Part shown: one piece after another, positions 1 through 64,000 of the stretch
Layout: each line of letters opens with the position of its first letter
Position numbering within the stretch: the stretch's first letter is position 1
Origin: an uncultured bacterium
GTDB taxonomy: Bacteria > Patescibacteriota > Minisyncoccia > Phycocordibacterales > GWA1-40-21
DNA: 64,000 nucleotides
Direction of reading: 5' to 3'
Assembly (NCBI GenBank): GCA_903831305.1
Contig: CAIKXE010000004.1
Location: 83,524-147,523, forward strand
Made by a program: the position numbers and the translations under genes
Notes under the pieces: model-generated
Seen by the model: only the letters and a program-made list of their open reading frames with translations
Database searches by the model: none
Told to the model about the DNA's origin: nothing

Positions 1-7
1 GGAGAGG

Positions 8-1246
8 ATGAAAGGTTTAACAAAATACCACTCCGAATTTATTTCCTCAGAAGATTCAGAGGTCGTTGATTTATGGTTGGCAAACAGCTTTTCTCCAACA
101 ATGGGTTTAAACGGGGTGGTTGTTTATCGTGGTAATGGTGTTGATTTCAAATATGTTTTACACAATAAGGTTGCTGACTATCTAGATGAGTCTAAGGTTA
201 ATGATCTTCAGCCAAGGTGGGTAACCCCACAACTAGGAGTCGCTCTAGATTATGCTCATGATGACACTGGTGTTGGTGCTCAAGTCAGGGTTTATGAGTT
301 AACTGATGATATTTATCGCTATAATTTTAGTAACCGTAATGAAGAAGGGTCTTTGGGAGGAGATAAGGTTGAAGATCATAAATCGTATACCGACGAAGAG
401 GCGGCTAAACTGAAGCTGGAAAAGATGACCAATTTGCAATTGGCGGAAAACTTACTTAATCTTTATGTAGGCAACTCTATGAAGGAATTATCTGGTATTG
501 AGCCAAAAGAAAAAGAGTCTGGTATTATTAAAGACACGGGGGAAAGGGTGAGCTTTATAGAAAGTGAATATGTCCTAAGAAATAAGGATTTGAAAAATAA
601 TTTAGTATCGGTATATACTGAAATTACTGAGGGAAAACATAAAGGTAAGTGGAGAAGAATTTATCAACGACCGGGCTCAAACAATGAGCACCTACCTTTG
701 AAACAATATTTTTCTCATGATGATTTAAATCAGATTAGTTTAAAAACCGTTGCTAATCTTATTGCCAAAGGTAATGATTTTGGTTTTTTACAATTGGTGA
801 AAAATAACCCAGCCGTACTTGCTCAAGCCTTAAAGATGATTGAAACTAGTGGGGTTGATGTTAAAAAAATTCGTAGAGAATATGAGTCGCGGTTTAATCC
901 ATCCGTGGAGGACAAAAAAATTAGATTGATAGAAAAGGCGATTAATGATTTTGTTTTAACCCTGGCTGTTGATAATATTTTAGATCGCCAAAAAGGTATT
1001 AGTCGTACAGAAGAGCAAGAAAAAGATCTTAGGAGTGAGGTGTTACTAAAAAAAGTTAAAAATGTATTTGACCCACTTCATTTTATTTCTAAATATCAAG
1101 ATGGGTTACATCAAAAAAACAGGGAGTCTGTCAGTCAACGATTGTCAAAAAAGAGGGAAGAAATAAAATTAACCACCGATGAAGTTGGAGTTTTATACCA
1201 AGATATTTTAAAAAGATTAGAAGTTGAGTTTACTCTTCCACATTAA
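8..1246 (+). CDS. hypothetical protein (412 aa), no recognisable motif
   Basis: Long ORF with host-like AT-rich codon usage; converges on PBP gene. Confidence 0.45.
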   Translation: MKGLTKYHSEFISSEDSEVVDLWLANSFSPTMGLNGVVVYRGNGVDFKYVLHNKVADYLDESKVNDLQPRWVTPQLGVALDYAHDDTGVGAQVRVYELTDDIYRYNFSNRNEEGSLGGDKVEDHKSYTDEEAAKLKLEKMTNLQLAENLLNLYVGNSMKELSGIEPKEKESGIIKDTGERVSFIESEYVLRNKDLKNNLVSVYTEITEGKHKGKWRRIYQRPGSNNEHLPLKQYFSHDDLNQISLKTVANLIAKGNDFGFLQLVKNNPAVLAQALKMIETSGVDVKKIRREYESRFNPSVEDKKIRLIEKAINDFVLTLAVDNILDRQKGISRTEEQEKDLRSEVLLKKVKNVFDPLHFISKYQDGLHQKNRESVSQRLSKKREEIKLTTDEVGVLYQDILKRLEVEFTLPH

Positions 1247-3725
1247 AACTTACTTCCGTTTCACTTCTATTATAAACATAATCAGTGGCGAGGATTTTTA
1301 GAGTATTTGTGGTACTGATGGCTTTTATGTTTGCTGGAGTAAAAGAAAAAAGGAAAGGAGAAACAGAGGAAGAGCCAATATAGGTACTGTTTAAATAAAA
1401 ATCTAATTTAGAAATCGGGAAAGTATTCTGACTCGTGGTTTGGATAATTATTTTTTGGTTTATGTTATAAGTTTGGTTTTCAACTGGGCTGACAATGATG
1501 ACCTTGGGGCTTCGGGCGGGGGTGTGAATATCATCTTTGGTGGCGGGCTTTATAGGTTGAGTTAGGCTCTGCGTTTTTAGCCATTGTTGTACTGGATATT
1601 CCCAGTGATCAAATTGCGGATCGTCACTAGGGTTTTCCGGTACCGCGCCCCAAGGGTCGGCTTTGTTTACCCAGTATAATATTTCGTGTACATCTGGAAT
1701 ATAGACTTCTACTTTGGTTTCATCCGGGGTAAATTCTGTGGCCAATTTGCCAGATATTTTATCAACCGTAAAAAAATCATAACCTTGCCAAACACCTCGG
1801 AAAACTGGTTTTATTTCCTTGCTCGTTGGGGTTGGAGCCGTAAAATATTCTTTAGAAAAAGAGGGTAGAGCTTCATCCATAAAAGCGCGCCACATGGGAG
1901 CAATAACCATGCCAGCCACCTTTTTATCAATAGAGGTATTGTCATTGTTTCCCGCCCAAGACCCTACTACCAAGTTTGGGGTATAACCAACAATCCAAAC
2001 GTCACGGAAGTCGTTTGTTGTACCAGTTTTAACCGCCACTTGTCGGTCGGAAAAATAAAGAGGGGACCGCGTGCCATAGGCGGGGGTTCTGGCTATGTTG
2101 TCTGACAGAATATCAGATATTTTATTAGCACTTTCCTCAGATAAAACTGCTTCCGGGTTATAAGTAGCTTGTTCTAGTATTTCACCGATTGAATTTTCTA
2201 CTTTCAGAATAGAGAGATAAGGGTTTCTTACGCCGGCATTGGCAAAGACCCCATAAGCACTAGTGAGTTCTAAGGGCGAGACTTCGCCACCTCCTAACAC
2301 CAATGTCAGACCATACTGATTAGCATCACCAAGGCTAGTAATACCCATGTTGCGAGCGGTGTCTAAAGAGTCCTTCACACCAGCGAGGTAGAGGGCTTTA
2401 ATGGATGGAATGTTTCGGCTTTGGGCTAGGGCATCGCGCAGAGTTATAGGCCCTAAATATTTGCTATCATAATTTTCCGGCATATAACAATCTTCAGGAT
2501 TGGTGTCACCTATTGGTTTGCCTTGAGCAGTACAGGTGGTTTGAAATTCGGTTGGTAGGTCAAAAAGAACGGTTTCCGGGGTATAACCCTTATTAAAGGC
2601 GGTGGCATAAACAAAGGGTTTAAAGGTAGAACCTGGTTGGCGGTGAGCAAGGGCGACATTAAAGTTTCCCTGTATTTCTTTGTCAAAGTAGTCACGAGAA
2701 CCCACCATCACTAGTATTTCACCGGTTTTGGGATCAATAGCTACTAAGGCCGCATTTTCCGCATTATAACTTATCTTATTTTCTAAAGCGTATTTTTTTA
2801 CCACCGCTTCGGCTTTGGCTTGCAAATCATAATTTAAGGTAGTTATTACTTTTAGGCCGTCCTCTCGAACTGCTTTTTCTCCATATTTATCCTCTAAATA
2901 TTGTCTGACATATTCCACAAAGTGGGCAGCTTTGATACCGTTTGATTGCTTTGGTTGAAAAATCACCACTTCAGCCTTAGCGGTTTTATACTCAACGTCG
3001 GTAATCATTTTGTTTTCTAATAGTCGGGACAAGACTAGATTTTTTCGGTTGTCTAACTTATCTTTATTGTTTCCATAGGGAGAATAATAGGTTGGGGCGT
3101 TTGGGATGGCGGCCAGATAGGCCGCTTCGGCTAGGGTAACTGAAGCTGCGTTTTTCTTAAAGAAGGTCTGAGCGGCTTCTTCTACTCCATAAATACTACC
3201 ACCATAAGGATTTTCGTTTAGGTAGACGGACAGTATTTCGTCCTTACTCATAATGTTCTCTAGTCTGATGGCAAGTACCCACTCTTTTATTTTTCTAGAA
3301 ATAGCATATTCAGAAGTTAGTAAAGAATTTTTTACAACTTGTTGAGTAATGGTAGAGCCCCCTCCGACCCCGCCCATAAGGTGGGCCAAAGTGGCGCGAA
3401 TGATGGCCTTGATCTCTATCCCACCATGGCTATAAAAACCGGTATCCTCAATGGCGATGGTGGCATTTTTAATATAAGGGGAGATTTTTTCAAAGGAGAC
3501 AACCTGTCTTTTAATGTCTTGATTGAGGTCAAAAAGTAGTATTTCTCCGGTTCGATCATAGATTTTAGTGCTTTGGGAGACCGTTCTTTCTTCAAAAGAA
3601 CGCAAGTCTGGCATTTTAAAGGTAGAAATCCAGAAAGTGATAATACCCAAGCCAATAAAGCCTAGGCTGGCCAAGTAAATAATAGCTTTTTTATAGTGTT
3701 TTTTGATATGTCTCATAATTATCAT
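1230..3725 (-). CDS. mrcA: class A penicillin-binding protein (transglycosylase + transpeptidase) with C-terminal extension
   Basis: N-terminal TM; GT51 region (RKIKEWVLAIRLE...ILSVYLNENPYGG...GVEEAAQTFF); transpeptidase region with STFKP. Confidence 0.85.
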   Translation of the reverse strand: MIIMRHIKKHYKKAIIYLASLGFIGLGIITFWISTFKMPDLRSFEERTVSQSTKIYDRTGEILLFDLNQDIKRQVVSFEKISPYIKNATIAIEDTGFYSHGGIEIKAIIRATLAHLMGGVGGGSTITQQVVKNSLLTSEYAISRKIKEWVLAIRLENIMSKDEILSVYLNENPYGGSIYGVEEAAQTFFKKNAASVTLAEAAYLAAIPNAPTYYSPYGNNKDKLDNRKNLVLSRLLENKMITDVEYKTAKAEVVIFQPKQSNGIKAAHFVEYVRQYLEDKYGEKAVREDGLKVITTLNYDLQAKAEAVVKKYALENKISYNAENAALVAIDPKTGEILVMVGSRDYFDKEIQGNFNVALAHRQPGSTFKPFVYATAFNKGYTPETVLFDLPTEFQTTCTAQGKPIGDTNPEDCYMPENYDSKYLGPITLRDALAQSRNIPSIKALYLAGVKDSLDTARNMGITSLGDANQYGLTLVLGGGEVSPLELTSAYGVFANAGVRNPYLSILKVENSIGEILEQATYNPEAVLSEESANKISDILSDNIARTPAYGTRSPLYFSDRQVAVKTGTTNDFRDVWIVGYTPNLVVGSWAGNNDNTSIDKKVAGMVIAPMWRAFMDEALPSFSKEYFTAPTPTSKEIKPVFRGVWQGYDFFTVDKISGKLATEFTPDETKVEVYIPDVHEILYWVNKADPWGAVPENPSDDPQFDHWEYPVQQWLKTQSLTQPIKPATKDDIHTPARSPKVIIVSPVENQTYNINQKIIIQTTSQNTFPISKLDFYLNSTYIGSSSVSPFLFSFTPANIKAISTTNTLKILATDYVYNRSETEVSFNVEE

Positions 3726-3778
3726 TATTGTAGCATAAATTTCGGGACAAAGTAAAAAAAATATGTTAGATTTTAATT

Positions 3779-4981
3779 ATGAAAATAGACACTAATATAA
3801 AAAAAATAGATGAATTTCTTACTCGCGCTGTTGAGCATATTTATCCTAACGAAGATTTTTTAAGAAAGAAGCTTTTGTCAGGAGAAAGGCAGACCGTTTA
3901 TTTAGGAATTGATCCAACTGGCCCAACTTTGCATATGGGGCACGCCGTAGTTTTAAAAAAACTTCGAGACCTCCAAAGACTTGGCCACAAAATTATTCTT
4001 TTGATTGGTGATTTTACTGCGACAATTGGTGATCCAGACAAGCTTTCCGTCCGTAAGCCGCTTACAAGAAAGGAAGTCTTAAATAATGCTAAATATTATA
4101 AAAAACAAGCCTCAAGGTTTTTGAATTTTGGTTGGGGTGGTGCTGAGTTAAAGTATAATTCCAAATGGTTGGCCAGTCTTTCTTTTGAGGATTTGTTAAA
4201 ACTTTCTTCCCACCTTACTTATTCTCAGGTCATTAAGCGCTCAATGTTTCAGGAGCGTATAAAGGAGGATCGGGACATATATCTTAATGAGTTTATGTAT
4301 CCGCTTATGCAGGGTTATGACTCTGTGGTCATGAATGTTGATGGTGAGATAGGAGGAAATGACCAAGTTTATAATATGTTGGTTGGACGTGATCTTATAA
4401 AAAAGATAAATAATAAAGAAAAGTTTGTTATCGGGACAAAGTTATTAGTTGATCCAACCGGAGTTAAGATGGGTAAGACCACTGGTAATATGATTACTAT
4501 GCAGGATAACGCCTCGGATATTTTTGGTAAGGTAATGAGCTGGCCGGATTCAATGCTTCTTCTGGGGTTTGAATTATGCACTGATGTCTCAATGGAGGAA
4601 ATAGAAAAGATCAAACAACAGATTTTAGCCGGGGTAAACCCACGAGATTTGAAAGTGCACTTGGCTAAGGAGATTGTCACTATTTACCATAGCCGAGCAG
4701 AGGCGGATAAAGCGGAGGCGGATTTTGTGAAGACTTTTAAAGAGGGCGGCCTGCCAGAAAAGATTGATGAGGTGTCAGCGGCTAACGGGGAATTACTTTC
4801 TGAACTTTCCGTTAAAGCCGGTTTGGTAAAATCCAAGGGGGAGTTTAGACGCCTGGTGCTTGAGGGGGCGGTGGCTAATCAGGAGACAGGAGATAAAATA
4901 AGCGACCCAAACTGGAAAGTTATTTCTACCGCCATATTTAAAATTGGGAAAAGGCGTTTTTTGAAGGTTGTGATTAAGTAA
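3779..4981 (+). CDS. tyrS: tyrosyl-tRNA synthetase
   Basis: HIGH motif (HMGH), KMSKS motif (KMGKT), C-terminal S4-like domain. Confidence 0.9.
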   Translation: MKIDTNIKKIDEFLTRAVEHIYPNEDFLRKKLLSGERQTVYLGIDPTGPTLHMGHAVVLKKLRDLQRLGHKIILLIGDFTATIGDPDKLSVRKPLTRKEVLNNAKYYKKQASRFLNFGWGGAELKYNSKWLASLSFEDLLKLSSHLTYSQVIKRSMFQERIKEDRDIYLNEFMYPLMQGYDSVVMNVDGEIGGNDQVYNMLVGRDLIKKINNKEKFVIGTKLLVDPTGVKMGKTTGNMITMQDNASDIFGKVMSWPDSMLLLGFELCTDVSMEEIEKIKQQILAGVNPRDLKVHLAKEIVTIYHSRAEADKAEADFVKTFKEGGLPEKIDEVSAANGELLSELSVKAGLVKSKGEFRRLVLEGAVANQETGDKISDPNWKVISTAIFKIGKRRFLKVVIK

Positions 4982-5175
4982 GTAAAAAAGAGAAGATTGT
5001 TTGATTTTAAAATGTCTGGCCGAAGTTCTGACGAGGTGAGGATTGGTATGGGACCCAATCCGCAAGACTCATTGAGAGATTCTGTCTTCAGAAGATCCAA
5101 TGAGTGGACTGCCTCTGTAAGAGGATCCGAGGACTTTTAAAATTAAATAATCTTCTCTTTTTGTTTTGCCAAAAT

Positions 5176-5245
5176 AAAAACCCCAGGAAAATCCTCTTCG
5201 TTTAACGTCAGAACTAATCACTACGAGGAAATTCCTGGGGTTTTT
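5176..5245. terminator. long imperfect hairpin plus U/A runs; bidirectional terminator between tyrS and convergent small ORF
   Basis: aaaaaccccaggaa...ttcctggggttttt with extended arms. Confidence 0.6.
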
Positions 5246-5256
5246 ATTTAATTAGA

Positions 5257-5433
5257 TTAAAAATTATCAACGTCATTATATTCGCTAAACTCTTCCGTAA
5301 AGGTATCCTCCACAATCGCCGGATCAATCACGGCATCATCGCCGATCGGGCCATCTTCTTCGGTGGACTCCTTACCCCCTTTCTTTTTGGTGATGACTTC
5401 ATCATCAACCACTACGCCTTTTTTCTTTGCCAT
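5257..5433 (-). CDS. small acidic hypothetical protein (58 aa)
   Basis: ATG...TAA ORF below the ORF-track cutoff; MAKKKGVVVDDEVITKKKGG...; no homolog recognised. Confidence 0.3.
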   Translation of the reverse strand: MAKKKGVVVDDEVITKKKGGKESTEEDGPIGDDAVIDPAIVEDTFTEEFSEYNDVDNF

Positions 5434-5609
5434 TTGTTCTGTTAAATTTTCTACTATGACTTGGATTTACCCAAGCTTTATAGAAACTTTTTATTAAACT
5501 TGTAATTTATTTTATCCCACTAAAAGTATCTTAATGAGAAGATTTTTATATTAATAGCAAATTTGAAAATGTTTGCAAGGGGTCAAGGGTATAACCCCTG
5601 TGGAAAACT

Positions 5610-6101
5610 CTATTGTCGGTGGCAGGCAAAGTAGGTGAGACCGGTGGCGATGGCATCATACTCATCGTCATATTTGATTTTTTCGGTTATTGTTATGAGC
5701 TTTTTTACCATCATTATGACTTGGCTCTTATCACTTTTACCATAACCAGTGACCGCTACTTTTATTTGTAGGGGGGTAAATTCTTTTATATCCAAATTAT
5801 TTTTAGCGGCCTCGTAAAGCATTACTCCCCGGGCTTCAGATACCCGCATGGCGGTTTTGGCGTTGGTTTTAAAAAAGAGGGTCTCAATCGCCAGGGCCTC
5901 TGGCGCATATTTTTTAATTAAAGTGGATATTTCTATACCAATCAGGTGCAGTCTCTCTTCGGCGGTCTCGGTGGCCAAAGTTTTAAAACATTCAGAAAAA
6001 AGAAGGACTTCTTTTCCGTTGTTTTTTTCGAGGATAGCAATACCCACTCGTTCATAACCAGGATCAATGGCAATAATTTTCATATTATGATTATAACACA
6101 A
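5610..6101 (-). CDS. ruvC: crossover junction endodeoxyribonuclease RuvC
   Basis: MKIIAIDPGYERVGIAIL N-terminus typical of RuvC. Confidence 0.88.
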   Translation of the reverse strand: MCYNHNMKIIAIDPGYERVGIAILEKNNGKEVLLFSECFKTLATETAEERLHLIGIEISTLIKKYAPEALAIETLFFKTNAKTAMRVSEARGVMLYEAAKNNLDIKEFTPLQIKVAVTGYGKSDKSQVIMMVKKLITITEKIKYDDEYDAIATGLTYFACHRQ

Positions 6102-6152
6102 CCGCCCCGGTCATCAGAATGACCACCCCGCCTTAACTAAGGCGGGGATTAG
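6096..6152. repeat. two-hairpin miniature repeat element, copy A
   Basis: CACAACCGCCCC-GGTCATCAGAATGACC-ACCCCGCCTTAACTAAGGCGGGG; related copies at 20581-20640 and inside polA. Confidence 0.6.
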
Positions 6153-6170
6153 TTGGAATAATAGTAGCTA

Positions 6171-6695
6171 TTATTCTGCATTCGTATAAATTTCCTGCAC
6201 CTCATCATTGTCTTCTAGCTCTTCAATCAGTTTGTCTAATTTGAAGCCATCTTCTTCGGAAATTTCTACCATGGTATTTGGCATATAGCCTTCAGGGGTT
6301 TTAGTAAAAGCCCAAGAGGCACTCCCTGGAGCAGCCAAGGCACAGCCATTGGCGGAAAGAATGTGTTTGATTTCGCCAGCCGCCTTATTCCTATTATCCG
6401 TCAAAGCTTCAATCATCAGAGCTACTCCGCCTGGGCCGTAAGCCTCATACATGATGGATTCCATCTGTGTGGCATTGTCACTCTTTTTTAAGGCGCGTTC
6501 AATATTTTCATTTGGCACATTGTATTCCCGCGCCTTCTTAACCGCGGCTTGCACACCAGCCGCTTTGATATCACCGTTAGCTTTTTTAATTTCCACACCA
6601 ATCACCTTGGCCATCTTGGTATAGATTTTACCCTTACGGGCATCAGTGACCATTTTCTTATTCTTGATTTTTGACCATTTATTATGTCCAGACAT
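6171..6695 (-). CDS. yebC: YebC/PmpR family DNA-binding regulator (short, 174 aa)
   Basis: MSGHNKWSKIKNKK...EAYGPGGVA signature; sits between ruvC and ruvB as in many bacteria. Confidence 0.75.
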   Translation of the reverse strand: MSGHNKWSKIKNKKMVTDARKGKIYTKMAKVIGVEIKKANGDIKAAGVQAAVKKAREYNVPNENIERALKKSDNATQMESIMYEAYGPGGVALMIEALTDNRNKAAGEIKHILSANGCALAAPGSASWAFTKTPEGYMPNTMVEISEEDGFKLDKLIEELEDNDEVQEIYTNAE

Positions 6696-6714
6696 ATTAT
6701 TTTAGAAAATATTT

Positions 6715-7776
6715 TTATAAAAGTTTATTCGGGTTCTTTAACTTGAGATGCTGCTTGGCGCGCTCGGTGATGGTCCGGCCACGGGAAGTCCTCTCAATAA
6801 AACCAAGTTGAAGCAGGTATGGTTCATACACATCTTCAATCGTCGCTTGTTCTTCTGACAGAGCGGCGGCTAGGGTGTTTAGCCCTACTGGCCCACCGTT
6901 AAACTTTTCTTCAATCACGGTGAGGAGGGCGCGGTCAGTGGCATTCAAGCCCACCTCATCAATCCCCAGGAGGTTAAGGGCCTCCATCACGGTTTCTTTA
7001 GATAATTTACTCTCTCGGACTTGAGCCAAATCCCGGCTTCTCTTTAACAAATAGTTGGCAGTGCGGGGAGTAAACCTACTTCTCTTAGCAATCTCAGTTT
7101 TGGCTTCGGTCTCAATATCCACTTTTAGTATTTTAGCGGAGCGATGAATAATTTCCTCTATTTCTTCATTAGTATAAAATTCTAGTTTAAAAACTCCACC
7201 GGAAAAACGCGAACGGAGCGGGGCCGAGAGTAGGGCAATACGAGTGGTGGCGGCAATTAAAGTAAAAGGGGGGAGATCAAGCTGAATTGTTCTAGCTGAT
7301 GGTCCCTTACCAATAATAATATCCAGAGAGCCGGACTCCATGGCCGGGTAGAGCACCTCTTCAATTGCTTTATTGAGTCGGTGAATCTCATCAATGAATA
7401 AAATATCACCGGGGGATAGGTTTGTCAGGATACTTGCTAGGTCACCCACCTTTTCTATGGCGGGACCGGAGGTCGCTTTGAGCTGAGCGCGAGTTTCTTT
7501 GGCAATTAAATGGGCCAGGGTGGTTTTACCGAGTCCGGGCGGACCATAAAAAAGTAAATGTTCTGGCGGGTGCTTCCTTTGAGCCGCGGCCGTTAGCAAA
7601 ATTTGCAGATTATCTTTGATGTTCTTCTGGCCGATATAGTCCTTCCAAATAGTGGGCCTAAGGGTCTGATCTAGGAAGTTTACATCCCCTTCACGGCTAG
7701 CCACTACGTCCGTATCCTGGCTTGTTTGTTCAGTCTTTTGACTTTTAGTAATAGAATCTTTGTTTTTGCTTGACAT
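6715..7776 (-). CDS. ruvB: Holliday junction branch migration helicase RuvB
   Basis: Walker A GPPGLGKTT, AAA+ lid, C-terminal winged helix. Confidence 0.92.
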   Translation of the reverse strand: MSSKNKDSITKSQKTEQTSQDTDVVASREGDVNFLDQTLRPTIWKDYIGQKNIKDNLQILLTAAAQRKHPPEHLLFYGPPGLGKTTLAHLIAKETRAQLKATSGPAIEKVGDLASILTNLSPGDILFIDEIHRLNKAIEEVLYPAMESGSLDIIIGKGPSARTIQLDLPPFTLIAATTRIALLSAPLRSRFSGGVFKLEFYTNEEIEEIIHRSAKILKVDIETEAKTEIAKRSRFTPRTANYLLKRSRDLAQVRESKLSKETVMEALNLLGIDEVGLNATDRALLTVIEEKFNGGPVGLNTLAAALSEEQATIEDVYEPYLLQLGFIERTSRGRTITERAKQHLKLKNPNKLL

Positions 7777-7847
7777 ATTTTTTGTTTTATGCTAAGCTAC
7801 TATAAGAAGCCTATGGTGCGTGTCGGAGGCTTTTTTTTGTACCTTTC

Positions 7848-8012
7848 CAGAGTATAAATCTCTAAGCAATTGGATCGTTTGCGCGGTTTACGAATTTTTC
7901 CGAGAGGACGGCCTGGTCTACACCTTCGGGTGCTCTGCGAGACCTATCCTTTAAGAACTGTTTAACTTTTGGTATCTAATATTGAAAGTATTGCTTAGAG
8001 ATTTATGTTCTG
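7848..8012. repeat. 17-nt perfect inverted repeat (ataaatctctaagcaat / attgcttagagatttat) enclosing a ~120-nt GC-richer core with a cUUCGg loop
   Basis: seen directly in sequence; see findings. Confidence 0.5.
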
Positions 8013-8102
8013 GATTCTCTATTTCTTTATACTAGAACTATTTTTAATATTTGCAACTGTGGAAAAGTTTTAAGACACAAGATTTTACTCTAGTGAAGCT
8101 GA

Positions 8103-9788
8103 TTAGTCACGACTTTCAATATCAATCACCCGCCCAAGCTCATCGAGTGAGCTTACTCCCTTCAAAATTCTGATCACGCCGTCTTGTTTCATATCTAAAA
8201 GATTTTGTGAGGCAGCCGCGGCCTTGATATCGCGATCCGAAGGGTTGTTAATAATAGCGTCCTCCACTTCCTTTTTCATCAAAATTACTTCTGTAATAGC
8301 AATACGCCCTTTATAGCCAGTTTTGTGACAGACTTCACAACCCACTGCTTGCCAGATCTTTTCAGTTTGAATATTAGCTAAATAAGTCTTGTCAGTAATA
8401 GTGGAGAGGGTGTGGTCAATAAATTCTTTTTCCTTGGCTGTTGGGGTGACCTGCGCTTTACAGTTGTTGCAGAGTTTTCTGATAAGTCTCTGGGCCATGG
8501 CCACGTTGATAGCGGAAGAAATAATTTTTGGGTTCACTCCGAGGTCAATCAGACGGGGGAAAGCACCCGCGGCGGTGTTGGTGTGCAAAGTAGAGAAGAC
8601 CAGGTGACCAGTCAAGGCGGAGTTGATAGCGATAGTAGCGGTTTCACCATCACGGATTTCTCCCACCATTATTACATCTGGATCCTGGCGCAAGGCGGAA
8701 CGCAAACCTGAAAGAAAAGTATAATCTTTTTCTTCTTCTACTTGGGTTTGGACAATACCTGGTAGGTGATATTCGATCGGATCTTCAATGGTAATTATCT
8801 TTACATCAGGAGAGCTGATCTTTTTCATAAAAGCATAGAGGGTCGTGGTTTTACCAGAGCCGGTGGGACCCGTGATGAGGAGCATGCCGTTTGGTCTCTT
8901 GATTTGTTCCAGTAAGGATTTTAAAGTGCGGTCTTCAATCCCAAGCTCTTCGATCGGCACAGCAATTGATTTTGGGTTTAAAAGTCTCATCACAATACTT
9001 TCATTATAGGCACCTGGTAAAACAGAGGAGCGGATTTCAATATCGTTATCTTGTATTTTGACACTAAAACGCCCATCCTGGGAGGTATTTTTTATGTTTA
9101 ATTTCATCCCGGACAATAATTTTATGCGGGACAAAAGTAATTCGTATGTATCAGTATCAAATTCAAAGACACTGATGAGCACGCCATCCAGTCTGAAGCG
9201 GATCCGGACATAAGCTTCTTCTGGCTCCACGTGAATATCAGAAGCGGAGAGGGCCAGGGCACCAGCGATCATTACTTCCATCATCTTGGAAATCTTATAA
9301 GCCTTTTTAAGGGACAAAATTTCCTTGATAATAGCTGTAACATCATCAACCTTTTTGATTTTATTCATATATTGAAGCACTTGGTCGGTAGAAATATCAA
9401 AAGTTCCGGCTGTGCTGTTTACTGCGTAAGATAAATCCTTATAGCGGTCCCAAGCCTTTGCTAGGCTAGCGGTGGTGGCCATGCTGGTCTGTATTTTATA
9501 ACCTTCATCAGCTAATTTTTTTAAAATAATGATTGCCTTATCATTCTTGGGTGAAAATACAGCGACTTGGATTTTTTTACCCACTTTTTCATAAACCGCT
9601 ATCTTTGCCTCACGAGCAAGCTCCTCCGGAATCAAACGAAGGGCGTCAGTATTTATCGGCACCGGCTTAAGATCAATAAAATTTAAACCATACCTAGTGG
9701 CTAGAATACGAATAACATCGTCTTCCTCTTTTTTATAGAGCTCTTCTAGACGCTTGGCTTGTTTATCTTCGTTAGCAAAGTCTGACAT
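8103..9788 (-). CDS. pilB: type IV pilus assembly ATPase PilB / GspE family
   Basis: Walker A GPTGSGKTT, Asp/His boxes, C-terminal Cys4 tetrad (CNNC...CEVC). Confidence 0.88.
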   Translation of the reverse strand: MSDFANEDKQAKRLEELYKKEEDDVIRILATRYGLNFIDLKPVPINTDALRLIPEELAREAKIAVYEKVGKKIQVAVFSPKNDKAIIILKKLADEGYKIQTSMATTASLAKAWDRYKDLSYAVNSTAGTFDISTDQVLQYMNKIKKVDDVTAIIKEILSLKKAYKISKMMEVMIAGALALSASDIHVEPEEAYVRIRFRLDGVLISVFEFDTDTYELLLSRIKLLSGMKLNIKNTSQDGRFSVKIQDNDIEIRSSVLPGAYNESIVMRLLNPKSIAVPIEELGIEDRTLKSLLEQIKRPNGMLLITGPTGSGKTTTLYAFMKKISSPDVKIITIEDPIEYHLPGIVQTQVEEEKDYTFLSGLRSALRQDPDVIMVGEIRDGETATIAINSALTGHLVFSTLHTNTAAGAFPRLIDLGVNPKIISSAINVAMAQRLIRKLCNNCKAQVTPTAKEKEFIDHTLSTITDKTYLANIQTEKIWQAVGCEVCHKTGYKGRIAITEVILMKKEVEDAIINNPSDRDIKAAAASQNLLDMKQDGVIRILKGVSSLDELGRVIDIESRD

Positions 9789-9841
9789 ACCAATATTATA
9801 ACATAAATGAATTTTAGATGTTAGGTTATAAGTATACTTTA

Positions 9842-9870
9842 TTGACAGATAATAGAGTGTGTGCTACTAT
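9842..9870 (+). promoter_or_regulatory. sigma70-like promoter TTGACA-17-TACTAT upstream of GC-rich lipoprotein ORF
   Basis: hexamers read directly; SD AGGAGG 7 nt before ATG at 9955. Confidence 0.5.
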
Positions 9871-9954
9871 CTTAGTTAGATATCTTGATAATCTTTCCCT
9901 GGTGTTACCTGTGTGGGTGCTCAGTGGAAGGAACAAAGAAGTTAGGAGGTTGAG

Positions 9955-10158
9955 ATGAAGAAGGTCTTTGTTTGTCTGGTGATGGTCGGGGTTTGTTTGG
10001 CGGCTGGAGGGTGCTTGATGCCGTATGACCCTTATGCCGGAGGGGTCTATGTGGAACCCGTCCCTCGGCCTTACTACGGTCCGGTGGTCGTCGTTCCGCC
10101 ACCTCCCGTCTACTACCATCACCGGCCACCACCTCCGCGTTACTACCGCCATCGGTAG
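9955..10158 (+). CDS. small Pro/Tyr-rich lipoprotein (67 aa) in GC-rich island
   Basis: signal peptide plus lipobox LAAGGC; strong SD; G/C-ending codons unlike neighbours. Confidence 0.5.
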   Translation: MKKVFVCLVMVGVCLAAGGCLMPYDPYAGGVYVEPVPRPYYGPVVVVPPPPVYYHHRPPPPRYYRHR

Positions 10159-10174
10159 GAATGCGGTAGGGCCA

Positions 10175-10213
10175 GGGCGCGCTTTGTGGAAGCTGATACC
10201 TTCCCCGAGCGCG
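10175..10213 (+). terminator. GC-rich hairpin plus T run
   Basis: agggcgcgc...gagcgcgctctttttgttt. Confidence 0.5.
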
Positions 10214-10250
10214 CTCTTTTTGTTTATAAAATTTATGCTAAAGTATAAAT

Positions 10251-10721
10251 ATGCTTTATTCAAGTAAAAGTGTGGCGGAAACAAACAAAATAGCAGCAGA
10301 TTTTCTACCAAAGATTATTGGCTCTCTCACAAATGATCAGAGTGGAGTGGCGGGAGCTACTGTCGTGGGGCTATTTGGCGACCTAGGTTCTGGTAAAACT
10401 ACTTTTACACAGTCTCTCGGTAAACATCTCGGGATAAAAGAAGTGATGACGAGTCCGACTTTTGTGATTGAAAAGATTTATTTATTAAAAAATCACTCCG
10501 AGGAATTTCCGGTGGCCTTTACTAGGTTGATCCATATTGATGCTTACCGCTTAGAAAAAGGGGAGGAATTACAAAGTCTCGGTTTTGCCGAATTATTAAA
10601 GGATCCTAAAAATTTGATTTTGATTGAATGGCCAGAGAGGGTAGTGGATATTTTGCCACCAAAGATGGTTAAAATTAATTTTAAGTTTGTTAGTGAGTTT
10701 GAGCGAGAGATTGAGTTTTAA
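10251..10721 (+). CDS. tsaE: tRNA threonylcarbamoyladenosine biosynthesis protein TsaE (YjeE)
   Basis: P-loop GDLGSGKTTF, SPTF motif, ~155 aa. Confidence 0.8.
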   Translation: MLYSSKSVAETNKIAADFLPKIIGSLTNDQSGVAGATVVGLFGDLGSGKTTFTQSLGKHLGIKEVMTSPTFVIEKIYLLKNHSEEFPVAFTRLIHIDAYRLEKGEELQSLGFAELLKDPKNLILIEWPERVVDILPPKMVKINFKFVSEFEREIEF

Positions 10722-10741
10722 ATATGCTATAATCTCCCTAA

Positions 10742-13210
10742 ATGGCCAAGATAAACCCTAAAGAAAAATCTCGGGCAGGTAAAAAACTAGTGTTGCTAGA
10801 TGTGCATGCTATCATCCACCGGGCGTATCACGCCTTGCCAGAATTTGTGTCTAGTAAAGGTGTGCCAACCGGCGCTTTATATGGCCTTTCTACCATGCTG
10901 CTAAAAATCATTGGGGATATCAAACCGGACTATATCATGGCTTGTTATGATTTGCCCAAGCCCACTTACCGTCATGAAGCTTACAAGGATTATAAAGCCG
11001 GCCGAGCCAAGACAGATGACGAACTAGTGGCCCAGCTGAAGAAGTCTCGGGAGATCTTTGAAGCTTTTGATATACCAATTTATGATAAAGAGGGTTTTGA
11101 GGCGGATGATATGATCGGCACCTTGGTGGAAAAAGTGTTGAAGTTGGACAAGGCCTCGCCTTGTCCGGAAATTGACGTGGTGATTGCTTCTGGCGATATG
11201 GATACTTTACAGCTAGTGGTGGATGACCGTGTGCGGGTCTATACTTTAAAAAAGGGGATTAAAGATACAATTATTTATAATGAAAAAGCGGTGGTGGAGC
11301 GTTTTGGTTTTTTGCCTAAACTTTTGCCAGATTATAAAGGCCTCCGGGGTGATCCGTCTGACAACATTATTGGTATTAAAGGAATCGGGGAGAAGACAGC
11401 CGGGATTTTAATTCAAAACTTTGGGGGTATAGAGGACATTTATAAAAAATTAAAAGCTAAAGGAGGAAAGGAAGAATTTAAAAAAGCGGGGATCACTGAC
11501 CGAATAGTAAAACTGCTAGAAGAGGGGGAAGAGGAAGCTGAGTTTTCTAAAATGCTTGGAACGATAAGGCGAGATGCGCCGATTGATTTTAAAATTCCGG
11601 AAAAGACTTGGTCGGAAAATCTGGCGGAAGAAAAGGTGCTTAAGTTGTGGAGTGAGTTGGAGTTTAGGACTTTGGGGACAAGATTAAAAGAATTGGTGGG
11701 TGGAAAGGCGGGGGAAAGTGTGGCCGAGAAAAAAGAAGCTATAGTAAAGCAGAATAATCAGTTATTCGCGGATAGTGACTTGTCTGAGACTGAGCTAAAA
11801 GAAGCTCAGATTGCCCTCTGGCTTGTCAATTCCAATATTACGGACCCGAAAATTGAAGATATTATTAACCTGTCTGGACAAAAGGATTTGAAGTCCGCCA
11901 AAGACTTTTTGTTGGCGGAAATTAAAAATAAAAAATTAGATTATGTTTTCACGGAGATTGAGAAACCCCTAATTCCGATTATTAAAGAGATGGAAGCTTG
12001 GGGAATTGTGGTAGATAAAGAGGCCCTTTTGAAATTGTCCGTGGAGAATCACAAGATTTTGGCTGATTTGGAAAAGAAAATTTGGGATTTGGCTGGTAGT
12101 GAATTTAATATAAATTCCCCTAAACAGATGGGAGAGATTTTATTTGATAAGATGGGTTTGCAAGTGAAGAATCAAAAGAAAACGGCTGGTGGTAAAGCTT
12201 CCACTAAGGAAAGCGAGCTGGAAAAAATGCGGGATTTAGACCCGATCATCCCTTTGATTCTAGAATATCGCGAATTGCAGAAAATGCTCTCCACTTATAT
12301 TGATAATATTCCAAACATGGTGGCGCCAGATGGACGCTTGCATGCTCGGTTTTTACAAACTGGAACCACCACTGGACGCATGTCATCGCAAGATCCAAAC
12401 CTACAAAACATTCCGAATAAAAGTGGCCTAGGAATGGAGGTGCGGAAGGCTTTTAAAGCGGGACCGGGCTGTAAGTTAGTAGCTTTTGATTATTCGCAGA
12501 TTGAAATCCGTATTGCTGCCTTTCTATCCGGCGATGAAAAACTTTTGGAGATTTTTAGAAAAGGGGAGGATGTTCACACCGCCGTGGCCTCGGAAGTATT
12601 TGGCGTACCACTCAACCAGGTGGACAAAGAAATGCGCCGAAAAGCTAAAGTAATTAACTTTGGTATTATGTATGGGATGGGTGTTTCCGCTCTTAAACAA
12701 AACCTGGGCACAGAACGAGCGGAAGCGCAAAAGTTTTATGATGATTATTTTGCTAAATTCAGTGGTCTGGCCAAATATTTGGATAAGGTAAAAGAGGAGA
12801 CTAAACAAACCGGGTTTACAGAAACACTGTTTGGTCGCCGTCGCTATTTTGAGGGTATCAAGTCTAAAATTCCTTTTATTAAGGCCATGGCCGAGCGTAT
12901 GGCTATAAATGCGCCAATTCAAGGGACAGAGGCGGATATTATAAAACTAGCGATGATTAAGGTGGGGGAATTTTTGAGCACAACCGCCCCTAACCCCTCC
13001 TTAACTAAGGAGGGGGAGGGAAAGAAAAATATCCACCTGTTGTTACAGGTTCATGATGAACTCGTTTATGAGATGCCGGTGGAAATGGTGGAAAAAATAG
13101 CCCCTAGAATAAAAGAAATCATGGAAAACGTGGTTAGTTTAGAAAAAACTAAAGGCGTGGTCTGCAAGGTGGATTATAAAGTGGGGGATAATTGGGGCGA
13201 GATGAAATAA
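10742..13210 (+). CDS. polA: DNA polymerase I (5' nuclease + polymerase; 3'-5' exo region reduced)
   Basis: 5'-nuclease N-terminus; motif A DYSQIEIR; motif B RRKAKVINFGIMYG; motif C QVHDE; carries in-frame repeat-derived insert. Confidence 0.92.
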   Translation: MAKINPKEKSRAGKKLVLLDVHAIIHRAYHALPEFVSSKGVPTGALYGLSTMLLKIIGDIKPDYIMACYDLPKPTYRHEAYKDYKAGRAKTDDELVAQLKKSREIFEAFDIPIYDKEGFEADDMIGTLVEKVLKLDKASPCPEIDVVIASGDMDTLQLVVDDRVRVYTLKKGIKDTIIYNEKAVVERFGFLPKLLPDYKGLRGDPSDNIIGIKGIGEKTAGILIQNFGGIEDIYKKLKAKGGKEEFKKAGITDRIVKLLEEGEEEAEFSKMLGTIRRDAPIDFKIPEKTWSENLAEEKVLKLWSELEFRTLGTRLKELVGGKAGESVAEKKEAIVKQNNQLFADSDLSETELKEAQIALWLVNSNITDPKIEDIINLSGQKDLKSAKDFLLAEIKNKKLDYVFTEIEKPLIPIIKEMEAWGIVVDKEALLKLSVENHKILADLEKKIWDLAGSEFNINSPKQMGEILFDKMGLQVKNQKKTAGGKASTKESELEKMRDLDPIIPLILEYRELQKMLSTYIDNIPNMVAPDGRLHARFLQTGTTTGRMSSQDPNLQNIPNKSGLGMEVRKAFKAGPGCKLVAFDYSQIEIRIAAFLSGDEKLLEIFRKGEDVHTAVASEVFGVPLNQVDKEMRRKAKVINFGIMYGMGVSALKQNLGTERAEAQKFYDDYFAKFSGLAKYLDKVKEETKQTGFTETLFGRRRYFEGIKSKIPFIKAMAERMAINAPIQGTEADIIKLAMIKVGEFLSTTAPNPSLTKEGEGKKNIHLLLQVHDELVYEMPVEMVEKIAPRIKEIMENVVSLEKTKGVVCKVDYKVGDNWGEMK
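12979..13025 (+). repeat. partial copy of the two-hairpin repeat element inserted in-frame in polA (encodes ~TAPNPSLTKEGEGKK)
   Basis: CACAACCGCCCC-TAA-CCCCTCCTTAACTAAGGAGGGGGAGGG shares 5' 12-mer and hairpin 2 with copies A/B. Confidence 0.55.
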
Positions 13211-13211
13211 T

Positions 13212-13973
13212 ATGTTTTATTTATTTTACGGAGCGGATACAGCCAAAGCCAGAAGCCAAGCCTATAAGGTGGTGGAGGCGGCCAAGAAAAAGCATGAGAC
13301 GGCGGAATTTTTTAAATTAGACAGTGAAAACTTTTCCGCAAGTAAGCTGGATGAGCTTTCCGCTAGCCAAGGACTTTTCTATTCTGCCTTTATTATTTTG
13401 GCTGATAAGTTATGTGATGATGAGGATACTTCAGAGATCTTATTAAAAAAATTAAAGGAACTAAAAGAGTCACCAAACTTTTTTATCTTTTTAGAGGGAG
13501 CGCTGAATAAAAAAGAGCTAGAAAAATTTGGAAAATATGCGGAGAAAGTGGAGGAATTTAACAAACCAGGGCGGAAGCTAAATAAAAAAGAGGCTTTGGC
13601 CGCTAAAGGCGAGAAAATAGACTTCTTTGAATTTGCTAATACGCTGGGAGAGAGAAATAAAAAGCTACTTTGGACTCTGTATCAGGATGCTTTGGCGGAG
13701 GAGGTGGCTTCTGAGGAGGTGCATGCCATGTTTTTTTGGCAGGTAAAGTCCATGCTCGCAGCGGTAAAGTCTAAAGATGCCACCGAGGCCGGGCTAAATC
13801 CTTATGTTTTTACCAAGTCTAAGGGTTATGCGCAAAATTATGGAACCACAGCCCTCGAAAGTGAGAAAAAATTGAAGGAGATGTCTACCAGGCTCTTTGA
13901 AATGTATCATGAGGCCCATCGGGGGAAGGCGGATTTTGCGGTGGCGCTAGAGAGATTTATTTTGGAGTTGTAA
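13212..13973 (+). CDS. DNA polymerase III delta subunit-like protein (HolA-like), uncertain
   Basis: N-terminal FYLFYGAD resembles HolA start; placed after polA; short for HolA. Confidence 0.3.
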   Translation: MFYLFYGADTAKARSQAYKVVEAAKKKHETAEFFKLDSENFSASKLDELSASQGLFYSAFIILADKLCDDEDTSEILLKKLKELKESPNFFIFLEGALNKKELEKFGKYAEKVEEFNKPGRKLNKKEALAAKGEKIDFFEFANTLGERNKKLLWTLYQDALAEEVASEEVHAMFFWQVKSMLAAVKSKDATEAGLNPYVFTKSKGYAQNYGTTALESEKKLKEMSTRLFEMYHEAHRGKADFAVALERFILEL

Positions 13974-14003
13974 ACCTATTTGATTTGAGCATATAAAGTT
14001 CTA

Positions 14004-14027
14004 GGGCCCCCGAGGTTGTCGGGGGCC
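14004..14027 (-). terminator. GC hairpin gggcccccga-caac-ctcgggggccc after Cys-rich ORF
   Basis: perfect 9-10 bp GC stem. Confidence 0.5.
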
Positions 14028-14043
14028 CTTGCTCATCTCTCGG

Positions 14044-14214
14044 TCACTCACCAAGGGGCGGGCACTTGCTTCTGTCGCAGATGCTGAAGGCACAGAGTCC
14101 TTCAGCCAATCCGCACATGATGCAGTAGCGCTCCTCTTCCTTTTTCTCACCGTTCTTGTACACGGTGATGTGCCCGTTTGCCCTGGCTTTTTTTCGGCCT
14201 TCTGCTTCGTCCAT
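14044..14214 (-). CDS. Cys-rich small protein (56 aa) in GC-rich island
   Basis: ATG preceded by AAGGGGG SD; 5 Cys (CxxC..CxxxxC..C); promoter-like TTGCAA-17-TATGGT at 14273-14301. Confidence 0.35.
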   Translation of the reverse strand: MDEAEGRKKARANGHITVYKNGEKKEEERYCIMCGLAEGLCAFSICDRSKCPPLGE

Positions 14215-14331
14215 TGGAACCCCCTTGTCCTTCCGGCTCTATTAGTGGCCGGTCTTTTACTGTTCTTTCTATACCATACTGTATTTCTGTCACTTTTGCA
14301 AGGAGTGAGGCTGGACAAACACTTGGCTGTT

Positions 14332-15060
14332 TTATATTTTTTTATAAAAAGTCTTAAATATTTGTTTTTGGAATTCCGCAATCCTCTTACTCTCTATAGT
14401 CATACAAGTCTCAGAATTGTAATCAATGAAGGCTACTTTGTCCCCATAAATTATTTCTGTGACATTGTGCTCAAAAGGACCAAAATCCGGCGGTAATACT
14501 TTGGTAAAGCGGTCCAAACTCGGTCTCTTGTTCTTAGCTGTTTGAACATTGGTGATCACCTCGCGTTGTAGCCTTTTTTTATCACGCATTTTTTGATAAA
14601 TTCTCGGTACATATTTATCTTTTTTTTCCTGACCATTTTTGTTTGAACTGTAACGGTAAAAGGTGTCACCTTTTTTTAGACTCCTGACCACATCATCAAA
14701 TATTCTTTTAGTACCATCCTTACCCTCTAGGAATCTGATCTTGGGTCTCTTCTCACTGCTGGCATAGGCATCTTCCAAGTCTGGCAATATCTCAAAGAAA
14801 TCAATTTTTAAATCATCAAACAAGGTTTCCAGCCGGTTGGGTGGCTCAGCACCAAAGACCACGCTTTTCAGTTTTTGGGTTTTGGTCACCAGTTTTTTAT
14901 CCAGGAGGGCGGGGAGAGCTTTATAAATGAGGGGGCGGTGGATAGAAGTTTTCTCGGATATCTCGGAAATATTTGAAGTCCCCATCTCAAGTAGCGCCAA
15001 ATAGATAGCGCTTTCATTCTTGGTCAGCCCTATTTTCTCCAAAATTTTGTTTTTGTCCAT
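14332..15060 (-). CDS. TrmB-family transcriptional regulator (paralog 0)
   Basis: N-terminal wHTH LTKNESAIYLALLEMG; full-length similarity to the three regulators in the ABC-transporter locus. Confidence 0.7.
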   Translation of the reverse strand: MDKNKILEKIGLTKNESAIYLALLEMGTSNISEISEKTSIHRPLIYKALPALLDKKLVTKTQKLKSVVFGAEPPNRLETLFDDLKIDFFEILPDLEDAYASSEKRPKIRFLEGKDGTKRIFDDVVRSLKKGDTFYRYSSNKNGQEKKDKYVPRIYQKMRDKKRLQREVITNVQTAKNKRPSLDRFTKVLPPDFGPFEHNVTEIIYGDKVAFIDYNSETCMTIESKRIAEFQKQIFKTFYKKI

Positions 15061-15372
15061 TTTTTATCTGTTTTAGTTATTAAAATTGTAACTCAATTTT
15101 ACAAATATATTATCATAATCATTAAGAAAGTTTAAGTTTTTCAAGGATTTATCCATATTATTGTATTGATTTGACGTGTTTGTAATATATTGTTACATCT
15201 TTTATGAGTAGAATAGGCCAGAGATTAACGGTTTGCGGGTAACGCCCGTATTTACATTACAGTACCGCCTCCAAAATAGGTGATGGCGAAGTAATTTTAA
15301 TATTATATTGTTCAGATAAGAGCTCCTTGAGATTTGAATCTAGGTTTAGAAAGGAAAAAAGGAGAAGGGCCA

Positions 15373-15599
15373 TGCGTTACGAAGGTGGTTTGACCTTGGA
15401 ACAGGCCAGGCGGGTGGAGGTGGGGGATGTGATCGTCCTGCACGACTACGGACCACTCAAAGTGATTGATGGGCACAAACTGCCCCCCTCAACGGTAAAT
15501 GGTGGGGATACCCCGCGGTCCATGGTGGTCAGGACGCAGGGTGGCCTCAGACGCCTCCTCATCGTCACGGCTCAGTCTGAAACCTTGTCCGTCTTCTGA
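15373..15599 (+). CDS. small hypothetical protein (~75 aa) in GC-rich island
   Basis: SD AAAGGAGAAGG then ATG; G/C-ending codons; terminator hairpin 15628-15652. Confidence 0.35.
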
Positions 15600-15627
15600 C
15601 TACTGACCTAGCATGTCACAAAACTGC

Positions 15628-15656
15628 CAGCCCGAGTAATCTCGGGCTTTCTCAAT
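15628..15656 (+). terminator. hairpin gcccgag-taat-ctcgggc plus T run
   Basis: read directly. Confidence 0.55.
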
Positions 15657-15672
15657 AAGTTTAAATATTTTG

Positions 15673-15745
15673 TCCGCCCAGTTGGAGTCGAACCAACGAC
15701 CTTCTCCTTAAAAGGGAGCTGCTCTACCAGCTGAGCTATGGGCGG
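15673..15745 (-). tRNA. tRNA-Lys (anticodon UUU)
   Basis: hand fold: 7-bp acceptor CCGCCCA/TGGGCGG, D arm GCTC/GAGC, loop CTTTTAA, T arm GTTGG-TTCGACT-CCAAC. Confidence 0.8.
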
Positions 15746-15803
15746 AATGCAAAAAATATAACAAAAAAAACAGCAAATGTCCAATTTAAAAGGTAAAAAG
15801 TAA

Positions 15804-16217
15804 TTACAGCATTGGAACATCTATGGCATAGAGCCCAGCACCGGAGAGGATGAGGGAAGCACAGATAGCGGTAAGGAGAAGATAAAAAACCATATCTCTT
15901 TTTAGAATTGATTCTTCCTCATATTCTATTAGTAGTTCACAAGTAGAAATAACCGCCAGGACTAGGGCTGCGACTTGGGTGTAAGCGCCACCGATGAGCA
16001 GGAACCCGCCGATAATCTCCACTAAGCCAAGAAGAGTAGTAAAAAAACCAGCTGGTTTGACACCTAAAATACTTAAGGAAGATATCCAACCCTTTTTTTC
16101 TTTACCTAGTTTTAAGAAACCAAGATTTAAGAAAACAAGACCAATAACAATCCTCAGAATCAGAGGGGCCAGTAATGAATAAGAAAATAGTTCGGGAAAA
16201 AGATTAAATGTTTGCAT
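15804..16217 (-). CDS. DoxX-family membrane protein
   Basis: 4 TM helices, DoxX-like LVFLNLGFLKL...GFLLIGG pattern. Confidence 0.65.
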   Translation of the reverse strand: MQTFNLFPELFSYSLLAPLILRIVIGLVFLNLGFLKLGKEKKGWISSLSILGVKPAGFFTTLLGLVEIIGGFLLIGGAYTQVAALVLAVISTCELLIEYEEESILKRDMVFYLLLTAICASLILSGAGLYAIDVPML

Positions 16218-16246
16218 ACGGGTATTATACCATGTAATATAAATTT

Positions 16247-16723
16247 ATGAAGCAAAAGGAAGTAATTGTCATCTTGGATAATATCAGAAGCACATATAAT
16301 GTGGGATCTATTTTCCGCACAGCAGATGCCCTAGGGGTAAAACAGCTTATTTTGGGTGGCACCACGCCAACACCGATAGACCGGTTTGGGCGTGAGCGAG
16401 CAGATATTGCTAAGGTGTCCTTGGGGGCGGAGAAAAGTGTGCCCTGGAAGCAGGAGAAAGCTATTTTGCCGGTTATCAAGAAGCTAAAAAAAGAGGGTTA
16501 TCAGATAATTGCCGTTGAACAGTCAGAAAAATCGGTGGATTATAAAAGGGTAAAAACCGCTGGTCGAGTAGCTTTTATTATGGGGGCGGAGGTGGAGGGG
16601 GTAGCAAAGGATATTTTAAAAATTGCTGACGTGATTGCGGAGATACCTATGTTGGGTAAAAAAGAATCATTAAATGTATCTGTTTCCTTTGGTGTCGCTT
16701 TATTTCGGATTTTGAATGTTTAA
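16247..16723 (+). CDS. SpoU/TrmH family RNA 2'-O-methyltransferase
   Basis: SPOUT motifs VILDNIRSTYNVGSIFRTADALG ... IMGAEVEGV. Confidence 0.75.
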   Translation: MKQKEVIVILDNIRSTYNVGSIFRTADALGVKQLILGGTTPTPIDRFGRERADIAKVSLGAEKSVPWKQEKAILPVIKKLKKEGYQIIAVEQSEKSVDYKRVKTAGRVAFIMGAEVEGVAKDILKIADVIAEIPMLGKKESLNVSVSFGVALFRILNV

Positions 16724-16732
16724 AACAGCACC

Positions 16733-16830
16733 TCCAGTTAATATGATTTTGGAGGCTTCACAGGCGGGTAGCCGAGAGAGAGCAAATTTTTGCAGAGAAT
16801 TTTATGCGCACTCCAAAATCATATTAACTG
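16733..16830. repeat. 20-nt perfect inverted repeat (CAGTTAATATGATTTTGGAG ... CTCCAAAATCATATTAACTG) with 57-nt spacer, between convergent genes
   Basis: read directly; bidirectional terminator or MITE-like element. Confidence 0.55.
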
Positions 16831-16852
16831 TAGGTTCTTGCAAATGGCTGAC

Positions 16853-17713
16853 TTATTTCTGACACCCTGGGCAGTAATGCGTTCCTCGGCCCGCATGTTT
16901 GGTTTTTATTATTGACAGGCCACACCTTTTACAAGCCTCACCTTTTCGGCCATAGACCATGAGGTGGGGGACAAAGCCACCCTTCTCTCCGTTACTTCGC
17001 ACATAATTTTTGGCGGAGGTCCCTTTTTTCTTGATAGAAAACTTTAGCACATTAATAATATTCTGATGTAAATCCCTTATTTCCTTGTTTGTCAGTGTTT
17101 TTGTTTTGCGCATTGGTAAAACACTGCTTAAAAAAGCACTTTCGTCTGCATAGATATTGCCAATACCGGCAAGCAAATGCTGATCTAAAAGTATTTGTTT
17201 TATAGTTCGGTTTGGGTACTTAGTAAATATTTTTTTAAGATTCGCTATGGTGAAAGTTTTAGAAAGAGGTTCTAGACCAATTTCTGTATCAATATACTTT
17301 TTTAGTTTATCGTCCAATATTTTGAACCAACCAAATTTTCTTAAGTCATTGAAGTAGAGATGACTTCTGTCTTTGAAGGTAAAGAACAGGCGGGTGTGCC
17401 GACCAGGGGTTTGGATATCAGCCGTGGGGTGGCCACCGGTGATTATTTTACCAGTTTGAGGCATAAAGATTAGTTGCCCGGTCATTTTGAGGTGAATAAT
17501 CAGGCTTAACTCGCCACTCAAATGGACTAAAAGCATTTTAGCTCGGCGATCTAGGCTAAGTATCTTTTTCCCCGTTACCATTTTAGTGAAGTTTTGAACG
17601 GAAGTGGGAGAGACAGTTTTTGGCCACAAAATAGTCACTTGGGAAATCACTTTTCCCTTAAGTGTTTTAGCCAGCTCTCTTTTGATAGTTTCAACTTCTG
17701 GTAATTCGGGCAT
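16853..17713 (-). CDS. mutM: formamidopyrimidine-DNA glycosylase
   Basis: N-terminal PELPEVE, H2TH, C-terminal zinc finger CxxC...CxxC. Confidence 0.88.
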   Translation of the reverse strand: MPELPEVETIKRELAKTLKGKVISQVTILWPKTVSPTSVQNFTKMVTGKKILSLDRRAKMLLVHLSGELSLIIHLKMTGQLIFMPQTGKIITGGHPTADIQTPGRHTRLFFTFKDRSHLYFNDLRKFGWFKILDDKLKKYIDTEIGLEPLSKTFTIANLKKIFTKYPNRTIKQILLDQHLLAGIGNIYADESAFLSSVLPMRKTKTLTNKEIRDLHQNIINVLKFSIKKKGTSAKNYVRSNGEKGGFVPHLMVYGRKGEACKRCGLSIIKTKHAGRGTHYCPGCQK

Positions 17714-17790
17714 AATCTAAGTGTATGTTTAAACGGTAAAAATGTAAAATATATACAGGACATAAAATTATTATCTGTTATAATAGGCCA

Positions 17791-18711
17791 GTGAAGAATA
17801 AGGAAAACATTGCCGGTATATTATGTTTGATAGCGATGTTTTTTGTTATAATCAATCTGTTTGCGGTGGCCTTTCCTCAATATGCAGCGATCTTTTTTGC
17901 TCAAGGTAAAACAGTGGAGGCTGTGGTGGCTAAATATGAGAAGGCCCCAAAGGAGGCCAAAGTAAAAATATTAATTGTGCCTGGACATGAAGCCGATTTT
18001 GGTGGGGCCTTGTATAATGGACTTATCGAGCGTGATATGAACGTGGCTTTAGCAGAAAAGATTTTAAGCGAGCTTAGCCTAAATGAAAAATTTCAGATTA
18101 TTTTAGCCCGTGACTATTATAAATGGAACCCGATTTTAGCTGATTATTTTACCAAGAATTTGGAGGCGATAAAAAAATGGAAGGATGATCAAAAAGGAGC
18201 AATGCTGTCTTTGGTTAAAAATGGCAAAATTCAATTGATTGATTCTGTTCCGCATAGTACTGCCCCAACTGCTCAAGCTTTACGCTTGTACGGTATAAAT
18301 AAGTGGGCCAATGAAAATAAAGTAGATATTGTTTTGCATGTGCACTTTAATGATAATTATCGGAAAAACGGGGTGCCTAAATATAGTGGTTTTTCCGTTT
18401 ATGTCCCCGAGGAACAGTATTCTAACGCGACCTCTAGTGTGGCTCTGGCGGGGGACCTCTTGGCTGAATTATTAAGGATTGGTCATGTGAGTACCTTAGA
18501 GCCGGAGTCGGCTGGGGTGGTGGAAGATCAGGACTTGATTGCTATCGGCAGTTATAATACCGCGGACGCTCTAAGCGTCCTGATTGAGTATGGCTATATT
18601 TATGAGAGCCAGTTTAAAACAAGGGATTTAAGAACTGTTTTTTATGATAAAGCCGCCAAGGCTACCACTCAAGGTGTTGTGAATTTCTTTGAAAGTCGCT
18701 CGTCTTTTTAG
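17791..18711 (+). CDS. N-acetylmuramoyl-L-alanine amidase-like (Amidase_3-like) protein with N-terminal TM
   Basis: ILIVPGHEADFGGA ... DIVLHVHFND resembles Amidase_3 metal-binding pattern. Confidence 0.45.
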   Translation: MKNKENIAGILCLIAMFFVIINLFAVAFPQYAAIFFAQGKTVEAVVAKYEKAPKEAKVKILIVPGHEADFGGALYNGLIERDMNVALAEKILSELSLNEKFQIILARDYYKWNPILADYFTKNLEAIKKWKDDQKGAMLSLVKNGKIQLIDSVPHSTAPTAQALRLYGINKWANENKVDIVLHVHFNDNYRKNGVPKYSGFSVYVPEEQYSNATSSVALAGDLLAELLRIGHVSTLEPESAGVVEDQDLIAIGSYNTADALSVLIEYGYIYESQFKTRDLRTVFYDKAAKATTQGVVNFFESRSSF

Positions 18712-19986
18712 CTAATTTAGTTTGTCTAGCTCCTCTTTGGCTACCACGGCATCACTCCAGGGCTCTTTGGCTGCATTTTTACGCATGATATATGGGTCCG
18801 TGCCCTTACCAGTGATAAGGATGATTACTTTTTTATTATCCTGAGGGAGTTTAGCTAGACGAATGGATTCAGCAATCGCGGCTCGGCGGTCCATAATAAT
18901 TTTCGTTTTGTCTCGATTTGTAAACTTGGCCATATCTTCAACTATTTCTAGCGGGTCATCATCATAAGGATCTTCATCTGTGAGGATTATCTCATCACAA
19001 TATTTTTCCGCTATCAGGGCCATCTCTTTTCTCTTCCATTTGTCACGGCCACCGCCACAGCTACCCAGGACGCAGATTTTTCTTTTATTAGGAAATGAAG
19101 AATATAGCGCCTGCAGGGAATCAGCGGTGTGGGCATAATCCACCAATACATCAATTCCTAAGTCGTTTGGTATCTTTTCGGCTCGGCCCTTTATCTCAGT
19201 CACTTTTTCTAGGCCGGCTTTTATGGAGTCCATACTGATACCTAAGGCCCGGGCATAGGCGGTAGCGGCGAGCATATTATAAACATTGAACTTACCGGGT
19301 AGCTTGCTTTGGACTTTTACTGTTTCACAGACAAAATCCACTCCATTATCATGACAGACTAAAGGCTCACCATCTTTAAGAGAGTAGGGGGCTTTCTTCT
19401 CAACATTTATAGCGAGGAAAAACTTACTCTCTGGATCATCTGTGTTAGCGGCAATGATTTTATTCCTTTTGGGGGATTTTTCTAAGGCCTCGGCAATACT
19501 TAGCTTGGCCTTTAAATATTTTTCATAAGAGCCGTGAGACTCAATATGTTCAGGAGCTATATTGGTAAAAATCAAGGCATCCAAATCAATAAATTTGTGG
19601 CGGTATTGTTTGGCCGCTTCAGAAGATATTTCAATGATGGCATAGTCACAGTGGGCGTTTACGGCCTGGCGCAGGAAGTGTTGGATGAAAAACCGGCCGG
19701 GCATCGTCATTTTAAACATATTTGGTTTGGACTCATTACGTATTTTGAAACGCAAGGTACCAGCGAGGGCGGTGACAAAACCCGCTTCCTCTAATATGGC
19801 ATTTACAAATTCTACAGTGGAGGTTTTACCTTTTGTGCCAGTGACAGCCACCACTTTTATTTTACGGGAAGGGAAGCGGTAAATCAGAGCCCCTAAAAGA
19901 GCTAGAGTATAATGATAAACTGGTTGAGCCAGAGTAAACACTTTTGTGGGTATTAGTTTTTTAATTTTTCTTAGAATCTTTTCCAT
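18712..19986 (-). CDS. Mur ligase family protein (MurE-like)
   Basis: VAVTGTKGKTST P-loop, DYAIIEISSE, central and C-terminal Mur ligase domains (DYAHTADSL, LGSCGGGRDKWKR). Confidence 0.7.
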   Translation of the reverse strand: MEKILRKIKKLIPTKVFTLAQPVYHYTLALLGALIYRFPSRKIKVVAVTGTKGKTSTVEFVNAILEEAGFVTALAGTLRFKIRNESKPNMFKMTMPGRFFIQHFLRQAVNAHCDYAIIEISSEAAKQYRHKFIDLDALIFTNIAPEHIESHGSYEKYLKAKLSIAEALEKSPKRNKIIAANTDDPESKFFLAINVEKKAPYSLKDGEPLVCHDNGVDFVCETVKVQSKLPGKFNVYNMLAATAYARALGISMDSIKAGLEKVTEIKGRAEKIPNDLGIDVLVDYAHTADSLQALYSSFPNKRKICVLGSCGGGRDKWKRKEMALIAEKYCDEIILTDEDPYDDDPLEIVEDMAKFTNRDKTKIIMDRRAAIAESIRLAKLPQDNKKVIILITGKGTDPYIMRKNAAKEPWSDAVVAKEELDKLN

Positions 19987-19997
19987 TGGTTTTAATT

Positions 19998-20567
19998 TTA
20001 TTGTTTTCCTAAGTGTTTGAGAGCCGCTTTGACTCGGTCACTCGTGGTAATAAGGCTCTTATCTATTTCCTGAAGGGCTTCACGTGATTCACGGTGAGAA
20101 TAGCCTAAGGATTTTAAGGCCTCTAGAGCGTCAATCTCTTCTTTGAGACCGAGACTTACTTCTTCATAGCTACCAAGTTTGCCCTTGAGCTCTAGCACTA
20201 TTTTATCAGCCATCTTTTTACCCAAGCCAGAAACTTTGGTCAGGTGAGCGGTCTCCCCGGTGGAAATAGCTTTACGCAATGAATCCACCGTGGCAACATT
20301 TAGTATCCCTAACGCCGTCTTAGGCCCGACGCCGGAGATAGTAATCAATAATTCAAAAAAGTCCAATTCTTTTTTATCCGCAAAACCATAAAGGTCCAGG
20401 GCATTCTCTCGGACAGCGAGGTACGTCCAGATCTTTTGGGTCAGATCCACTTTAGCTAGGTTTAATAATTCAGTGGTACCAAACACCTTATAACCAATGT
20501 TATTGGTTTCTACGATGACAAATTTGTCGGCTTTATAGATTATCTTTCCAGTTATTTGTGAGATCAT
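19998..20567 (-). CDS. ruvA: Holliday junction DNA helicase RuvA
   Basis: MISQITGKI..., HhH pairs (GVGPKTAL), C-terminal RuvB-binding domain. Confidence 0.9.
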   Translation of the reverse strand: MISQITGKIIYKADKFVIVETNNIGYKVFGTTELLNLAKVDLTQKIWTYLAVRENALDLYGFADKKELDFFELLITISGVGPKTALGILNVATVDSLRKAISTGETAHLTKVSGLGKKMADKIVLELKGKLGSYEEVSLGLKEEIDALEALKSLGYSHRESREALQEIDKSLITTSDRVKAALKHLGKQ

Positions 20568-20580
20568 AAATTAATTATAG

Positions 20581-20640
20581 CACACCACCCCGGTTATCAG
20601 AATAACCACCCCTCCTTGACTAAGGAGGGGAAAGGGGAGG
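20581..20640. repeat. two-hairpin miniature repeat element, copy B
   Basis: CACACCACCCC-GGTTATCAGAATAACC-ACCCCTCCTTGACTAAGGAGGGG-AAAGGGGAGG; compensatory changes relative to copy A. Confidence 0.6.
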
Positions 20641-20705
20641 TCATGTTGCTTTTTTGTCTTGTCTGTGTTATCTTTTCTTGGCAATAACTAATTAATAAAA
20701 AATCA

Positions 20706-20972
20706 ATGCCTATAACTTCATCTGCCAAAAAGGCCTTAAGGGCCTCAAAACACAAAGCCGTTTTTAATCTTCGAAGAAAAGACGCTATTTCTGATGTTGT
20801 CAAAAAGCTTAAGAAGCTCGTCTTGGCTAAAGATATTAAGAAAGCCGAGGCTCTACTCCCAACCGCTTTCCAGGCCATAGATAAAGCTTGCAAGACCAAG
20901 TTAATCCACAAGAATACCGCCTCCCGTAAGAAAAGCCGTCTAGCCAAAATGCTCGCTAAGGCATCTAAATAA
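20706..20972 (+). CDS. rpsT: 30S ribosomal protein S20
   Basis: MPITSSAKKALRASKHKAVFN... typical S20. Confidence 0.9.
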   Translation: MPITSSAKKALRASKHKAVFNLRRKDAISDVVKKLKKLVLAKDIKKAEALLPTAFQAIDKACKTKLIHKNTASRKKSRLAKMLAKASK

Positions 20973-20980
20973 TTAAAACA

Positions 20981-21008
20981 AAAACCACTCGGGAACGAGT
21001 GGTTTTTT
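20981..21008 (+). terminator. hairpin aaaaccactcg-ggaa-cgagtggtttt plus T run
   Basis: read directly. Confidence 0.65.
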
Positions 21009-21018
21009 GATTTAATTG

Positions 21019-21090
21019 TCCCCCTGGCAGGAATCGAACCTGCATTTCTCCCTTCGCAGGGGAGTGTCCTATCCATTGAACGACAAGAGG
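21019..21090 (-). tRNA. tRNA-Arg; anticodon reads GCG by hand fold (unusual)
   Basis: acceptor CCTCTTG/CAGGGGG (two GU), D arm GTTC/GGAC, anticodon stem CTCCC/GGGAG loop CTGCGAA, T arm GCAGG-TTCGATT-CCTGC. Confidence 0.6.
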
Positions 21091-21116
21091 AATTTAAAAA
21101 CTCTAACACAAATAGG

Positions 21117-21596
21117 CTAAAATCCCAAGTATTCCATGATTTTATGAGAAGCGGGTTCGGTGAGCTCTTTTTCTTCTAGAAAGTTTTTTAAATATGAGGA
21201 AACGTCATTTACGCTGTCTTCATGGACCGGGATAATGATAAAAGGTAGCACGGCTTTTTTCAAGTGTAGAATTAATTTGGGCTCACCCAGCCGTGTTTCT
21301 AACCAGAAGGCTTCAATAGTGAGGTAGGGATGCAAATCTTGGTTTATTATAATACCACGCTCGTTTATCTCATACTGTACATCTTGCGGTATCCGCAGAG
21401 TGTAAAAAATCAGGACCACCGCTGAGAGTAGTATCAATATACCAAACAAAGCATTGTCAAAAATAAAAGCCAAAACAACCACGCAGACTATGATGATGCC
21501 CACCGCCCAAAACCAATCCGCACTTCTTTGATAGTGATGATATTCGGGCGCTTGCCATTTGAGAGATGAATCTTCCACGGGATAATTATAACACAA
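21117..21596 (-). CDS. hypothetical membrane protein (2 TM)
   Basis: hydrophobic core helices; no motif recognised. Confidence 0.4.
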   Translation of the reverse strand: MCYNYPVEDSSLKWQAPEYHHYQRSADWFWAVGIIIVCVVVLAFIFDNALFGILILLSAVVLIFYTLRIPQDVQYEINERGIIINQDLHPYLTIEAFWLETRLGEPKLILHLKKAVLPFIIIPVHEDSVNDVSSYLKNFLEEKELTEPASHKIMEYLGF

Positions 21597-21663
21597 TTCT
21601 ATTTTTAAATAAAAGCAAAGATTGTCAGAGCTTTTATCTAAGTGTTAAATGAGGTAAGATTAG

Positions 21664-23055
21664 GTGATGGAAAAGAATTTTACATTTATCATCATGGGGG
21701 TGACGGGGGACTTGGCAAAATTAAAGCTTATTCCCGCTATTTATAAATTATTAAAGTTAAATACCGTGGCTGAGGCGGCACTTATCGGTGTAGCTCGGTC
21801 AGAAAATACTATCCAAGCTATTTTGGCGGAGGCAAAAAAGAATATTAGGGAAGTAGATGAAGTAGTTTGGCAGAAACTCTGTAATTCAGCGTATTATGAG
21901 CGTTTGGATTTTGCGGAATTAGATGATTTTGAAAATTTAAAAAATAAAATAGTTGCGGTAGAAGAGAAGCACGGCTTGTCACATAATCGCTTGTTTTATT
22001 TAGCAACCCTACCTGAACATTTTGAAGTAGCAACGGTGAATTTGGCTAAGGTGGGTCTGGTAAATAGTAAGGATGATAAATGGGAAAGGGTGCTCTATGA
22101 AAAGCCTTTTGGTGATAGTTTGCACTCAGCCAGGCAGATTAATAAAGAAATTGATAAGGTTTTCTTAGAAGAAAACGTGTATCGAGTGGACCATTATTTA
22201 GGCAAGGAATTAGTGGGGAATATTGCTCTTCTACGCTTTACCAACCGTGTTTTGGAACCACTGTGGAGTCGGGTGCATATTGACTCGGTGCAGATTATTT
22301 GTGATGAAAATTTTGGAATAAAAAACCGTGGAAATTATTATGATAAATATGGTGCGGTTAAGGATTTTTTACAGAATCATATTTTGCAAATGCTTTCTTT
22401 GGTAGCCATGGAGTCACCCAAGCTTATTTCTGGGGAATATTTGAGAAATGAGAAAGTAAGGGTTTTAAAGAAAACAAAAATAGTAGATATTTTACTCGGG
22501 CAATATGAGGGTTATGAAAATGAAAGGGGAATTACGCCAGGCTCAAAAACCGAGACGTTTTTTGCGGCAAAACTTTTGGTAAATAATCGCCGTTGGCGCG
22601 GGGTGCCTTTTTTTGTGCGAGCGGGTAAAAATCTGACTAAAAAGGAGACAGTTATTCATATCCGTTTTAAGGCGGTGGATTGCCTTTTGGCCAAGTCTTG
22701 CCCGGCGGATAATAACTATCTGACCATCCGGATTGATCCAAACGAAGGTTTTTCTCTTGAGCTAAATTCCAAGTCCTTACGTAAGGGTTTTGAAGTGGAG
22801 ACTGTAGATATGGATTATTCACATAATTCTGTCCATGGTGTAAATACCCCTGAGGCTTATGAGGTTCTCTTGGAACAGGCGGTTTTAGGTGAGCAGGCTT
22901 TATTTGTTCGTAATGATGAAGTGGAGTTAGCTTGGAAAATAGTAGACCGAATAGATTTTAAAAAATTGGAAGTTTATAAATATCCGGTTGGTAGTTCTGG
23001 TCCTTTGGAACTTACTGATTGGAACAAGAAAAATAATATAATATGGAAATCGTAA
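21664..23055 (+). CDS. zwf: glucose-6-phosphate 1-dehydrogenase
   Basis: N-terminal GVTGDLAKLKLIPAIY, RVDHYLGKE active-site motif. Confidence 0.88.
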   Translation: MMEKNFTFIIMGVTGDLAKLKLIPAIYKLLKLNTVAEAALIGVARSENTIQAILAEAKKNIREVDEVVWQKLCNSAYYERLDFAELDDFENLKNKIVAVEEKHGLSHNRLFYLATLPEHFEVATVNLAKVGLVNSKDDKWERVLYEKPFGDSLHSARQINKEIDKVFLEENVYRVDHYLGKELVGNIALLRFTNRVLEPLWSRVHIDSVQIICDENFGIKNRGNYYDKYGAVKDFLQNHILQMLSLVAMESPKLISGEYLRNEKVRVLKKTKIVDILLGQYEGYENERGITPGSKTETFFAAKLLVNNRRWRGVPFFVRAGKNLTKKETVIHIRFKAVDCLLAKSCPADNNYLTIRIDPNEGFSLELNSKSLRKGFEVETVDMDYSHNSVHGVNTPEAYEVLLEQAVLGEQALFVRNDEVELAWKIVDRIDFKKLEVYKYPVGSSGPLELTDWNKKNNIIWKS

Positions 23056-23969
23056 AACGGATTGGTTTTATTGGTTTGGGACGGATGGGGTCAAATATGG
23101 TCTACAATCTTTTAGATAAGAAATATGAAGTGGTAGTATTTAATCGGACGCAAGAAAAGATGGCTGAGCCAATCAAGGCGGGAGCGATAGGGTCCTCGTC
23201 TATTTCCGAATTAGTAAAGCTCATAACCCTAAATGAAACACCGGGCAAGCCTGAACGCAAAGTCATCTGGCTCATGGTCAATGCCGGGGAAGCGCTAGAC
23301 CAAGTCTTGGCCGAACTTACTCCGCTTTTGAAGGAGGGCGATATTGTGGTGGATGGTGGTAACTCATATTATCAGGACTCTCAAAAAAGGTATGCCGGTC
23401 TAAAAAAACTTGGTGTGAGCTTCTTGGACTGTGGTACTTCCGGGGGGATGGGGGGAGCGAGGAATGGCGCTTGCCTCATGATTGGCGGGGACCGGGAGAG
23501 CTTTGACTATGTTAAGAATGTTTTTCAGGATCTGGCTTTGCCGGACGGTTTTGCTTATCTTGGTCAGAGCGGGGCGGGGCATTATGTAAAGATGGTTCAC
23601 AACGGTATTGAGTACGGTATGATGTCAGCCTTGGGCGAGGGGTTTGAGACGATTAAAAATTCGGACTTAAATATTGATTTGAAGGAAGTCGCTAAAGTGT
23701 ATTCTCATGGCAGTATTGTGGAGAGTAAACTCATGGGTTGGCTTGCGGAGTCATTTAATGAGGAAGGTTATTTGGATGCTATTTCAGGTGAAGTGCCAAA
23801 GGGGGAGACTGAAGAAGAAATGAAGAAGCTAAACGAGGCTTCTCATATGCCGAGCCTGGCGAGCGCCATAAAAGTGCGGGAAGAGTCACGACTCAAGCCG
23901 TCATATGCTGGCAAGCTGATCTCTGCTATGCGTAACAAATTCGGTGGGCATAAGGTAAATAAGGCCTAG
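23043..23969 (+). CDS. gnd: 6-phosphogluconate dehydrogenase (decarboxylating), short form
   Basis: Rossmann IGFIGLGRMGSNM, overlaps zwf stop. Confidence 0.82.
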   Translation: MEIVKRIGFIGLGRMGSNMVYNLLDKKYEVVVFNRTQEKMAEPIKAGAIGSSSISELVKLITLNETPGKPERKVIWLMVNAGEALDQVLAELTPLLKEGDIVVDGGNSYYQDSQKRYAGLKKLGVSFLDCGTSGGMGGARNGACLMIGGDRESFDYVKNVFQDLALPDGFAYLGQSGAGHYVKMVHNGIEYGMMSALGEGFETIKNSDLNIDLKEVAKVYSHGSIVESKLMGWLAESFNEEGYLDAISGEVPKGETEEEMKKLNEASHMPSLASAIKVREESRLKPSYAGKLISAMRNKFGGHKVNKA

Positions 23970-23984
23970 CCTTGATCTATAATT

Positions 23985-24020
23985 GTAAACACCCCAGGGA
24001 CACAGGTTCCGTGGGGTGTT
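23985..24020 (-). terminator. hairpin acacccc...ggggtgt after GC-rich minus-strand ORF
   Basis: read directly. Confidence 0.45.
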
Positions 24021-24042
24021 TTGTGTAGGTGAGCGCGGTGGC

Positions 24043-24273
24043 TCAGGTGAGGAAGAGACCGAGGGTCTGCTGGTCTTCGGGTTCTTCGGCCACATACCAG
24101 GAACTGACGATGAGCACACTGTGAGTTTTGGGGTGCTTGCTAGGCCACTCTTTGAGTGCCCGTTTTTCCCGTTCGTTTTGGTTCAGACGTTGCTCTGAAA
24201 CAACGTCAATCTCCCCGGTGACCGGTTTGTCGCGTACACTCAAGGCGCTGATCATGACTCGGTACCTGTACAT
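24043..24273 (-). CDS. small hypothetical protein (76 aa; alternative upstream ATG at 24297) in GC-rich island
   Basis: SD AAGGAGG 7 nt before ATG MYRYRVMIS...; G/C-ending codons. Confidence 0.35.
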   Translation of the reverse strand: MYRYRVMISALSVRDKPVTGEIDVVSEQRLNQNEREKRALKEWPSKHPKTHSVLIVSSWYVAEEPEDQQTLGLFLT

Positions 24274-24595
24274 CCGCTCCTCCTTTGGCTTCTCCAACTC
24301 GTGGCTATTTGCCGCACATATCTTTTACCAATATATACCTTCAATTATTTTTGTAAAGATTATAAATATTTTTAGTCAAATCTTGTTTTTATACAATTTT
24401 AAAAAATTAGGCATTTAACGCCTCTTTTGCTCAGTAAAATATTACCCTGTCCGTCATGACAGAGAAAGACGATAGATATGCCAGTGTAGTCTTTTCCTTT
24501 ATCCATATTTGGATTATATCATAATTAATAAGGCTTGAAAAAATGCCAGAAATATGAGACTATTGTGCAGAAGCAGGGTTTTGCCCCTACTTGAC

Positions 24596-24682
24596 GGATG
24601 GGTGTCGGAGTGGTCTAACGAAACAGTCTTGAAAACTGTCGCCCGGGAAACTGGGCCGTGAGTTCGAATCTCACCCCATCCG
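24596..24682 (+). tRNA. tRNA-Ser (anticodon UGA)
   Basis: acceptor GGATGGG/CCCATCC, anticodon stem ACAGT/ACTGT loop CTTGAAA, long variable arm, T arm GTGAG-TTCGAAT-CTCAC. Confidence 0.85.
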
Positions 24683-24837
24683 CATTGTTAAAAAATTTAT
24701 GCTATAATAAATATCTTATTAGCGTAATTAATCCTAAACCAAAATAAATATTTTGGTCGGACAAGAAAAAAATGGCAAAAGGAAATAATCGACAGCAAAA
24801 AGAGAAGAAGAAACCAAAGAAGGCAAAATAATTAAAA

Positions 24838-24877
24838 ACAGCGGAGGGTTCAGACCTGAACCCTCCGCTGTTTTTTT
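24838..24877. terminator. perfect 15-bp hairpin cagcggagggttcag-acc-ctgaaccctccgctg plus T run (bidirectional)
   Basis: read directly. Confidence 0.7.
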
Positions 24878-24883
24878 ATTTGA

Positions 24884-25135
24884 TTATATTTGAGGTGGAG
24901 TCACAGTTGTCTGAGGAACAACTGATTTCTTTGTTTTATAATACATATAAGCTAGGTAGATTATCTCACCTACACCGAGGGTATTTATAACCAAGAGGAT
25001 AATAAAGATGACCAGCTGATTATTCCGCCCCGCCTTCCATAAAGCTAAGCCTTTCCAAATCAATGACCAAATCATAACAATGATAAACATTGTTATTTGT
25101 TGAGAGGTAAGCTCGCTCGGTAAACCACTAAACAT
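24884..25135 (-). CDS. small membrane protein (83 aa, 2 TM)
   Basis: two hydrophobic helices; no motif recognised. Confidence 0.4.
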   Translation of the reverse strand: MFSGLPSELTSQQITMFIIVMIWSLIWKGLALWKAGRNNQLVIFIILLVINTLGVGEIIYLAYMYYKTKKSVVPQTTVTPPQI

Positions 25136-25228
25136 ATTTTTAATTTATTAATATTTATAAAATCGACTATCATAGTATATACCTGGGGTGTGTTTTCTCA
25201 AAATCACTTTTTAGTGTAAGATAGGGAG

Positions 25229-25612
25229 ATGAAATATTTAGGTATTGATTTTGGGGAAAAACGGGTAGGAATAGCTATATCTGATGAAGATGGCAAGTTT
25301 GCTTTTCCGACGACGGTTTTGACTAATGATTCTGATTTAATGAAAAATATTGTAGATTTGTGTATGAAAAATAATGCAGAGGCAGTGGTGATGGGGGAAT
25401 CTCGTAATTTTCAGGGACAGATAAATAATATTATGTGGAAAATTGAGGGGTTTAAAAAGCAGTTAGAGACTATCGGTTTTAAGGTGGTATTTGAGCCAGA
25501 GTTTATGACTTCTATTCAGGCGAGCCAGATCACCGGGGAAAATAAGATGCTTGATGCTTCGGCGGCGGCCATAATTTTACAAGCGTATTTAAACAGACAA
25601 AATAATGGATAA
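25229..25612 (+). CDS. ruvX: putative pre-16S rRNA nuclease / Holliday junction resolvase-like YqgF (RuvX)
   Basis: MKYLGIDFGEKRVGIAISD start, RNase H-like. Confidence 0.85.
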   Translation: MKYLGIDFGEKRVGIAISDEDGKFAFPTTVLTNDSDLMKNIVDLCMKNNAEAVVMGESRNFQGQINNIMWKIEGFKKQLETIGFKVVFEPEFMTSIQASQITGENKMLDASAAAIILQAYLNRQNNG

Positions 25613-25943
25613 AATAATTTATGATGATTTTAAAAAAGTAGAAATCAAGATCGGTAAGATCCTGACAGTGGAGAGAATTGAAAAATCTGAGAAGTTATTA
25701 AAACTATCTGTGGATTTTGCAGAAGAAACGGGCCCTCGGCAGATTTTATCTGGTATTGCCAAGTATTTTCCCAATATTGAGGATTTGATCGGCAAGAAAT
25801 GCCCTTTTGTCACTAATCTGGAGCCTAAACCCATGATGGGAATGGAAAGTAACGGTATGATCTTGGCCGTGGGGGGCGGGGATGACCCTTTTTCTCTCTT
25901 TGAAGTAGCAGACGAAGGTCTTGTGGGTAAGATAATAAAATAA
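25605..25943 (+). CDS. tRNA-binding domain protein (CsaA/Trbp111-like, EMAP fold)
   Basis: DFKKVEIKIGKILTVE...KLLKLSVDFAEE...ILSGIAKYF typical of the MetRS C-terminal-like tRNA-binding domain. Confidence 0.7.
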   Translation: MDKIIYDDFKKVEIKIGKILTVERIEKSEKLLKLSVDFAEETGPRQILSGIAKYFPNIEDLIGKKCPFVTNLEPKPMMGMESNGMILAVGGGDDPFSLFEVADEGLVGKIIK

Positions 25944-25996
25944 ATTAAGCTACCCATCTTTCTTTCTTTGTAAATTAAGAAAAAAATATGTTATAA

Positions 25997-27076
25997 TTGA
26001 GACATAAAATTATGTCGCAACAAGTTCCTTATTCTAAATTATTTACTCCACCCCGTTTCCTAGAGATGGCTTCTGTCTCGGTGGAAATAAAGCCCCGAGG
26101 TATTACTTTTCTATCCACTAAAAATACGGAGAGAGGTCTATTACCAGATGTTTATGGAGTGATACCCTTACCAGAGAATGCTGTCGCTTTTGGGGAGATA
26201 ATAAAAAAGGAGCCCGTTATCAAGGCTTTGGTGGAAATCAAAAAGAGAACCAAAGTTGACTTTGTCCGCTATTCTATCCCTGAGGAAAAAAGTTATATTT
26301 TTATGGTTAATCTACCGCTTCTAAAGCCTAAGGAAATGCGTGATATTTTGGATTTTAAAATAGAGGAAAATGTCTCTCTTTCAGCCAAGGAAGCAGTGTT
26401 TGATTATGATATCGTTCCTGGATCCACCTATAAATCTAATTTAGACGTAGTAGTTTCCGTGGTCCCACTAGATATAGTGGAAGAAATGCAGTCCCTATGC
26501 CTTCAGGCCGGGTTAACTCCTATTTCCTTTAGCTCAGAGTCTAGTAACGTCGCTCGATCCGTCATAAAGAGCTCTAATGAACAAGTGATTATTGTCGTAT
26601 ATATTCGTGAGGCTAACATCATATTATCGCTCGTTGTTCATGGTGTGGTGTGTCAGACCTCGTCTGTAAATTTTGGCAGCTCTACTTTTACGGATTTGCT
26701 GGCCAAGTATTTTAAAGTGTCTTTAGCTGAGGCAGAGGAGATAAAAAAGGAGAAGCTGTATACTGACAATCCTGACAACATGGAAGTCTTTTCTTATTTG
26801 ATCAACACTATTTCTGCTATTAAAGATGAACTTTTCAAGTTTATTTCTTATTGCAACGAGCGTGAAGACGTGACCGGTCAAGTTGATCGGGTTATCTTGT
26901 GTGGGCAGGATGCTTTGATGATGGGTTTTGATAAATATCTATCCCTAAATTTGGATATACGTGTAGACGTGGCAAATGTCTGGGTAAATAACTTTGATTT
27001 GGATAAGTATGTGCCAGACATTAATCATGTGGCTTCGCAGAATTTATTAACCGTAAACGGTCTTAGTTTATTATAA
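25997..27076 (+). CDS. pilM: type IV pilus assembly protein PilM-like (actin-like ATPase fold)
   Basis: size, position ahead of PilN/O-like bitopic proteins. Confidence 0.6.
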   Translation: MRHKIMSQQVPYSKLFTPPRFLEMASVSVEIKPRGITFLSTKNTERGLLPDVYGVIPLPENAVAFGEIIKKEPVIKALVEIKKRTKVDFVRYSIPEEKSYIFMVNLPLLKPKEMRDILDFKIEENVSLSAKEAVFDYDIVPGSTYKSNLDVVVSVVPLDIVEEMQSLCLQAGLTPISFSSESSNVARSVIKSSNEQVIIVVYIREANIILSLVVHGVVCQTSSVNFGSSTFTDLLAKYFKVSLAEAEEIKKEKLYTDNPDNMEVFSYLINTISAIKDELFKFISYCNEREDVTGQVDRVILCGQDALMMGFDKYLSLNLDIRVDVANVWVNNFDLDKYVPDINHVASQNLLTVNGLSLL

Positions 27077-27077
27077 A

Positions 27078-27623
27078 ATGGCAAATCTTATTACCGAAAA
27101 ACAAAAGAAGATAATCAAGGTGGATTATTTGGTCCGTCTCCTGGCTCTTTCTTTGTTTGTGGCCAGTGTTTTGGGATCGTTTATTTTGGTTTACATTGTT
27201 CCGTATTATGTTTTTTTGAGTAAAAAGGAGGATCAGGTAGCCAAACAGTTTGAAGCTATGATCACGAGTGATAAAAAAGGGGGAGCGGGAGCCGGGGCGT
27301 CAGAGATTGTGCGGGAGACCCTGGATCAGATGAAGGCGCTAGAGCTTTATAAACCAGGTCAGCTGGACCCCTCAGATTACTTCACCAAAATTATTGAAAG
27401 CAAAAATACCAATATTGGTTTGAAAAAGCTTACCTTCAGCCCTAGTGGTAAAAGTGAAATTAAATTTTTAGTCAGTGGTATTTCCTTAGACCGAGAAAGC
27501 TTGGTGGATTTTATTGAGGCTTTGAAAATTAAAGGCGGTTTTGCCAGTGTAGAATCACCGGTTTCTGATTTTGCCAAGGATAAGAATATTTCTTTTACTT
27601 TAAATATTATTGCTAAAATATGA
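27078..27623 (+). CDS. pilN: PilN-like bitopic membrane protein
   Basis: single N-terminal TM after basic stretch, follows pilM with 1-nt gap. Confidence 0.5.
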   Translation: MANLITEKQKKIIKVDYLVRLLALSLFVASVLGSFILVYIVPYYVFLSKKEDQVAKQFEAMITSDKKGGAGAGASEIVRETLDQMKALELYKPGQLDPSDYFTKIIESKNTNIGLKKLTFSPSGKSEIKFLVSGISLDRESLVDFIEALKIKGGFASVESPVSDFAKDKNISFTLNIIAKI

Positions 27624-28189
27624 AATTAACTTTTTCCAAAAAAATATTAGTCCTGGCCCTCACCGTTTTTACTGGTATTTTGGTTTTGGATATTGTCCTG
27701 GGAAATTTACTTATTAACAGGATCTCTAGTATTAATGGCCGAGTGGACCAGTTAAACACTTCTTCACAAAAACGAGAAAAGGATCTAGTCTTGACGGACT
27801 TCATCGCTAATTCAGCCGCTGAACGTGATCAGCTGGCTAGCTACTTTGTGGGGGCTGGTAATGCGCAGACCGTAGATTTTACCAAATATTTAGAGACGCT
27901 GGCTAAGGAGGCAGGAGTAACGGAGAAAAAGACTTTGAACTATCAATCAGTGACTGGTCTGGAATCATCGGTTAATGTGTCAGCTATTGAGTATCATTTT
28001 AGTGTTTCTGGCCGGTGGACAAATATTTTTTCTTTCTTACAGTTGATTGAAAATTTACCTAAGGTACTGGTTTTAAATAATGTGTCGTTGTCAGTAGCTT
28101 CAGAGGCAGTTTCTCTTAATGAGATAAGGGCCGGGGTGAGAGTTTGGTCATTGGACCTAGATTTTTCTGTTGTTAATTTGAAAAATTAA
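27620..28189 (+). CDS. pilO: PilO-like bitopic membrane protein
   Basis: single TM, coiled-coil; overlaps pilN stop. Confidence 0.45.
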   Translation: MKLTFSKKILVLALTVFTGILVLDIVLGNLLINRISSINGRVDQLNTSSQKREKDLVLTDFIANSAAERDQLASYFVGAGNAQTVDFTKYLETLAKEAGVTEKKTLNYQSVTGLESSVNVSAIEYHFSVSGRWTNIFSFLQLIENLPKVLVLNNVSLSVASEAVSLNEIRAGVRVWSLDLDFSVVNLKN

Positions 28190-28192
28190 AAC

Positions 28193-28477
28193 ATGATGAG
28201 AAATACTAATTTAAAAAATATAATTCGGGATTGGAAGATTGTGGTCAGTACCTTTGCCGTTCTTTTGATTATTGTATCAGCCCTAGCCTGGAAAGTGTAT
28301 TTGAGCCGGGAGATAGGTGGGGGATTCTTCTCAAGAGCAGAGGTGCCTACCGACACACAGGAGGTGACCATGGATAGTAAGAGACTAAAAGCCGATCTAT
28401 TAATCATGGAAACTAAACAGGCGGATTTTGTTAAAGTAAAAGCCACGCGCTCCCGCCTAGTTGACCCCTCGCTCTAA
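28193..28477 (+). CDS. small bitopic membrane protein, possible PilP-like
   Basis: operon position only. Confidence 0.3.
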   Translation: MMRNTNLKNIIRDWKIVVSTFAVLLIIVSALAWKVYLSREIGGGFFSRAEVPTDTQEVTMDSKRLKADLLIMETKQADFVKVKATRSRLVDPSL

Positions 28478-28506
28478 AACTGTTATATTCAGCAGGTCTG
28501 ATCCAT

Positions 28507-28578
28507 GCCCTCGTAGTTCAATGGATAGAACAAAGCTCTTCTAAGGCTTTGATGTTGGTTCGATTCCAACCGAGGGCA
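28507..28578 (+). tRNA. tRNA-Arg (anticodon UCU)
   Basis: acceptor GCCCTCG/CGAGGGC, anticodon stem AAGCT/GGCTT loop CTTCTAA, T arm GTTGG-TTCGATT-CCAAC. Confidence 0.8.
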
Positions 28579-28719
28579 CAATAAAAAGTACTCTTTTTTA
28601 TTGTGCCCGAGAGCAGGCATGGGTATGCCTGCGTGTTGGAATCGAAGCCTGTTTGAGATTTTTTAGAATTTCCGAATGAATAAAAAATCCAAACACGGAT
28701 ACTGTTCTCGTAGAGAAAG

Positions 28720-28739
28720 ATATCCAACCGAGGGCACCA
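28720..28739 (+). repeat. direct repeat of the tRNA-Arg(UCU) 3' end (gatATCCAACCGAGGGCAcc)
   Basis: matches 28561-28579 (GATTCCAACCGAGGGCACA) 140 nt upstream. Confidence 0.5.
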
Positions 28740-28800
28740 GAATAAAAGTATCTATTGTCTACTTTTTGATAAGAACGGAAAAAAATGATATATTTATCCG

Positions 28801-29676
28801 GTGGATATTGTTCCCCAACTCATTGTAAATAGTCTCATTGCTGGATCACTCTATGCCTTGGTAGCTTTGGGTTTCAATTTTATTTATGGAGCAACCCGTT
28901 TTTTCAACTTGGCGCACGGGGCTATCGCCGTGGCGGGAGGCTATATAGTGTACTTCTTTACAAAAATGCTCGGCTGGTCAGCTATACCGTCCATCATTAT
29001 TGGTCTACTTGTTGCTGGGTTGTTAGGTTATTTATCTGAACGTTTTATCTACCGCCCCCTTCGAGCCCGTAAAAGCTCACACATGGTTCTTCTGGTAGCT
29101 TCCTTGGGTGTATTGACCGCCCTCCAAGCCATAATTGCTATGCTCTTTACTAGCCAGTTTCAGACCCTGGGCCAGATGGATAGTGTGAACCGAACTTTCA
29201 ATATCTTTGGTGGCGTGATCACGCAAATACAGCTGATTATGTTTATCTCTGTGGTGGTGGTGATGGTGGGCCTGGCCGTGATTTTGAAATTTACTTTTTT
29301 TGGCAAATCGGTTCGGGCTATCAGTGACGATGAAGAAGTGGCCAGGATGGTGGGGATAAACACTAATCAAGTAATCGGTATTGTTTTTTTTATTGGTTCA
29401 GCCTTGGCGGGTCTCTCCGGGATACTTTCGGGCTATGATACCGGACTGGAGCCCACTATGGGTATGAGCTTGCTTTTGAAAGGGGTTATTGCTTCTATTA
29501 TCGGCGGTATTGGCAATGTGTATGGGGGAGTGCTTGGGGCCTTCCTTCTAGGTTTTGTAGAAAATTTCGGCATCTGGAAAATTTCCGGTGAGTGGAAAGA
29601 TGCTATTGCCTTTGGTCTCCTCATCATTTTCCTCCTGCTCAGACCCAATGGTATTTTAGGTCAAAAGCGGTCATAG
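28801..29676 (+). CDS. livH: branched-chain amino acid ABC transporter permease (LivH-like)
   Basis: 8 TM, conserved permease loop; near AGGYIVYFF. Confidence 0.8.
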   Translation: MDIVPQLIVNSLIAGSLYALVALGFNFIYGATRFFNLAHGAIAVAGGYIVYFFTKMLGWSAIPSIIIGLLVAGLLGYLSERFIYRPLRARKSSHMVLLVASLGVLTALQAIIAMLFTSQFQTLGQMDSVNRTFNIFGGVITQIQLIMFISVVVVMVGLAVILKFTFFGKSVRAISDDEEVARMVGINTNQVIGIVFFIGSALAGLSGILSGYDTGLEPTMGMSLLLKGVIASIIGGIGNVYGGVLGAFLLGFVENFGIWKISGEWKDAIAFGLLIIFLLLRPNGILGQKRS

Positions 29677-29681
29677 TCTAG

Positions 29682-30494
29682 CTAATCTTTTAGTTGTTTA
29701 GAGTCCCAAGAGAGTTCAAAAATAGTTTTCATCATGTCATGTATGGCCTGATCCTCGATGATTACGCCAGTCTCATGATCCTTCTTGAAGTTAGTTATAG
29801 CTACTTTATTTGTTCCATATATTGTAATTTCTGAGGCGGAAGGAAATTTTCCCTTTTTTACAAATCGCATTTCTGGCCAAAACTTTTTATCCACATTACC
29901 ATAAAATATTTCTCTTGATTCTCTATCTTCTTTAGTATCTGGTAAAATAATGCGAGTGGTTATTCCGTTTTTGGTTTTTCTTTCTGTGTAGGATTTGAAT
30001 AAATCCTTATTGTCGGCATCAAGAAAGTTTGTAAACTCCTTACCGTTGGTGAAGTTTAACATTTCATATGGTTTCTGATTAGTGACCATATCGTCAAAGA
30101 TGTCAAAGAAGCCCTTTTTACCAGAATAATAAGTAATTTTTGCTTGGTCTTGGTTTGACGAGTAGATATTTTTTATATTTGGCAAGATTTCGGTTATCTC
30201 ACTAACAGATTCTTCTACTTGATGAAGTCTTGATTTAGTAAATTTTAAAACATTTTCCGGTTTTTCTATCTGGTAGTATATTTTATCCTTATTCATTATT
30301 TCATTGACGAGACCTTTTATGGATAGCGAGGTCAAAATATTATATGCGGTTGATCGCCGTATCCCTGCGTATTTGGCGATTCGGGAAGGGAAGGCTTCCC
30401 TCAGTTCCAGAACAGAAACGTATACCAGAGACTCTTTGTCAGTCAGGCCAGACTTCATTAGTTTTTTTATTAGCCCGATATTCTTTATTTCCAT
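29682..30494 (-). CDS. TrmB-family transcriptional regulator (paralog 1)
   Basis: wHTH LTDKESLVYVSVLELREAFPSRIAKYAGIRRSTAY; divergent to SBP gene. Confidence 0.7.
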   Translation of the reverse strand: MEIKNIGLIKKLMKSGLTDKESLVYVSVLELREAFPSRIAKYAGIRRSTAYNILTSLSIKGLVNEIMNKDKIYYQIEKPENVLKFTKSRLHQVEESVSEITEILPNIKNIYSSNQDQAKITYYSGKKGFFDIFDDMVTNQKPYEMLNFTNGKEFTNFLDADNKDLFKSYTERKTKNGITTRIILPDTKEDRESREIFYGNVDKKFWPEMRFVKKGKFPSASEITIYGTNKVAITNFKKDHETGVIIEDQAIHDMMKTIFELSWDSKQLKD

Positions 30495-30689
30495 AGTTTA
30501 ATAGTAACAGATGTGTGTAAACTGTCAATGTAAACCGACAGTCTCTGTATAATTCTACAATAGACTTCTATTTAGTCATATTTATAGTTTGGAGTGTCAA
30601 TCATTACACACATATTCTTAGTATGTGGTAGTCTTTTTGATAGAAGGTCTAGGTTATGACCTTCTATTTTAATCAATAATTTAAAAAAA

Positions 30690-31805
30690 ATGGAAAAAAT
30701 AAATAAGAAATGGTTAGTAAAAATTATTGTTTTGGTTTTAGTTATAATATTTGTCGGTTTAGCTTTTGGAATGACTAGGCCGGTTGCTAATAAATCAGTG
30801 AAAGTTGGGGTAATTTTACCCTTGACTGGGGCCGCCGCTGATTATGGGCAGGCCACAAAAAAGGGTATTATCTTGGCGGTGGCTAAGACTTTGAAGAATG
30901 ACAATATTAATCTGGAAGTTATATATGAAGATAGCCAGGCTGATCCAAAGTTAGCCGTTAGTGCTATGAAAAAATTGGTGAATATTGATAAAGTAAAATA
31001 TGTTATTGGCTTTACTAGCGGGGAAACTTTAGCTATTTGTTCTATCGCGGATACTAATAAGGTTATATTGCTTGGAACTGCCACCAGCCCTGATATCACG
31101 ACGAAGTGCGGGGATTATACTTTTAGGAACTCACCGTCTGATACTTATCAGGGTAAGGTTTTAGCAGACAAGGTTTTTGCTATGGGTTATAAAAATGTTG
31201 CTATTTTTTATATTAACAATGATTACGGAGTTGGTTTGAAAGATAAATTTATAAAGGATTTTGAGGGAACAATTACAAATGTGGAGTCACACAAGCCTAA
31301 TGATACGGACTTTAGAACTCAGCTGATGAAGATAAAAGCAAACAATCCCGAGGCAGTTGTTCTCATTTCCCATCTGGCCGAGGGATCAATAATCCTCAAA
31401 CAGCAGGTGGAGTTAGGGCTGGCCAAGCCTGTATTTTCTTCGGAGTCTTTGAAGGACTCCGCCGTATTCAAGCTTAGTAAGCTTTCATTAGAAAGATTAT
31501 ATATTAGCTTCATTAGCCAATACGAGGGTCCGGAATTTAAGGAGTACAAGGATAGTTATACAAAAGCTTATGGTTCGGAGTTTGGTATCTATTCAGATTA
31601 TCAGTATGATAATATTTTAACTATAGTTAATGCTCTAAAGATTTGTAAAGATGGAAGTGATATTGAGTGTGTAAAGAAAGAAATTTACAGAACTAATATA
31701 ATTGGTGCTACGGGCCGTATAAACTTTGACAGCAATGGTGATCGAGTTGATAAAGATTATTTTCTATATAAGGTACAGGATAATACTTTTGTTCCACTAG
31801 ATTAG
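30690..31805 (+). CDS. ABC transporter substrate-binding protein, Leu/Ile/Val-binding family (SBP-1)
   Basis: N-terminal TM anchor, VKVGVILPLTGAAADYGQ motif. Confidence 0.8.
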   Translation: MEKINKKWLVKIIVLVLVIIFVGLAFGMTRPVANKSVKVGVILPLTGAAADYGQATKKGIILAVAKTLKNDNINLEVIYEDSQADPKLAVSAMKKLVNIDKVKYVIGFTSGETLAICSIADTNKVILLGTATSPDITTKCGDYTFRNSPSDTYQGKVLADKVFAMGYKNVAIFYINNDYGVGLKDKFIKDFEGTITNVESHKPNDTDFRTQLMKIKANNPEAVVLISHLAEGSIILKQQVELGLAKPVFSSESLKDSAVFKLSKLSLERLYISFISQYEGPEFKEYKDSYTKAYGSEFGIYSDYQYDNILTIVNALKICKDGSDIECVKKEIYRTNIIGATGRINFDSNGDRVDKDYFLYKVQDNTFVPLD

Positions 31806-31815
31806 TCTTGCAACC

Positions 31816-32562
31816 TTAATCCTCCGTGGAGATATTCCACAAAATATTGAACAGGGCTAGGATGGTTTGGCTAAACTCGGGGCTCTCAATCACAAAGCCA
31901 AAATTTCCCCTTTCGGTAAAGATGATCGCTACCTTTTGCCCGATGACACAGATGGTATCTGGGATGAAGACCCCTTTAGGGGCATAGCGTATTTCCCGTA
32001 GCATTTCTGTGGCGCCACTGATAAGTGGTTCAGTGGGCTGATCCTCGCGCATACGGACATTTTTTACTTTGATCCTTTTGGCGATTCGGCGCCTGGCATA
32101 ATCCTTGAGGAAGTCATCACCGACGGTTTGCACCCGGGAAGCATTAGAGCTGACGTAATACATGGTTTTACTTCTGGTGGTCAGTGTTTCCTCAAAGATA
32201 TTTTGCATCCCTTTTTGCCCAAAATAATATTTCATCTTTGGTTTTTCTTGGTCCGGTGAGATCATAGCAGACAAAGCGGGGACTACTTGCTCAGCGTATT
32301 TTAAATTATTTTTAGCTTGGCGGATAAAGGCCGTAGGGGATTCTACTTTGTATTGCTTTTTCTTTTCTGTCAGCACCATGGTAATCAAGCCACGTCTGAT
32401 GAGCTCATCTAAGATAAGGTAACAAGTGGGCCTCTTTAGCCCGGATTTGGCCGCCACTTCCAGGACAGTAAAGGACACTAGCTCCAAGGCGGCCAGGTAT
32501 AGCCGGGCTTCCTTGTCACCGAGGCCTAATAGTTCTAATTGTTTCTCCTTTATCATTGCCAC
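31816..32562 (-). CDS. TrmB-family transcriptional regulator (paralog 2)
   Basis: wHTH GDKEARLYLAALELVSFTVLEVAAKSGLKRPTCY. Confidence 0.7.
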   Translation of the reverse strand: MAMIKEKQLELLGLGDKEARLYLAALELVSFTVLEVAAKSGLKRPTCYLILDELIRRGLITMVLTEKKKQYKVESPTAFIRQAKNNLKYAEQVVPALSAMISPDQEKPKMKYYFGQKGMQNIFEETLTTRSKTMYYVSSNASRVQTVGDDFLKDYARRRIAKRIKVKNVRMREDQPTEPLISGATEMLREIRYAPKGVFIPDTICVIGQKVAIIFTERGNFGFVIESPEFSQTILALFNILWNISTED

Positions 32563-32731
32563 CCTATTATAACAGAGCCAAGTATGTTGTCAAATTTATT
32601 GACATTTATCTACATACCTTAATATACGGCTATATGTAAGAATATTATGTAATATATAGTTTAAATTGTTTGACGTATTTTGGTCTTGTGATACAATAAT
32701 TCTGTTAGTTTATTAATTATCAATTAATCAT

Positions 32732-33856
32732 ATGAAAAAAATATACATATATTTAGGTTTAGTTGTTATTGTGCTTGCGGGGGCGGTTATGGTTTCTAGA
32801 AATCAAACCACACTTGGGCCGGTCAAGATCGGCGTTATCGGTCCAGTGACTGGTAGCTCCGCTGGGGTTTATTATGAGCCATTGAAAAAGGGGATTGATA
32901 TTGCTCTGGCGGGGATAAACAAGAGTGGTACTAAATTAGCGGTGGTGTATGAGGATGATCAGCTAGATGGTAAATTATCAGTTTCGGCCTATGCTAAATT
33001 AAAAGCAGAAGGTGTGCGGTACTTTATCCTAAACGGTAGTCCAGCGGCGGCCGCCGTCGCTCCACTGATCAAGGCTGATGGAAACGTGTCCATGGTGCCC
33101 TCAGCCCTCCTGACGGCTTACAAGGATGATAGCCCTCTGACTTGCCGTATTGCTCTGACCGCTGACAATTATGGTCCAGCTTTCACTGATTTGTTCTTAA
33201 ATAAATTAGATAAGAAGCAAATAGTCACCTTGGTTTCAAATACCGAGGGGGCGATGGCTATCTATAATGTATTCAAGGAAAAGTTTGAGGCCGCAGGCGG
33301 GCAGATAGTCCAGGCGGAAACCTTTGGCAAGGATGACATTGATTTCCGTACCCAGATTACTAAAATCAAAGCTAATAAAAAAGCCGAAGCGATTGTGGTT
33401 ATAAACTGGTCAAGCACTATTGTACCTATGCTTACTCAGATAAAAGAACTTGGCCTGACCTTACCGATCTTTGGTGACACGGGGACAATCAAGAATGCGG
33501 CTATCAAGGATTTGACTCTGGCTAACGGAATTACTTTCTTGGACTATTCTTTCACCACTGATGGTAACAATGTTTCAGGCATTGCTCAGAAATTTATCAG
33601 TGATTATGCTTCCTTAAATGGTGGAAGCAAGCCGAGTATCCAAGCCCTCCAAGGTCATGACTCTGTAAGTATCCTGGCTCATGCTCTTGCTCAGGCTGAT
33701 GCTAAGAACCCAACCAGTGTGGCAAACTATATTGTAAATAATATTAAGGATTATGAGCTGGCCGGTGGTAAATTCTCCTTCAACAGTACCTGTGAAGCTG
33801 ATAGAGATATTGCCGTCAGACAAGTGGTAAACGGGGAGATTGTAGATGTAAAATAA
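32732..33856 (+). CDS. ABC transporter substrate-binding protein, Leu/Ile/Val-binding family (SBP-2)
   Basis: VKIGVIGPVTGSSAGVYYE; paralog of SBP-1/3. Confidence 0.8.
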   Translation: MKKIYIYLGLVVIVLAGAVMVSRNQTTLGPVKIGVIGPVTGSSAGVYYEPLKKGIDIALAGINKSGTKLAVVYEDDQLDGKLSVSAYAKLKAEGVRYFILNGSPAAAAVAPLIKADGNVSMVPSALLTAYKDDSPLTCRIALTADNYGPAFTDLFLNKLDKKQIVTLVSNTEGAMAIYNVFKEKFEAAGGQIVQAETFGKDDIDFRTQITKIKANKKAEAIVVINWSSTIVPMLTQIKELGLTLPIFGDTGTIKNAAIKDLTLANGITFLDYSFTTDGNNVSGIAQKFISDYASLNGGSKPSIQALQGHDSVSILAHALAQADAKNPTSVANYIVNNIKDYELAGGKFSFNSTCEADRDIAVRQVVNGEIVDVK

Positions 33857-33878
33857 AGATTATTAATAATTAATCACC

Positions 33879-33908
33879 AAAATAGCCCTAAACCAGGGCT
33901 ATTTTGGT
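33879..33908 (+). terminator. hairpin aaaatagccct-aaacc-agggctatttt
   Basis: perfect 11-bp stem. Confidence 0.65.
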
Positions 33909-33922
33909 GTCAGAAAAAGTGC

Positions 33923-33951
33923 TTGACAAATAGTCCATACTATGCTAGTGT
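33923..33951 (+). promoter_or_regulatory. sigma70-like promoter TTGACA-17-TAGTGT for GC-rich two-gene island
   Basis: hexamers read directly; SD AGGGAG before ATG 34023. Confidence 0.45.
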
Positions 33952-34022
33952 TATAGGTAGATCGATCCACCGTAATTCGCGTCCCATATCGGGGTGCGAC
34001 GGGGATCAAGGGAGATATCGGG

Positions 34023-34394
34023 ATGAAGAAGATCATTGGTATGCTGGTGGCTGTCGCGGTCGTGGCGTTGTTTGCCACGGGGTGCGCGTCGCTCACTCGG
34101 GATCCGAACCGTGGGCGGGGCGTGGAGTATTCGGAGAAGATCCTCCGGCCGACGGGCGACGTCCCGAAGATCGGGACCGTGATCCACGTGATCGCGATTC
34201 TGAATCGGGAGGTGGAGTCTCAGGTCATCTGGACCGAGATGCCCACTGACTACGCCATGTTCCCGAAAGTTCGGGTCATGACGGTCAAGGGGTTTCGCGC
34301 CTGGTCGGAGGGTGTGGGTGACGAGAGAGACTCGTTGTGCATGGTCCAGTACGATAGTGAGACCAGCATACGCCTCATCCTCATGAAGGACTGA
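34023..34394 (+). CDS. lipoprotein (123 aa) in GC-rich island
   Basis: signal peptide plus lipobox LFATGC; GC3-rich codons. Confidence 0.5.
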   Translation: MKKIIGMLVAVAVVALFATGCASLTRDPNRGRGVEYSEKILRPTGDVPKIGTVIHVIAILNREVESQVIWTEMPTDYAMFPKVRVMTVKGFRAWSEGVGDERDSLCMVQYDSETSIRLILMKD

Positions 34395-34564
34395 CCACCC
34401 GAGTTTGTGGGTTAACTCTGACAACTCATATGGTCCTGAGGCGCCATTGTAAAAAGCCTCACTGTCTCACGATGTGTGTCGTGACTGATAAGTCCAAAAG
34501 GACGAAACAGAAAAGTTCTTTGAGAGGTAAGTAAGCGGGGTAAATCCCCAGAAAGAGAGAGACA

Positions 34565-35404
34565 ATGAATACGGAAACGAAGAATGGTCGGCCGGTGAAG
34601 GTTCATTTGGCCATGAGGGACGGTCCAGTTCCCAGGTCGATCAGGCAAGTTCTGCCGATCGTCGGGGATGAGGCCTCCCACACTTACGTGGAGGTCCAAG
34701 CCGAGGCAGACCTCGTCATCTTTGACGAGGTGCGGGAGATCGAACGGGGATACGACAAGGAGAAATCCTACGCGTTCCTGCAGATGCCCGGAGTGAAGGT
34801 TCCGCGTCTGCCGGATAACTGCGAGGTCATCAACCCCCTGCAGATCTTGCCGGGCTTGATCGGGTCCATCAGTAAGGCTCGTTTGAGACTTCCCCCGCCC
34901 GCCATGTCGGCCGTGGAAGAAGAGGAAGAGACGACTGTGTCTTTACTCCCCGACGCCCTGCGTATCCTCGTCATTGAGGATACGCCGCGGCACCAGGCGA
35001 GTGCTAAGCAAGGTCTGGCCGGACACCGACTCATGGTAGCCACGGGGTACGAGGAAGCGATGGAGGTTCTCGGCAACGAGAAGTTCGACGTCGTCCTCAC
35101 GGACCTGCAACTACCCATGTCCTCGCGCACGCTCGGTACCGAAGCGTTCAAGCTCGGTCAGCTGGTGCCTTATGGCCTCATGCTCATGATCGAGGCGGCG
35201 CACCAGGGGGCGAGACATGTGGCGGTCGTCACAGACATGAACCATCACGCGGACTGGCTATCGGCAGCATTCGATCACTTCCGCTACTCGGTGAAAATCG
35301 AGGGAGCGGTCGTGCAGATGATGCACGCGCCGATGAAGCGGGACGCGTCTGGTGAGTCCGTCAAGGACTGGGTCGCCGCCCTTGACCGGCTCCTGAAAGA
35401 GTAG
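34565..35404 (+). CDS. protein with C-terminal CheY-like receiver-type domain (279 aa), GC-rich island
   Basis: LRILVIEDT...DVVLTDLQLPM pattern resembles REC domain; no obvious output domain. Confidence 0.45.
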   Translation: MNTETKNGRPVKVHLAMRDGPVPRSIRQVLPIVGDEASHTYVEVQAEADLVIFDEVREIERGYDKEKSYAFLQMPGVKVPRLPDNCEVINPLQILPGLIGSISKARLRLPPPAMSAVEEEEETTVSLLPDALRILVIEDTPRHQASAKQGLAGHRLMVATGYEEAMEVLGNEKFDVVLTDLQLPMSSRTLGTEAFKLGQLVPYGLMLMIEAAHQGARHVAVVTDMNHHADWLSAAFDHFRYSVKIEGAVVQMMHAPMKRDASGESVKDWVAALDRLLKE

Positions 35405-35470
35405 CTCTTAACCTAAAGCGCGGATATAATCCGCCAAGTGACCTGACATGTTACAGACAACTGTCAACGG

Positions 35471-35505
35471 GCCCGGACTGCAACACGCAGTTCCGGGCCT
35501 TTAAA
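35471..35505 (+). terminator. hairpin ggcccggactgc...gcagttccgggcc plus T run
   Basis: read directly. Confidence 0.55.
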
Positions 35506-35582
35506 CTTGTCTGAATTTCAAAATAAGGTGTGGATTATAAATAAGCGGTCGCGTTCTTATATTCCACCCCTAAACAGGGTTT

Positions 35583-36482
35583 TTGTTTTGGAAAAATTTA
35601 AGGTATAATTTCTCCGTGGAATATTTAATACACCTTGCCATACTCTTTGCTATCTACGTGCCACTGGCGGTGTCACTAAATTTGGTGGTGGGGTATACTG
35701 GACTGCTCTCTGTCACTCACGCGGCCTTTTATGGTGTGGGGGCTTATGCCACTACTCTGCTTGTGGTAAATTTTGGTTGGGGCTTTATCCCGGCTTTGCT
35801 TGTGGCCATGATCCTCTCCGGCCTCCTGGCCACTCTCTTTGGCTTGATCCTCAGCCGTTTCCGAGATGATTATTATGCCTTGGTCTCTTTTGGTTTCAAC
35901 ATTATCGTTTACAGTATTTTATTAAACTGGGAGAGCTTGACCCGTGGCCCCCTAGGGATCCCTGGTATTCCTCGGCCAGAAATATTTGGTCTGACTTTTG
36001 ATTCAAATTTATCATTCTTGATTTTAGCCTTGGCTCTGGCTCTCACGGTCTACCTGGTTTCAGCGGGCATTGTAAAATCATCCCTTGGCCGAGTGCTCAA
36101 AGGGATAAGAGAAGATGAAAAGGTGCTCGCTATCTTTGGTTACAATACCGAGGTTTTCAAGCTGGTCATCTTTGGCCTGACCGCGATGATGGCGGGGCTC
36201 GCGGGTGGTCTCTTTGCTACTTATATTACTTTTATTGACCCTTCCACTTTTGGCCTGAATGAAAGTATTTTTATCCTGGCTATGATTATCCTGGGTGGTA
36301 TGGCTAATCTCCGGGGGTCCGTCATCGGCGCTCTGTTCCTAATCCTCCTGCCGGAAATTCTGCGTTTTGTGGGCTTCCCCTCAGACATCGCGGCCCAGAT
36401 GCGCCAAGTGGTGTATGGGGCTCTCTTGGTCTTGCTTATGTTATATCGTCCCCAAGGATTGCTAGGGGAGTATAAACTGTGA
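35583..36482 (+). CDS. livM: branched-chain amino acid ABC transporter permease (LivM-like)
   Basis: multi-TM permease; paralogous to LivH-like gene. Confidence 0.78.
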   Translation: MFWKNLRYNFSVEYLIHLAILFAIYVPLAVSLNLVVGYTGLLSVTHAAFYGVGAYATTLLVVNFGWGFIPALLVAMILSGLLATLFGLILSRFRDDYYALVSFGFNIIVYSILLNWESLTRGPLGIPGIPRPEIFGLTFDSNLSFLILALALALTVYLVSAGIVKSSLGRVLKGIREDEKVLAIFGYNTEVFKLVIFGLTAMMAGLAGGLFATYITFIDPSTFGLNESIFILAMIILGGMANLRGSVIGALFLILLPEILRFVGFPSDIAAQMRQVVYGALLVLLMLYRPQGLLGEYKL

Positions 36483-36526
36483 TATTCTTTAAATAGTAAT
36501 TTATTAATAATTCTTAAAAAAAACTC

Positions 36527-36697
36527 ATGAAAAAGTGGCTTTGGATTGCTCTGATTATCGTGGTGGTGGCTATTATCGGCGCGGGGATGAATAAGGGGAA
36601 GGATACTACAAATATCAAAGTAGGGGCTACCCTCTCTCTTACGGGCAGTTTAGCCTCAATTGGTAAATCAGAAATGATTGCTAGATTGGCAATTTAG
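36527..36697 (+). pseudogene. truncated substrate-binding protein remnant (56 codons: TM anchor + first beta-strand KVGATLSLTGSLASIG)
   Basis: aligns with N-termini of SBP-1/2/3 then stops. Confidence 0.5.
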
Positions 36698-36721
36698 TAA
36701 TTATGTTTGAATTTTATCAAG

Positions 36722-36752
36722 GCAAAAAATCCCTCCCAAACGGGGGATTTTT
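36722..36752 (+). terminator. hairpin aaaatccctccc-aaac-gggggatttt
   Basis: read directly. Confidence 0.55.
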
Positions 36753-36767
36753 TGCTATACTGTATAG

Positions 36768-37520
36768 GTGACTATATTGCGAACACAAAATATTCATAAA
36801 AACTTTGGTGGGGTGAAGGCGGTGGACGGAGTCTCTATTGCTTTCGAGCCGGGGAAAATCACGGGGTTGATAGGGCCGAATGGCTCCGGTAAGTCTACCC
36901 TGATAAACCTTTTGACCGGTATGACTGCCTTTGATAACGGCCTTATTTATATTGGGGAGCATACCCGGCTGGATCATATACACCCTTATGACTTGCCAGA
37001 CTTTGGCATCACCCGGACCTTTCAGGATATCCGCCTGTTTGAACAGATGCCGGTTTTAGATAATATCTTGATTGTGATTACTTCCCGGAATGTGCTCGGC
37101 GCCCTTTTTGAAAAGCATAAAAAGTATCATTTAGATATTGCGGAGAAGGTGCTCCGGCAAGTGGGCTTGTGGGAGAAGAGAGACTGTTTGGCTCATGATT
37201 TGTCATATGGGCAGAGAAAGCTTTTGGAGATTGCTCGGGTACTTGCCCTAAATGAAGATGGTGGTGAGGTGCTCCACACTATTTTATTTGACGAACCGTT
37301 TGCTGGCCTATTTCCGGAGATGATAAAGATCGTTTCAGAGACCCTGTGCCTCCTGCGGTCTCAAGGCAAGACGGTGGTACTGGTGGAGCATAATATGGAT
37401 ATTATCCGGGAATTATCTGATCACGTTATCGTTCTGGATAGTGGCCAGGTGATAGCCGAGGGGACACCGGCCCACGCCCTCTCTCAGGCGAGCGTCATCG
37501 AGGCGTATTTGGGAAAATAG
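36768..37520 (+). CDS. livG: branched-chain amino acid ABC transporter ATP-binding protein (LivG-like), GTG start
   Basis: Walker A GPNGSGKST, signature LSYGQRKLLEIA, Walker B ILFDEP. Confidence 0.85.
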   Translation: MTILRTQNIHKNFGGVKAVDGVSIAFEPGKITGLIGPNGSGKSTLINLLTGMTAFDNGLIYIGEHTRLDHIHPYDLPDFGITRTFQDIRLFEQMPVLDNILIVITSRNVLGALFEKHKKYHLDIAEKVLRQVGLWEKRDCLAHDLSYGQRKLLEIARVLALNEDGGEVLHTILFDEPFAGLFPEMIKIVSETLCLLRSQGKTVVLVEHNMDIIRELSDHVIVLDSGQVIAEGTPAHALSQASVIEAYLGK

Positions 37521-37521
37521 T

Positions 37522-38262
37522 TTATTTCTCCTCAGGGATCATCTCCCACATCACTTCAAATATTTGTTTTATGGCATCATGGATTTTTGAACTTTCAATT
37601 ATTATTCCCAGGCGGTCATCATAGTTTAAAATAGCCGTTTTATTTTTACCATACAAGAGTATCTCATTCTCCAGATTAAACTTTTTAGAATCCAAGGTCC
37701 GAGATTTGCGTAACTGCTCGCTATTTTTGAGAATATACGGTTTTAGCTCCTGGCTGTCTGGTAGGATAGCGCGGATCCAGATGTTTTTCTTTTGCCTTTC
37801 CGGAATATAATATTTTTCCTGAAAGGATTCACTACCAACTGAAGAGGAAGCGGAGAACCAGGATTGGATCTCTTGGTTTGGAGTAGAAAGTGTTTCTCGG
37901 TAGGCCTCCTTTATGCCATCTTCACCTTCAAAATACCGGACAGACGGTTTTTTATCAATCGCTGATCCCAGGGATAAAAGGCTGGCCATATTTTGTTCCA
38001 GTTCTTTTTTATTTTCATCCAGGATCGCTAGAATCACTTTAGGGCTCTGAGCATTATAATATTTCAAATTCCGCCTTTCTGATTGACTGACCAATCCCTT
38101 TTTTATCAAGTTTTCAAGCTCCATATAAGTAGTGGGCCTTTTTATGCCGGACTTTTGGGCAATGCGGGAAGCGGTGGTTTCTCCAAGCTCATAACTGGCT
38201 AGGTAAACTGAGGCCTCCTTAGGGGAGAGGCCAGCCTTAATCAAGGTGTCTAAATGGTTCAT
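37522..38262 (-). CDS. TrmB-family transcriptional regulator (paralog 3)
   Basis: wHTH LSPKEASVYLASYELGETTASRIAQKSGIKRPTTY. Confidence 0.7.
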   Translation of the reverse strand: MNHLDTLIKAGLSPKEASVYLASYELGETTASRIAQKSGIKRPTTYMELENLIKKGLVSQSERRNLKYYNAQSPKVILAILDENKKELEQNMASLLSLGSAIDKKPSVRYFEGEDGIKEAYRETLSTPNQEIQSWFSASSSVGSESFQEKYYIPERQKKNIWIRAILPDSQELKPYILKNSEQLRKSRTLDSKKFNLENEILLYGKNKTAILNYDDRLGIIIESSKIHDAIKQIFEVMWEMIPEEK

Positions 38263-38482
38263 AATTTATTTTAAATATTACTTTGTCAGTAAAATTGACA
38301 ACAGTGTAATAATAGTAATCTTCTATTAGTTTGTCAAGAATAATAAGGATATTTATTAACACGCTCATTTTCATAAAGTGTCAATTTGTATGACTATGTT
38401 GTTATATATTCTCTAGAGTGTATAATATATGGAGATATAAGGTTAATCCTTTTATTTTATTAGTAGTTAATTTTTAAAAAAT

Positions 38483-39607
38483 ATGGAACAAGCAAAAAAG
38501 AGTTGGTGGGTTGTGGGAGTTGTGATATTAATTGTTTTAATTATTATTGTGGTTATTTCTACTAAAAAACCCACAGAGACTGGGCCAATTAAGATTGGTT
38601 TTGTGGCCCCCCTTACTGGGGATGCTGGTGGTATAGGGCAGAGTATAAAGCAAGCGGCTGAGCTAGCGGTGTCTGAAATAAATATGGCCGGTGGTATCAA
38701 TGGGCAAATGGTTACCTTGTTATCAGAGGATGGTAAATGTGACGGTAAGGAGGCAGTAACGGCGGTGACCAAGCTTATCAATGTGGATAAAGTGGGGGTG
38801 ATAGTTGGTGGGGCTTGTTCCTCTGAAACGGTGGCTTCAGCTCCGATCGCGGAGAAGGCCAAGGTGGTGATGCTCTCACCTCTTTCTTCTAGTCCAGCTC
38901 TGACAACGGCAGGAGACTATATCTTCAGGGACTATCCGTCTGACTCCTTTCAGGGAGTAAAGGCGGCGGAATTTGCGGTGAACACCTTGAATGCTAAAAA
39001 GATTGCTATTCTGTCTTGTGTGGATGATTGGTGTCAGGGGGTGGCTCAGGTTTTCAAAGCTAAAGCTATTGCCTTGGGGGCGAGCCTGGTCAGTGAAGAA
39101 AAGTATGAGAAAAGTTCTACTGACCTAAAGACGCAGTTGACCAAGATAAAAGCGGCTAATCCAGACCTGGTATATTTTCTGGGTTATACAGATGGAACTG
39201 TTGTGGGTTTAAAGCAAGCCAAAGAACTAGGCTTGCAAGCTAAAATACTTGGTGGTGATGCGTGGAATGATCCTAAGATTGTGGCCAGTGTTGGTTTGGC
39301 TGCTGAGGGGATAGTCTATCTGGTCCCGACCTCGTTTAAGAATGCTTCATTTGAAACGGCGATGGTAAAAGTAAATGGTGGCAAGGAGATAACCATCGGT
39401 TCAAAGGAATCATATGATGCGGTGAAGATTCTGGCGCAGGTGATGCAGAAAGTCGGTACGGATAGTACCAAGGTAAAGAATGCTTTATACGAGGTCAAGA
39501 ATTATCAAGGAGTGTCTGGCAGTATTTCTTTCGATAAGAATGGAGATATTAGCAGTTCAAGTTATGATGTTAAAGTGATTAAGGGAGGTGTTGCAGTAAA
39601 CTACTAG
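38483..39607 (+). CDS. ABC transporter substrate-binding protein, Leu/Ile/Val-binding family (SBP-3)
   Basis: IKIGFVAPLTGDAGGIGQ; paralog of SBP-1/2. Confidence 0.8.
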   Translation: MEQAKKSWWVVGVVILIVLIIIVVISTKKPTETGPIKIGFVAPLTGDAGGIGQSIKQAAELAVSEINMAGGINGQMVTLLSEDGKCDGKEAVTAVTKLINVDKVGVIVGGACSSETVASAPIAEKAKVVMLSPLSSSPALTTAGDYIFRDYPSDSFQGVKAAEFAVNTLNAKKIAILSCVDDWCQGVAQVFKAKAIALGASLVSEEKYEKSSTDLKTQLTKIKAANPDLVYFLGYTDGTVVGLKQAKELGLQAKILGGDAWNDPKIVASVGLAAEGIVYLVPTSFKNASFETAMVKVNGGKEITIGSKESYDAVKILAQVMQKVGTDSTKVKNALYEVKNYQGVSGSISFDKNGDISSSSYDVKVIKGGVAVNY

Positions 39608-39633
39608 GATCTTAAGAAGAAATAAATAAAACA

Positions 39634-39663
39634 AAAACCCGCTTATTGTTGCGGGTTTTTGTT
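39634..39663 (+). terminator. hairpin aaaaacccgc-ttattgtt-gcgggttttt
   Basis: read directly. Confidence 0.65.
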
Positions 39664-39686
39664 TATAGGTTAATATATAAAGACAC

Positions 39687-40361
39687 ATGGAACCAGAAAA
39701 AATGGAGATAATTGAAAAACCGCAATTCACTAGAAAAGTATTTTGGGACAACCCTTATCTAACAGAATTGAAAGCTAAGATAACTAGCGTGGAGGATAAT
39801 AATATTACACTGAATCAAACTATCTTTTATGCTTTTTCTGGTGGTCAGGAAAGTGACGAAGGCACAATTGGAGGTAATCATGTTCTGCAAGCGAAAAAGG
39901 AAGGGAAAAATATTATTTACACCATAGAAAGTGGTAAGTGTTATAATGTGGGTGATGAGGTAACGATAAGTATTGATTGGGCGAGACGGTATGAGCTGAT
40001 GAAACTACATTTTGCTGCGGAAATTGTATTGGAATTGATGTACAAGAAATTTCCCGGCATCGAGAAACTGGGAGCTCACATTGCTTTTAATAAAGCGAGG
40101 ATAGATTTTAAATATGATGGAAGTCTGGCAGATATTTTGTCCGAAATAGAAAAGGTAGCCAATGAAATCATTAGCAATAAAGTAGTAGTTAAGAGTGATT
40201 TTAGTGATATTGAAAATGAACGAAGATACTGGGAGATTACAGGTTTTGCTCAGGTGCCCTGTGGAGGAACTCATATTAAAAATACCGGTGAGATTGGACG
40301 TGTTGAATTAAAACGAAAGACAGCTGGTAAAGGAAAAGAGAGAATTGAAATCAATCTTTAA
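39687..40361 (+). CDS. AlaX-like tRNA editing domain protein (Ala/Thr-tRNA synthetase second additional domain)
   Basis: conserved CGGTH motif (VPCGGTHIKNTGEIG) and H..H region characteristic of AlaRS-type editing domains. Confidence 0.55.
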   Translation: MEPEKMEIIEKPQFTRKVFWDNPYLTELKAKITSVEDNNITLNQTIFYAFSGGQESDEGTIGGNHVLQAKKEGKNIIYTIESGKCYNVGDEVTISIDWARRYELMKLHFAAEIVLELMYKKFPGIEKLGAHIAFNKARIDFKYDGSLADILSEIEKVANEIISNKVVVKSDFSDIENERRYWEITGFAQVPCGGTHIKNTGEIGRVELKRKTAGKGKERIEINL

Positions 40362-40402
40362 AAGATGATTTTAGCGGGGAAATACCGTATAATGAAGAGA
40401 CG

Positions 40403-41134
40403 ATGAAAAAAGAAGGGAAAGAACAACTCTTAAAACTAGAAAATATCAGTGTGAACTTTGGCGGGGTGCAAGCCTTGAAGGGTGTTTCTCTGTCATTTGA
40501 TGAGGGGGAGATAGTGGCCTTGATGGGTCCAAACGGGGCTGGCAAATCTACTGTGCTAAAGGCGATCTTTGGCCTAGTGGAGACGGCTGGTGGTAAGGTG
40601 CTGTGGCATGAGCAGGAGATTCGGCCTGTACCGCATGAGGTGGTCAAGCTCGGTATCTCTTTTGTGCCCCAGGGCCGGCGGGTATTTAAATATTTGACCG
40701 TGAAGGAAAATCTGGAGCTAGGCGGAGTCACAATAAAGAATAAGAATATTTTGAAGGAAAGGCTGGAAGAAGTGCTGGTCCTGTTCCCGGCTTTGCGGGA
40801 AAAGCTTTCCGCCAAGACCGGGGCGCTGTCCGGTGGACAACAGCAGATGGTGGCGATAGCCAGGGGACTCATCACTGATCCCAAGATATTGCTTTTAGAT
40901 GAGCCGTCACTTGGGCTATCACCTAAGATTGTGGGCGAAGTCTTTCAAAAAATTAAGGAAATAAATGAAAAGAGAAAGATGACTATAGTGGTGGTGGAGC
41001 ATAATATTAAGTCGCTCTTGCCCATCACCGACCGGGCCTATATTTTAGATAAAGGGGTGCTGGTTCATACTGGTGTGGGTACAGAAATCCTAAAAGATAA
41101 TATTTTAGAGAAGGTGTTTTTGGCCAAAATCTAA
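40403..41134 (+). CDS. livF: branched-chain amino acid ABC transporter ATP-binding protein (LivF-like)
   Basis: Walker A GPNGAGKST, signature LSGGQQQMVAIA, Walker B LLLDEPS. Confidence 0.85.
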   Translation: MKKEGKEQLLKLENISVNFGGVQALKGVSLSFDEGEIVALMGPNGAGKSTVLKAIFGLVETAGGKVLWHEQEIRPVPHEVVKLGISFVPQGRRVFKYLTVKENLELGGVTIKNKNILKERLEEVLVLFPALREKLSAKTGALSGGQQQMVAIARGLITDPKILLLDEPSLGLSPKIVGEVFQKIKEINEKRKMTIVVVEHNIKSLLPITDRAYILDKGVLVHTGVGTEILKDNILEKVFLAKI

Positions 41135-41143
41135 TTGCTATTT

Positions 41144-41219
41144 TGGTGGGCGGTATAGGACTTGAACCTATGACCCTTCGCGTGTAAAGCGAGCGCTCTA
41201 CCAACTGAGCTAACCGCCC
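41144..41219 (-). tRNA. tRNA-Val (anticodon UAC), CCA encoded
   Basis: acceptor GGGCGGT/ACCGCCC, anticodon loop TTTACAC, T arm TAGGTTCAAGTCCTA. Confidence 0.8.
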
Positions 41220-41287
41220 CCTAGGTAAAAGATTAGCTTAAAATCAGGGATAATGCAATTTTTTCTTTTTTATGTTAGAACTTATAT

Positions 41288-42025
41288 ATGGAAATACCTG
41301 TTTTATATGAAGACAAGAATATGCTGGCGGTGAATAAACCGTCTGGTCTTGTGATACACACAGATGGCCGGACCAAGGAGCCGGCTCTGACGGATTGGAT
41401 TAAAGATAAATGCCCCAAGTGTGAGGATGTGGGGGAACCACTGGAGATCGGCACCGGACAAATGATCAAGCGGTACGGGATAGTGCACCGGATTGACCGA
41501 GAGACTTCCGGGATAGTCCTTATTGCCAAGAATCAGGAAACTTATGAGTTTCTGAAAAATCAGTTTTTAAAACGCGAGATAGAAAAGTTTTATCACGCTA
41601 TTGTCCATGGTGATGTGTGTTATGATGAGGGAATAATTAATTTGGCGATTGGCCGAAATAAAAGTGACTTCCGCAAGCGCGCTACTGGCAAAGCAGTGCG
41701 CGGGGAGGTCAAGGAGGCTATCACTCACTATAAAACTCTGGCTCGGAAGGAGAAAATATCTTTTATTGAAGCTAATCCGCGGACCGGCCGGACACATCAG
41801 CTTCGAGTGCACTTTGCGGATATTGGGCACCCGATCGTGGGGGATAGGCTGTATTCTGTACCCCGCAAATCACCTTTAGAGATCACCCGTTTAGCCTTGC
41901 ATGCTTATGCTATAGAATTTGAAATCCCCCCTAATTCCGAGGAACGGGCAGGTGGTGGTAACTTGACCAAAATTATCGCTCCTTATCCTCCTGATTTTCA
42001 AAAAGCGGTGGATTTCTTTAAGTAA
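41288..42025 (+). CDS. RluA-family pseudouridine synthase
   Basis: HRIDRETSGIVLIAKN catalytic Asp motif; no S4 domain. Confidence 0.85.
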   Translation: MEIPVLYEDKNMLAVNKPSGLVIHTDGRTKEPALTDWIKDKCPKCEDVGEPLEIGTGQMIKRYGIVHRIDRETSGIVLIAKNQETYEFLKNQFLKREIEKFYHAIVHGDVCYDEGIINLAIGRNKSDFRKRATGKAVRGEVKEAITHYKTLARKEKISFIEANPRTGRTHQLRVHFADIGHPIVGDRLYSVPRKSPLEITRLALHAYAIEFEIPPNSEERAGGGNLTKIIAPYPPDFQKAVDFFK

Positions 42026-42203
42026 CTGGTTTTTCATCAGTCCTCTTTTTCACCACATCCTTTTCCGGGTACGAATTTTTTCTGCTAAAAAAATTCTCCG
42101 TTTTCGCCTCAGTCAGGCTCAAAAGCCCCTCCAAAGGAAGATGGTTCAACGAGGACCTTTTAAACGATTTGCGAAAAAGGAATATCTGTGCTAGATTACG
42201 GGG

Positions 42204-42593
42204 ATGAAAATTTCAACGGTAAACATTGAAGAAAGGAAGAAACTGGTCCTCAAGGCCGGTGATACGGTGCGTGTTCACCAGAAGATTGTGGAAGGTGACA
42301 AGTCCCGAATCCAGATTTTTGAAGGTTTAGTCATTGGCCGTAAGCATGGTGATGAAGCCGGTGGTACTATCACTGTCCGTAAGGTGATTGATGGGGTAGG
42401 GGTAGAGAGAATCTTCCCATTTTACTCTCCAAACATTGCTAAATTTGAAGTTGTCAGAAAGTCCAAGACCCGCCGTTCCAAGCTCTACAATATCCGAGAC
42501 AAAGCCGCCAAGGAAATCCGTCGTAAGATGAAAAACATCATCAATGCTAAGGAACCAGTAGAAGTAGCCGAGGCTCCAGCTGAAACTAAATAA
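42204..42593 (+). CDS. rplS: 50S ribosomal protein L19
   Basis: typical L19 sequence ([22 protein letters not shown]). Confidence 0.9.
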
Positions 42594-42602
42594 ATTAAAT
42601 TT

Positions 42603-42632
42603 AAAAACCCCGGTTATGATAACCGGGGTTTT
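42603..42632 (+). terminator. hairpin aaaaccccggttat-ga-ataaccggggtttt
   Basis: perfect palindrome; shares the CCCCGGTTAT 10-mer with repeat copy B. Confidence 0.7.
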
Positions 42633-42696
42633 TAGTTGTATATTAATTGGTAGACGCTACAGGTTTGAGGTATTTCTTTTAGCGTGATACATTTAT

Positions 42697-43377
42697 GTGA
42701 TGGGAAAGCGTGGCCCAAAACCAAAATATTTAGTTTCAACTGTTTGGCGATTTGGCCTCGCTTACGCGGTTGGTTTATTGGCCTCTGATGGATGCCTTTC
42801 TTGTGATGGCAGGCATATTGATTTAACTTCGATAGACATAGAGCAATTAGAAAATTTTAACAAGGCACTAGGATTAAATTTTGAAATCGGGTTCAAGGAT
42901 AGAAATTCTAAAAGTAATAATACTGCATACAGGGTTCAAATTTCAAGTGTTTTGTTCTATGAGTTTCTAGAAGGAATCGGTTTTACAAAAAAGAAGTCCC
43001 TGACAATAAAGGAGATAAATTTACCAGATAAGTATTTTGCAGATTTTCTTAGAGGACTATTTGATGGGGATGGGTGTAGCTATTCCTATTGGGACAAGAG
43101 ATGGAGGTCTAGTTTTATGTTTTATGTTGGATTTTGTTCTGGAAGCACTGCCTTTGTTAGTTGGTTACAAGAAAAAATTAAAAAACAAGTAAAGGTAAAA
43201 GGACATATTACTAAATCAAAAAGAAAAAACTTTTATTATCAGTTAAAGTATTCAAAATATGAAGCTGTAAAACTGGTCGGTTTTTTATATAAAAATGGTA
43301 ATGTTATTAAATTAAATAGAAAGTACTTGAAAATAATGAAAACTTTAGGTACTATGAGGAAGTTAGGTGAGATTTAG
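42697..43377 (+). CDS. free-standing double-motif LAGLIDADG homing endonuclease
   Basis: two LAGLIDADG motifs (LLASDGCLS and GLFDGDGCS) ~100 aa apart; ends 1 nt before tRNA-Leu. Confidence 0.75.
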   Translation: MMGKRGPKPKYLVSTVWRFGLAYAVGLLASDGCLSCDGRHIDLTSIDIEQLENFNKALGLNFEIGFKDRNSKSNNTAYRVQISSVLFYEFLEGIGFTKKKSLTIKEINLPDKYFADFLRGLFDGDGCSYSYWDKRWRSSFMFYVGFCSGSTAFVSWLQEKIKKQVKVKGHITKSKRKNFYYQLKYSKYEAVKLVGFLYKNGNVIKLNRKYLKIMKTLGTMRKLGEI

Positions 43378-43462
43378 GCCTGGGTGGCGAAACTGGCTAG
43401 ACGCACTACCTTGAGGTGGTAGCGGGAGCAATCCTATGGAGGTTCAAATCCTCTCCCAGGCA
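43378..43462 (+). tRNA. tRNA-Leu (anticodon GAG)
   Basis: acceptor GCCTGGG/CCCAGGC, anticodon stem CTACC/GGTAG loop TTGAGGT, long variable arm, T arm GAGGTTCAAATCCTC. Confidence 0.8.
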
Positions 43463-43466
43463 CAAT

Positions 43467-43997
43467 ATGTTATATACACGTAAAGGTGATAAAGGCAAAA
43501 CGCAAATCTTTGGCTGTAATCAAAAGCTGTCTAAAAGCTCGGTGATTGCCGAGGCTTTGGGGACACTGGATGAGGCTAATTCTTTTCTTGGTGTAATAAA
43601 ATCCAAGACAATAGATAAAAAGTTAGGCACTGTTATTAATAATGTTCAGGAAAATCTTTTTATTATTCAAGCTGAGGTGGCCGGGGCGGATAAAAGGATA
43701 ACTAGGACCAAGGTATTAGAGCTTGAAAAGATTATTAATCAGATTGAAAAGGAATTACCCCCTATCAAATCTTTTTTTATTTCTGGGGCATCAGAAACTT
43801 CAGCCCTATTTGATTTTGCGCGTACTCTTGCGCGGCGAGCGGAGAGGCGAGCGGTCCAGGTAGCCGAGGAAGGGGTGGCAAAGGTGGGTCCAGAGACCCT
43901 GGCTTACTTAAACCGCCTGTCCAGCTTATTATACGCTTTGGCTAGACAATCAGCCCATAAGAGTGGGTTTAGGGAAGCTATTCCTAAGTATAAATAA
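43467..43997 (+). CDS. PduO-type ATP:cob(I)alamin adenosyltransferase-like protein
   Basis: N-terminal MLYTRKGDKGKT and overall helical-bundle pattern typical of PduO/MMAB family. Confidence 0.55.
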   Translation: MLYTRKGDKGKTQIFGCNQKLSKSSVIAEALGTLDEANSFLGVIKSKTIDKKLGTVINNVQENLFIIQAEVAGADKRITRTKVLELEKIINQIEKELPPIKSFFISGASETSALFDFARTLARRAERRAVQVAEEGVAKVGPETLAYLNRLSSLLYALARQSAHKSGFREAIPKYK

Positions 43998-44060
43998 TAT
44001 ATTTTTTAACCACAGATTTGAGTATTTACATTAACTGATGATTTTTGTATACTTATAAAT

Positions 44061-44534
44061 ATGGATGATTTTAATTGTGATTTTTGTGGTAATAAATTTA
44101 AAAAGAAGAAATCTCAAGTAAAGTTGAGTTTTAAACACTATTGTTCCAGGGTCTGTTCAGAAGGGGGAAGAAAAAATGGTAAACTCGTCCTGTGCTATGT
44201 TTGTAAAATACCTATTTATAAAAAGTTAAAGGATTTAGGTTCTTCAAAGAGTGGTAAGTATTTTTGTGGTCACGTTTGTTGTAATATCTGGACCGGAAAG
44301 AAACAAAGAGCAGAAAACCACCCTAATTGGGTTAATGGAAAGGCCTCGTATAAAAATATTTTAAAAAGGTCAGATTTTTTAAAAGAATGTATTCTGTGCG
44401 GAAAGAATGATATCAGGGTACTTTGTGTCCATCATCTAGATAAAAATAGGAAGAATAATACAATCCAAAACCTGGTTTGGTTATGTCAAAACTGTCATTT
44501 CCTAGTTCATCGATATAATAAAGAAATAAAATGA
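44061..44534 (+). CDS. HNH endonuclease with N-terminal Cys-rich zinc-finger repeats (paralog 1)
   Basis: HHLDKNRKNN...NLVWLCQNCH HNH motif; four CxxC pairs. Confidence 0.7.
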   Translation: MDDFNCDFCGNKFKKKKSQVKLSFKHYCSRVCSEGGRKNGKLVLCYVCKIPIYKKLKDLGSSKSGKYFCGHVCCNIWTGKKQRAENHPNWVNGKASYKNILKRSDFLKECILCGKNDIRVLCVHHLDKNRKNNTIQNLVWLCQNCHFLVHRYNKEIK

Positions 44535-45037
44535 AAGCTTTTTGCAAAATTTGTAGAACTAAATTTTCCCCTAGACCATCCCATGTAAAAAGAGGCTGGG
44601 GGTTATTTTGCTCAAGAGGTTGTAAGAATGTGGGTACTCGCGTTAGACAGAAAGTGTATTGTTTTATCTGTAGTAAGGAATTGTTCAAGACAGCTACGCA
44701 GATCAATCATTCAAAAAGTGGAAAATATTTTTGTGATAAATCGTGCCAGACAATTTGGAGGAATAGCCAATTTACTGGTTTAAGGCATTCAAATTTTAAG
44801 TCAGGTAGTCATACTTATCAAAGTATTTTAAAACGTAATAAGGTTTTTCAAACTTGTGGGTTTTGTGGCGAAAAGGATATAAGGGTTTTAGTTACACACC
44901 ACGTCGACGAAAACCATAGTAACAATGATCTCAATAATTTGGCTTGGCTCTGTCATAATTGCCATACACTGGTACATTATGCTAATGTAGAGAAGCGAAG
45001 GTTTCTTGTTAAACACAATAAGAGCCAGAGCAAATAA
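44531..45037 (+). CDS. HNH endonuclease with N-terminal Cys-rich repeats (paralog 2, overlaps paralog 1 by 4 nt)
   Basis: HHVDENHSNNDLNNLAWLCHNCH; KSGKYFC shared with paralog 1. Confidence 0.7.
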   Translation: MKAFCKICRTKFSPRPSHVKRGWGLFCSRGCKNVGTRVRQKVYCFICSKELFKTATQINHSKSGKYFCDKSCQTIWRNSQFTGLRHSNFKSGSHTYQSILKRNKVFQTCGFCGEKDIRVLVTHHVDENHSNNDLNNLAWLCHNCHTLVHYANVEKRRFLVKHNKSQSK

Positions 45038-45038
45038 T

Positions 45039-45112
45039 GGTAGCTATAGCTCAACTGGTAGAGCGTCCGCCTGTGGCGCGGAAGGTTACCGGATCATACC
45101 CGGTTAGCTACC
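45039..45112 (+). tRNA. tRNA-His (anticodon GUG) with encoded G-1
   Basis: G-1 : C73 pair, acceptor GTAGCTA/TAGCTAC, anticodon stem TCCGC/GCGGA loop CTGTGGC. Confidence 0.75.
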
Positions 45113-45498
45113 CAATATTTATTTTTGTAAGTATCTTCTTATTTTACTTTGTGTTTTGAAGTCTATTTTGATATGATTTCTAGATGCAGCAGTTATATTA
45201 TGAGTCTCCCGATAAAAAGAACCACGTAAAGGAATTATTTAGTTCACCTTTTGTTGGTCTTTGGAATTTTTATCGATAATATTCAGTCGGTCGCTGCTGT
45301 CCTATTATTTATTTTTAGGGCGGGTATTGATTCTGTTTTTTCTTTTTATAATGCTTTTCCTGGCAAAGACAACTCTGGGATGATAGACAGGATTTAGAAG
45401 GAGAAGCTCTTTGGCTGAACGTTCCAAATCTTTAATTGCTATTAAGTGTAATTCTTTGTATAATCTAACTATTATTAATAGCCTTAAACACCATAAGA

Positions 45499-45822
45499 GT
45501 GTTTTTTAAAAAAATGAATTTAATGAGCATTAAAAAGATAGTTTACGTTATTTTAACTATCATCTTTGGTCAGCTGATCAGCCTCTTGGCTTATGAAATA
45601 TCTTTGGCCGAATACATAAAGGCTATGTTATACCAAAATATTACCGTCAGTAATTATTTGGGTATTTTTTATAACCCGGCTGACGTTCATACTTTTTGGA
45701 TTTTTATTGGCTTTGGTTCCGTGTTTGGTTTTTTTCTTGGTTTGCATTGGTGGCGTATGGTCTATGTGGAGCACAAATACTGGAGAAAACCAGTAAGCAC
45801 CCCAGACCCTTTTCAGAAATAG
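45499..45822 (+). CDS. small membrane protein (107 aa)
   Basis: 2-3 TM helices; no motif. Confidence 0.35.
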   Translation: MFFKKMNLMSIKKIVYVILTIIFGQLISLLAYEISLAEYIKAMLYQNITVSNYLGIFYNPADVHTFWIFIGFGSVFGFFLGLHWWRMVYVEHKYWRKPVSTPDPFQK

Positions 45823-45834
45823 TTTAATTTTATT

Positions 45835-47406
45835 GTGTTAATGCCTGGTGACGCTAACAAAAAAGCCTATATCATCGGTGGGGGGATTGCTGGTTTAGCC
45901 ACGGCAGTTTTTCTTATTACGGATGGGGGGATGAAAGGAGAAAATATTTTTATCTATGATCAAAATCCAGAAAGCGGGGGGAGTCTGGATGAGCAGGGTA
46001 ATCCACAGTCTGGGTATTTGTGTCGAGGTTACCGGCTTTTTGAAAGGACCATTTACTCCACTACTTTTGATCTATTATCTAAAATTCCTTCGCCAGACAA
46101 TAGCGGAAGGACCCTAGAGGATGACTTTTTTGAATTTAATAAAAAGGTAAAAGTTAATTCTAGAGCTAGACTAATCAAAGAGGGTAAGGTAATAGAGGCC
46201 CATCATCTTGGTTTGAATTGGGGGGATCGTTTTAAATTGATTAAATTATTGTTTTATTCGGAGAATTTTTATTATAATAAGAAAGTTGAGGATTATTTTT
46301 CTAGTGACTTTTTTAAGTCTAATTTTTGGTTGGAGTGGGCTACTACCTTCAGTTTTGAACCCTGGCATGGGCTAGTGGAGATGAAGCGGTATTTGGGGAG
46401 GTTTATTCATGATGCGCCATATTTTGATACTATGTCCTGTACTCTAAATTCCCCATACAGTGAGCATGATTTTATGATTTTACCAATACTTACTTGGTTA
46501 AGAAACATGGGGGTGAATCTTATTCAAAATAATACAGTAACTGACTTAGAGTTTTTAGCTATCAAGGGTCAGAAGGAAGTAATCAGTTTGCTGGCAAAGG
46601 ACAAAGTTGAAATTAAAAAAAATGATTTAGTCTTTTTGACCAGTGGTTCTATCACCGAAGATTCAAGTGTGGGTTCTATGAATAAAGCTCCAATACTTAA
46701 AGAACAGGAGATCTCTCTGTGGAATATGTGGCGAGATGTAGTTAAAGATTTTTCTGATCTCGGGAACCCTGATAGTTTTTGTCTGGCTAAAGGTAAAACC
46801 CAGTGGGAATCTTTTACTCTTACTTTTTCTAATTCAGTCTTTTTTGACTTAATGGAGAATTTAACCAAGAATAAAGTCGGCACCGGGGGACCGCATACTT
46901 TTAAGGGTTCAAATTGGTTATTATCAATTATTTTACCTCATCAGCCATTTTTTAGAAATCAATCAGTCGGGACTTTTGTCTGTTGGGGATACGGTCTGGT
47001 CTCTAATCAGGAGGGAAATTACGTAAAAAAGAAGATGACTGAATGTAGTGGTGAGGAAATATTGAAGGAAGTGTGTTTTCATCTAGGCTTTGTTGAACAG
47101 ATGCCAGAAATAATCAAATCGGCTATTTGTATCCCGGTTTTAATGCCTTATATTACCAGCCAGTTTTCATTACGGAAAAGGACTGACCGTCCAGAAGTGG
47201 TTCCAAGGGGTTCGGTTAATTTTGCTTGTATTGGCCAATATGTGGAAATTTCAGATGAGATTACTTTTACGGTGGAGCAATCCGTCCGTTCAGCCAAAAT
47301 CGCCGTCAAAAAATTATTAAAACTGAAAAATAAAATCCCGCCAATTTATCAGGGAAAATATAATCCCTGGTATGTTATTAGGGCTATTTTAACTGTTTTG
47401 AGATAG
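45835..47406 (+). CDS. oleate hydratase (MCRA family, FAD-dependent)
   Basis: AYIIGGGIAGLA FAD fold; SNFWLEWATTFSFEPWHGLVEMKRYLGRFIH matches conserved MCRA core. Confidence 0.75.
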   Translation: MLMPGDANKKAYIIGGGIAGLATAVFLITDGGMKGENIFIYDQNPESGGSLDEQGNPQSGYLCRGYRLFERTIYSTTFDLLSKIPSPDNSGRTLEDDFFEFNKKVKVNSRARLIKEGKVIEAHHLGLNWGDRFKLIKLLFYSENFYYNKKVEDYFSSDFFKSNFWLEWATTFSFEPWHGLVEMKRYLGRFIHDAPYFDTMSCTLNSPYSEHDFMILPILTWLRNMGVNLIQNNTVTDLEFLAIKGQKEVISLLAKDKVEIKKNDLVFLTSGSITEDSSVGSMNKAPILKEQEISLWNMWRDVVKDFSDLGNPDSFCLAKGKTQWESFTLTFSNSVFFDLMENLTKNKVGTGGPHTFKGSNWLLSIILPHQPFFRNQSVGTFVCWGYGLVSNQEGNYVKKKMTECSGEEILKEVCFHLGFVEQMPEIIKSAICIPVLMPYITSQFSLRKRTDRPEVVPRGSVNFACIGQYVEISDEITFTVEQSVRSAKIAVKKLLKLKNKIPPIYQGKYNPWYVIRAILTVLR

Positions 47407-47486
47407 GTATTGTCATCACCCTCGCTTTGTATCTTAAGACATATTTAATTTGCAATTATGGTCGGTAAAGGAGTATACTCTTACTT

Positions 47487-47978
47487 GTGCTAAAAGAATT
47501 TTATTTTATGAAAAAAAAGGTAATATATATTATAATTTTGGTTATTTTTTTTCTGCTTCTGGCAAGCATTTTTACTGGAATTGAAACTAAAAAAGTCCAA
47601 TTAGGAACTCCGCTATCTCTTTTTGGTAATGTAAAATCTCCGTTACTCCAAAAAGCTATTATTCCAGAAAAAGTTTCCGAGGTCACTGACGGCCGCCAGA
47701 CAAATTTTATTGTCGGTTCGGTTTCCTATCCGGTTTCTACTGCTGTCGGAGGAAATATTTATGAGGTGATGAACACCTTATCTTCTACTACCGCTTTCCG
47801 CTTTACGGCAAAATATTATCAAGGTTTAGGCTATTTTATAGAGGAAATCAATGGAATAAAGAATAAGGATGGTTATTATTGGACTCTATATGTAAACGAG
47901 GTATATTCAACCGTTGGAGTATCAGACTATATTTTAAAAGAGGGTGATCAGATAGAATGGAAGCTTGAGAAAAAATAA
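47487..47978 (+). CDS. DUF4430-domain secreted protein
   Basis: N-terminal TM/signal; C-terminal GYFIEEINGIKN..DGYYWTLYVN...LKEGDQIEW pattern of DUF4430. Confidence 0.55.
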   Translation: MLKEFYFMKKKVIYIIILVIFFLLLASIFTGIETKKVQLGTPLSLFGNVKSPLLQKAIIPEKVSEVTDGRQTNFIVGSVSYPVSTAVGGNIYEVMNTLSSTTAFRFTAKYYQGLGYFIEEINGIKNKDGYYWTLYVNEVYSTVGVSDYILKEGDQIEWKLEKK

Positions 47979-48528
47979 AATTATGTCCAAGAAAGTCTCC
48001 TTGATTGTTTTAGTATTCTTAATTGGGCTCGGTATATTGGGGCGTTTCTTTCCGCATTTACCAAACGTCACACCAGTAACCGCCATTGCCCTCTTTTCGG
48101 TCACTTATTTGGGTTTACGGTATTCATTTATAGCCTTCTTGGTTACGATGTTTATTTCGGATATTTTTATTGGTTTTTATCAGTGGCAAATAATGCTCTC
48201 GGTTTATAGTGGTTTTGCTCTAGCTAGCCTCGTTGGGTTATATTTCAAAAAGCACAAAACATTCCCTATTATTTTAGGCGGCACCGTGGTGTCTTCTTTG
48301 TTATTCTTTGTGATAACCAACTGGGCAGTTTGGCAATACAGCGGTATGTATAGTCATAATTGGGCTGGTTTGCTTGAGTCATATACCATGGCTCTGCCTT
48401 TTCTTAAAAATTCGTTAGTGGGTGATTTGTTCTATACTGGTGTTTTCTTTGGGGCTTTTGAATTAGTTAAGTATTTTGTTATAAATAGAAGTGCAAATAT
48501 GCTATATTATAGGGGTGGACAAAAATAA
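47965..48528 (+). CDS. integral membrane protein, possible ECF-type S component
   Basis: 5-6 TM; genomic pairing with DUF4430 gene. Confidence 0.35.
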   Translation: MRKNKIMSKKVSLIVLVFLIGLGILGRFFPHLPNVTPVTAIALFSVTYLGLRYSFIAFLVTMFISDIFIGFYQWQIMLSVYSGFALASLVGLYFKKHKTFPIILGGTVVSSLLFFVITNWAVWQYSGMYSHNWAGLLESYTMALPFLKNSLVGDLFYTGVFFGAFELVKYFVINRSANMLYYRGGQK

Positions 48529-48555
48529 AATATTATTTTTTAGGTAATAATCCTT

Positions 48556-49203
48556 ATGTTTGATTTTTTAGAAAAAATAATAATCCCATATTCAGAGACT
48601 ATACATTTGGCTATATTTGCTCCAGTTATTTCGTTTATTGAGGAAGTAATTCCACCTATCCCTTCACCGTCTATAATGCTCGCTACGGGTTATATGGCCC
48701 AGATTCAGGGGTATTTGTTTTATAGCCTAATCATTTTAGCTATTCTTGGAGCTCTGGGTAAAACCGGTGGGGCCGCGGTGGTTTATTATATTGCGGATAA
48801 GGTGGAGGATCTCTTGTCTAGTAAAATTGCCAAATTCATCGGGGTTACCCATGAGCAGATTGAGTCTTTGGGGAAGCGGCTGAGTAAGGATAAGCGTGAT
48901 TATGTTATTTTGACCGCTCTACGGGCTACTCCGTTGGTACCGAGCTCGCTACTTTCCGTGGGCTGTGGTTTACTCAAGGTAGATTTTAAGCTTTTTATGA
49001 TCTCCACTTTTTTTGGTTCTATTATTCGGGATTTTATCTATATTTATTTGGGGTATACCGGAACCCGGCTAGCTATCCACTCCTTTAAAAATAATGCTAA
49101 TACCATTGAATCCATCATCCAGTATCTGGCTGTTATCCTGATTATCTTATTTTTGGGATTTTTATATTATAGACGTTATCAGAATAATAAAGTAAAAAAG
49201 TAA
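48556..49203 (+). CDS. DedA/SNARE-associated (VTT domain) family membrane protein
   Basis: YVILTALRATPLVPSSLLSVGCGLLKV VTT motif. Confidence 0.7.
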   Translation: MFDFLEKIIIPYSETIHLAIFAPVISFIEEVIPPIPSPSIMLATGYMAQIQGYLFYSLIILAILGALGKTGGAAVVYYIADKVEDLLSSKIAKFIGVTHEQIESLGKRLSKDKRDYVILTALRATPLVPSSLLSVGCGLLKVDFKLFMISTFFGSIIRDFIYIYLGYTGTRLAIHSFKNNANTIESIIQYLAVILIILFLGFLYYRRYQNNKVKK

Positions 49204-49262
49204 AGTTATTTTTATTAATTTATTAGCCCCAGCACAAAAAATAATGTTGGAGTCAAAATAAA

Positions 49263-49646
49263 ATGAAAGCATTCGTAAAAAACATTGAGGAGGCAACATT
49301 AGGAAATGAGAATTTTAGAAAGGTTCTTTATACTAGCAAATATGGTCAGGTGGTGGTGATGTCACTCTTACCAAAAGAGGAGATCGGGCTCGAGGTGCAC
49401 GAGGTCACGGATCAGTTTTTTAGAGTAGAGAAGGGTGATGGCAAGGTAATAATAGATGGGGAGGAATCTTATATTCATGATGGTTTTGTGGTGGTGGTGC
49501 CTGCCGGGGCGCATCATAATGTGATAAATACTTCAGCTGATCATGATTTAAAGCTTTACACTATATATATGCCCCCACATCATAAGGATGGGGTGATTCA
49601 TAAGACAAAAGCTGACGCTGAAGCAGATACCGAGGATCATTTGTAA
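49263..49646 (+). CDS. cupin domain protein
   Basis: cupin motifs G(x)5HxH-like VHEV..., PAGAHH. Confidence 0.6.
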   Translation: MKAFVKNIEEATLGNENFRKVLYTSKYGQVVVMSLLPKEEIGLEVHEVTDQFFRVEKGDGKVIIDGEESYIHDGFVVVVPAGAHHNVINTSADHDLKLYTIYMPPHHKDGVIHKTKADAEADTEDHL

Positions 49647-49647
49647 A

Positions 49648-50202
49648 ATGAAAACAGAAAATATTGAGATTTTGAAAAACGGCGGAGTGGGGGTGATGCC
49701 GACGGATACAGTGTACGGTATCGTCTGCAGTGCTTTTTCTAAGCCGGCGCTAGAAAGGCTTTTTAAAGTCAAAGGCCGGGATGAAAACAAACCACCGATT
49801 ATTCTCATAGCCGATATTTCTGATTTGGATAGGTTTGGAATCAGCATTTCTCCTACTCAGGTTGAGTTTATGGGAAAATATTGGCCAGGGAAGGTAACGA
49901 TTATCTTTACTGTACCAGAAAACTTTTCTTATTTAGACAAGGGTTTGGGTCTGGCTATCCGGCTACCGGCCGATGAGAGTTTGAGAGAAATCTTAAGGCA
50001 GACCGGACCACTGGCTACTACTAGTGCTAATTTTCAGGGTCAAACCACAGCTAAAAATATTAATGAGGCGAAGAAGTGTTTTGCTGATAATGTGGATTTT
50101 TATGAAGATGGTGGTGAGCTAGAATCCCTACCTTCTACCTTAGTAAAAATAAGTGGTGACAAAGTAGAAATCCTACGCCAGGGAGCGGTTGTTATTTCTT
50201 AA
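49648..50202 (+). CDS. tsaC: L-threonylcarbamoyladenylate synthase TsaC/YrdC
   Basis: VMPTDTVYGIVCSAF ... Sua5/YrdC fold. Confidence 0.8.
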   Translation: MKTENIEILKNGGVGVMPTDTVYGIVCSAFSKPALERLFKVKGRDENKPPIILIADISDLDRFGISISPTQVEFMGKYWPGKVTIIFTVPENFSYLDKGLGLAIRLPADESLREILRQTGPLATTSANFQGQTTAKNINEAKKCFADNVDFYEDGGELESLPSTLVKISGDKVEILRQGAVVIS

Positions 50203-51130
50203 ATATCTTGTTATATTGTTGATAAACAATCTTATGAAAAAAGGTTTTACCCACACCCTAAATTTTAAAAGAAAGTTAGTATGTGGGTTTACATTACTCG
50301 AAATCCTCCTCGTCGTCGGCATCATCGCTGTCCTGGCCGGCATTGTTATTTTAGCTATTAATCCTACGAAACAGTTCTCCAATATCCGTAATACTCAAAG
50401 AAAGATGAATCTAGCGGAAATCAACAAAGCCTTATACCAATACTATATAGATAATAGCGGTTATCCTTCCACTCTCACCACCACCTTAACCGAAATATGT
50501 AACACCGGTACTGGTACTACTACCCACAGTGTAGTCTGTACTGGACTTATCGACCTCTCGGCTCTCGTCCCCACTTATTTAGTAGCTATCCCCGCTGATC
50601 CCCAAGCTACCTCTACCAATGCTTTATATAAGGTGATGAAGGGTACCAATAATAAACCCTATGTCAGTGCAGCTTCAGCTGAGCTTGGGGTAACGGTTGA
50701 GTTGGGGACGGCACCACCGGCTGTGGTTCCTTGTGGTGACCCTACTAGTGAGGCTTGTTGGTCGACGATTGCTAGTAGTAAAGCTTGGGGACCATCTGGT
50801 GTAACTACTGGTGCCCAAAGTAATACTGACGGATCGGCAAATACAGTAATCTTGGCCGGTTTAGCTGGTAGTTATCCGGCAGCGGAATATTGTGACGCTC
50901 TGTCAGAAGGAGGTTATACTGATTGGTATTTACCAGCTAAGGATCAGTTATTTTCTGGTCGTGTAGCTCTCGGTTTGTCTGGTTTCCCGAGTGGTGTTTA
51001 TTATTGGTCATCTACTGAGAATCAAAACTATCCAGGTGACGGCGCTTGGTTCCTGGATACCGACTACGGTGGCAGCATGGGCGACTACTACGATAAGATC
51101 AATCAGTTCTCCATTCGTTGTCTTCGCTAG
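50189..51130 (+). CDS. type IV pilin-like protein with C-terminal DUF1566 (Lcl-like) domain
   Basis: prepilin motif G-FTLLEILLVVGIIAVLAGI; C-terminal YTDWYLPAKDQL...YYWSSTE...RCLR. Confidence 0.65.
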   Translation: MLFLKYLVILLINNLMKKGFTHTLNFKRKLVCGFTLLEILLVVGIIAVLAGIVILAINPTKQFSNIRNTQRKMNLAEINKALYQYYIDNSGYPSTLTTTLTEICNTGTGTTTHSVVCTGLIDLSALVPTYLVAIPADPQATSTNALYKVMKGTNNKPYVSAASAELGVTVELGTAPPAVVPCGDPTSEACWSTIASSKAWGPSGVTTGAQSNTDGSANTVILAGLAGSYPAAEYCDALSEGGYTDWYLPAKDQLFSGRVALGLSGFPSGVYYWSSTENQNYPGDGAWFLDTDYGGSMGDYYDKINQFSIRCLR

Positions 51131-51211
51131 TTTTTTGGTATTAACGTAGGTACATAAAATAGAGTTATTTATTTAATGGCTAATTTTATTTGACCAAGGT
51201 ATAATATATAA

Positions 51212-51862
51212 ATGTTAAATTTATTTAAAAAAAAGCTATTGGAAAATACGACTACTAAAACAAATATTCCTAAGGCATTTATCATTATTGGGCGCTCAGG
51301 CTGTGGTAAGGGGACGCAAGCGGACTTGCTGATGGAGCATTTATGTAAAACTGGTGATAAAACTTGCCGTAGTTTACATATTGAGAGCGGGGCGCTGCTC
51401 AGAGCCTTTTCTCTTGGTGGTAATTTTACTCAGAAAAAGATCAAAACTGTTCTAAATAGTGGCACCTTGGTACCAGAATCCATCATTGTGTCCTTGTGGA
51501 CAAATTATATTATTGCTAATTTTACTGGTACGGAAAATATGGTTTTTGATGGTACACCTAGGAAGCTTCATGAGGCCCAGCTTTTGGATAATGCCCTGCA
51601 GTTTTATGGAGTAGAAAAACCTGTTGTCCTTCATTTGGATGTTAGCCGAGATTGGTCAGAAAAAAGGTTGCAAGGAAGGGCGAGGAAGGATGATACCGTG
51701 GAGGCGATCGCTCGAAGGCTGGCTTGGTTTGAGACTGAAGTGACAAAGACAATAGATTATTATAAAAACAATTCCTATTATAATTTTATAAATATTAATG
51801 GCGAACAGCCGATTACTGATGTTCAAAATGAAATACTTGCCAAATTAGGCTTAAATAGGTAG
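51212..51862 (+). CDS. adk: adenylate kinase-like nucleoside monophosphate kinase
   Basis: P-loop IIGRSGCGKGTQA; NMP-binding and LID-like regions. Confidence 0.6.
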   Translation: MLNLFKKKLLENTTTKTNIPKAFIIIGRSGCGKGTQADLLMEHLCKTGDKTCRSLHIESGALLRAFSLGGNFTQKKIKTVLNSGTLVPESIIVSLWTNYIIANFTGTENMVFDGTPRKLHEAQLLDNALQFYGVEKPVVLHLDVSRDWSEKRLQGRARKDDTVEAIARRLAWFETEVTKTIDYYKNNSYYNFININGEQPITDVQNEILAKLGLNR

Positions 51863-51865
51863 TAT

Positions 51866-52645
51866 TTGTTAATGGCCGTAACTGTTAAAAATAAAGAGGA
51901 AATAGAAGCTTTGCGAGAAGGGGGTAAGAGATTAGCCTTTATTTTGGCTGAAGTGGCTCGGGCGGTAAAGCCTGGTGTTTCTACTTTGGATCTAGATAAT
52001 TTAGCTCGGAAGCTGGTAGAAGAGGGGGGTGATAAAAGTGCTTTTCTAAATTATAAACCGGCCGGTATGAAGAGGCCTTATCCGGCGACTATTTGTGTAT
52101 CAGTGAACGATGCGATTGTCCACGGTATTCCTAACGAGAATCCTCTGATTATAAAAGAAGGTGACATAGTTTCCTTGGATATGGGACTAAATCATAAGGG
52201 ACTTTTTACGGACGCGGCGGTGACAGTGGGGGTAGGAACAGTGGATCAGGCAGGTCAAAATTTGATTGACGCTACTCGCCTGGCTCTATATGAGGGAATA
52301 AATGTCATAAAACCAGGTAAACATATCAGAGATATTAGCTATGCGATTGAAAAATATGTCCGACCAAAGCATTTGGGGATTGTGGAGGAACTCTGCGGGC
52401 ACGGCGTGGGTTATAAAGTCCACGAGGATCCATTTATTCCAAATTTTTGTTTGGAAGAGAAAGGAGAAAAATTAAAAGAGGGCATGGTCCTGGCCCTGGA
52501 GCCAATGCTAAATGAGGGGAGTCGGCATATCAAGCTTGATGCGGATGGCTATACTTATAGGACACAGGATGGTAAGCGTAGCGCACATTTTGAACACACG
52601 GTCGTCGTCACCCATGATGGGGTGGAAATATTGACTCAGGAATAA
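51866..52645 (+). CDS. map: type I methionine aminopeptidase
   Basis: metal ligands in ...VHGIP..., D..D, H, E, E pattern. Confidence 0.88.
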   Translation: MLMAVTVKNKEEIEALREGGKRLAFILAEVARAVKPGVSTLDLDNLARKLVEEGGDKSAFLNYKPAGMKRPYPATICVSVNDAIVHGIPNENPLIIKEGDIVSLDMGLNHKGLFTDAAVTVGVGTVDQAGQNLIDATRLALYEGINVIKPGKHIRDISYAIEKYVRPKHLGIVEELCGHGVGYKVHEDPFIPNFCLEEKGEKLKEGMVLALEPMLNEGSRHIKLDADGYTYRTQDGKRSAHFEHTVVVTHDGVEILTQE

Positions 52646-52740
52646 TTATTGTCACCAAGTAAGCCATGGCTTACTTTACAATATAGGAGTTTTCAATATG
52701 TATCTGTGCTATTATAGTAAGCATAATTTTATTTAGTATT

Positions 52741-54681
52741 ATGAAAAGAAACCACGGTTTTACATTACTTGAAATCCTCCTCGTCGTCGGTCTCATCGCT
52801 ATCCTCGCTGGTATCGTGATTCTTGCCCTAAATCCCACCAAGATGTTCTCCCAAGTCCGTAATGCTCAGCGTAAGGCTAATCTGACAGAAATCAATAAAG
52901 CCGTCTACCAATATTATATTGATAACTCCCGTTATCCCGCCACCTTAACCTCCATCGCCACTGAGATCTGTAATACCGGGGCTACTTCTACTGGTCATAG
53001 TATAAGCTGTACTGGTTTGATTGACCTCTCAGCTCTCGTCCCTACTTATATGGTCGCCATCCCCACTGACCCCAGTGGGGCCATAAATACCGGTGGAGCC
53101 GGTTATAAAATAGCTAGTGACCCTATTGGTAAACCGTACCTTCAAGCCTCTCGCGCGGAACTCTCGGTCAGTATTTACATTGGTAATAGCACTGGAGTTC
53201 TAGGTACAAACTGGGATATGCCTGGAAGCTGGACTACACCTACTACAACCGGTAATCTCCGTTACTGGGTGGCCTCCTCGGCTGGCTCTTGGAATGATAC
53301 CGCTAACTGGTCTACTACCTCTGGTGGAGCGGGTGGCTCCTCGGTCCCCGGTTCTACCGAGGATGCCTACTTTGATGGTAGTGGAAATGGAGCTTGTACC
53401 ATAAATGCCACCGTCAATGTTAAAGGTCTAATCCTAGAAGGCTATTCCGGCACTATCACTCAAGGCTCCTATGCTGTGACGGTGGGGACTGATGGTTACT
53501 CTCAAGCCTCGGGGACCTTTACTGGTTCAGGTGCTGGCTCAGCGGTTACTGTAAATGGTATCTATAAATTGGCGGGAGGGGTGTTTACAGGGACAAGTGG
53601 GACGTTAACCGTGGCTGGTAATTTTACTAAAACGAATGGGACGTTTGCGCATAATAGCGGGACGACAAAAATGACTGGCTACGGGAGTACCTTTACTAGT
53701 GGTGGTACTACCTTTGGTAGTCTTACTTTTTATTCAACTGCCTATACCGCAAATCCATATGTCCTAGCCGACGATTTTGTTGTAGCAGGAGATTTAACAA
53801 TATCTTCAGCCGCATATGGATGGGTTACAGCCATATCTCCTCGCACAATTACCCTTCAAAGTAATTTTTATCAAACAACATCTTTTAATAGTGCACTTGG
53901 TGGTTTTGATACGAGTAATATAACTCTTATTATGACAGGAAGCGGAAAGACTTTTACTCTCTCATCCGGACAATTCAAAGCTAACTTAAGTTTACAAGGT
54001 GCAACTACATTAGCTTACTCAGCATATTTACCTAATTATTCTGGGACTCTCACTATTGATGCAAGTGTGGGTCTTGGCGCGGCATTAAATTGTGGTTCAT
54101 TAGTCATAAATTCCGGTAAGACCCTCACCACAAACAACTATGATGTTACCATTAGCGGCTCCTTAATTAATAGTGGCACGTTTACTTTGGGAACAAGTAA
54201 TGTAACATTAAGAAATGCATACAATTCAATAGTAACTCATACAACTGGTGGTATTGCCTTTAATAATCTGACACTTGGTGGAGCGAGTATAACTGGATCT
54301 CAAATATTAGCGGATAATTTTACAGTAGCTGGGACTTTGACGATCGGCGACGTCTCCTGGCTAAATACGGTTACTGCCACTTCTACTCGAACGATTACTC
54401 TTCAGGGTAATTTTGTTCAGACATTGCTTTCTAATAGTAACCTCGGCGGTTTTGATACAAGTAACATTACTCTTAATATGACAGGAAGCGGAAAGACTAT
54501 TAATTTTACTCAGGGTAAATTTAAGGCTAATTTAAATATTGCTAATTCTGCCTCAATTTCTTTGGTTAATAATTTAGTTGTTACTAGTGCCACGACTACT
54601 ATAAATGCCGGTGGTACATTAAACAAAATGGGCTATACCTTGACCGGGACTTTAGTAAATAATGGTACTCTAATACCTTAA
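52741..54681 (+). CDS. large type IV pilin-like protein (646 aa) with Thr/Gly/Ser-rich internally repeated C-terminal region
   Basis: prepilin motif G-FTLLEILLVVGLIAILAGI; N-terminal 140 aa paralogous to 50189 ORF; tandem ~180-aa repeats. Confidence 0.65.
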   Translation: MKRNHGFTLLEILLVVGLIAILAGIVILALNPTKMFSQVRNAQRKANLTEINKAVYQYYIDNSRYPATLTSIATEICNTGATSTGHSISCTGLIDLSALVPTYMVAIPTDPSGAINTGGAGYKIASDPIGKPYLQASRAELSVSIYIGNSTGVLGTNWDMPGSWTTPTTTGNLRYWVASSAGSWNDTANWSTTSGGAGGSSVPGSTEDAYFDGSGNGACTINATVNVKGLILEGYSGTITQGSYAVTVGTDGYSQASGTFTGSGAGSAVTVNGIYKLAGGVFTGTSGTLTVAGNFTKTNGTFAHNSGTTKMTGYGSTFTSGGTTFGSLTFYSTAYTANPYVLADDFVVAGDLTISSAAYGWVTAISPRTITLQSNFYQTTSFNSALGGFDTSNITLIMTGSGKTFTLSSGQFKANLSLQGATTLAYSAYLPNYSGTLTIDASVGLGAALNCGSLVINSGKTLTTNNYDVTISGSLINSGTFTLGTSNVTLRNAYNSIVTHTTGGIAFNNLTLGGASITGSQILADNFTVAGTLTIGDVSWLNTVTATSTRTITLQGNFVQTLLSNSNLGGFDTSNITLNMTGSGKTINFTQGKFKANLNIANSASISLVNNLVVTSATTTINAGGTLNKMGYTLTGTLVNNGTLIP

Positions 54682-54771
54682 TTTCGGACAAGGCCTCGCC
54701 TTGTCATAATTACTTTTGGTGAATTTTGATAATAAATTATTTTTTATTCTTTTTATGATATAATTATCTCA

Positions 54772-57591
54772 ATGGAAAATGGACTACAAAAAATAGAGCA
54801 AAAGTTTTCTTCTCCACAGGAGGAGCTAAATTATTTACGTGAGCAAGTGGCTCGGCAGGAAAAAGTCCTGATAGAGAAAGGGGAGAGTGTGCCTAGAGAA
54901 GACATCATCACCGATAAAATAATTGATTATAAAAATACTAGGCCCGAGGAGGCTTTACAGCCAGACTATCAGTTGAAAACGGCGGAGGTGGAGGCGATTG
55001 TTTTGGATCTGTCGCCGGAGGAGCACGATGCTAAGATGGAAGAGATGGTTACTATTTTACAGCACAAGGGCTTGATGAATGCTTTGTCTGTGGTGGAGAG
55101 TTTAAAGGACGCACATCTAGATGATGATTTCCACCGTTTTTTAATCCAATATATCAAGGCTGGTCTGCCACTTGGGGCGGTGAAGGAGAGTAGCCCATTT
55201 TTTAAGGCTCTTAAAATGACTTTATATGAAGTAGCTTTGCCACAAGCTGAGGAGGAAGAAAAAGGCAAGCAGAAAAATTTGAAAGAGCTTATTTCTAAAA
55301 TGGAACAGTTTTACGCTGGTATGCTTTCAGTCTCCGCAGAAAAGGCGGGCCCAGATTATCTGACGATAGAGCTTGCTAACGCTAACAAGAGTGCGGAGTT
55401 TATTTTTTATGTTTCTGTTTCGGATGCTAAAAAGGAGTTATTTGAAAAACAAATCATGTCTATTTTCCCTGAGGCTAGGATCCTGGAGAAAAAAGATGAT
55501 TATAATATTTTCAATGAGCAAGGGGTGTCAGTGGGCTCTTATGCCAAGCAGGAGAAAAACCATATCTTCCCATTAAAAACCTATGATAAGTTTGATTATG
55601 ACCCACTCAATGTTATTTTAAACAGTTTTTCAAAAATTGACCGTGATGGTGAAGGAGCCAGCATCCAGATAGTTTTTAAGCCAGTGGGGGAAAAATATGT
55701 GAGTTTTTATAAAACCGCTTTGAAGGACTTTTCCAAGGGGATGAAGCTTAAAGAAGCGATAGATATGGACCGCTTCTCCTTTTTTGGCGAGACCAAGAAA
55801 ATATTTAAAGAGATTACTGATAGCTTTGTGGAAGGAAAAAAAGAAAAAGAAAAGGAAAAAGGTTTGGCTGATCAAAAGACCTTGGATATGGATAAAAACG
55901 TGCTGGAAAACTTAAATGGCAAGATCAGCACACCCACGGTGGAGACAAATATCCGAATTATTGCATCATCCCGCACAGAGGCTGAAGCTCTGTCCATCCT
56001 ATCTGATCTGGAGTCCGCTTTTAATCAGTTTGAAAATACGGGTAGTAATAAACTGTCCTTTAAACGTCCGGAAGGTAAGGACCTCAGACAGTTTTTCCGT
56101 GAGTTTTCCTTCCGGGTTTTTATGGCTAGCCAAAAGATGCCCTTAAATATCAGGGAAATAACCAGTATGATGCATTTACCGGAGAATGAAATCTTGGGGA
56201 CCTCACAACTCAAGCAGAGTAAGGCCGGTAGTGCGCAAGCTCCGCTTGACCTACAGAAGAACGGTATTTCCCTTGGTAAAAATATTCACCGTAATGTGGA
56301 GACGGACATTTATATGTCACCGGAAGACCGTCTCCGTCACTTATATATCATTGGACAGACGGGTACTGGTAAAACTACTTTATTAAAGCAGATGATTAGA
56401 CAGGATATTTTAAATGGTGATGGTGTTTGTATGATTGATCCGCATGGTTCAGATATTCAGGATGTCTTATCATATGTGCCGAAAGAGCGCCTGGAGGACT
56501 TGGTTTACTTTGATCCATCCTACACCGCTCGGCCGATGGGCCTAAATATGCTGGAATATGATATTCGTTTCCCGGAGCAAAAGACTTTTGTGGTAAATGA
56601 AATGCTTTCCATCTTTAATAAACTCTTTGACATGAAGGTAGCTGGTGGCCCGATGTTTGAGCAGTATTTTAGAAATTCCGTGATGCTGGTATTGGAAGAT
56701 CCAGAGAGTGGTAATACTTTGCTTGACGTTTCTCGGGTTTTGTCCAACAAGCAGTTTAGGGATTTGAAGATTTCCAAATGTAAGAATCCGCTCGTTATAC
56801 AATTTTGGAAGGAGATAGCGGAGAAAGCCGGCGGAGAAGCCTCTTTGGCTAATATTGTGCCTTATATTGTCAGTAAGTTTGATGTCTTTTTGCAGAATGA
56901 TATTATGCGACCAATCATTGCTCAAGAAAAATCCTCTTTTAATTTCCGTGAGATAATGGATCAGAAGAAAATCCTTCTGGTGAACTTGTCCAAGGGACGC
57001 CTAGGGGATATCAATGCCAATTTGATTGGTCTGATCATTGTAGGTAAAATCCTGATGGCGGCTTTATCACGGGTGGATTCTCTTGGTAAGGACTTAGCAC
57101 CATTTTACTTATATATTGATGAATTCCAAAATATTACCACGGATTCTATCTCTACTATTTTCTCGGAGGCCAGAAAGTACAAATTATCACTTACTGTTGC
57201 CCATCAATTTATTGCTCAGCTGGAAGAGGATATTCGGGATTCCGTTTTTGGAAACGTGGGATCCATTGCTTCTTTCCGGGTTAGTTCGGAGGATGCTGAA
57301 TATTTGGAAAAGCAGTTTGCGCCGACTTTCTCCGCCAAGGATTTGATGAGTATAGATAATTTGAATTGTTATATGAAGATGCTTGCTTCTGGCCGGCCGG
57401 TCAAGCCATTTAATTTGTTTATCCCCTTTCCACCACGTGGGGATAATGCCTTGATTGACAAAGTAAAGGAACTTTCCTATCTTAAATATGGTCGGGATCG
57501 TGAATTAGTGGAGTCAGAAATAATGAAGAAGTATGAGAAAAAGCCACTTGAGGAGGCGCCGCCAGTCCCGGTTAGCCCATTTAAGATTTAA
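54772..57591 (+). CDS. large P-loop NTPase (939 aa): novel N-terminal ~480 aa + C-terminal TraD/VirD4/HerA-FtsK-like ATPase domain
   Basis: Walker A IIGQTGTGKTTLL, IDPHG, Walker B YLYIDEFQN, HQ sensor; no TM segments seen. Confidence 0.55.
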   Translation: MENGLQKIEQKFSSPQEELNYLREQVARQEKVLIEKGESVPREDIITDKIIDYKNTRPEEALQPDYQLKTAEVEAIVLDLSPEEHDAKMEEMVTILQHKGLMNALSVVESLKDAHLDDDFHRFLIQYIKAGLPLGAVKESSPFFKALKMTLYEVALPQAEEEEKGKQKNLKELISKMEQFYAGMLSVSAEKAGPDYLTIELANANKSAEFIFYVSVSDAKKELFEKQIMSIFPEARILEKKDDYNIFNEQGVSVGSYAKQEKNHIFPLKTYDKFDYDPLNVILNSFSKIDRDGEGASIQIVFKPVGEKYVSFYKTALKDFSKGMKLKEAIDMDRFSFFGETKKIFKEITDSFVEGKKEKEKEKGLADQKTLDMDKNVLENLNGKISTPTVETNIRIIASSRTEAEALSILSDLESAFNQFENTGSNKLSFKRPEGKDLRQFFREFSFRVFMASQKMPLNIREITSMMHLPENEILGTSQLKQSKAGSAQAPLDLQKNGISLGKNIHRNVETDIYMSPEDRLRHLYIIGQTGTGKTTLLKQMIRQDILNGDGVCMIDPHGSDIQDVLSYVPKERLEDLVYFDPSYTARPMGLNMLEYDIRFPEQKTFVVNEMLSIFNKLFDMKVAGGPMFEQYFRNSVMLVLEDPESGNTLLDVSRVLSNKQFRDLKISKCKNPLVIQFWKEIAEKAGGEASLANIVPYIVSKFDVFLQNDIMRPIIAQEKSSFNFREIMDQKKILLVNLSKGRLGDINANLIGLIIVGKILMAALSRVDSLGKDLAPFYLYIDEFQNITTDSISTIFSEARKYKLSLTVAHQFIAQLEEDIRDSVFGNVGSIASFRVSSEDAEYLEKQFAPTFSAKDLMSIDNLNCYMKMLASGRPVKPFNLFIPFPPRGDNALIDKVKELSYLKYGRDRELVESEIMKKYEKKPLEEAPPVPVSPFKI

Positions 57592-57674
57592 TAGTGCATC
57601 AGCAGGAAATATTTAATTTTAAAAGTCCTCCAGACATTTTAAAATTAAACATTTCTTGTTGATGAGAAAATAAC

Positions 57675-58271
57675 ATGCAAAACGAAAAAACCTTTGTCAT
57701 TATCAAGCCGGATGGAGTCCAACGTACTTTGATTGGGGAGATCATCAGACGTTACGAGCGGATGGGCTTAAAAATGGTTGCCTTAAAGATGCTCGTGCCG
57801 ACAGCAGAGATGGCTGAGAGACATTACACCTTGGATCCAGAGTGGCTCCGCAAGGTGGGGGAGAAGTCAATCGCTAGTTATAAAGCTAAAAATATTCCAG
57901 CTCCCTCTGATGATCCGATTACCTTGGGGAAAAAAGTTTTAACTCGTTTAGTTAAGTTTGTGACTTCTGGTCCGGTGGTGGCCATGGTCTGGCAAGGGGC
58001 GCACGCTGTGGGAATAGTCCGAAAGATGACTGGTGGCACAGAGCCCTTAAGCTCAGATATTGGTACAATCCGGGGTGACTTTGTGCTGGACTCTTATCAG
58101 ATTGCTGATGTCTCAGATCGAGCTATTCGTAATCTGGTCCACGCTTCCGGTTCGGTAGCGGAGGCCGAGAATGAAATAAAGCTTTGGTTCAAACCGGAGG
58201 AAATACTGAATTATAGGCTTATCCAGGACGCTATCCTTTACGATGTAAATTTAGATGGTATATTAGAGTAA
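57675..58271 (+). CDS. ndk: nucleoside diphosphate kinase (long form)
   Basis: TFVIIKPDGVQR, catalytic His in NLVHASG. Confidence 0.88.
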   Translation: MQNEKTFVIIKPDGVQRTLIGEIIRRYERMGLKMVALKMLVPTAEMAERHYTLDPEWLRKVGEKSIASYKAKNIPAPSDDPITLGKKVLTRLVKFVTSGPVVAMVWQGAHAVGIVRKMTGGTEPLSSDIGTIRGDFVLDSYQIADVSDRAIRNLVHASGSVAEAENEIKLWFKPEEILNYRLIQDAILYDVNLDGILE

Positions 58272-58546
58272 AAGCTATTGCATTTGACTAGGTGGAGTTT
58301 ATAATAAGAGCAGGAGTTATTTAAGGTATTTTCTAGCTTAAATAATTTTTAAGGGAGTTCTATATCGGTAGTGACCTTGGTCATCTATCTGCGGACACCC
58401 ACCTAGAATCATTTCTGGGGAATACCTCTGAGTAACTCCTATAAAGAACCCATCCTGAGGTTTACGAAGGGTGGATTTTTTATTTCTTGCACCGCGTAGC
58501 TAATTTAGCTTTGGAAATTAGTGAAGTGGTGTGGTATAATTACCAC

Positions 58547-59023
58547 ATGTTCAAGCAAAAACCATTTCCGTTCTCGCTGATTGTATTAGCTGTTTTGGTT
58601 TCTTTGCACTCTCTTGGCTCATATCTTTCCTGGTATTGGTTTTACCCGTGGTTTGATATGCCAGTCCATATTATAAGTGGGTTATGGATAGCTCTGGTTT
58701 TTTTATGGCTTGCCTCTATTTTTGGGGAGCTCAAATCCTTGAGAAATTATAAAATCAAGGCTTTCCTCATCGCTTTTATTACTGCCGCTTTTGTGGGTGT
58801 GGCCTGGGAACTGATTGAAAACTTTACCCAGATCACCTCTGTTCGGTCTCCGGATTATAGTTTTAATACTACAAAAGATATTTTGAGTGATTGTCTTGGT
58901 GGTTTATTAGCTTTTTGGTATTTTATTCAAATAAAAAAATGTACTTTTAAGAAAGAGGATTATTATTCTTTGCATCCCTTTTATGATAAGACCGGTATTG
59001 TTAATCATGAAGCCAATGTCTAA
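58547..59023 (+). CDS. hypothetical membrane protein (4 TM); ATG lies 8 nt after a TATAAT box (possible leaderless start); alternative start 58487
   Basis: hydropathy by eye; TATAAT at 58533-58538. Confidence 0.35.
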   Translation: MFKQKPFPFSLIVLAVLVSLHSLGSYLSWYWFYPWFDMPVHIISGLWIALVFLWLASIFGELKSLRNYKIKAFLIAFITAAFVGVAWELIENFTQITSVRSPDYSFNTTKDILSDCLGGLLAFWYFIQIKKCTFKKEDYYSLHPFYDKTGIVNHEANV

Positions 59024-60383
59024 ATTAACTTTTTATGGCGGGACGGGAACAGTGACAGGAGCAAATTTTTTACTGGAAATAGATGGTTGCAAAATATTAG
59101 TAGACTGTGGTTTGGTGCAGGGACATCAAGCAGCTGAAAACCTAAATCGTTCAGAGTTTCCTTATAATCCGGCGGAGGTTGATTACCTTTTAGTGACACA
59201 TGCTCATATTGATCATATCGGCCGTATTCCCAAATTAGTAAAGGACGGTTTTTCTGGTCAAATAATCAGCACGCCCGAGACGAGGGAGATCGCTGAATTT
59301 TTGTTGGCAGATATGGTCAAGATTTTAGACACGGAGGCCAGGCATGATGGCGTCTTGCCTATATACGGTGCTTCAGATATTGCTCCGGTCCTGGCTCTTT
59401 GGAATACCTTGCCTTATCATACGGCAAAAGAGTTAAAAGGCGGGGTAAGTATTTATTTGAAGGATGCCGGACATATTTTAGGCTCTACCATGATTGAGCT
59501 ATCTCATAATGATAAAAAGATTGTTTTTACTGGTGACCTAGGTAATTCACCATCTATCCTACTGCGTGATACAGAGGAGATTACGGATGCGGATTATATC
59601 TTGATGGAATCCGTCTACGGTGACCGCAATCATGAGCCTAAGGAAGAGAGAAGAAAGAAACTATCGTCCGTAGTGGCTGACGTGGTGGCTAATAAGAAGA
59701 CCTTGATTATTCCGGCTTTTTCTCTGGAGCGCACCCAGATGATTATCTATGAATTGAATGAACTATTTGAAAATGGTGAAGTAAAGGCCAAGGTACCCGT
59801 TTTCCTAGACTCACCACTCGCCATAAAGATTACTGGTGTGTATGAAAAGTATACGGAGGATTTTAATGATAAAGCTCGAGCGGATATAAAATCTGGTGAT
59901 GATATTTTTAACTTTCCTGGTTTGAAATTTATTGTTCAAGGTGGGGATTCCAAGATGATTGATCAGGTGCCTGGGCCAAAGATCATTATGGCCGGCTCGG
60001 GGATGTCTGTGGGTGGGCGAGTGATTCTCCATGAGAAGCATTATATTTCAAATCCAAATGCGGAGATTTTGTTTGTGGGTTATCAAGCAGTGGGAAGCCT
60101 TGGGCGCAAGCTTCAAGACGGGGCGCAGAAGGTAAATATTTACGGTGAGGAAAAAGTAGTTAAGGCTAAGATAGAATCTATCAGTGGATATTCCTCGCAT
60201 AAAGACTCTGATCACTTATTGGAGTTTGTAGCTAAGGCCACGGAAGGAGGAAAGTTAAAGCAGGTCTTTGTGGTGATGGGGGAGCCCAAGTCCTCAATGT
60301 TTTTGGTGCAAAAATTACGGGATAATCTAGGGGTGGAGGCCATATATCCAGAATATAAGCAGATAAATGAGATTGACTTTTAA
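59007..60383 (+). CDS. MBL-fold beta-CASP ribonuclease (RNase J-like)
   Basis: HxHxDH motif (THAHIDHIG), beta-CASP motifs, C-terminal His. Confidence 0.7.
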   Translation: MKPMSKLTFYGGTGTVTGANFLLEIDGCKILVDCGLVQGHQAAENLNRSEFPYNPAEVDYLLVTHAHIDHIGRIPKLVKDGFSGQIISTPETREIAEFLLADMVKILDTEARHDGVLPIYGASDIAPVLALWNTLPYHTAKELKGGVSIYLKDAGHILGSTMIELSHNDKKIVFTGDLGNSPSILLRDTEEITDADYILMESVYGDRNHEPKEERRKKLSSVVADVVANKKTLIIPAFSLERTQMIIYELNELFENGEVKAKVPVFLDSPLAIKITGVYEKYTEDFNDKARADIKSGDDIFNFPGLKFIVQGGDSKMIDQVPGPKIIMAGSGMSVGGRVILHEKHYISNPNAEILFVGYQAVGSLGRKLQDGAQKVNIYGEEKVVKAKIESISGYSSHKDSDHLLEFVAKATEGGKLKQVFVVMGEPKSSMFLVQKLRDNLGVEAIYPEYKQINEIDF

Positions 60384-60385
60384 TT

Positions 60386-60412
60386 AAAAAACCTCCGAGC
60401 GGAGGTTTTTTT
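60386..60412. terminator. hairpin aaaaaacctccg-agc-ggaggttttttt (bidirectional)
   Basis: read directly. Confidence 0.7.
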
Positions 60413-60415
60413 AGA

Positions 60416-60760
60416 CTATTTGACTTGAGCGACGACTCTTTTGAAAGTATCAAGGTTGTTCTCCGCGAGGTCAGCCAGGATCTTGCGGTCCACTTCAATA
60501 TTTTTCTTGTGCAAAGCGTCAATGAATTTGCTGTATGACAGGCCTTCAGGTCTCACGGCAGCGTTGATCTTTACATTCCATAAATTACGCATGTCACCCT
60601 TTTTATCTCGGCGGTGAGCAAAGGCGTAAGCCCCAGCATGCATCATAGCCTCGGTGGCGTTTGCCTCCTTGGTGGATCGGCCAAAACGGTAACCCTTAAC
60701 TTGCTTTAAGAGATTGCGTCTGGTCTTGGTTTTTAGTACTCCTCTTTTTACTCTGGTCAT
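60416..60760 (-). CDS. rplT: 50S ribosomal protein L20
   Basis: MTRVKRGV...typical L20. Confidence 0.92.
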   Translation of the reverse strand: MTRVKRGVLKTKTRRNLLKQVKGYRFGRSTKEANATEAMMHAGAYAFAHRRDKKGDMRNLWNVKINAAVRPEGLSYSKFIDALHKKNIEVDRKILADLAENNLDTFKRVVAQVK

Positions 60761-60796
60761 TTTGGTTTAGCGGTTAATTAATAATCTTTAAATATT

Positions 60797-60982
60797 TTAG
60801 GCTCCGTTTAGGAAACGAGCTTTAGCTTTGTTCTTAAAATTCACATTCAAGGTCCTCTTCTTAGCCTGCTGGCTACGGCGACTTTCCTTGGAATTGAAGT
60901 GATTTTGGCCAGCCTTACGACCGATGATTTTACCGGTTCTGGTCACTCTGAGTCTTTTACTAAATGATTTGTTTGTTTTCAT
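60797..60982 (-). CDS. rpmI: 50S ribosomal protein L35
   Basis: MKTNKSFSKRLRVT... typical L35. Confidence 0.9.
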   Translation of the reverse strand: MKTNKSFSKRLRVTRTGKIIGRKAGQNHFNSKESRRSQQAKKRTLNVNFKNKAKARFLNGA

Positions 60983-61015
60983 TTTTTTACTTTATAAACT
61001 TTATAACCTTTTACT

Positions 61016-61528
61016 TTATAACTTTTCAATCACCATGGTTAGTCCTTTCAACCCTTTTTTAGGACTCTCCGCCACTTTATATTTCTCAGTGATTAATTTC
61101 AAAATTCGATCTAACCTTTCATTTAAAAACTTGAAGTCCATATACTTGGCCCGGCCCGTGATGAATAAATCAATCTTTATTCGGTGACCTTCGGCCAGCC
61201 ACTCGGAAGCTTTTTTGGCTTTGAGCTGTAAATCATGCTCGTCCGTGGCTATCTTGACCTGTAAACTCTTGGTTTCAATGGTCTTGATCTTGGTTTTGGC
61301 TTCTTTATGCTTCTTCTTCTCGTCATACTGATACTTACCAAAGTCCGTAATCTTGCAAATTGGCGGAACAATATTGGGTGATATCTCTACCAAATCCAAG
61401 CCAAACTCCTGGGCCTTAGCCAAAGCGTTTTGCAAGGGGAGTACCCCGAAGTTTTCACCGGCCGGGCCGATTACTCGTAGTTCCGGAGACTTTATTTGAT
61501 GATTTATTCTGATTTTAATATTGCTCAA
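61016..61528 (-). CDS. infC: translation initiation factor IF-3 (TTG start)
   Basis: N- and C-domains; non-ATG start is typical for infC autoregulation. Confidence 0.9.
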   Translation of the reverse strand: MSNIKIRINHQIKSPELRVIGPAGENFGVLPLQNALAKAQEFGLDLVEISPNIVPPICKITDFGKYQYDEKKKHKEAKTKIKTIETKSLQVKIATDEHDLQLKAKKASEWLAEGHRIKIDLFITGRAKYMDFKFLNERLDRILKLITEKYKVAESPKKGLKGLTMVIEKL

Positions 61529-61597
61529 CTTATTTGTAACAGTTATTTGAGAGACTTAGTTATAGCATTTTTTCCTTTTTTGGGCAAGTATTTTGGG

Positions 61598-61624
61598 CGA
61601 GTCGGGTGGAGATGGGCGAAACTC
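61598..61624 (-). repeat. degenerate direct repeat of the tmRNA 3' end (GGTGGAGATGGGCGaaactcgaccc)
   Basis: shares TGGAGATGGGCG with 61795-61806; T-arm degenerated. Confidence 0.45.
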
Positions 61625-61794
61625 GACCCTTACAGGGTCAGTACCCGTGTTTGGATTTTTTATTCTCCTTCGAAAGACTCAGGATCTAAAAAATCTCAAA
61701 CAGGCTTCGCTTCCGCCCCGTAAGCAAAATCATTTGCTTACTCATCTCCACATAACAAAAATCGCCCATCAGAATGAGCGGGTTTTTGTACATG

Positions 61795-62208
61795 TGGAGA
61801 TGGGCGGAATCGAACCGCCGTGCATAAGAGTATCCTAATTGCTTCTACAAAGTCTAGTTAATTTATCTTCACTTGCGTGAATTTAAGTCTGTGATTTCAA
61901 AAAGAACAAAATGATCACAAACCGATCCTCTAATTTCTTTCCGTACCGAGAAAATTACGGAATATAATCTAATTTTATGTCACCCAGACCAGTTTATTAG
62001 ATATGGACTGATTGGATGCCGCTTAGGTTTGTTTTATGAAACGTAAGCGAAAGCAAAGTTGTTGGCCGCAAAATATGGGGACACAACAGACTTTACTCTT
62101 GAAACAATGCTATTAGCAGTTGTTTGTTTATTAACATTTTAGGTGTGTATAATAATGCACCACTTTGCGCAATCAAGGACAGATCAGATGTCTAGGCCGA
62201 TCATCCCC
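61795..62208 (-). ncRNA. ssrA: tmRNA (ssrA), ~414 nt
   Basis: 5' GGGGATG pairs with 3' CATCTCC-A; 3' T arm GGCGG-TTCGATT-CCGCC; smpB 0.4 kb away. Confidence 0.6.
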
Positions 62209-62301
62209 CTAAAACATTTTATCGGATAAAATGTTCGGGCGACCAATTTTAGGAAAAATTGGTTTAGCCCAAAAACATTATCTTTAAAATATCTAGTCAT
62301 A

Positions 62302-62574
62302 TTATAAAGTATGACCTATTTTATTTATATATTCATTTAGAATTTTTCTTTTCTCTCTAGCACCCCAGAGACTTTTTAAAAATCTTTCTTTGTTAAACGC
62401 AGCAGTTTTGCTTGGGGCTTCTTCTAAATGAATTCTTACTAAAGGACGTCTATTTTTCGTGGTAAGTACTTTTCCAGAATTATGTTCTTCTAGTCTTTGG
62501 TCTGGATTTTGTGTACATCCAACATATAGGCGATTATCTTTTTTGCTTAGTAAAATATAAACAAAATAGGGCAT
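62302..62574 (-). CDS. GIY-YIG nuclease family protein (90 aa, YhbQ-like)
   Basis: FVYIL...LYVGCT...R..EHN motif set. Confidence 0.75.
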   Translation of the reverse strand: MPYFVYILLSKKDNRLYVGCTQNPDQRLEEHNSGKVLTTKNRRPLVRIHLEEAPSKTAAFNKERFLKSLWGAREKRKILNEYINKIGHTL

Positions 62575-62579
62575 ACTTA

Positions 62580-63029
62580 TTATTCATTTTTCAAAGTGCG
62601 GCGTATATCACGATCTGTCTCGCGTTTCTTGATAGTCTCGCGTTTATCAAAGCTCTTTTTACCCTTGGCAATACCGAGTTCTAGCTTGAGCTTTCTACCT
62701 GTATTATACACCGCTATAGCCACAATTGTCAAGCCTTTCTTGTTTTCAATCTCAGTCAGCTGTTTGATCTCTTTTTTGGTCAATAAAATCTTTCGATTTC
62801 GGAGAGGGTCGTAATCAGCAGGAGTATTAGTGGCCTGATAGGCGGGGATATTGGCGCCAATGAGGAAGGCTTCTCCACCGCGGACCGTGACATAAGCGCC
62901 ATCGAGCTGACCCTTTTTCCCCCGCACACTCTTTACCTCCAAGCCTAAAAGCTCTAGCCCGGCGGTAAATTTGTCCGTGATTTCATAGTTAAAGTATGCT
63001 TTTTTATTTTGTAGTAAACTTTCACTCAT
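62580..63029 (-). CDS. smpB: SsrA-binding protein SmpB
   Basis: KAYFNYEI..., C-terminal basic tail; canonical SmpB. Confidence 0.92.
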   Translation of the reverse strand: MSESLLQNKKAYFNYEITDKFTAGLELLGLEVKSVRGKKGQLDGAYVTVRGGEAFLIGANIPAYQATNTPADYDPLRNRKILLTKKEIKQLTEIENKKGLTIVAIAVYNTGRKLKLELGIAKGKKSFDKRETIKKRETDRDIRRTLKNE

Positions 63030-63089
63030 GACAGTATCTTAGCATATAGGCTTGTTTGTTTATAGTGTTTTGTCTGTCTTTATGAAAAT

Positions 63090-63986
63090 GTGGTTGTGTG
63101 CTATATTGTGTTTATGGAAAACCTAATAATATTAAAAACTAAAACCAGTGCGGATTATGAACTCCTAGACTCTGGTGATGGGGAGAAATTAGAGCGTTTT
63201 GGTGAATATACCTTGCGTCGTCCAGATCCGCAGGCTCTCTGGAAAAAAGCTTTGGATGAAAAAGAGTGGAAGAAGGCCAGCGCCTCTTTCATCCGGGAGG
63301 GGGACAATGCCAAATGGCGTATTAAAGACAGCTTACCGAAGGAATGGGTGATAGGCATGCTTGATTTAAGGTTTTACATCAAGCCCACGGCTTTTAAGCA
63401 TACTGGTCTTTTTCCCGAGCACGAGGCTAATTGGCAGTGGATTATAGGGAAGATAAAAGAAGCCGAGCGACCAATAAAAGTTTTAAACCTTTTTGGTTAT
63501 ACGGGCGGGGCTACTTTAGCGGGGCTGACCGCTGGGGCCGAAGTGACGCATGTGGATAGTTCTAAAAGCGCCATCACTTGGGCCAAGCAGAATGCTGAGG
63601 CTTCAAAGCTGGACACAAAAAAGGTGCGCTTTATTGAAGATGATGCTCGCAAGTTTGTCCTGCGGGAAATAAAGCGGGGAAATAAGTATGACGCTATTAT
63701 TATGGATCCGCCCGCTTTTGGTCATGGGGCTAATAATGAATTATGGAAGATTGAAGATGATTTTATCAAATTATTGGATTCTTGTTTGGAAATTTTATCT
63801 GATAAACCGCTGTTTGTTTTGGTGAATGGTTATTCCGCTGGTTATTCCGCCGTCGCTTATGCTAATAGTCTTTCACCGCTCGTCAAAAAGTATGGTGGAG
63901 ATATAGAAAGCGGGGAGTTGACCATTGAAGAGTCAGCTGCCGGCCGCCTCCTTCCAGCCGGTATCTTTTCCCGCTGGTCAAAATAG
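63090..63986 (+). CDS. class I SAM-dependent rRNA methyltransferase (RlmI/RlmK-like catalytic domain)
   Basis: VLNLFGYTGGATLAG SAM motif I, IIMDPPAFG motif IV (DPPxF). Confidence 0.65.
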   Translation: MVVCYIVFMENLIILKTKTSADYELLDSGDGEKLERFGEYTLRRPDPQALWKKALDEKEWKKASASFIREGDNAKWRIKDSLPKEWVIGMLDLRFYIKPTAFKHTGLFPEHEANWQWIIGKIKEAERPIKVLNLFGYTGGATLAGLTAGAEVTHVDSSKSAITWAKQNAEASKLDTKKVRFIEDDARKFVLREIKRGNKYDAIIMDPPAFGHGANNELWKIEDDFIKLLDSCLEILSDKPLFVLVNGYSAGYSAVAYANSLSPLVKKYGGDIESGELTIEESAAGRLLPAGIFSRWSK

Positions 63987-64000
63987 ATTTTATGCTATAA

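Follow-up and report, generated by a model that had tools for sequence, protein, structure and literature searches.

We consider it likely that a gene in the window, a 64,000-nucleotide stretch of DNA from an uncultured patescibacterium, encodes a cytoplasmic ring motor ATPase of the VirB4/VirD4 branch of the FtsK-HerA superfamily, one that belongs to a large clade in which all named close relatives are patescibacterial and is not a pilus motor. Here we define the module boundaries of the protein, its motifs, its resemblance in fold to VirB4 and TrwB, the fusion or fission of one module, and the conserved position of its gene between Map and Ndk. The features are as follows.

54682 to 54771, plus strand: 90-bp spacer between a pilin-like gene and the ATPase gene (direct sequence reading)
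54772 to 57591, plus strand: ORF of a three-module soluble ATPase (N1, N2 and motor; ORF reading, motif positions)
54772 to 55191, plus strand: N1, residues 1 to about 140, acidic and all-helical (AF2 helices H15-H129)
55192 to 56196, plus strand: N2, residues about 141-475, Pfam DUF8128, PF26449 (precomputed Pfam annotation, AF2, Foldseek)
55774 to 55890, plus strand: Lys/Glu-rich disordered insertion in N2, residues 335-373, including KEKEKEK (pLDDT <50)
56266 to 57441, plus strand: RecA-like motor of the VirD4/VirB4/HerA-FtsK group, residues about 499-890 (Pfam, NCBIfam, PADLOC, Foldseek)
56353 to 56376, plus strand: Walker A, GQTGTGKT, residues 528-535 (invariant, 50 sequences)
56578 to 56922, plus strand: all-helical insertion between Walker A and B, residues about 603-717 (AF2 helices H603-H717)
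57106 to 57123, plus strand: Walker B, YLYIDE, residues 779-784 (D783 and E784 invariant in 50 homologues)
57202 to 57207, plus strand: HQ, residues 811-812, candidate sensor (Q812 invariant, H811 in at least 90% of sequences)

The gene and its catalytic motifs

The ORF is complete, opening with an ATG and encoding 939 amino acids before its stop codon, just as a sequence-only reading of this DNA had described it, and its G+C content equals that of its flanks. An identical protein is encoded on 9 public contigs. The gene is real, as shown by about 1,470 homologues, mostly full-length at 912-945 amino acids, whose alignment has a mean column identity of 74%; full-length relatives share 64-88% identity with the window protein over 920 residues. 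Walker A, an IDPHG sequence (residues 555-559), Walker B and the HQ pair all lie where the earlier reading had put them, and G528 to K534, D783, E784 and Q812 are invariant in 50 of 50 aligned homologues. From the sequence, the HQ pair may serve as a sensor. The KEKEKEKG linker that had been placed near residue 360 was recovered as a KEKEKEK run at residues 357-363.

The motor domain

The C-terminal half had been assigned to the TraD/VirD4/TrwB and HerA/FtsK group of translocases, and in this the Pfam, NCBIfam and TrwB and HerA structural matches agree; the domain searches assigned it to neither the ABC nor the AAA+ ATPases. Two of the three Pfam families earlier proposed for it were matched, DUF87 at 1.6e-6 and TrwB_AAD_bind at 1.5e-5, with TraG-D_C in addition at 1.7e-5; the third, PF02534, gave no match on the window protein in the Pfam search. 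Among NCBIfam models SXT_TraD matched at 7.6e-15, and a CD1115 VirD4-like model matched across residues 518-841. The only significant match among PDB sequences was TrwB, and a profile search of the same sequences returned the TrwB P-loop only. At the level of structure the motor resembles TrwB over the C-terminal half only (Foldseek TM(target) 0.50-0.54, E 2.7e-5), and HerA structures were matched at E 1.3e-5. The full-length AF2 model aligned best with TrwK/VirB4, over about 930 columns and at E 2.8e-9, ahead of both HerA and TrwB. The helical insertion between the Walker motifs may be equivalent, judging by its position, to the all-alpha domain of TrwB-type coupling proteins.

The N-terminal modules and the sister form

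The sequence-only reading found nothing it recognised in the N-terminal half, which we find to consist of two modules, both with relatives. N2 is a member of DUF8128, a domain of unknown function. PF26449 is precomputed on the exact window protein, where it carries no 'weak' mark, and we place it on N2 because it is also precomputed on shorter forms of the protein that do not have N1. The AF2 model of N2, with pLDDT >90 over most of residues 170-330 and 380-470, predicts a fold of repeated beta-alpha-beta units, similar to that of the VirB4 N-terminal domain (TrwK of R388). In a Foldseek search of the PDB with N2 the top 14 matches were all TrwK/VirB4 (best E 1.2e-5), the next matches having E >0.02, and against BFVD the module matched Bacillus phage proteins at E ~1e-15. 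At no position of the disordered insertion does the alignment consensus show a majority residue, and N2 closes with a conserved motif, LN-x-x-E-(I/L)-T-S-x-x-H-(L/F)-P.

N1 gave no match to Pfam or to PDB sequences. It carries a conserved motif at its N-terminal end, F-x-S/T-P-E-E-E-L-x-Y/F-L-R, and another at its C-terminal end, ...KG-L-x-x-A-L-x-V-V-x-x-L-x-D-x-H-L-D-D-x-F-H-R-F-L, and its homologue in sister lineages is a small protein encoded on its own. In these lineages the ATPase takes a form of about 800 amino acids that has an N-terminal membrane helix in place of N1. The window protein had been read as having no transmembrane anchor, and we concur: a hydrophobicity scan of the whole protein, including the first 60 residues, detected none, and an N-terminal hydrophobic helix occurs in 0 of 119 long forms as against 114 of 119 short forms. 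The sole strongly hydrophobic 19-residue stretch (747-765, Kyte-Doolittle 1.97) is conserved and forms part of the ATPase core, shortly ahead of Walker B.

When two small upstream proteins were compared directly with N1 by BLAST, the match was no more than suggestive (E 0.05); the relationship was clear in the N1 HMM and jackhmmer searches, which took in 80 more loci. The HMM detected 17 stand-alone ORFs of 115-180 amino acids in short-form loci, with E down to 1.4e-18, and the majority immediately precede the ATPase gene. With jackhmmer the number of stand-alone ORFs was 35, 32 of these lying directly upstream of a short-form ATPase, mostly at a distance of -3 to 30 bp; the short-form gene is TM-anchored in 30 of these 32 cases. 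N1 has therefore undergone fusion or fission. Because the N1-like protein is separate and just upstream in 32 loci of the anchored sister form, we read the window protein as a gene fusion in which the anchor was lost. The slot between Map and Ndk can be occupied by either the long or the short form.

Distribution and genomic position

The family is large, and all the named close relatives found are patescibacterial. Its carriers number at least 598 species-representative genomes, the named records among the matches listed all being patescibacterial, and the N-terminal half alone returned 1,019 cluster representatives. The gene is near-universal in Patescibacteria and held at a housekeeping spot. 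Of 85 loci, 42 have Ndk downstream and 30 have Map upstream, the modal order being SecY-Adk-Map-ATPase-Ndk, so that nucleotide-salvage genes often flank the ATPase, Adk upstream and Ndk downstream. In the window its neighbours are Map, the pilin-like gene and Ndk. Such a stable chromosomal address argues for a core cellular role and against mobile DNA.

Relaxase and mating-pair-formation genes were absent from the window neighbours and from the families of more than a single ORF that recur as neighbours across 165 related loci, and VirB3, VirB6, VirB8 and TrsD were found neither in the window nor among such recurrent families. A tblastn search of the window with the protein matched its own gene only, with neither a second copy nor a canonical VirB4. 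We found no literature on DUF87 in Patescibacteria. The other large ORFs of the window include PBP1, PolA, PilB, MCRA, a MurC-like protein and G6PD.

The spacer upstream of the ATPase contains a GC-rich hairpin at 54687-54705, GACAAGGC-CTC-GCCTTGTC, and an extended -10-like TGATATAAT at 54756-54764, whose end lies 8 nt before the ATG. No Shine-Dalgarno sequence precedes the ATG within the 90 bp, and a promoter and terminator consensus scan of the spacer called neither the hairpin nor the -10-like site. These sites hint weakly that the ATPase may have its own transcript, possibly a leaderless one.

Alternative functions

In a second recurrent context the ATPase has RsmH-FtsL-PBP-MurF upstream and RmuC and RecR downstream, and the short forms have FtsQ-like POTRA proteins and the DNA polymerase III delta-prime subunit as recurrent neighbours. 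These contexts would suit a DNA pump of the FtsK kind that acts in chromosome segregation or cell division, as would near-universality, conservation like that of a housekeeping gene, and the combination of membrane anchor and motor that the short form shares with FtsK. We nevertheless think this role unlikely. The division-gene neighbourhoods make up a minority of loci, the long form is unanchored, and the searches revealed no gamma domain in the window ATPase, on which Pfam FtsK_SpoIIIE (PF01580) scored 20.6 bits against a threshold of 24 and over residues 492-542 only. In addition, the annotation of the saccharibacterium TM7x includes an ftsK gene (PMC10768705), which indicates that some CPR at least have a canonical FtsK.

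It is very improbable that the protein serves a defence or repair system as a HerA-like helicase or translocase. PADLOC matched the motor to mad8 at 2.6e-13 and to HerA models down to 2.3e-6, and HerA structures are among the fold matches; however, the surroundings, with Map and Ndk as the neighbours, include no NurA, Sir2, DUF4297 or other mad genes, and defence islands do not show such fixed synteny or near-universality. The N-terminal model is VirB4-like and matched no HerA-type fold. We rejected the defence reading for this absence of supporting gene context.

Still less credible is a pilus or competence motor partnering the adjacent cargo-bearing pilins, the link to pili and DNA uptake that the sequence-only reading had drawn. 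A 646-residue pilin-like gene does lie 90 bp upstream on the same strand, and a PilB-type ATPase is encoded elsewhere in the window. Yet an ORF with a pilin N-terminal motif occurs within three genes of the ATPase in 0 of 83 related long-form loci, and we reject the association on this result; Map abuts the ATPase directly in 14 loci, and does so in an 81%-identical relative, and in other genomes the variable slot is filled by unrelated, non-pilin proteins. Type IV pilus motors, moreover, are of the T2SSE/PilB family, to which this class of ATPase is unrelated.

We give the least credence to the idea that the gene is what is left of a decaying prophage or integrated conjugative element, and part here from the earlier suggestion of a conjugation or competence remnant: plasmids of Bacillus, Streptomyces and haloarchaea and phages of Bacillus do carry homologues, with phrog_5156 matched at 1.6e-85, but the frame and catalytic motifs are intact, the latter invariant, identity to relatives is high over 920 residues, G+C equals that of the flanks, neither an integrase nor a relaxase nor repeats accompany the gene, and it holds the same chromosomal position across many species.

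Proposed mechanism and significance

As a VirB4/VirD4-type ring motor, the protein would work as follows. The C-terminal RecA-like domain would assemble into a hexamer and hydrolyse ATP through K534 of Walker A, D783 and E784 of Walker B, and Q812. Hydrolysis would drive a polymer through or towards a membrane conduit, the substrate being most likely nucleic acid and possibly unfolded protein. N2 would sit atop the motor as the N-terminal domain does in VirB4, and may form a membrane-proximal docking collar. In the sister form the single N-terminal helix would tether N2 straight to the membrane, and N1 would be the fused copy of the small soluble partner whose gene lies separately upstream in the sister lineages. 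If the N1 fusion took the place of the membrane helix in the window lineage, it must be contacts made by N1 or N2 that bring the protein to where it acts. The motor may also act together with the type IV secretion system that Patescibacteria encode elsewhere.

A large part of bacterial diversity is patescibacterial, and these bacteria subsist on what they obtain from host cells. Only one species has been amenable to genetics, and there the patescibacterial type IV secretion system is essential; to our knowledge no dedicated coupling ATPase is encoded near this system. By Tn-seq, the t4cp gene of Southlakia epibionticum ML1 is reported to be non-essential (Wang et al. 2023). The archaeal Ced system works in the import direction. 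A 2026 preprint describes a cultivated member of the phylum that lives on imported host RNA by an uptake mechanism not yet resolved, and a phylum without identifiable nucleotide transporters (10.64898/2026.06.21.733656). It is conceivable, if rather doubtful, that the family is the missing cytoplasmic motor behind this uptake of host nucleic acid, a near-universal import pump derived from a type IV secretion system that feeds the adjacent Adk and Ndk salvage enzymes. The same doubt attaches to its being a surviving intermediate between VirB4 and VirD4, which is suggested by the combination of a VirB4-type N-terminal domain with a T4CP-like motor.

Patescibacteria carry about 2 unexplained coupling-protein-like ATPases per genome, and our analysis describes how this class is built: a coupling-protein-like motor bears a VirB4-like N-terminal domain, and there are membrane-anchored and soluble forms. 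The gene fusion reveals a small candidate partner protein that is open to interaction testing, and the link to the neighbouring pilins is removed as a false lead. Were the motor found to move host nucleic acid or substrates of the type IV secretion system, it would count among the key elements of epibiotic life.

Comparison with known systems

With HerA and FtsK the window ATPase shares the ring-ATPase superfamily, as seen in the DUF87 match and the HerA fold matches. Unlike HerA, it has no HerA-type N-terminal fold at E <0.02 and no NurA or other nuclease as neighbour; unlike FtsK/SpoIIIE, it has neither a multi-pass membrane domain nor a gamma (KOPS-binding) domain, and PF01580 stays under its cut-off.

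The closer likeness in overall build is to VirB4 (TrwK of R388; PDB 7o42, 7o41 and 8rtd), in which an N-terminal alpha/beta domain of about 350-400 residues is followed by a TrwB-like RecA motor. The window model aligns with VirB4 end to end, and the significant PDB matches of its N-terminal model are to VirB4 only. In contrast, the VirB4 model TIGR00929 matches the P-loop only (23 residues, E 0.0025), neither PF03135 (CagE_TrbE_VirB) nor PF12846 (AAA_10) is matched, the N1 module is extra, and VirB3, VirB6 and VirB8 are not among the neighbours. By hhalign, the family profiles gave weak or partial matches to a Bacillus AAA_10 VirB4 and to TrsD, TrsE and TrsK of pGO1. Patescibacteria have a separate VirB4 clade of their own (PMC12102498).

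The best-scoring sequence families are those of the T4CPs (VirD4/TraD/TrwB), namely TrwB_AAD_bind, TraG-D_C, SXT_TraD and CD1115 VirD4-like, with T4SS-DNA_transf matched in homologues. The spacing from Walker A to IDPxG and the helical insertion between the Walker motifs are common to both, as is the TrwB fold (TM(target) ~0.5). However, the window ATPase has no N-terminal transmembrane domain, and the sister form has one helix and not the usual two; it carries the VirB4-like N-terminal domain that T4CPs do not have; and no relaxase or T4SS genes lie near it. Scores fell short of the curated T4CP thresholds for TIGR03743 (54.4 against 366 bits), TIGR02759 (14.7 against 521) and NF045973 (26.6 against 250). 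By sequence the protein reaches no curated family threshold, and we file it in neither VirB4 nor the T4CPs.

Homologues outside the phylum share N2 and the motor. An 886-residue 'DUF87 domain-containing protein' of a Bacillus plasmid (WP_121549396.1, NZ_CP032854.1) matched at E 3e-36 over residues 195-887, and in Bacillus phages both modules are found in phage G gp156, D6E ORF23 and phrog_5156, the last aligning over residues 148-920. Like the window protein these have no membrane helix; unlike it they have no N1, and identity is about 20-23%. The plasmid gene adjoins a Replic_Relax relaxase, lies upstream of TcpE and an AAA_10 VirB4, and is in the coupling-protein position of a conjugation module.

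A survey of Patescibacteria counted 5,713 orphan 'T4CP homologues' in 2,918 of 3,035 genomes, 148 of them near virB4 (Quinonero-Coronel et al. 2025, PMC12102498). That survey gives counts only, and the domain build, VirB4-like N-terminal domain, two forms, N1 fusion and synteny are not part of it. The window gene shares with these orphans its phylum, its near-universality and its detachment from virB4 loci, and is probably one of the group.

A soluble, conserved motor

The reading frame and motifs described from the sequence-only reading were all confirmed in the sequence, as follows.

54772..57591, + strand: ATPase ORF, 939 aa, ATG start
residues 357-363: KEKEKEK run
residues 528-535: Walker A, GQTGTGKT
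residues 555-559: IDPHG motif
residues 779-784: Walker B, YLYIDE
residues 811-812: HQ motif

Hydropathy found no membrane anchor in the 939-aa protein, upholding the earlier claim, and the sole hydrophobic stretch (residues 747-765) is a conserved core helix immediately before Walker B. In the homologue alignment conservation was high over the whole length, with a mean column identity of 74% and invariant catalytic residues. A database search returned ~1,470 homologues; the best 120 of these are nearly all 912-945 aa with 63-100% identity, and their taxon-named records are Parcubacteria, Pacebacteria, Taylorbacteria or Patescibacteria. At least 598 species-representative genomes are carriers, every named record among the matches listed being patescibacterial.

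The G+C content of the gene is that of its flanks, and the window, which contains tRNAs, tmRNA with SmpB, PolA, PBP1, a Mur ligase, Adk, Map, Ndk, L20 and IF3, is ordinary chromosome. A G+C-rich island at 32732-37520 (0.546 at 34001-36000 vs ~0.40 elsewhere) harbours a set of genes for a branched-chain amino-acid ABC transporter (Peripla_BP_6, BPD_transp_2, ABC_tran and a response-regulator-like ORF) and is possibly a horizontal acquisition in this CPR genome. The tmRNA cluster spans 61792-63029:

61792-62208, - strand: tmRNA
62302-62574, - strand: GIY-YIG protein
62580-63029, - strand: SmpB

A VirB4-like N-terminal domain

Pfam gave short matches just above threshold, to DUF87 and TrwB_AAD_bind near the P-loop and TraG-D_C near Walker B. 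The top NCBIfam matches were coupling-protein models (SXT_TraD, 7.6e-15; CD1115 VirD4-like, spanning residues 518-841), all scoring far under the model cut-offs, and PADLOC returned mad8 and HerA. With these coupling-protein and HerA matches the proposed classification of the C-terminal half as a motor stands. A PDB sequence search matched only the P-loop region of TrwB. When the family profiles were aligned using hhalign, the Bacillus AAA_10 VirB4 matched at the P-loop only, pGO1 TrsE (VirB4) over 119 columns (E 5e-5) and pGO1 TrsK, a type IV coupling protein (T4CP), over 301 columns (E 3e-3), with no match to TrsD. On these comparisons we describe the ATPase as a putative distinct branch of the VirB4/VirD4 group, filed in neither family.

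AF2 modelling gave medium quality at full length (pLDDT 67) and a good model of residues 1-490 when a more diverse alignment was used (pLDDT 80 overall, >90 over most of 170-330 and 380-470). From these models the following parts can be distinguished.

residues 1 to ~140: N1, helical
residues ~141-475: N2, beta-alpha-beta repeats; residues 335-373 form a disordered Lys/Glu loop
residues ~499-890: motor, RecA-like; residues ~603-717 are an all-helical insertion
residues ~891-939: two terminal helices and a disordered tail

Searching the PDB with Foldseek, the top 14 matches to the N-terminal model were all TrwK/VirB4 of the R388 type IV secretion system (T4SS; E 1.2e-5 to 2e-3, probability >=0.99), followed by unrelated oxidases at E > 0.02. 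The full-length model aligned to TrwK/VirB4 over ~930 columns (E 2.8e-9), whereas HerA (E 1.3e-5) and TrwB (2.7e-5) ranked behind it and covered the C-terminal half only. The N-terminal half had been thought to match nothing recognisable, which was not borne out: PF26449 (DUF8128), a model newer than the Pfam version we searched, is precomputed on all the family homologues described above, so that this half is already catalogued as a domain of unknown function, and its predicted fold is VirB4-like. Among viral models the N-terminal model resembled Bacillus phage proteins (about 1e-15), and phrog_5156 (function unassigned) aligned to residues 148-920 (1.6e-85), indicating that most of this half accompanies the motor in phages as well.

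N1 as a fused, probable partner

A search of 1.8 billion representatives with the N-terminal half as query yielded 1,019 relatives, among them a short form of ~800 aa that matches from residue ~146. The short form is likewise patescibacterial (Portnoybacteria, Parcubacteria, Pacebacteria). A strongly hydrophobic N-terminal helix was present in 114/119 short forms vs 0/119 long forms. In a survey of 80 further, metagenomic short-form loci, the ATPase was often immediately preceded by an ORF of 115-180 aa that lacks a membrane segment. An HMM built from long-form N1 only matched 17 of these small ORFs (E down to 1.4e-18), and jackhmmer found 35, 32 of them directly upstream of a short-form gene, mostly at a gap of -3 to 30 bp; 30 of those 32 genes are TM-anchored. 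The alignment of N1 with the small ORFs showed correspondence over the full length, with the motif KG-x-x-x-A-x-x-V-A-x-x-x-x-x-P-x-L-L-D-x-F-H-D-x-L. The anchor dichotomy and the upstream ORFs show the window protein to be a gene fusion, in which a small soluble partner was joined to N2-motor and the membrane helix was lost. This marks N1-like proteins as probable functional partners throughout the family. As the slot between Map and Ndk holds the long form in some loci and the short form in others, both seem to share one ancestral position.

Tandem pairs of anchored paralogues are present in some genomes, in line with the figure of about two T4CP homologues per genome that has been reported for this phylum:

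L125:242-6143: tandem membrane-anchored DUF8128 ATPases, 831+955 aa
L133:5944-11561: tandem membrane-anchored DUF8128 ATPases, 829+961 aa

Other small families were also observed. In 11 short-form loci (L101, L106, L111, L114, L120, L130, L134, L137, L143, L164, L166) the slot directly upstream holds a family of ~160-210 aa with no Pfam match, conserving W-L-x-x-(I/L)-P-G-(V/I)-N-(R/K)-(F/Y)-F-L-E-Q-E-A-K-I-K, and in 10 loci an unannotated ~200-aa family lies directly downstream. A conserved run upstream of two short-form genes (L086:4604-7964; L087:4510-7993) encodes a small TM protein whose C-terminal domain contains Cys, an FtsQ-like POTRA protein, a GT-C/PMT_2-like glycosyltransferase with 10 TM segments and an acidic N1-like protein. 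DUF5663 proteins (~100 aa; L004:11572-11862, L094:4925-5233, also L095, L097 and L105) are repeatedly found next to members of the family, in many cases immediately 5' of the N1-like ORF, and may be a further partner.

Genomic context

The most frequent gene order in 85 related long-form loci was L15-SecY-Adk-Map-[gene]-Ndk-(DUF2238)-beta-CASP RNase, the neighbour clusters being Ndk downstream (42), Map upstream (30, directly abutting in 14), Adk (27) and SecY (21). In bacteria the spc-operon tail SecY-Adk-Map is usually followed by infA-rpmJ-rpsM-rpsK-rpsD-rpoA-rplQ. At window 51866-58271 and in many relatives, Adk-Map is followed instead by the ATPase and Ndk, SecY being present in the loci of the relatives; the alpha operon must therefore be located elsewhere.

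The window has two pilin-like genes sharing a nearly identical N-terminal pilin module of ~130 aa:

50189-51130: 313 aa, Lcl_C-like C-terminus
52741-54681: 646 aa, Thr/Gly/Ser-rich repetitive cargo, between map and the ATPase

A pilus association, previously proposed from this proximity, is not supported, as none of 83 related loci has a pilin-motif ORF within three genes of the ATPase and an 81%-identical relative has zero genes between Map and the ATPase; the 646-aa gene is thus a lineage-specific insertion. Other loci hold unrelated acidic coiled-coil proteins of 157, 582 or 1,019 aa in this variable slot, none with a pilin N-terminus. A GC-rich hairpin lies 3' of the pilin gene (54687-54705). 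In 54756-54771, TGATATAAT resembles an extended -10 consensus ending 8 nt before the ATPase ATG, which no Shine-Dalgarno sequence precedes, and it is possible that the mRNA is leaderless; a consensus scan of the upstream spacer called neither a -10-like site nor a hairpin.

Proposed function and relation to known systems

The ATPase is a real, intact, strongly conserved soluble motor of the VirB4/VirD4 branch, with a predicted VirB4-like N-terminal domain and a fused, putative partner module, N1. We hypothesise that it would most likely form a hexameric ATP-driven translocase, docking at a membrane machine via N2 and N1 and moving a polymer substrate. The leading candidate for that machine is a T4SS encoded elsewhere. 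One main alternative, a division-linked DNA pump, draws on a minority context in which the gene follows RsmH-FtsL-PBP-MurF and precedes YqeY, RmuC and RecR. The other, a host nucleic-acid importer, is speculative and based on a 2026 preprint in which a cultivated member of the Patescibacteria lives on imported host RNA, the route being given as unresolved (10.64898/2026.06.21.733656).

Relatives also occur outside the phylum. Using tblastn we found proteins ~20-25% identical over N2 and motor both in Bacillus phages and in 582 plasmid records, mainly from Bacillus, Streptomyces and haloarchaea. One homologue of 886 aa, also without a membrane helix, is encoded on a Bacillus subtilis plasmid of 24.7 kb and matches residues 195-887 (E 3e-36). 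Its gene lies directly upstream of a Replic_Relax relaxase and is the first of an operon that also encodes a TcpE protein and a canonical AAA_10 VirB4. In a Gram-positive conjugation module this is the place of the coupling protein, so the family has an ancestry or a counterpart in conjugation.

The VirB4 proteins of Patescibacteria form a clade of their own, with TrsD, VirB3, VirB6 and VirB2 as neighbours (Quinonero-Coronel et al. 2025, PMC12102498). The same study counted 5,713 "T4CP homologues to VirD4" in 2,918 of 3,035 patescibacterial genomes, only 148 of them near virB4; it gives no anatomy for this class, and reports that the S. epibionticum t4cp homologue is not essential and that exaptation "cannot be ruled out". 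A 2025 review covers the patescibacterial T4SS itself, without an account of the detached homologues (PMC12857230). The class had already been counted and DUF8128 catalogued; new here are the VirB4-like build, the division into anchored and soluble forms, the fusion of N1 and the synteny, which make concrete experiments possible. By phylum, abundance and detachment from virB4, the window gene fits this class of orphan T4CP homologues.

Follow-up and report, generated by a model that had tools for sequence, protein, structure and literature searches.

Genes for tRNA and tmRNA are classic landing sites of genomic islands. To our knowledge, the elements described at these genes are kilobase-sized and encode their own integrase. 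In Williams' sublocation scheme, which PMC3146451 also cites, tyrosine-integrase elements are said to share with their target an identity block which begins at the T-loop/T-stem 3′ strand and extends to where the gene ends. Insertion restores the gene, and the displaced original end stays behind as a direct repeat. No att site described so far is known to us to contain the whole identity block in inverted, split form.

At ssrA, the tmRNA gene, islands were described in Dehalococcoides. Their crossover occurs in or near the T-loop, the repeats are 20 bp long and the islands accrete in tandem (McMurdie et al., 2011, PMC3146451). Some of them have no integrase (“cis-mobilizable”), and a conserved motif is located just upstream of each repeat (PMC3146451). 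The literature that we found covers known ssrA islands, cis-mobilizable elements and tmRNA introns, with no description of a module like the one reported below.

The stretch of Patescibacteria DNA analysed here (64,000 nt, hereafter the window) carries ssrA followed by a direct repeat of the tmRNA 3′ end. A preceding sequence-only reading had taken this repeat for a scar left by an integrase. We consider it somewhat better than an even chance that the repeat instead marks the far end of a gene-less insertion module of ~190 bp at the ssrA 3′ end.

The gene itself lies at 61792-62208 on the minus strand, where Rfam model RF00023 scores 98.2 bits (gathering score 47, E=4e-37). The match covers the complete model (1-374), so ssrA is a standard one-piece tmRNA; the sequence-only reading had proposed a tmRNA on this strand. 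That reading had named ARAGORN and Infernal as means of verification: the Rfam model found the gene, but ARAGORN missed it, reporting only seven tRNAs in the window. This silence is a tool miss and no argument against the gene. The proposed acceptor and T arm can be read directly in the same pairing, 5′ GGGGATG (62208-62202) with CATCTCC (61802-61796) over 7 bp including G3:U70, and GGCGG-TTCGATT-CCGCC (61819-61803). The discriminator A73 is the A at 61795 and is followed by C-A-T, so CCA is incompletely encoded. The tag reading frame ANSIVSRVKSVVSPYFAANNFAFAYVS with its TAA stop, still to be located at that stage, was found at 62034-62117 on the minus strand. The tag is A-NSIVSRVKSVVSPYFAANNFAFAYVS; the resume codon GCU, whose position was taken from the Rfam alignment, is at 62117-62115 and the stop TAA at 62036-62034. 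The frame with its ...VVSPYF..FAFAY.. motif is conserved among 15 related tmRNAs. The T-loop, T-stem 3′ strand, acceptor 3′ strand, A73 and C74 of this tmRNA (61794-61814, minus strand), delimited by direct reading and repeat search, are referred to as copy A, the source sequence reproduced in arms B and C below. A group I intron in the T-loop was rejected, as ssrA is complete unspliced and a permissive Rfam search gave no intron match. A permuted tmRNA was rejected as well: its model (RF04321) scores 25.4 bits against a gathering score of 47 and matches the junction region only.

The neighbourhood was described correctly in the sequence-only reading. smpB, coding for the 149-aa SmpB, is located upstream of ssrA (62580-63029, minus strand; Pfam PF01668, full length, 162.5 bits). 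Between smpB and ssrA lies a gene for a 90-aa GIY-YIG domain protein (62302-62574, minus strand; PF01541, 57.4 bits, residues 3-72), with orthologues at the same position in five of the loci used for comparison, which are given L numbers here (L013, L002, L023, L010, and L144). This gene is a separate recurrent neighbour of ssrA, and nothing ties it to the repeat. On the other side, infC (IF-3; 61016-61528, minus strand) is followed by rpmI and rplT, all recognised by Pfam. The junction to conserved host DNA (61559-61605, minus strand) was placed by comparison with relatives and contains CCGACTCGCC, resembling the DNA directly 3′ of ssrA in L007 and L009. Downstream of CCGACTCGCC, a sigma-70-like infC promoter (TTGCCC-17-TATAAC) can be seen by eye. 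The block upstream of infC is kept in L003, L004, and L007 from ~61594 downwards.

The direct repeat CGCCCATCTCCAC consists of 13 exactly matching nucleotides at 61606-61618 and 61794-61806, 188 nt apart, and can be extended to 15/16 matches (61606-61621 vs. 61794-61809). The 13-mer has no further exact match in the 64 kb; by our own arithmetic, the chance expectation for any given 13-mer is ~0.002. With up to two mismatches allowed there are five matches against 0.73 expected, a number reached in none of 100 shuffles. The repeat is therefore present on exact alignment and beyond chance, as had been claimed. Its second copy had been placed correctly (61795-61806), but the first, TGGAGATGGGCG, lies at 61607-61618, so the earlier position (61601-61612) was 6 nt too low. 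An inverted copy of approximately the last 25 nt of the tmRNA, absent from the sequence-only reading, is located at 61706-61753. It is complementary in 11/11 positions at 61743-61753 and in 12/13 at 61706-61718, and is interrupted by a 22-nt hairpin.

No ORF was found in the 190 bp between the direct repeats, only a terminator and hairpins. This region is a conserved structured module without genes and not decayed island DNA. Reading away from ssrA on the minus strand, the module begins with the intrinsic terminator of ssrA (61753-61780; 7-bp stem, TCTG loop, and T-run, by terminator scan and folding), which forms the tip of a 60-nt near-perfect hairpin (61743-61802). Homologous terminators stand directly 3′ of ssrA in L004 and, in L009, behind a second, partial ssrA 3′ end ~1.7 kb downstream of ssrA. 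The homology between the window terminator, placed between A and B, and the ssrA terminator of L004 fits an element-borne terminator less well.

The terminator is followed by the inverted copy, made of two parts. B1, ATGTGGAGATG (61743-61753, minus strand), is complementary to the acceptor 3′ strand and the first trailer bases, and B2, GGGGCGGAAGCGAA (61706-61719, minus strand), to the tmRNA T-stem 3′ strand and T-loop. Hairpin 1 (61720-61742, minus strand; 9 bp and a 4-nt loop), supported by folding and covariation, sits exactly between these acceptor and T-stem complements. Next comes P2, the long hairpin core (61645-61705, minus strand), defined by sequence comparison; its outer stem covaries in nine units, and each of its two 21-nt stem strands has a 100% identical counterpart in the tRNA-Arg(UCU) unit described below. 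The GUACUG motif and hairpin P3, GACCC-UGUAA-GGGUC (61625-61644, minus strand), supported by covariation in nine units, precede copy C (61606-61621, minus strand), the direct repeat of the tmRNA 3′ strand from which the sequence-only reading had started. The region from B to C folds at -65.6 kcal/mol (z = -6.25). A permissive Rfam 15 search (E <= 10) over 61400-62700, 28450-28850 and six other unit-bearing loci gave nothing meaningful; sub-threshold matches to the permuted-tmRNA junction model recur at 24-29 bits (gathering score 47).

A paralogous unit is located in the same window behind tRNA-Arg(UCU) (28507-28579, plus strand; ARAGORN; Rfam 71.4 bits). It occupies 28580-28737 on the plus strand, as found by sequence comparison. 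A terminator hairpin forms its first part, and then come B1 GTGCCCGAG (28603-28611), hairpin 1 (28612-28632) and B2 GTTGGAATCGAA (28635-28646), here the complement of the T-loop and T-stem of tRNA-Arg(UCU) itself. P2 (28647-28698) and ATACTG with P3 (28699-28717) lead to copy C, CCAACCGAGGGCAC (28724-28737), an exact 14-nt repeat of the tRNA-Arg(UCU) 3′ end. Each of the two core 21-mers occurs exactly twice in the window against an expectation of 0. A third core-like match (45719-45739) apparently lies inside a coding region and was discarded as a chance match.

In Patescibacteria, ~32 modules were found behind ssrA. The same architecture is present at ssrA in L006, L013, L023, L026, L027 and ~28 metagenome loci, and further units follow tRNA-Ile(UAU) in L003, L010, and L019, with arms matching their own gene. 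At all three host genes the inverted and direct arms match the respective gene. Units measure ~130-250 bp across the family, contain no genes, and occur in only ~20% of related ssrA loci. Comparison of filled and empty sites, both at tRNA-Ile (L003 vs. L012/L014, a ~170-bp insertion) and at ssrA (the window vs. L007/L009; L006 vs. L008/L015), reveals discrete insertions of ~170-190 bp which duplicate roughly tRNA positions 61-74. Tandem and displaced units were seen in L086, L088, L099, L108, L117, L160, L085, and L183. Parts of the units recur in different combinations: L089 shares its hairpin 1 with L156, the hairpin 1 of L019 (tRNA-Ile) is that of L013 (ssrA), and the P3 of L003 (tRNA-Ile) is that of L006 (ssrA). 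Which gene lies downstream differs from unit to unit, and its orientation is often antisense, so the unit is no leader for one particular gene. An L20-leader or riboswitch upstream of infC was rejected on the same ground, combined with the lack of an Rfam match and the presence of a promoter-like site of infC. Viral contigs yielded ssrA 3′ ends and a few attP-like fragments starting in the T-loop, but no genuine unit; neither an excised circle nor a population polymorphism nor a viral-contig copy of the unit was seen.

Comparison of units shows that their helices are kept while their sequences change. In hairpin 1 (17 units), eight of the nine pairs have double changes and 99.3% of the cells are paired; none of 500 shuffles was as high. 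In P3 (nine units), all five pairs covary and none is broken. RNAalifold recovered five helices, with 17 of 31 pairs compensatory. G.U intermediates are absent from hairpin 1 (0/153 cells) and from P3, which is atypical for a drifting RNA helix. Conserved motifs include CUGC, present in 22 of 32 hairpin-1 loops, the GUA triloop of P3 (17 of 31 units) and the GUACYG linker. In 11 of 12 units, folding is better for the tmRNA-sense strand. In helix interiors the ratio of G.U pairs to A.C mismatches is 35:2 for the sense and 22:7 for the antisense strand, which gives moderate support for the sense strand; total G.U counts by strand are 23 vs. 16.

B2 matches the T-stem of its own ssrA in 21/21 units, which together represent five T-stem variants. 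Copy C is intact in 10 of 31 units and degenerate or truncated in about two thirds; since metagenome units were ascertained via an intact B arm, it is partly a sampling effect that B appears better preserved than C. All units have an intrinsic terminator with a T-run ahead of B. A, terminator and B together form hairpins of 25-32 bp that are palindromic almost throughout, and even the non-genic trailer shows compensatory changes. Each unit lies on the strand of its host RNA gene and immediately 3′ of it.

The integrase that a scar would suggest was sought within the window and was not found: Pfam revealed no recombinase and no IntI-like gene among 20 mid-size ORFs, and tblastn with the L085 serine recombinase gave no match. 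Inspection by eye of ten ORFs adjoining units likewise revealed no recombinase, only products resembling a methylase, polymerase IV, a peptidase and similar proteins. That no recombinase is linked to any unit speaks against insertion modules. Relatives do have a ~540-aa serine recombinase gene directly beside ssrA on the reverse strand, with large serine recombinase genes abutting ssrA in L085, L005, and L011. The islands with these genes have another junction, an 8-nt repeat (CTCCACAT) located at the very 3′ end, so the serine recombinase is not obviously the enzyme mobilizing the units. L160 has a single-gene cassette between ssrA and an exact 14-nt repeat. The distance between ssrA and infC varies among relatives, from 0.26 kb up to 3.3 kb; for the larger gaps (L003, L004, L005, L007, L009, L011), no distal direct repeats were found at up to 3 mismatches of 14. 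Comparison with relatives thus supports the ssrA site as a probable integration hot spot. Judged as an island or prophage, the locus in the window has the target repeat, but neither its own integrase next to attL nor cargo. As in cis-mobilizable elements, it is bounded by target repeats and relatives have the empty site.

Overall, we lean slightly towards considering these units a family of non-autonomous insertion modules specific for t(m)RNA 3′ ends, residing in Patescibacteria (CPR bacteria) behind ssrA, tRNA-Arg(UCU), and tRNA-Ile(UAU). A module starts with the trailer and the intrinsic, apparently bidirectional terminator of the host RNA gene. It continues with the inverted host-gene end of ~21-25 nt (T-loop to C74 plus trailer), split by a hairpin at the acceptor/T-stem junction, and with one long and one or two short hairpins bearing conserved loop and linker motifs, and it closes with a direct copy of host positions ~61-74. 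Compared with orthologous empty sites, each module is a discrete insertion that duplicates the target 3′ strand. They occur in tandem, are patchy in distribution and swap sub-modules, and this genome has at least two of them, with identical core stems and gene-specific arms.

In the route of entry that we propose, a circular or cassette-like form of the module would undergo Campbell-type recombination within the identity block (T-loop to C74), driven either by a recombinase acting in trans or by homologous recombination over this block. By analogy with integrase-less cis-mobilizable islands, the RNA gene would be restored and would gain a new terminator. The inverted arm B would presumably act as a folded strand. 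Paired with C, it could mimic the acceptor/T-stem minihelix of the host and mask the pseudo-3′ end in read-through transcripts; alternatively, pairing of B with the true 3′ end A would produce a ~45-bp hairpin. The Campbell/att model itself needs no inverted arm, a point against the insertion-module reading. In a different and rather unlikely scheme, the modules would be programmable, non-autonomous mobile elements of a new type. The split arm B1/B2 would serve as a guide (RNA or folded ssDNA), pairing with the 3′ strand of a chosen t(m)RNA gene or with its transcript and directing insertion immediately after position 74; or arm and repeat would both be templated from the host RNA 3′ end at each insertion, in the way that a tRNA primer provides the template for a new retroviral primer-binding site. 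Guiding and re-templating alike would result in one conserved core with arms matching ssrA, tRNA-Arg(UCU) or tRNA-Ile(UAU).

It is possible, if doubtful, that the unit is instead primarily a structured RNA with a function, extending the pre-t(m)RNA at its 3′ end; the direct repeat would then be a structural strand and no scar, and the module would have spread by duplication. In one version, about as doubtful, B and C would build an acceptor/T-stem top-half mimic with hairpin 1 in place of the lower arms in read-through transcripts; such a mimic might be recognised by tRNA-processing enzymes such as RNase P, RNase Z or the CCA-adding enzyme and could punctuate or insulate the transcript. In another, which we rate no higher, the antisense arm B would sequester an unterminated t(m)RNA 3′ end for degradation. 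Strong helix covariation, the conserved CUGC, GUA, and GUACYG motifs and the constant position of the unit on the host-gene strand immediately 3′ of the gene are all consistent with a structured RNA, as are the lean of folding and of the G.U/A.C counts towards the sense strand. The hairpin at the acceptor/T-stem junction also reproduces the helix order of a tRNA-like domain, and the permuted-tmRNA junction matches, albeit sub-threshold, recur. However, with a terminator before B in every unit, most transcripts should end before the structure is reached. Degeneration or truncation of C in about two thirds of the ascertained units and the absence of G.U pairs from hairpin 1 and P3 are also hard to reconcile with such an RNA. 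The mimic would contain A3:U70 rather than G3:U70 and so would not be alanylated. Presence at ~20% of related ssrA loci only and absence from orthologous tRNA-Ile loci indicate that the unit is dispensable.

The remaining readings assign the unit no function of its own or hand the initiative to a neighbour. As an ordinary integration scar, the 190 bp would be the meaningless remnant of an island or prophage once present between the repeats and then deleted. The repeat does cover the classic identity block, beginning at the 3′ strand of the T-stem and reaching the end of ssrA, and attP-like fragments starting in the T-loop occur in viral contigs. Relatives have serine recombinase islands and cassettes at the same site, and the ssrA islands of Dehalococcoides leave 20-bp repeats (PMC3146451). 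What stands of the scar proposed in the sequence-only reading is thus a non-chance repeat at a site that appears to be a hot spot in relatives. It is at odds with the lack of a recombinase in the window, the gene-less covarying module, the inverted target copy inside the supposed remnant and the tRNA paralogues. Architecture and covariation are kept across >30 loci and three host genes, and the core is identical over 2 x 21 nt to the tRNA-Arg copy in the window; random decay of separate islands would not converge on such a structure. A single recent deletion is contradicted by the spread over hosts with only 52-85% SmpB identity. Family-level conservation therefore largely refutes the scar, which we regard as highly improbable. 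A slightly slimmer chance is given to a non-functional by-product of replication, with quasi-palindrome extension or correction (template switching around the terminator hairpin) making B as the complement of the upstream gene end, a second fold-back making C, and the perfect Watson-Crick arms then being kept up mechanically. This would suit the near-perfect palindromes of 25-32 bp with compensatory changes in the trailer, the lack of G.U in hairpin 1 and P3, and the way B tracks A over T-stem variants for no obvious need. It leaves unexplained the homologous cores, shared hairpin-1 and P3 alleles and conserved loop motifs across genes and genomes, and identical 21-mers and shared modules indicate common ancestry of the units. 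The clean ~170-bp insertion with a new terminator, compared with the hairpin-less empty sites L012 and L014, disagrees with it too. Least credible to us is that the GIY-YIG nuclease drives the variation at ssrA in the manner of a free-standing homing endonuclease, cutting near the ssrA 3′ end so that repair would take over cassettes, among them the unit, from filled alleles. In at least 12 CPR loci a small GIY-YIG gene adjoins ssrA on one side or the other, with only one copy in the window, and the unit is present in 4/5 smpB-GIY-ssrA loci with readable downstream sequence (a count uncorrected for phylogeny). But the 90-aa protein is a bare catalytic domain without a DNA-binding domain, and units lack a GIY-YIG neighbour in L006, most metagenome loci, the tRNA-Arg site of the window and the tRNA-Ile sites.

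Gene-less structured modules of 130-250 bp thus share the landing sites of islands in reduced Patescibacteria genomes. They account for assembly breaks and hypervariability beside ssrA in these genomes, and “duplicated tRNA ends” are not always integrase scars. The module provides a concrete, searchable signature for a systematic survey. If mobile, as the insertion-module reading has it, the modules would be smaller than any site-specific element so far seen at t(m)RNA genes, and the match of arms to target would suggest a mode of recognition that can be retargeted. Should they act as RNA instead, they would represent an unrecognised class of 3′ trailers mimicking or masking the top half of the adjacent tRNA or tmRNA.

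Among known miniature elements (Correia, RPE, REP/BIME) and MITEs, the units find parallels in being short, gene-less, structured, multi-copy, patchy and intergenic near terminators. MITEs, as derivatives of DDE transposons, have mutually matching terminal inverted repeats and short target duplications of fixed length. In contrast, the inverted repeat of the unit lies inside it and has its match in the target gene, and 13-21 nt of a specific RNA gene are duplicated; with terminal inverted repeats absent, identity with MITEs was rejected. Permuted tmRNA genes (RF04321) share with the locus the succession of T-arm, acceptor 3′ strand, spacer and a 5′ acceptor-like strand GGAGAUGA, but here ssrA is complete, the downstream piece has no coding or pseudoknot parts and the scores stay below 47. 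The tandem arrangement of small units at a fixed site, with hairpins kept while the sequence varies, resembles integron attC cassettes. Unlike integrons, the units have no IntI/Xer context and no R-box consensus, and their arms correspond to the t(m)RNA 3′ end. The integrated CTX phage has a direct-inverted-direct order, and the A...B-loop-C order of the unit has the same topology, a likeness of architecture only.

With the tyrosine-integrase elements the unit shares an identity block, a restored gene and a displaced-end repeat; it differs from them in having no integrase or cargo and in being two orders of magnitude smaller. The Dehalococcoides islands correspond to the units in their insertion at the tmRNA gene, their 3′-end repeats (13-21 bp here), their tandem arrangement, the lack of an integrase in some of them and the motif 5′ of the repeat, and relatives of the window have a serine recombinase beside ssrA. 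The serine-recombinase islands found here differ from the units in using another junction with a short repeat. Unlike the Dehalococcoides islands, the unit is ~130-250 bp long, gene-less and equipped with an internal inverted copy of its target and a covarying multi-hairpin core, and its family extends to tRNA-Arg and tRNA-Ile, with the arms re-matched to each gene.

A complete tmRNA of standard form lies on the minus strand at 61792-62208 (Rfam, 98.2 bits against a gathering score of 47), with a 90-aa GIY-YIG gene (62302-62574) and smpB (62580-63029) upstream and infC, rpmI and rplT downstream (Pfam). The sequence-only reading of this neighbourhood was thus correct, and the arrangement is an ordinary one. 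The acceptor stem, read from the sequence, is GGGGAUG/CAUCUCC with G3:U70, the T arm is GGCGG-UUCGAUU-CCGCC, and the discriminator A at 61795 is followed by C-A-U, so the CCA is only partly encoded. That reading had proposed ARAGORN or Infernal for confirmation and for finding the tag frame; the Rfam match confirmed the gene, whereas ARAGORN did not report it in the window, and ssrA of this clade may escape annotation pipelines built on ARAGORN. The tag frame, A-NSIVSRVKSVVSPYFAANNFAFAYVS, was set by comparison with 15 related tmRNAs, among which the core ...VVSPYF..FAFAY.. is kept. At 27 aa, the tag with its FAFAY-type ending is unusually long.

A duplicated tmRNA 3' end had been noticed as well and was ascribed to an integrase. 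The repeat, CGCCCATCTCCAC, stands without mismatch at 61606-61618 and 61794-61806, its sole two exact copies in 64 kb, the first lying 6 nt from where it had been placed. It is not a mere scar, since it forms the edge of a conserved structured module, a gene-less unit of about 190 bp. Between the tmRNA end itself (A) and the distal direct repeat (C) there is an overlooked inverted copy, B (61706-61753). The 22-nt hairpin 1 splits this copy into two parts: B1 (ATGTGGAGATG), with 11/11 bases complementary to the trailer and the 3' strand of the acceptor, and B2 (GGGGCGGAAGCGAA), complementary to the T-loop and the 3' strand of the T-stem. A and B1 make a near-perfect 60-nt hairpin whose tip is the ssrA terminator (61753-61780); an alternative predicted pairing of B with C closes a fold with three hairpins inside it, hairpin 1, P2 and P3 (-65.6 kcal/mol, z = -6.25).

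Loci with relatives of its SmpB place the source of the window among Patescibacteria (Paceibacteria-like), and the window matches ENA contig k141_397281. The same architecture is present 3' of ssrA in five of the compared loci from relatives and metagenomes (L006, L013, L023, L026, L027), and a signature scan of metagenome contigs gave about 28 further genuine units; none was seen in the loci examined from outside Patescibacteria. We found no description of the unit in Rfam, for the window units and other unit-bearing loci, or of the module in the searchable literature. In 21/21 cases, covering five T-stem variants, B2 fits the T-stem of the ssrA to which it belongs, while just 10 of 31 units have an intact C, a contrast that is partly a sampling effect as the sample was ascertained through B. 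Covariation supports 8 of 9 pairs of hairpin 1 (99.3% of cells paired; 0/500 shuffles as high), and RNAalifold on nine window-type units recovered P1a, hairpin 1, P1b, the P2 outer stem and P3, with compensatory pairs at 17/31. Among the conserved motifs are the CUGC loop of hairpin 1 (22/32), the GUA loop of P3 (17/31 units) and GUACYG. In the minus-oriented unit of L143 (B at 3033, C at 3184), the arm encodes a CTCAC-type T-stem and the repeat is of CCGCC type, as expected if the arm is donor-derived and the repeat recipient-derived; the adjacent ssrA lies outside the sequence examined.

The module is not specific to ssrA. The ordinary tRNAs of the window were checked as a control for downstream copies of their own ends, and tRNA-Arg(UCU) (28507-28579) has them, in a paralogous unit at 28580-28737. 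This unit has a terminator hairpin of its own, a B1 (GTGCCCGAG), a B2 (GTTGGAATCGAA) complementary to the T-loop and T-stem of that very tRNA, and a C (CCAACCGAGGGCAC) that is an exact direct repeat of 14 nt. Hairpin 1 and P3 differ from those of the ssrA unit; in the P2 stem the two 21-nt strands match those of the ssrA unit at 100% identity, each occurring exactly twice in the window versus 0 expected. When 205 sequences were scanned with the help of ARAGORN, this architecture, with fitting arms, also appeared 3' of tRNA-Ile(UAU) in L003, L010 and L019. Hairpin 1 of the tRNA-Ile unit in L019 is identical to that of the ssrA unit in L013, and P3 is shared likewise between L003 (tRNA-Ile) and L006 (ssrA). 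The tRNA-Ile(UAU) of L085 (12871-12945, minus strand) is followed within 300 nt by two more copies of its 3' part, at +45 (including the whole T arm) and +263; neither has an inverted arm, suggesting a different, more classical att repeat in the same genomes. Right after the tRNA-Arg unit, the window carries a branched-chain amino-acid ABC transporter cluster (28801-39607) with two permease genes (28801-29676 and 35583-36482) and three paralogous periplasmic binding proteins (30690-31805, 32732-33856 and 38483-39607), an unusually heavy commitment for so reduced a genome.

Empty and occupied sites demonstrate that the units are insertions. In L012 and L014, tRNA-Ile runs directly into the end of a convergent ftsH; in L003 a unit of about 168 bp (its terminator and a copy of the tRNA 3' strand included) separates the tRNA from that same flank. 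Similarly, the bases beyond C in the window (CCGACTCGCC...) resemble those directly 3' of ssrA in L007 and L009, and what comes after C in L006 is found immediately 3' of ssrA in L008 and L015. Units occur in tandem (L086, L088, L099, L108, L117) or are set apart from ssrA by insertions that came later (L085, L156, L160, L183), and the ssrA-infC gap ranges from 0.26 kb in the window to 3.3 kb in L004. A short recurrent module, AAATAAG.A.CG.AG.G.CTATATTTTTGTAGGA..CCGC..., is found directly 3' of ssrA in L008 (5890-5937) and L015 (5988-6090, partly repeated) and after C in L006 (6232-6300). Many contigs of relatives break at or just after ssrA (L001, at the tmRNA 3' end, L008, L012, L014, L083); L012 and L014, which come from the same MAG, each stop within ssrA. 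One MAG has two contigs that carry smpB-ssrA. Such breaks are consistent with strain-level heterogeneity at a hot spot upsetting assembly.

The integrase sought on the earlier suggestion was not found in the window: Pfam gave no recombinase among 20 ORFs scanned, and tblastn with the L085 serine recombinase gave none; no units were found in viral contigs. In L085, a large serine recombinase of 541 aa, encoded on the reverse strand, directly follows ssrA, its last codons overlapping the ssrA 3' end, and is followed by a MerR-like gene, a type II restriction-modification pair and, 6.9 kb away, a terminator-B unit. A homologous recombinase adjoins ssrA in L005 and another lies near ssrA in L011; the L005 tmRNA shares its 3' end with that of the window and is ~85% identical to it. 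The junction used by these islands seems to lie at the very 3' end and to have the 8-nt repeat CTCCACAT (L009, L183). In L160, ssrA and an exact 14-nt repeat flank a single NYN-domain gene. The recombinase frames (L085 5674-7299, plus strand in locus coordinates; L005 1981-3624, minus strand) cross the island/ssrA junction in antisense: the tmRNA 3' end, translated from its opposite strand, makes up their final ~12-23 codons (...VEMGGIEPP...), so the protein C-terminus would change upon excision. Past the L005 island, ~4.3 kb downstream of ssrA, there is a LOOT RNA (6334-6448; RF03000, 84 bits, Rfam).

Small GIY-YIG genes (~90 aa) recur right beside ssrA. Besides the only copy in the 64-kb window, they lie between smpB and ssrA in L013 (2595-2864), L002 (5458-5724), L023 (4351-4620), L010 (5463-5726) and L144 (1025-1279); in other relatives they lie just downstream, with copies in L009 (4568-4831), L003 (5186-5446), L029 (6046-6300), L022 (6108-6341) and L018 (4251-4508). 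In L003, L009 and L143 a conserved module rich in hairpins, TCGACTCG...GAGTCGAGTGTCCCGAG...CTCGAGGGAC, stands ahead of the downstream gene; this looks like a separate selfish cassette favouring the ssrA neighbourhood.

Could the unit simply be an RNA structure? In 11 of 12 units the better fold is that of the strand in tmRNA sense, and G.U pairs outnumber A.C mismatches within helices 35:2, versus 22:7 in the antisense control, moderate evidence that one strand matters. However, hairpin 1 and P3 contain no G.U pairs, hairpin-1 alleles common to otherwise different units point to recombinational replacement instead of drift, and a T-run terminator precedes B in every unit, so that only read-through transcripts would contain it. 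A dedicated leader for the downstream gene is ruled out, as genes 3' of the units vary and are often antisense.

The best-supported reading, which as a whole we consider somewhat probable, is that the units form a family of insertion modules that are non-autonomous, are site-specific for t(m)RNA gene 3' ends and behave like extremely reduced cis-mobilizable islands. A module would enter within the T-loop-to-C74 identity block, restoring the RNA gene and supplying a terminator, and the displaced gene end would stay behind as the direct repeat. Alone, this model leaves the conserved inverted arm and hairpins unexplained; they may mask the duplicated pseudo-end, mimic a tRNA top half or be a recognition structure for the insertion machinery, while guide-like or target-templated arms appear improbable. 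The closest described system to these insertion modules is the ssrA islands of Dehalococcoides, which include members without an integrase (PMC3146451).
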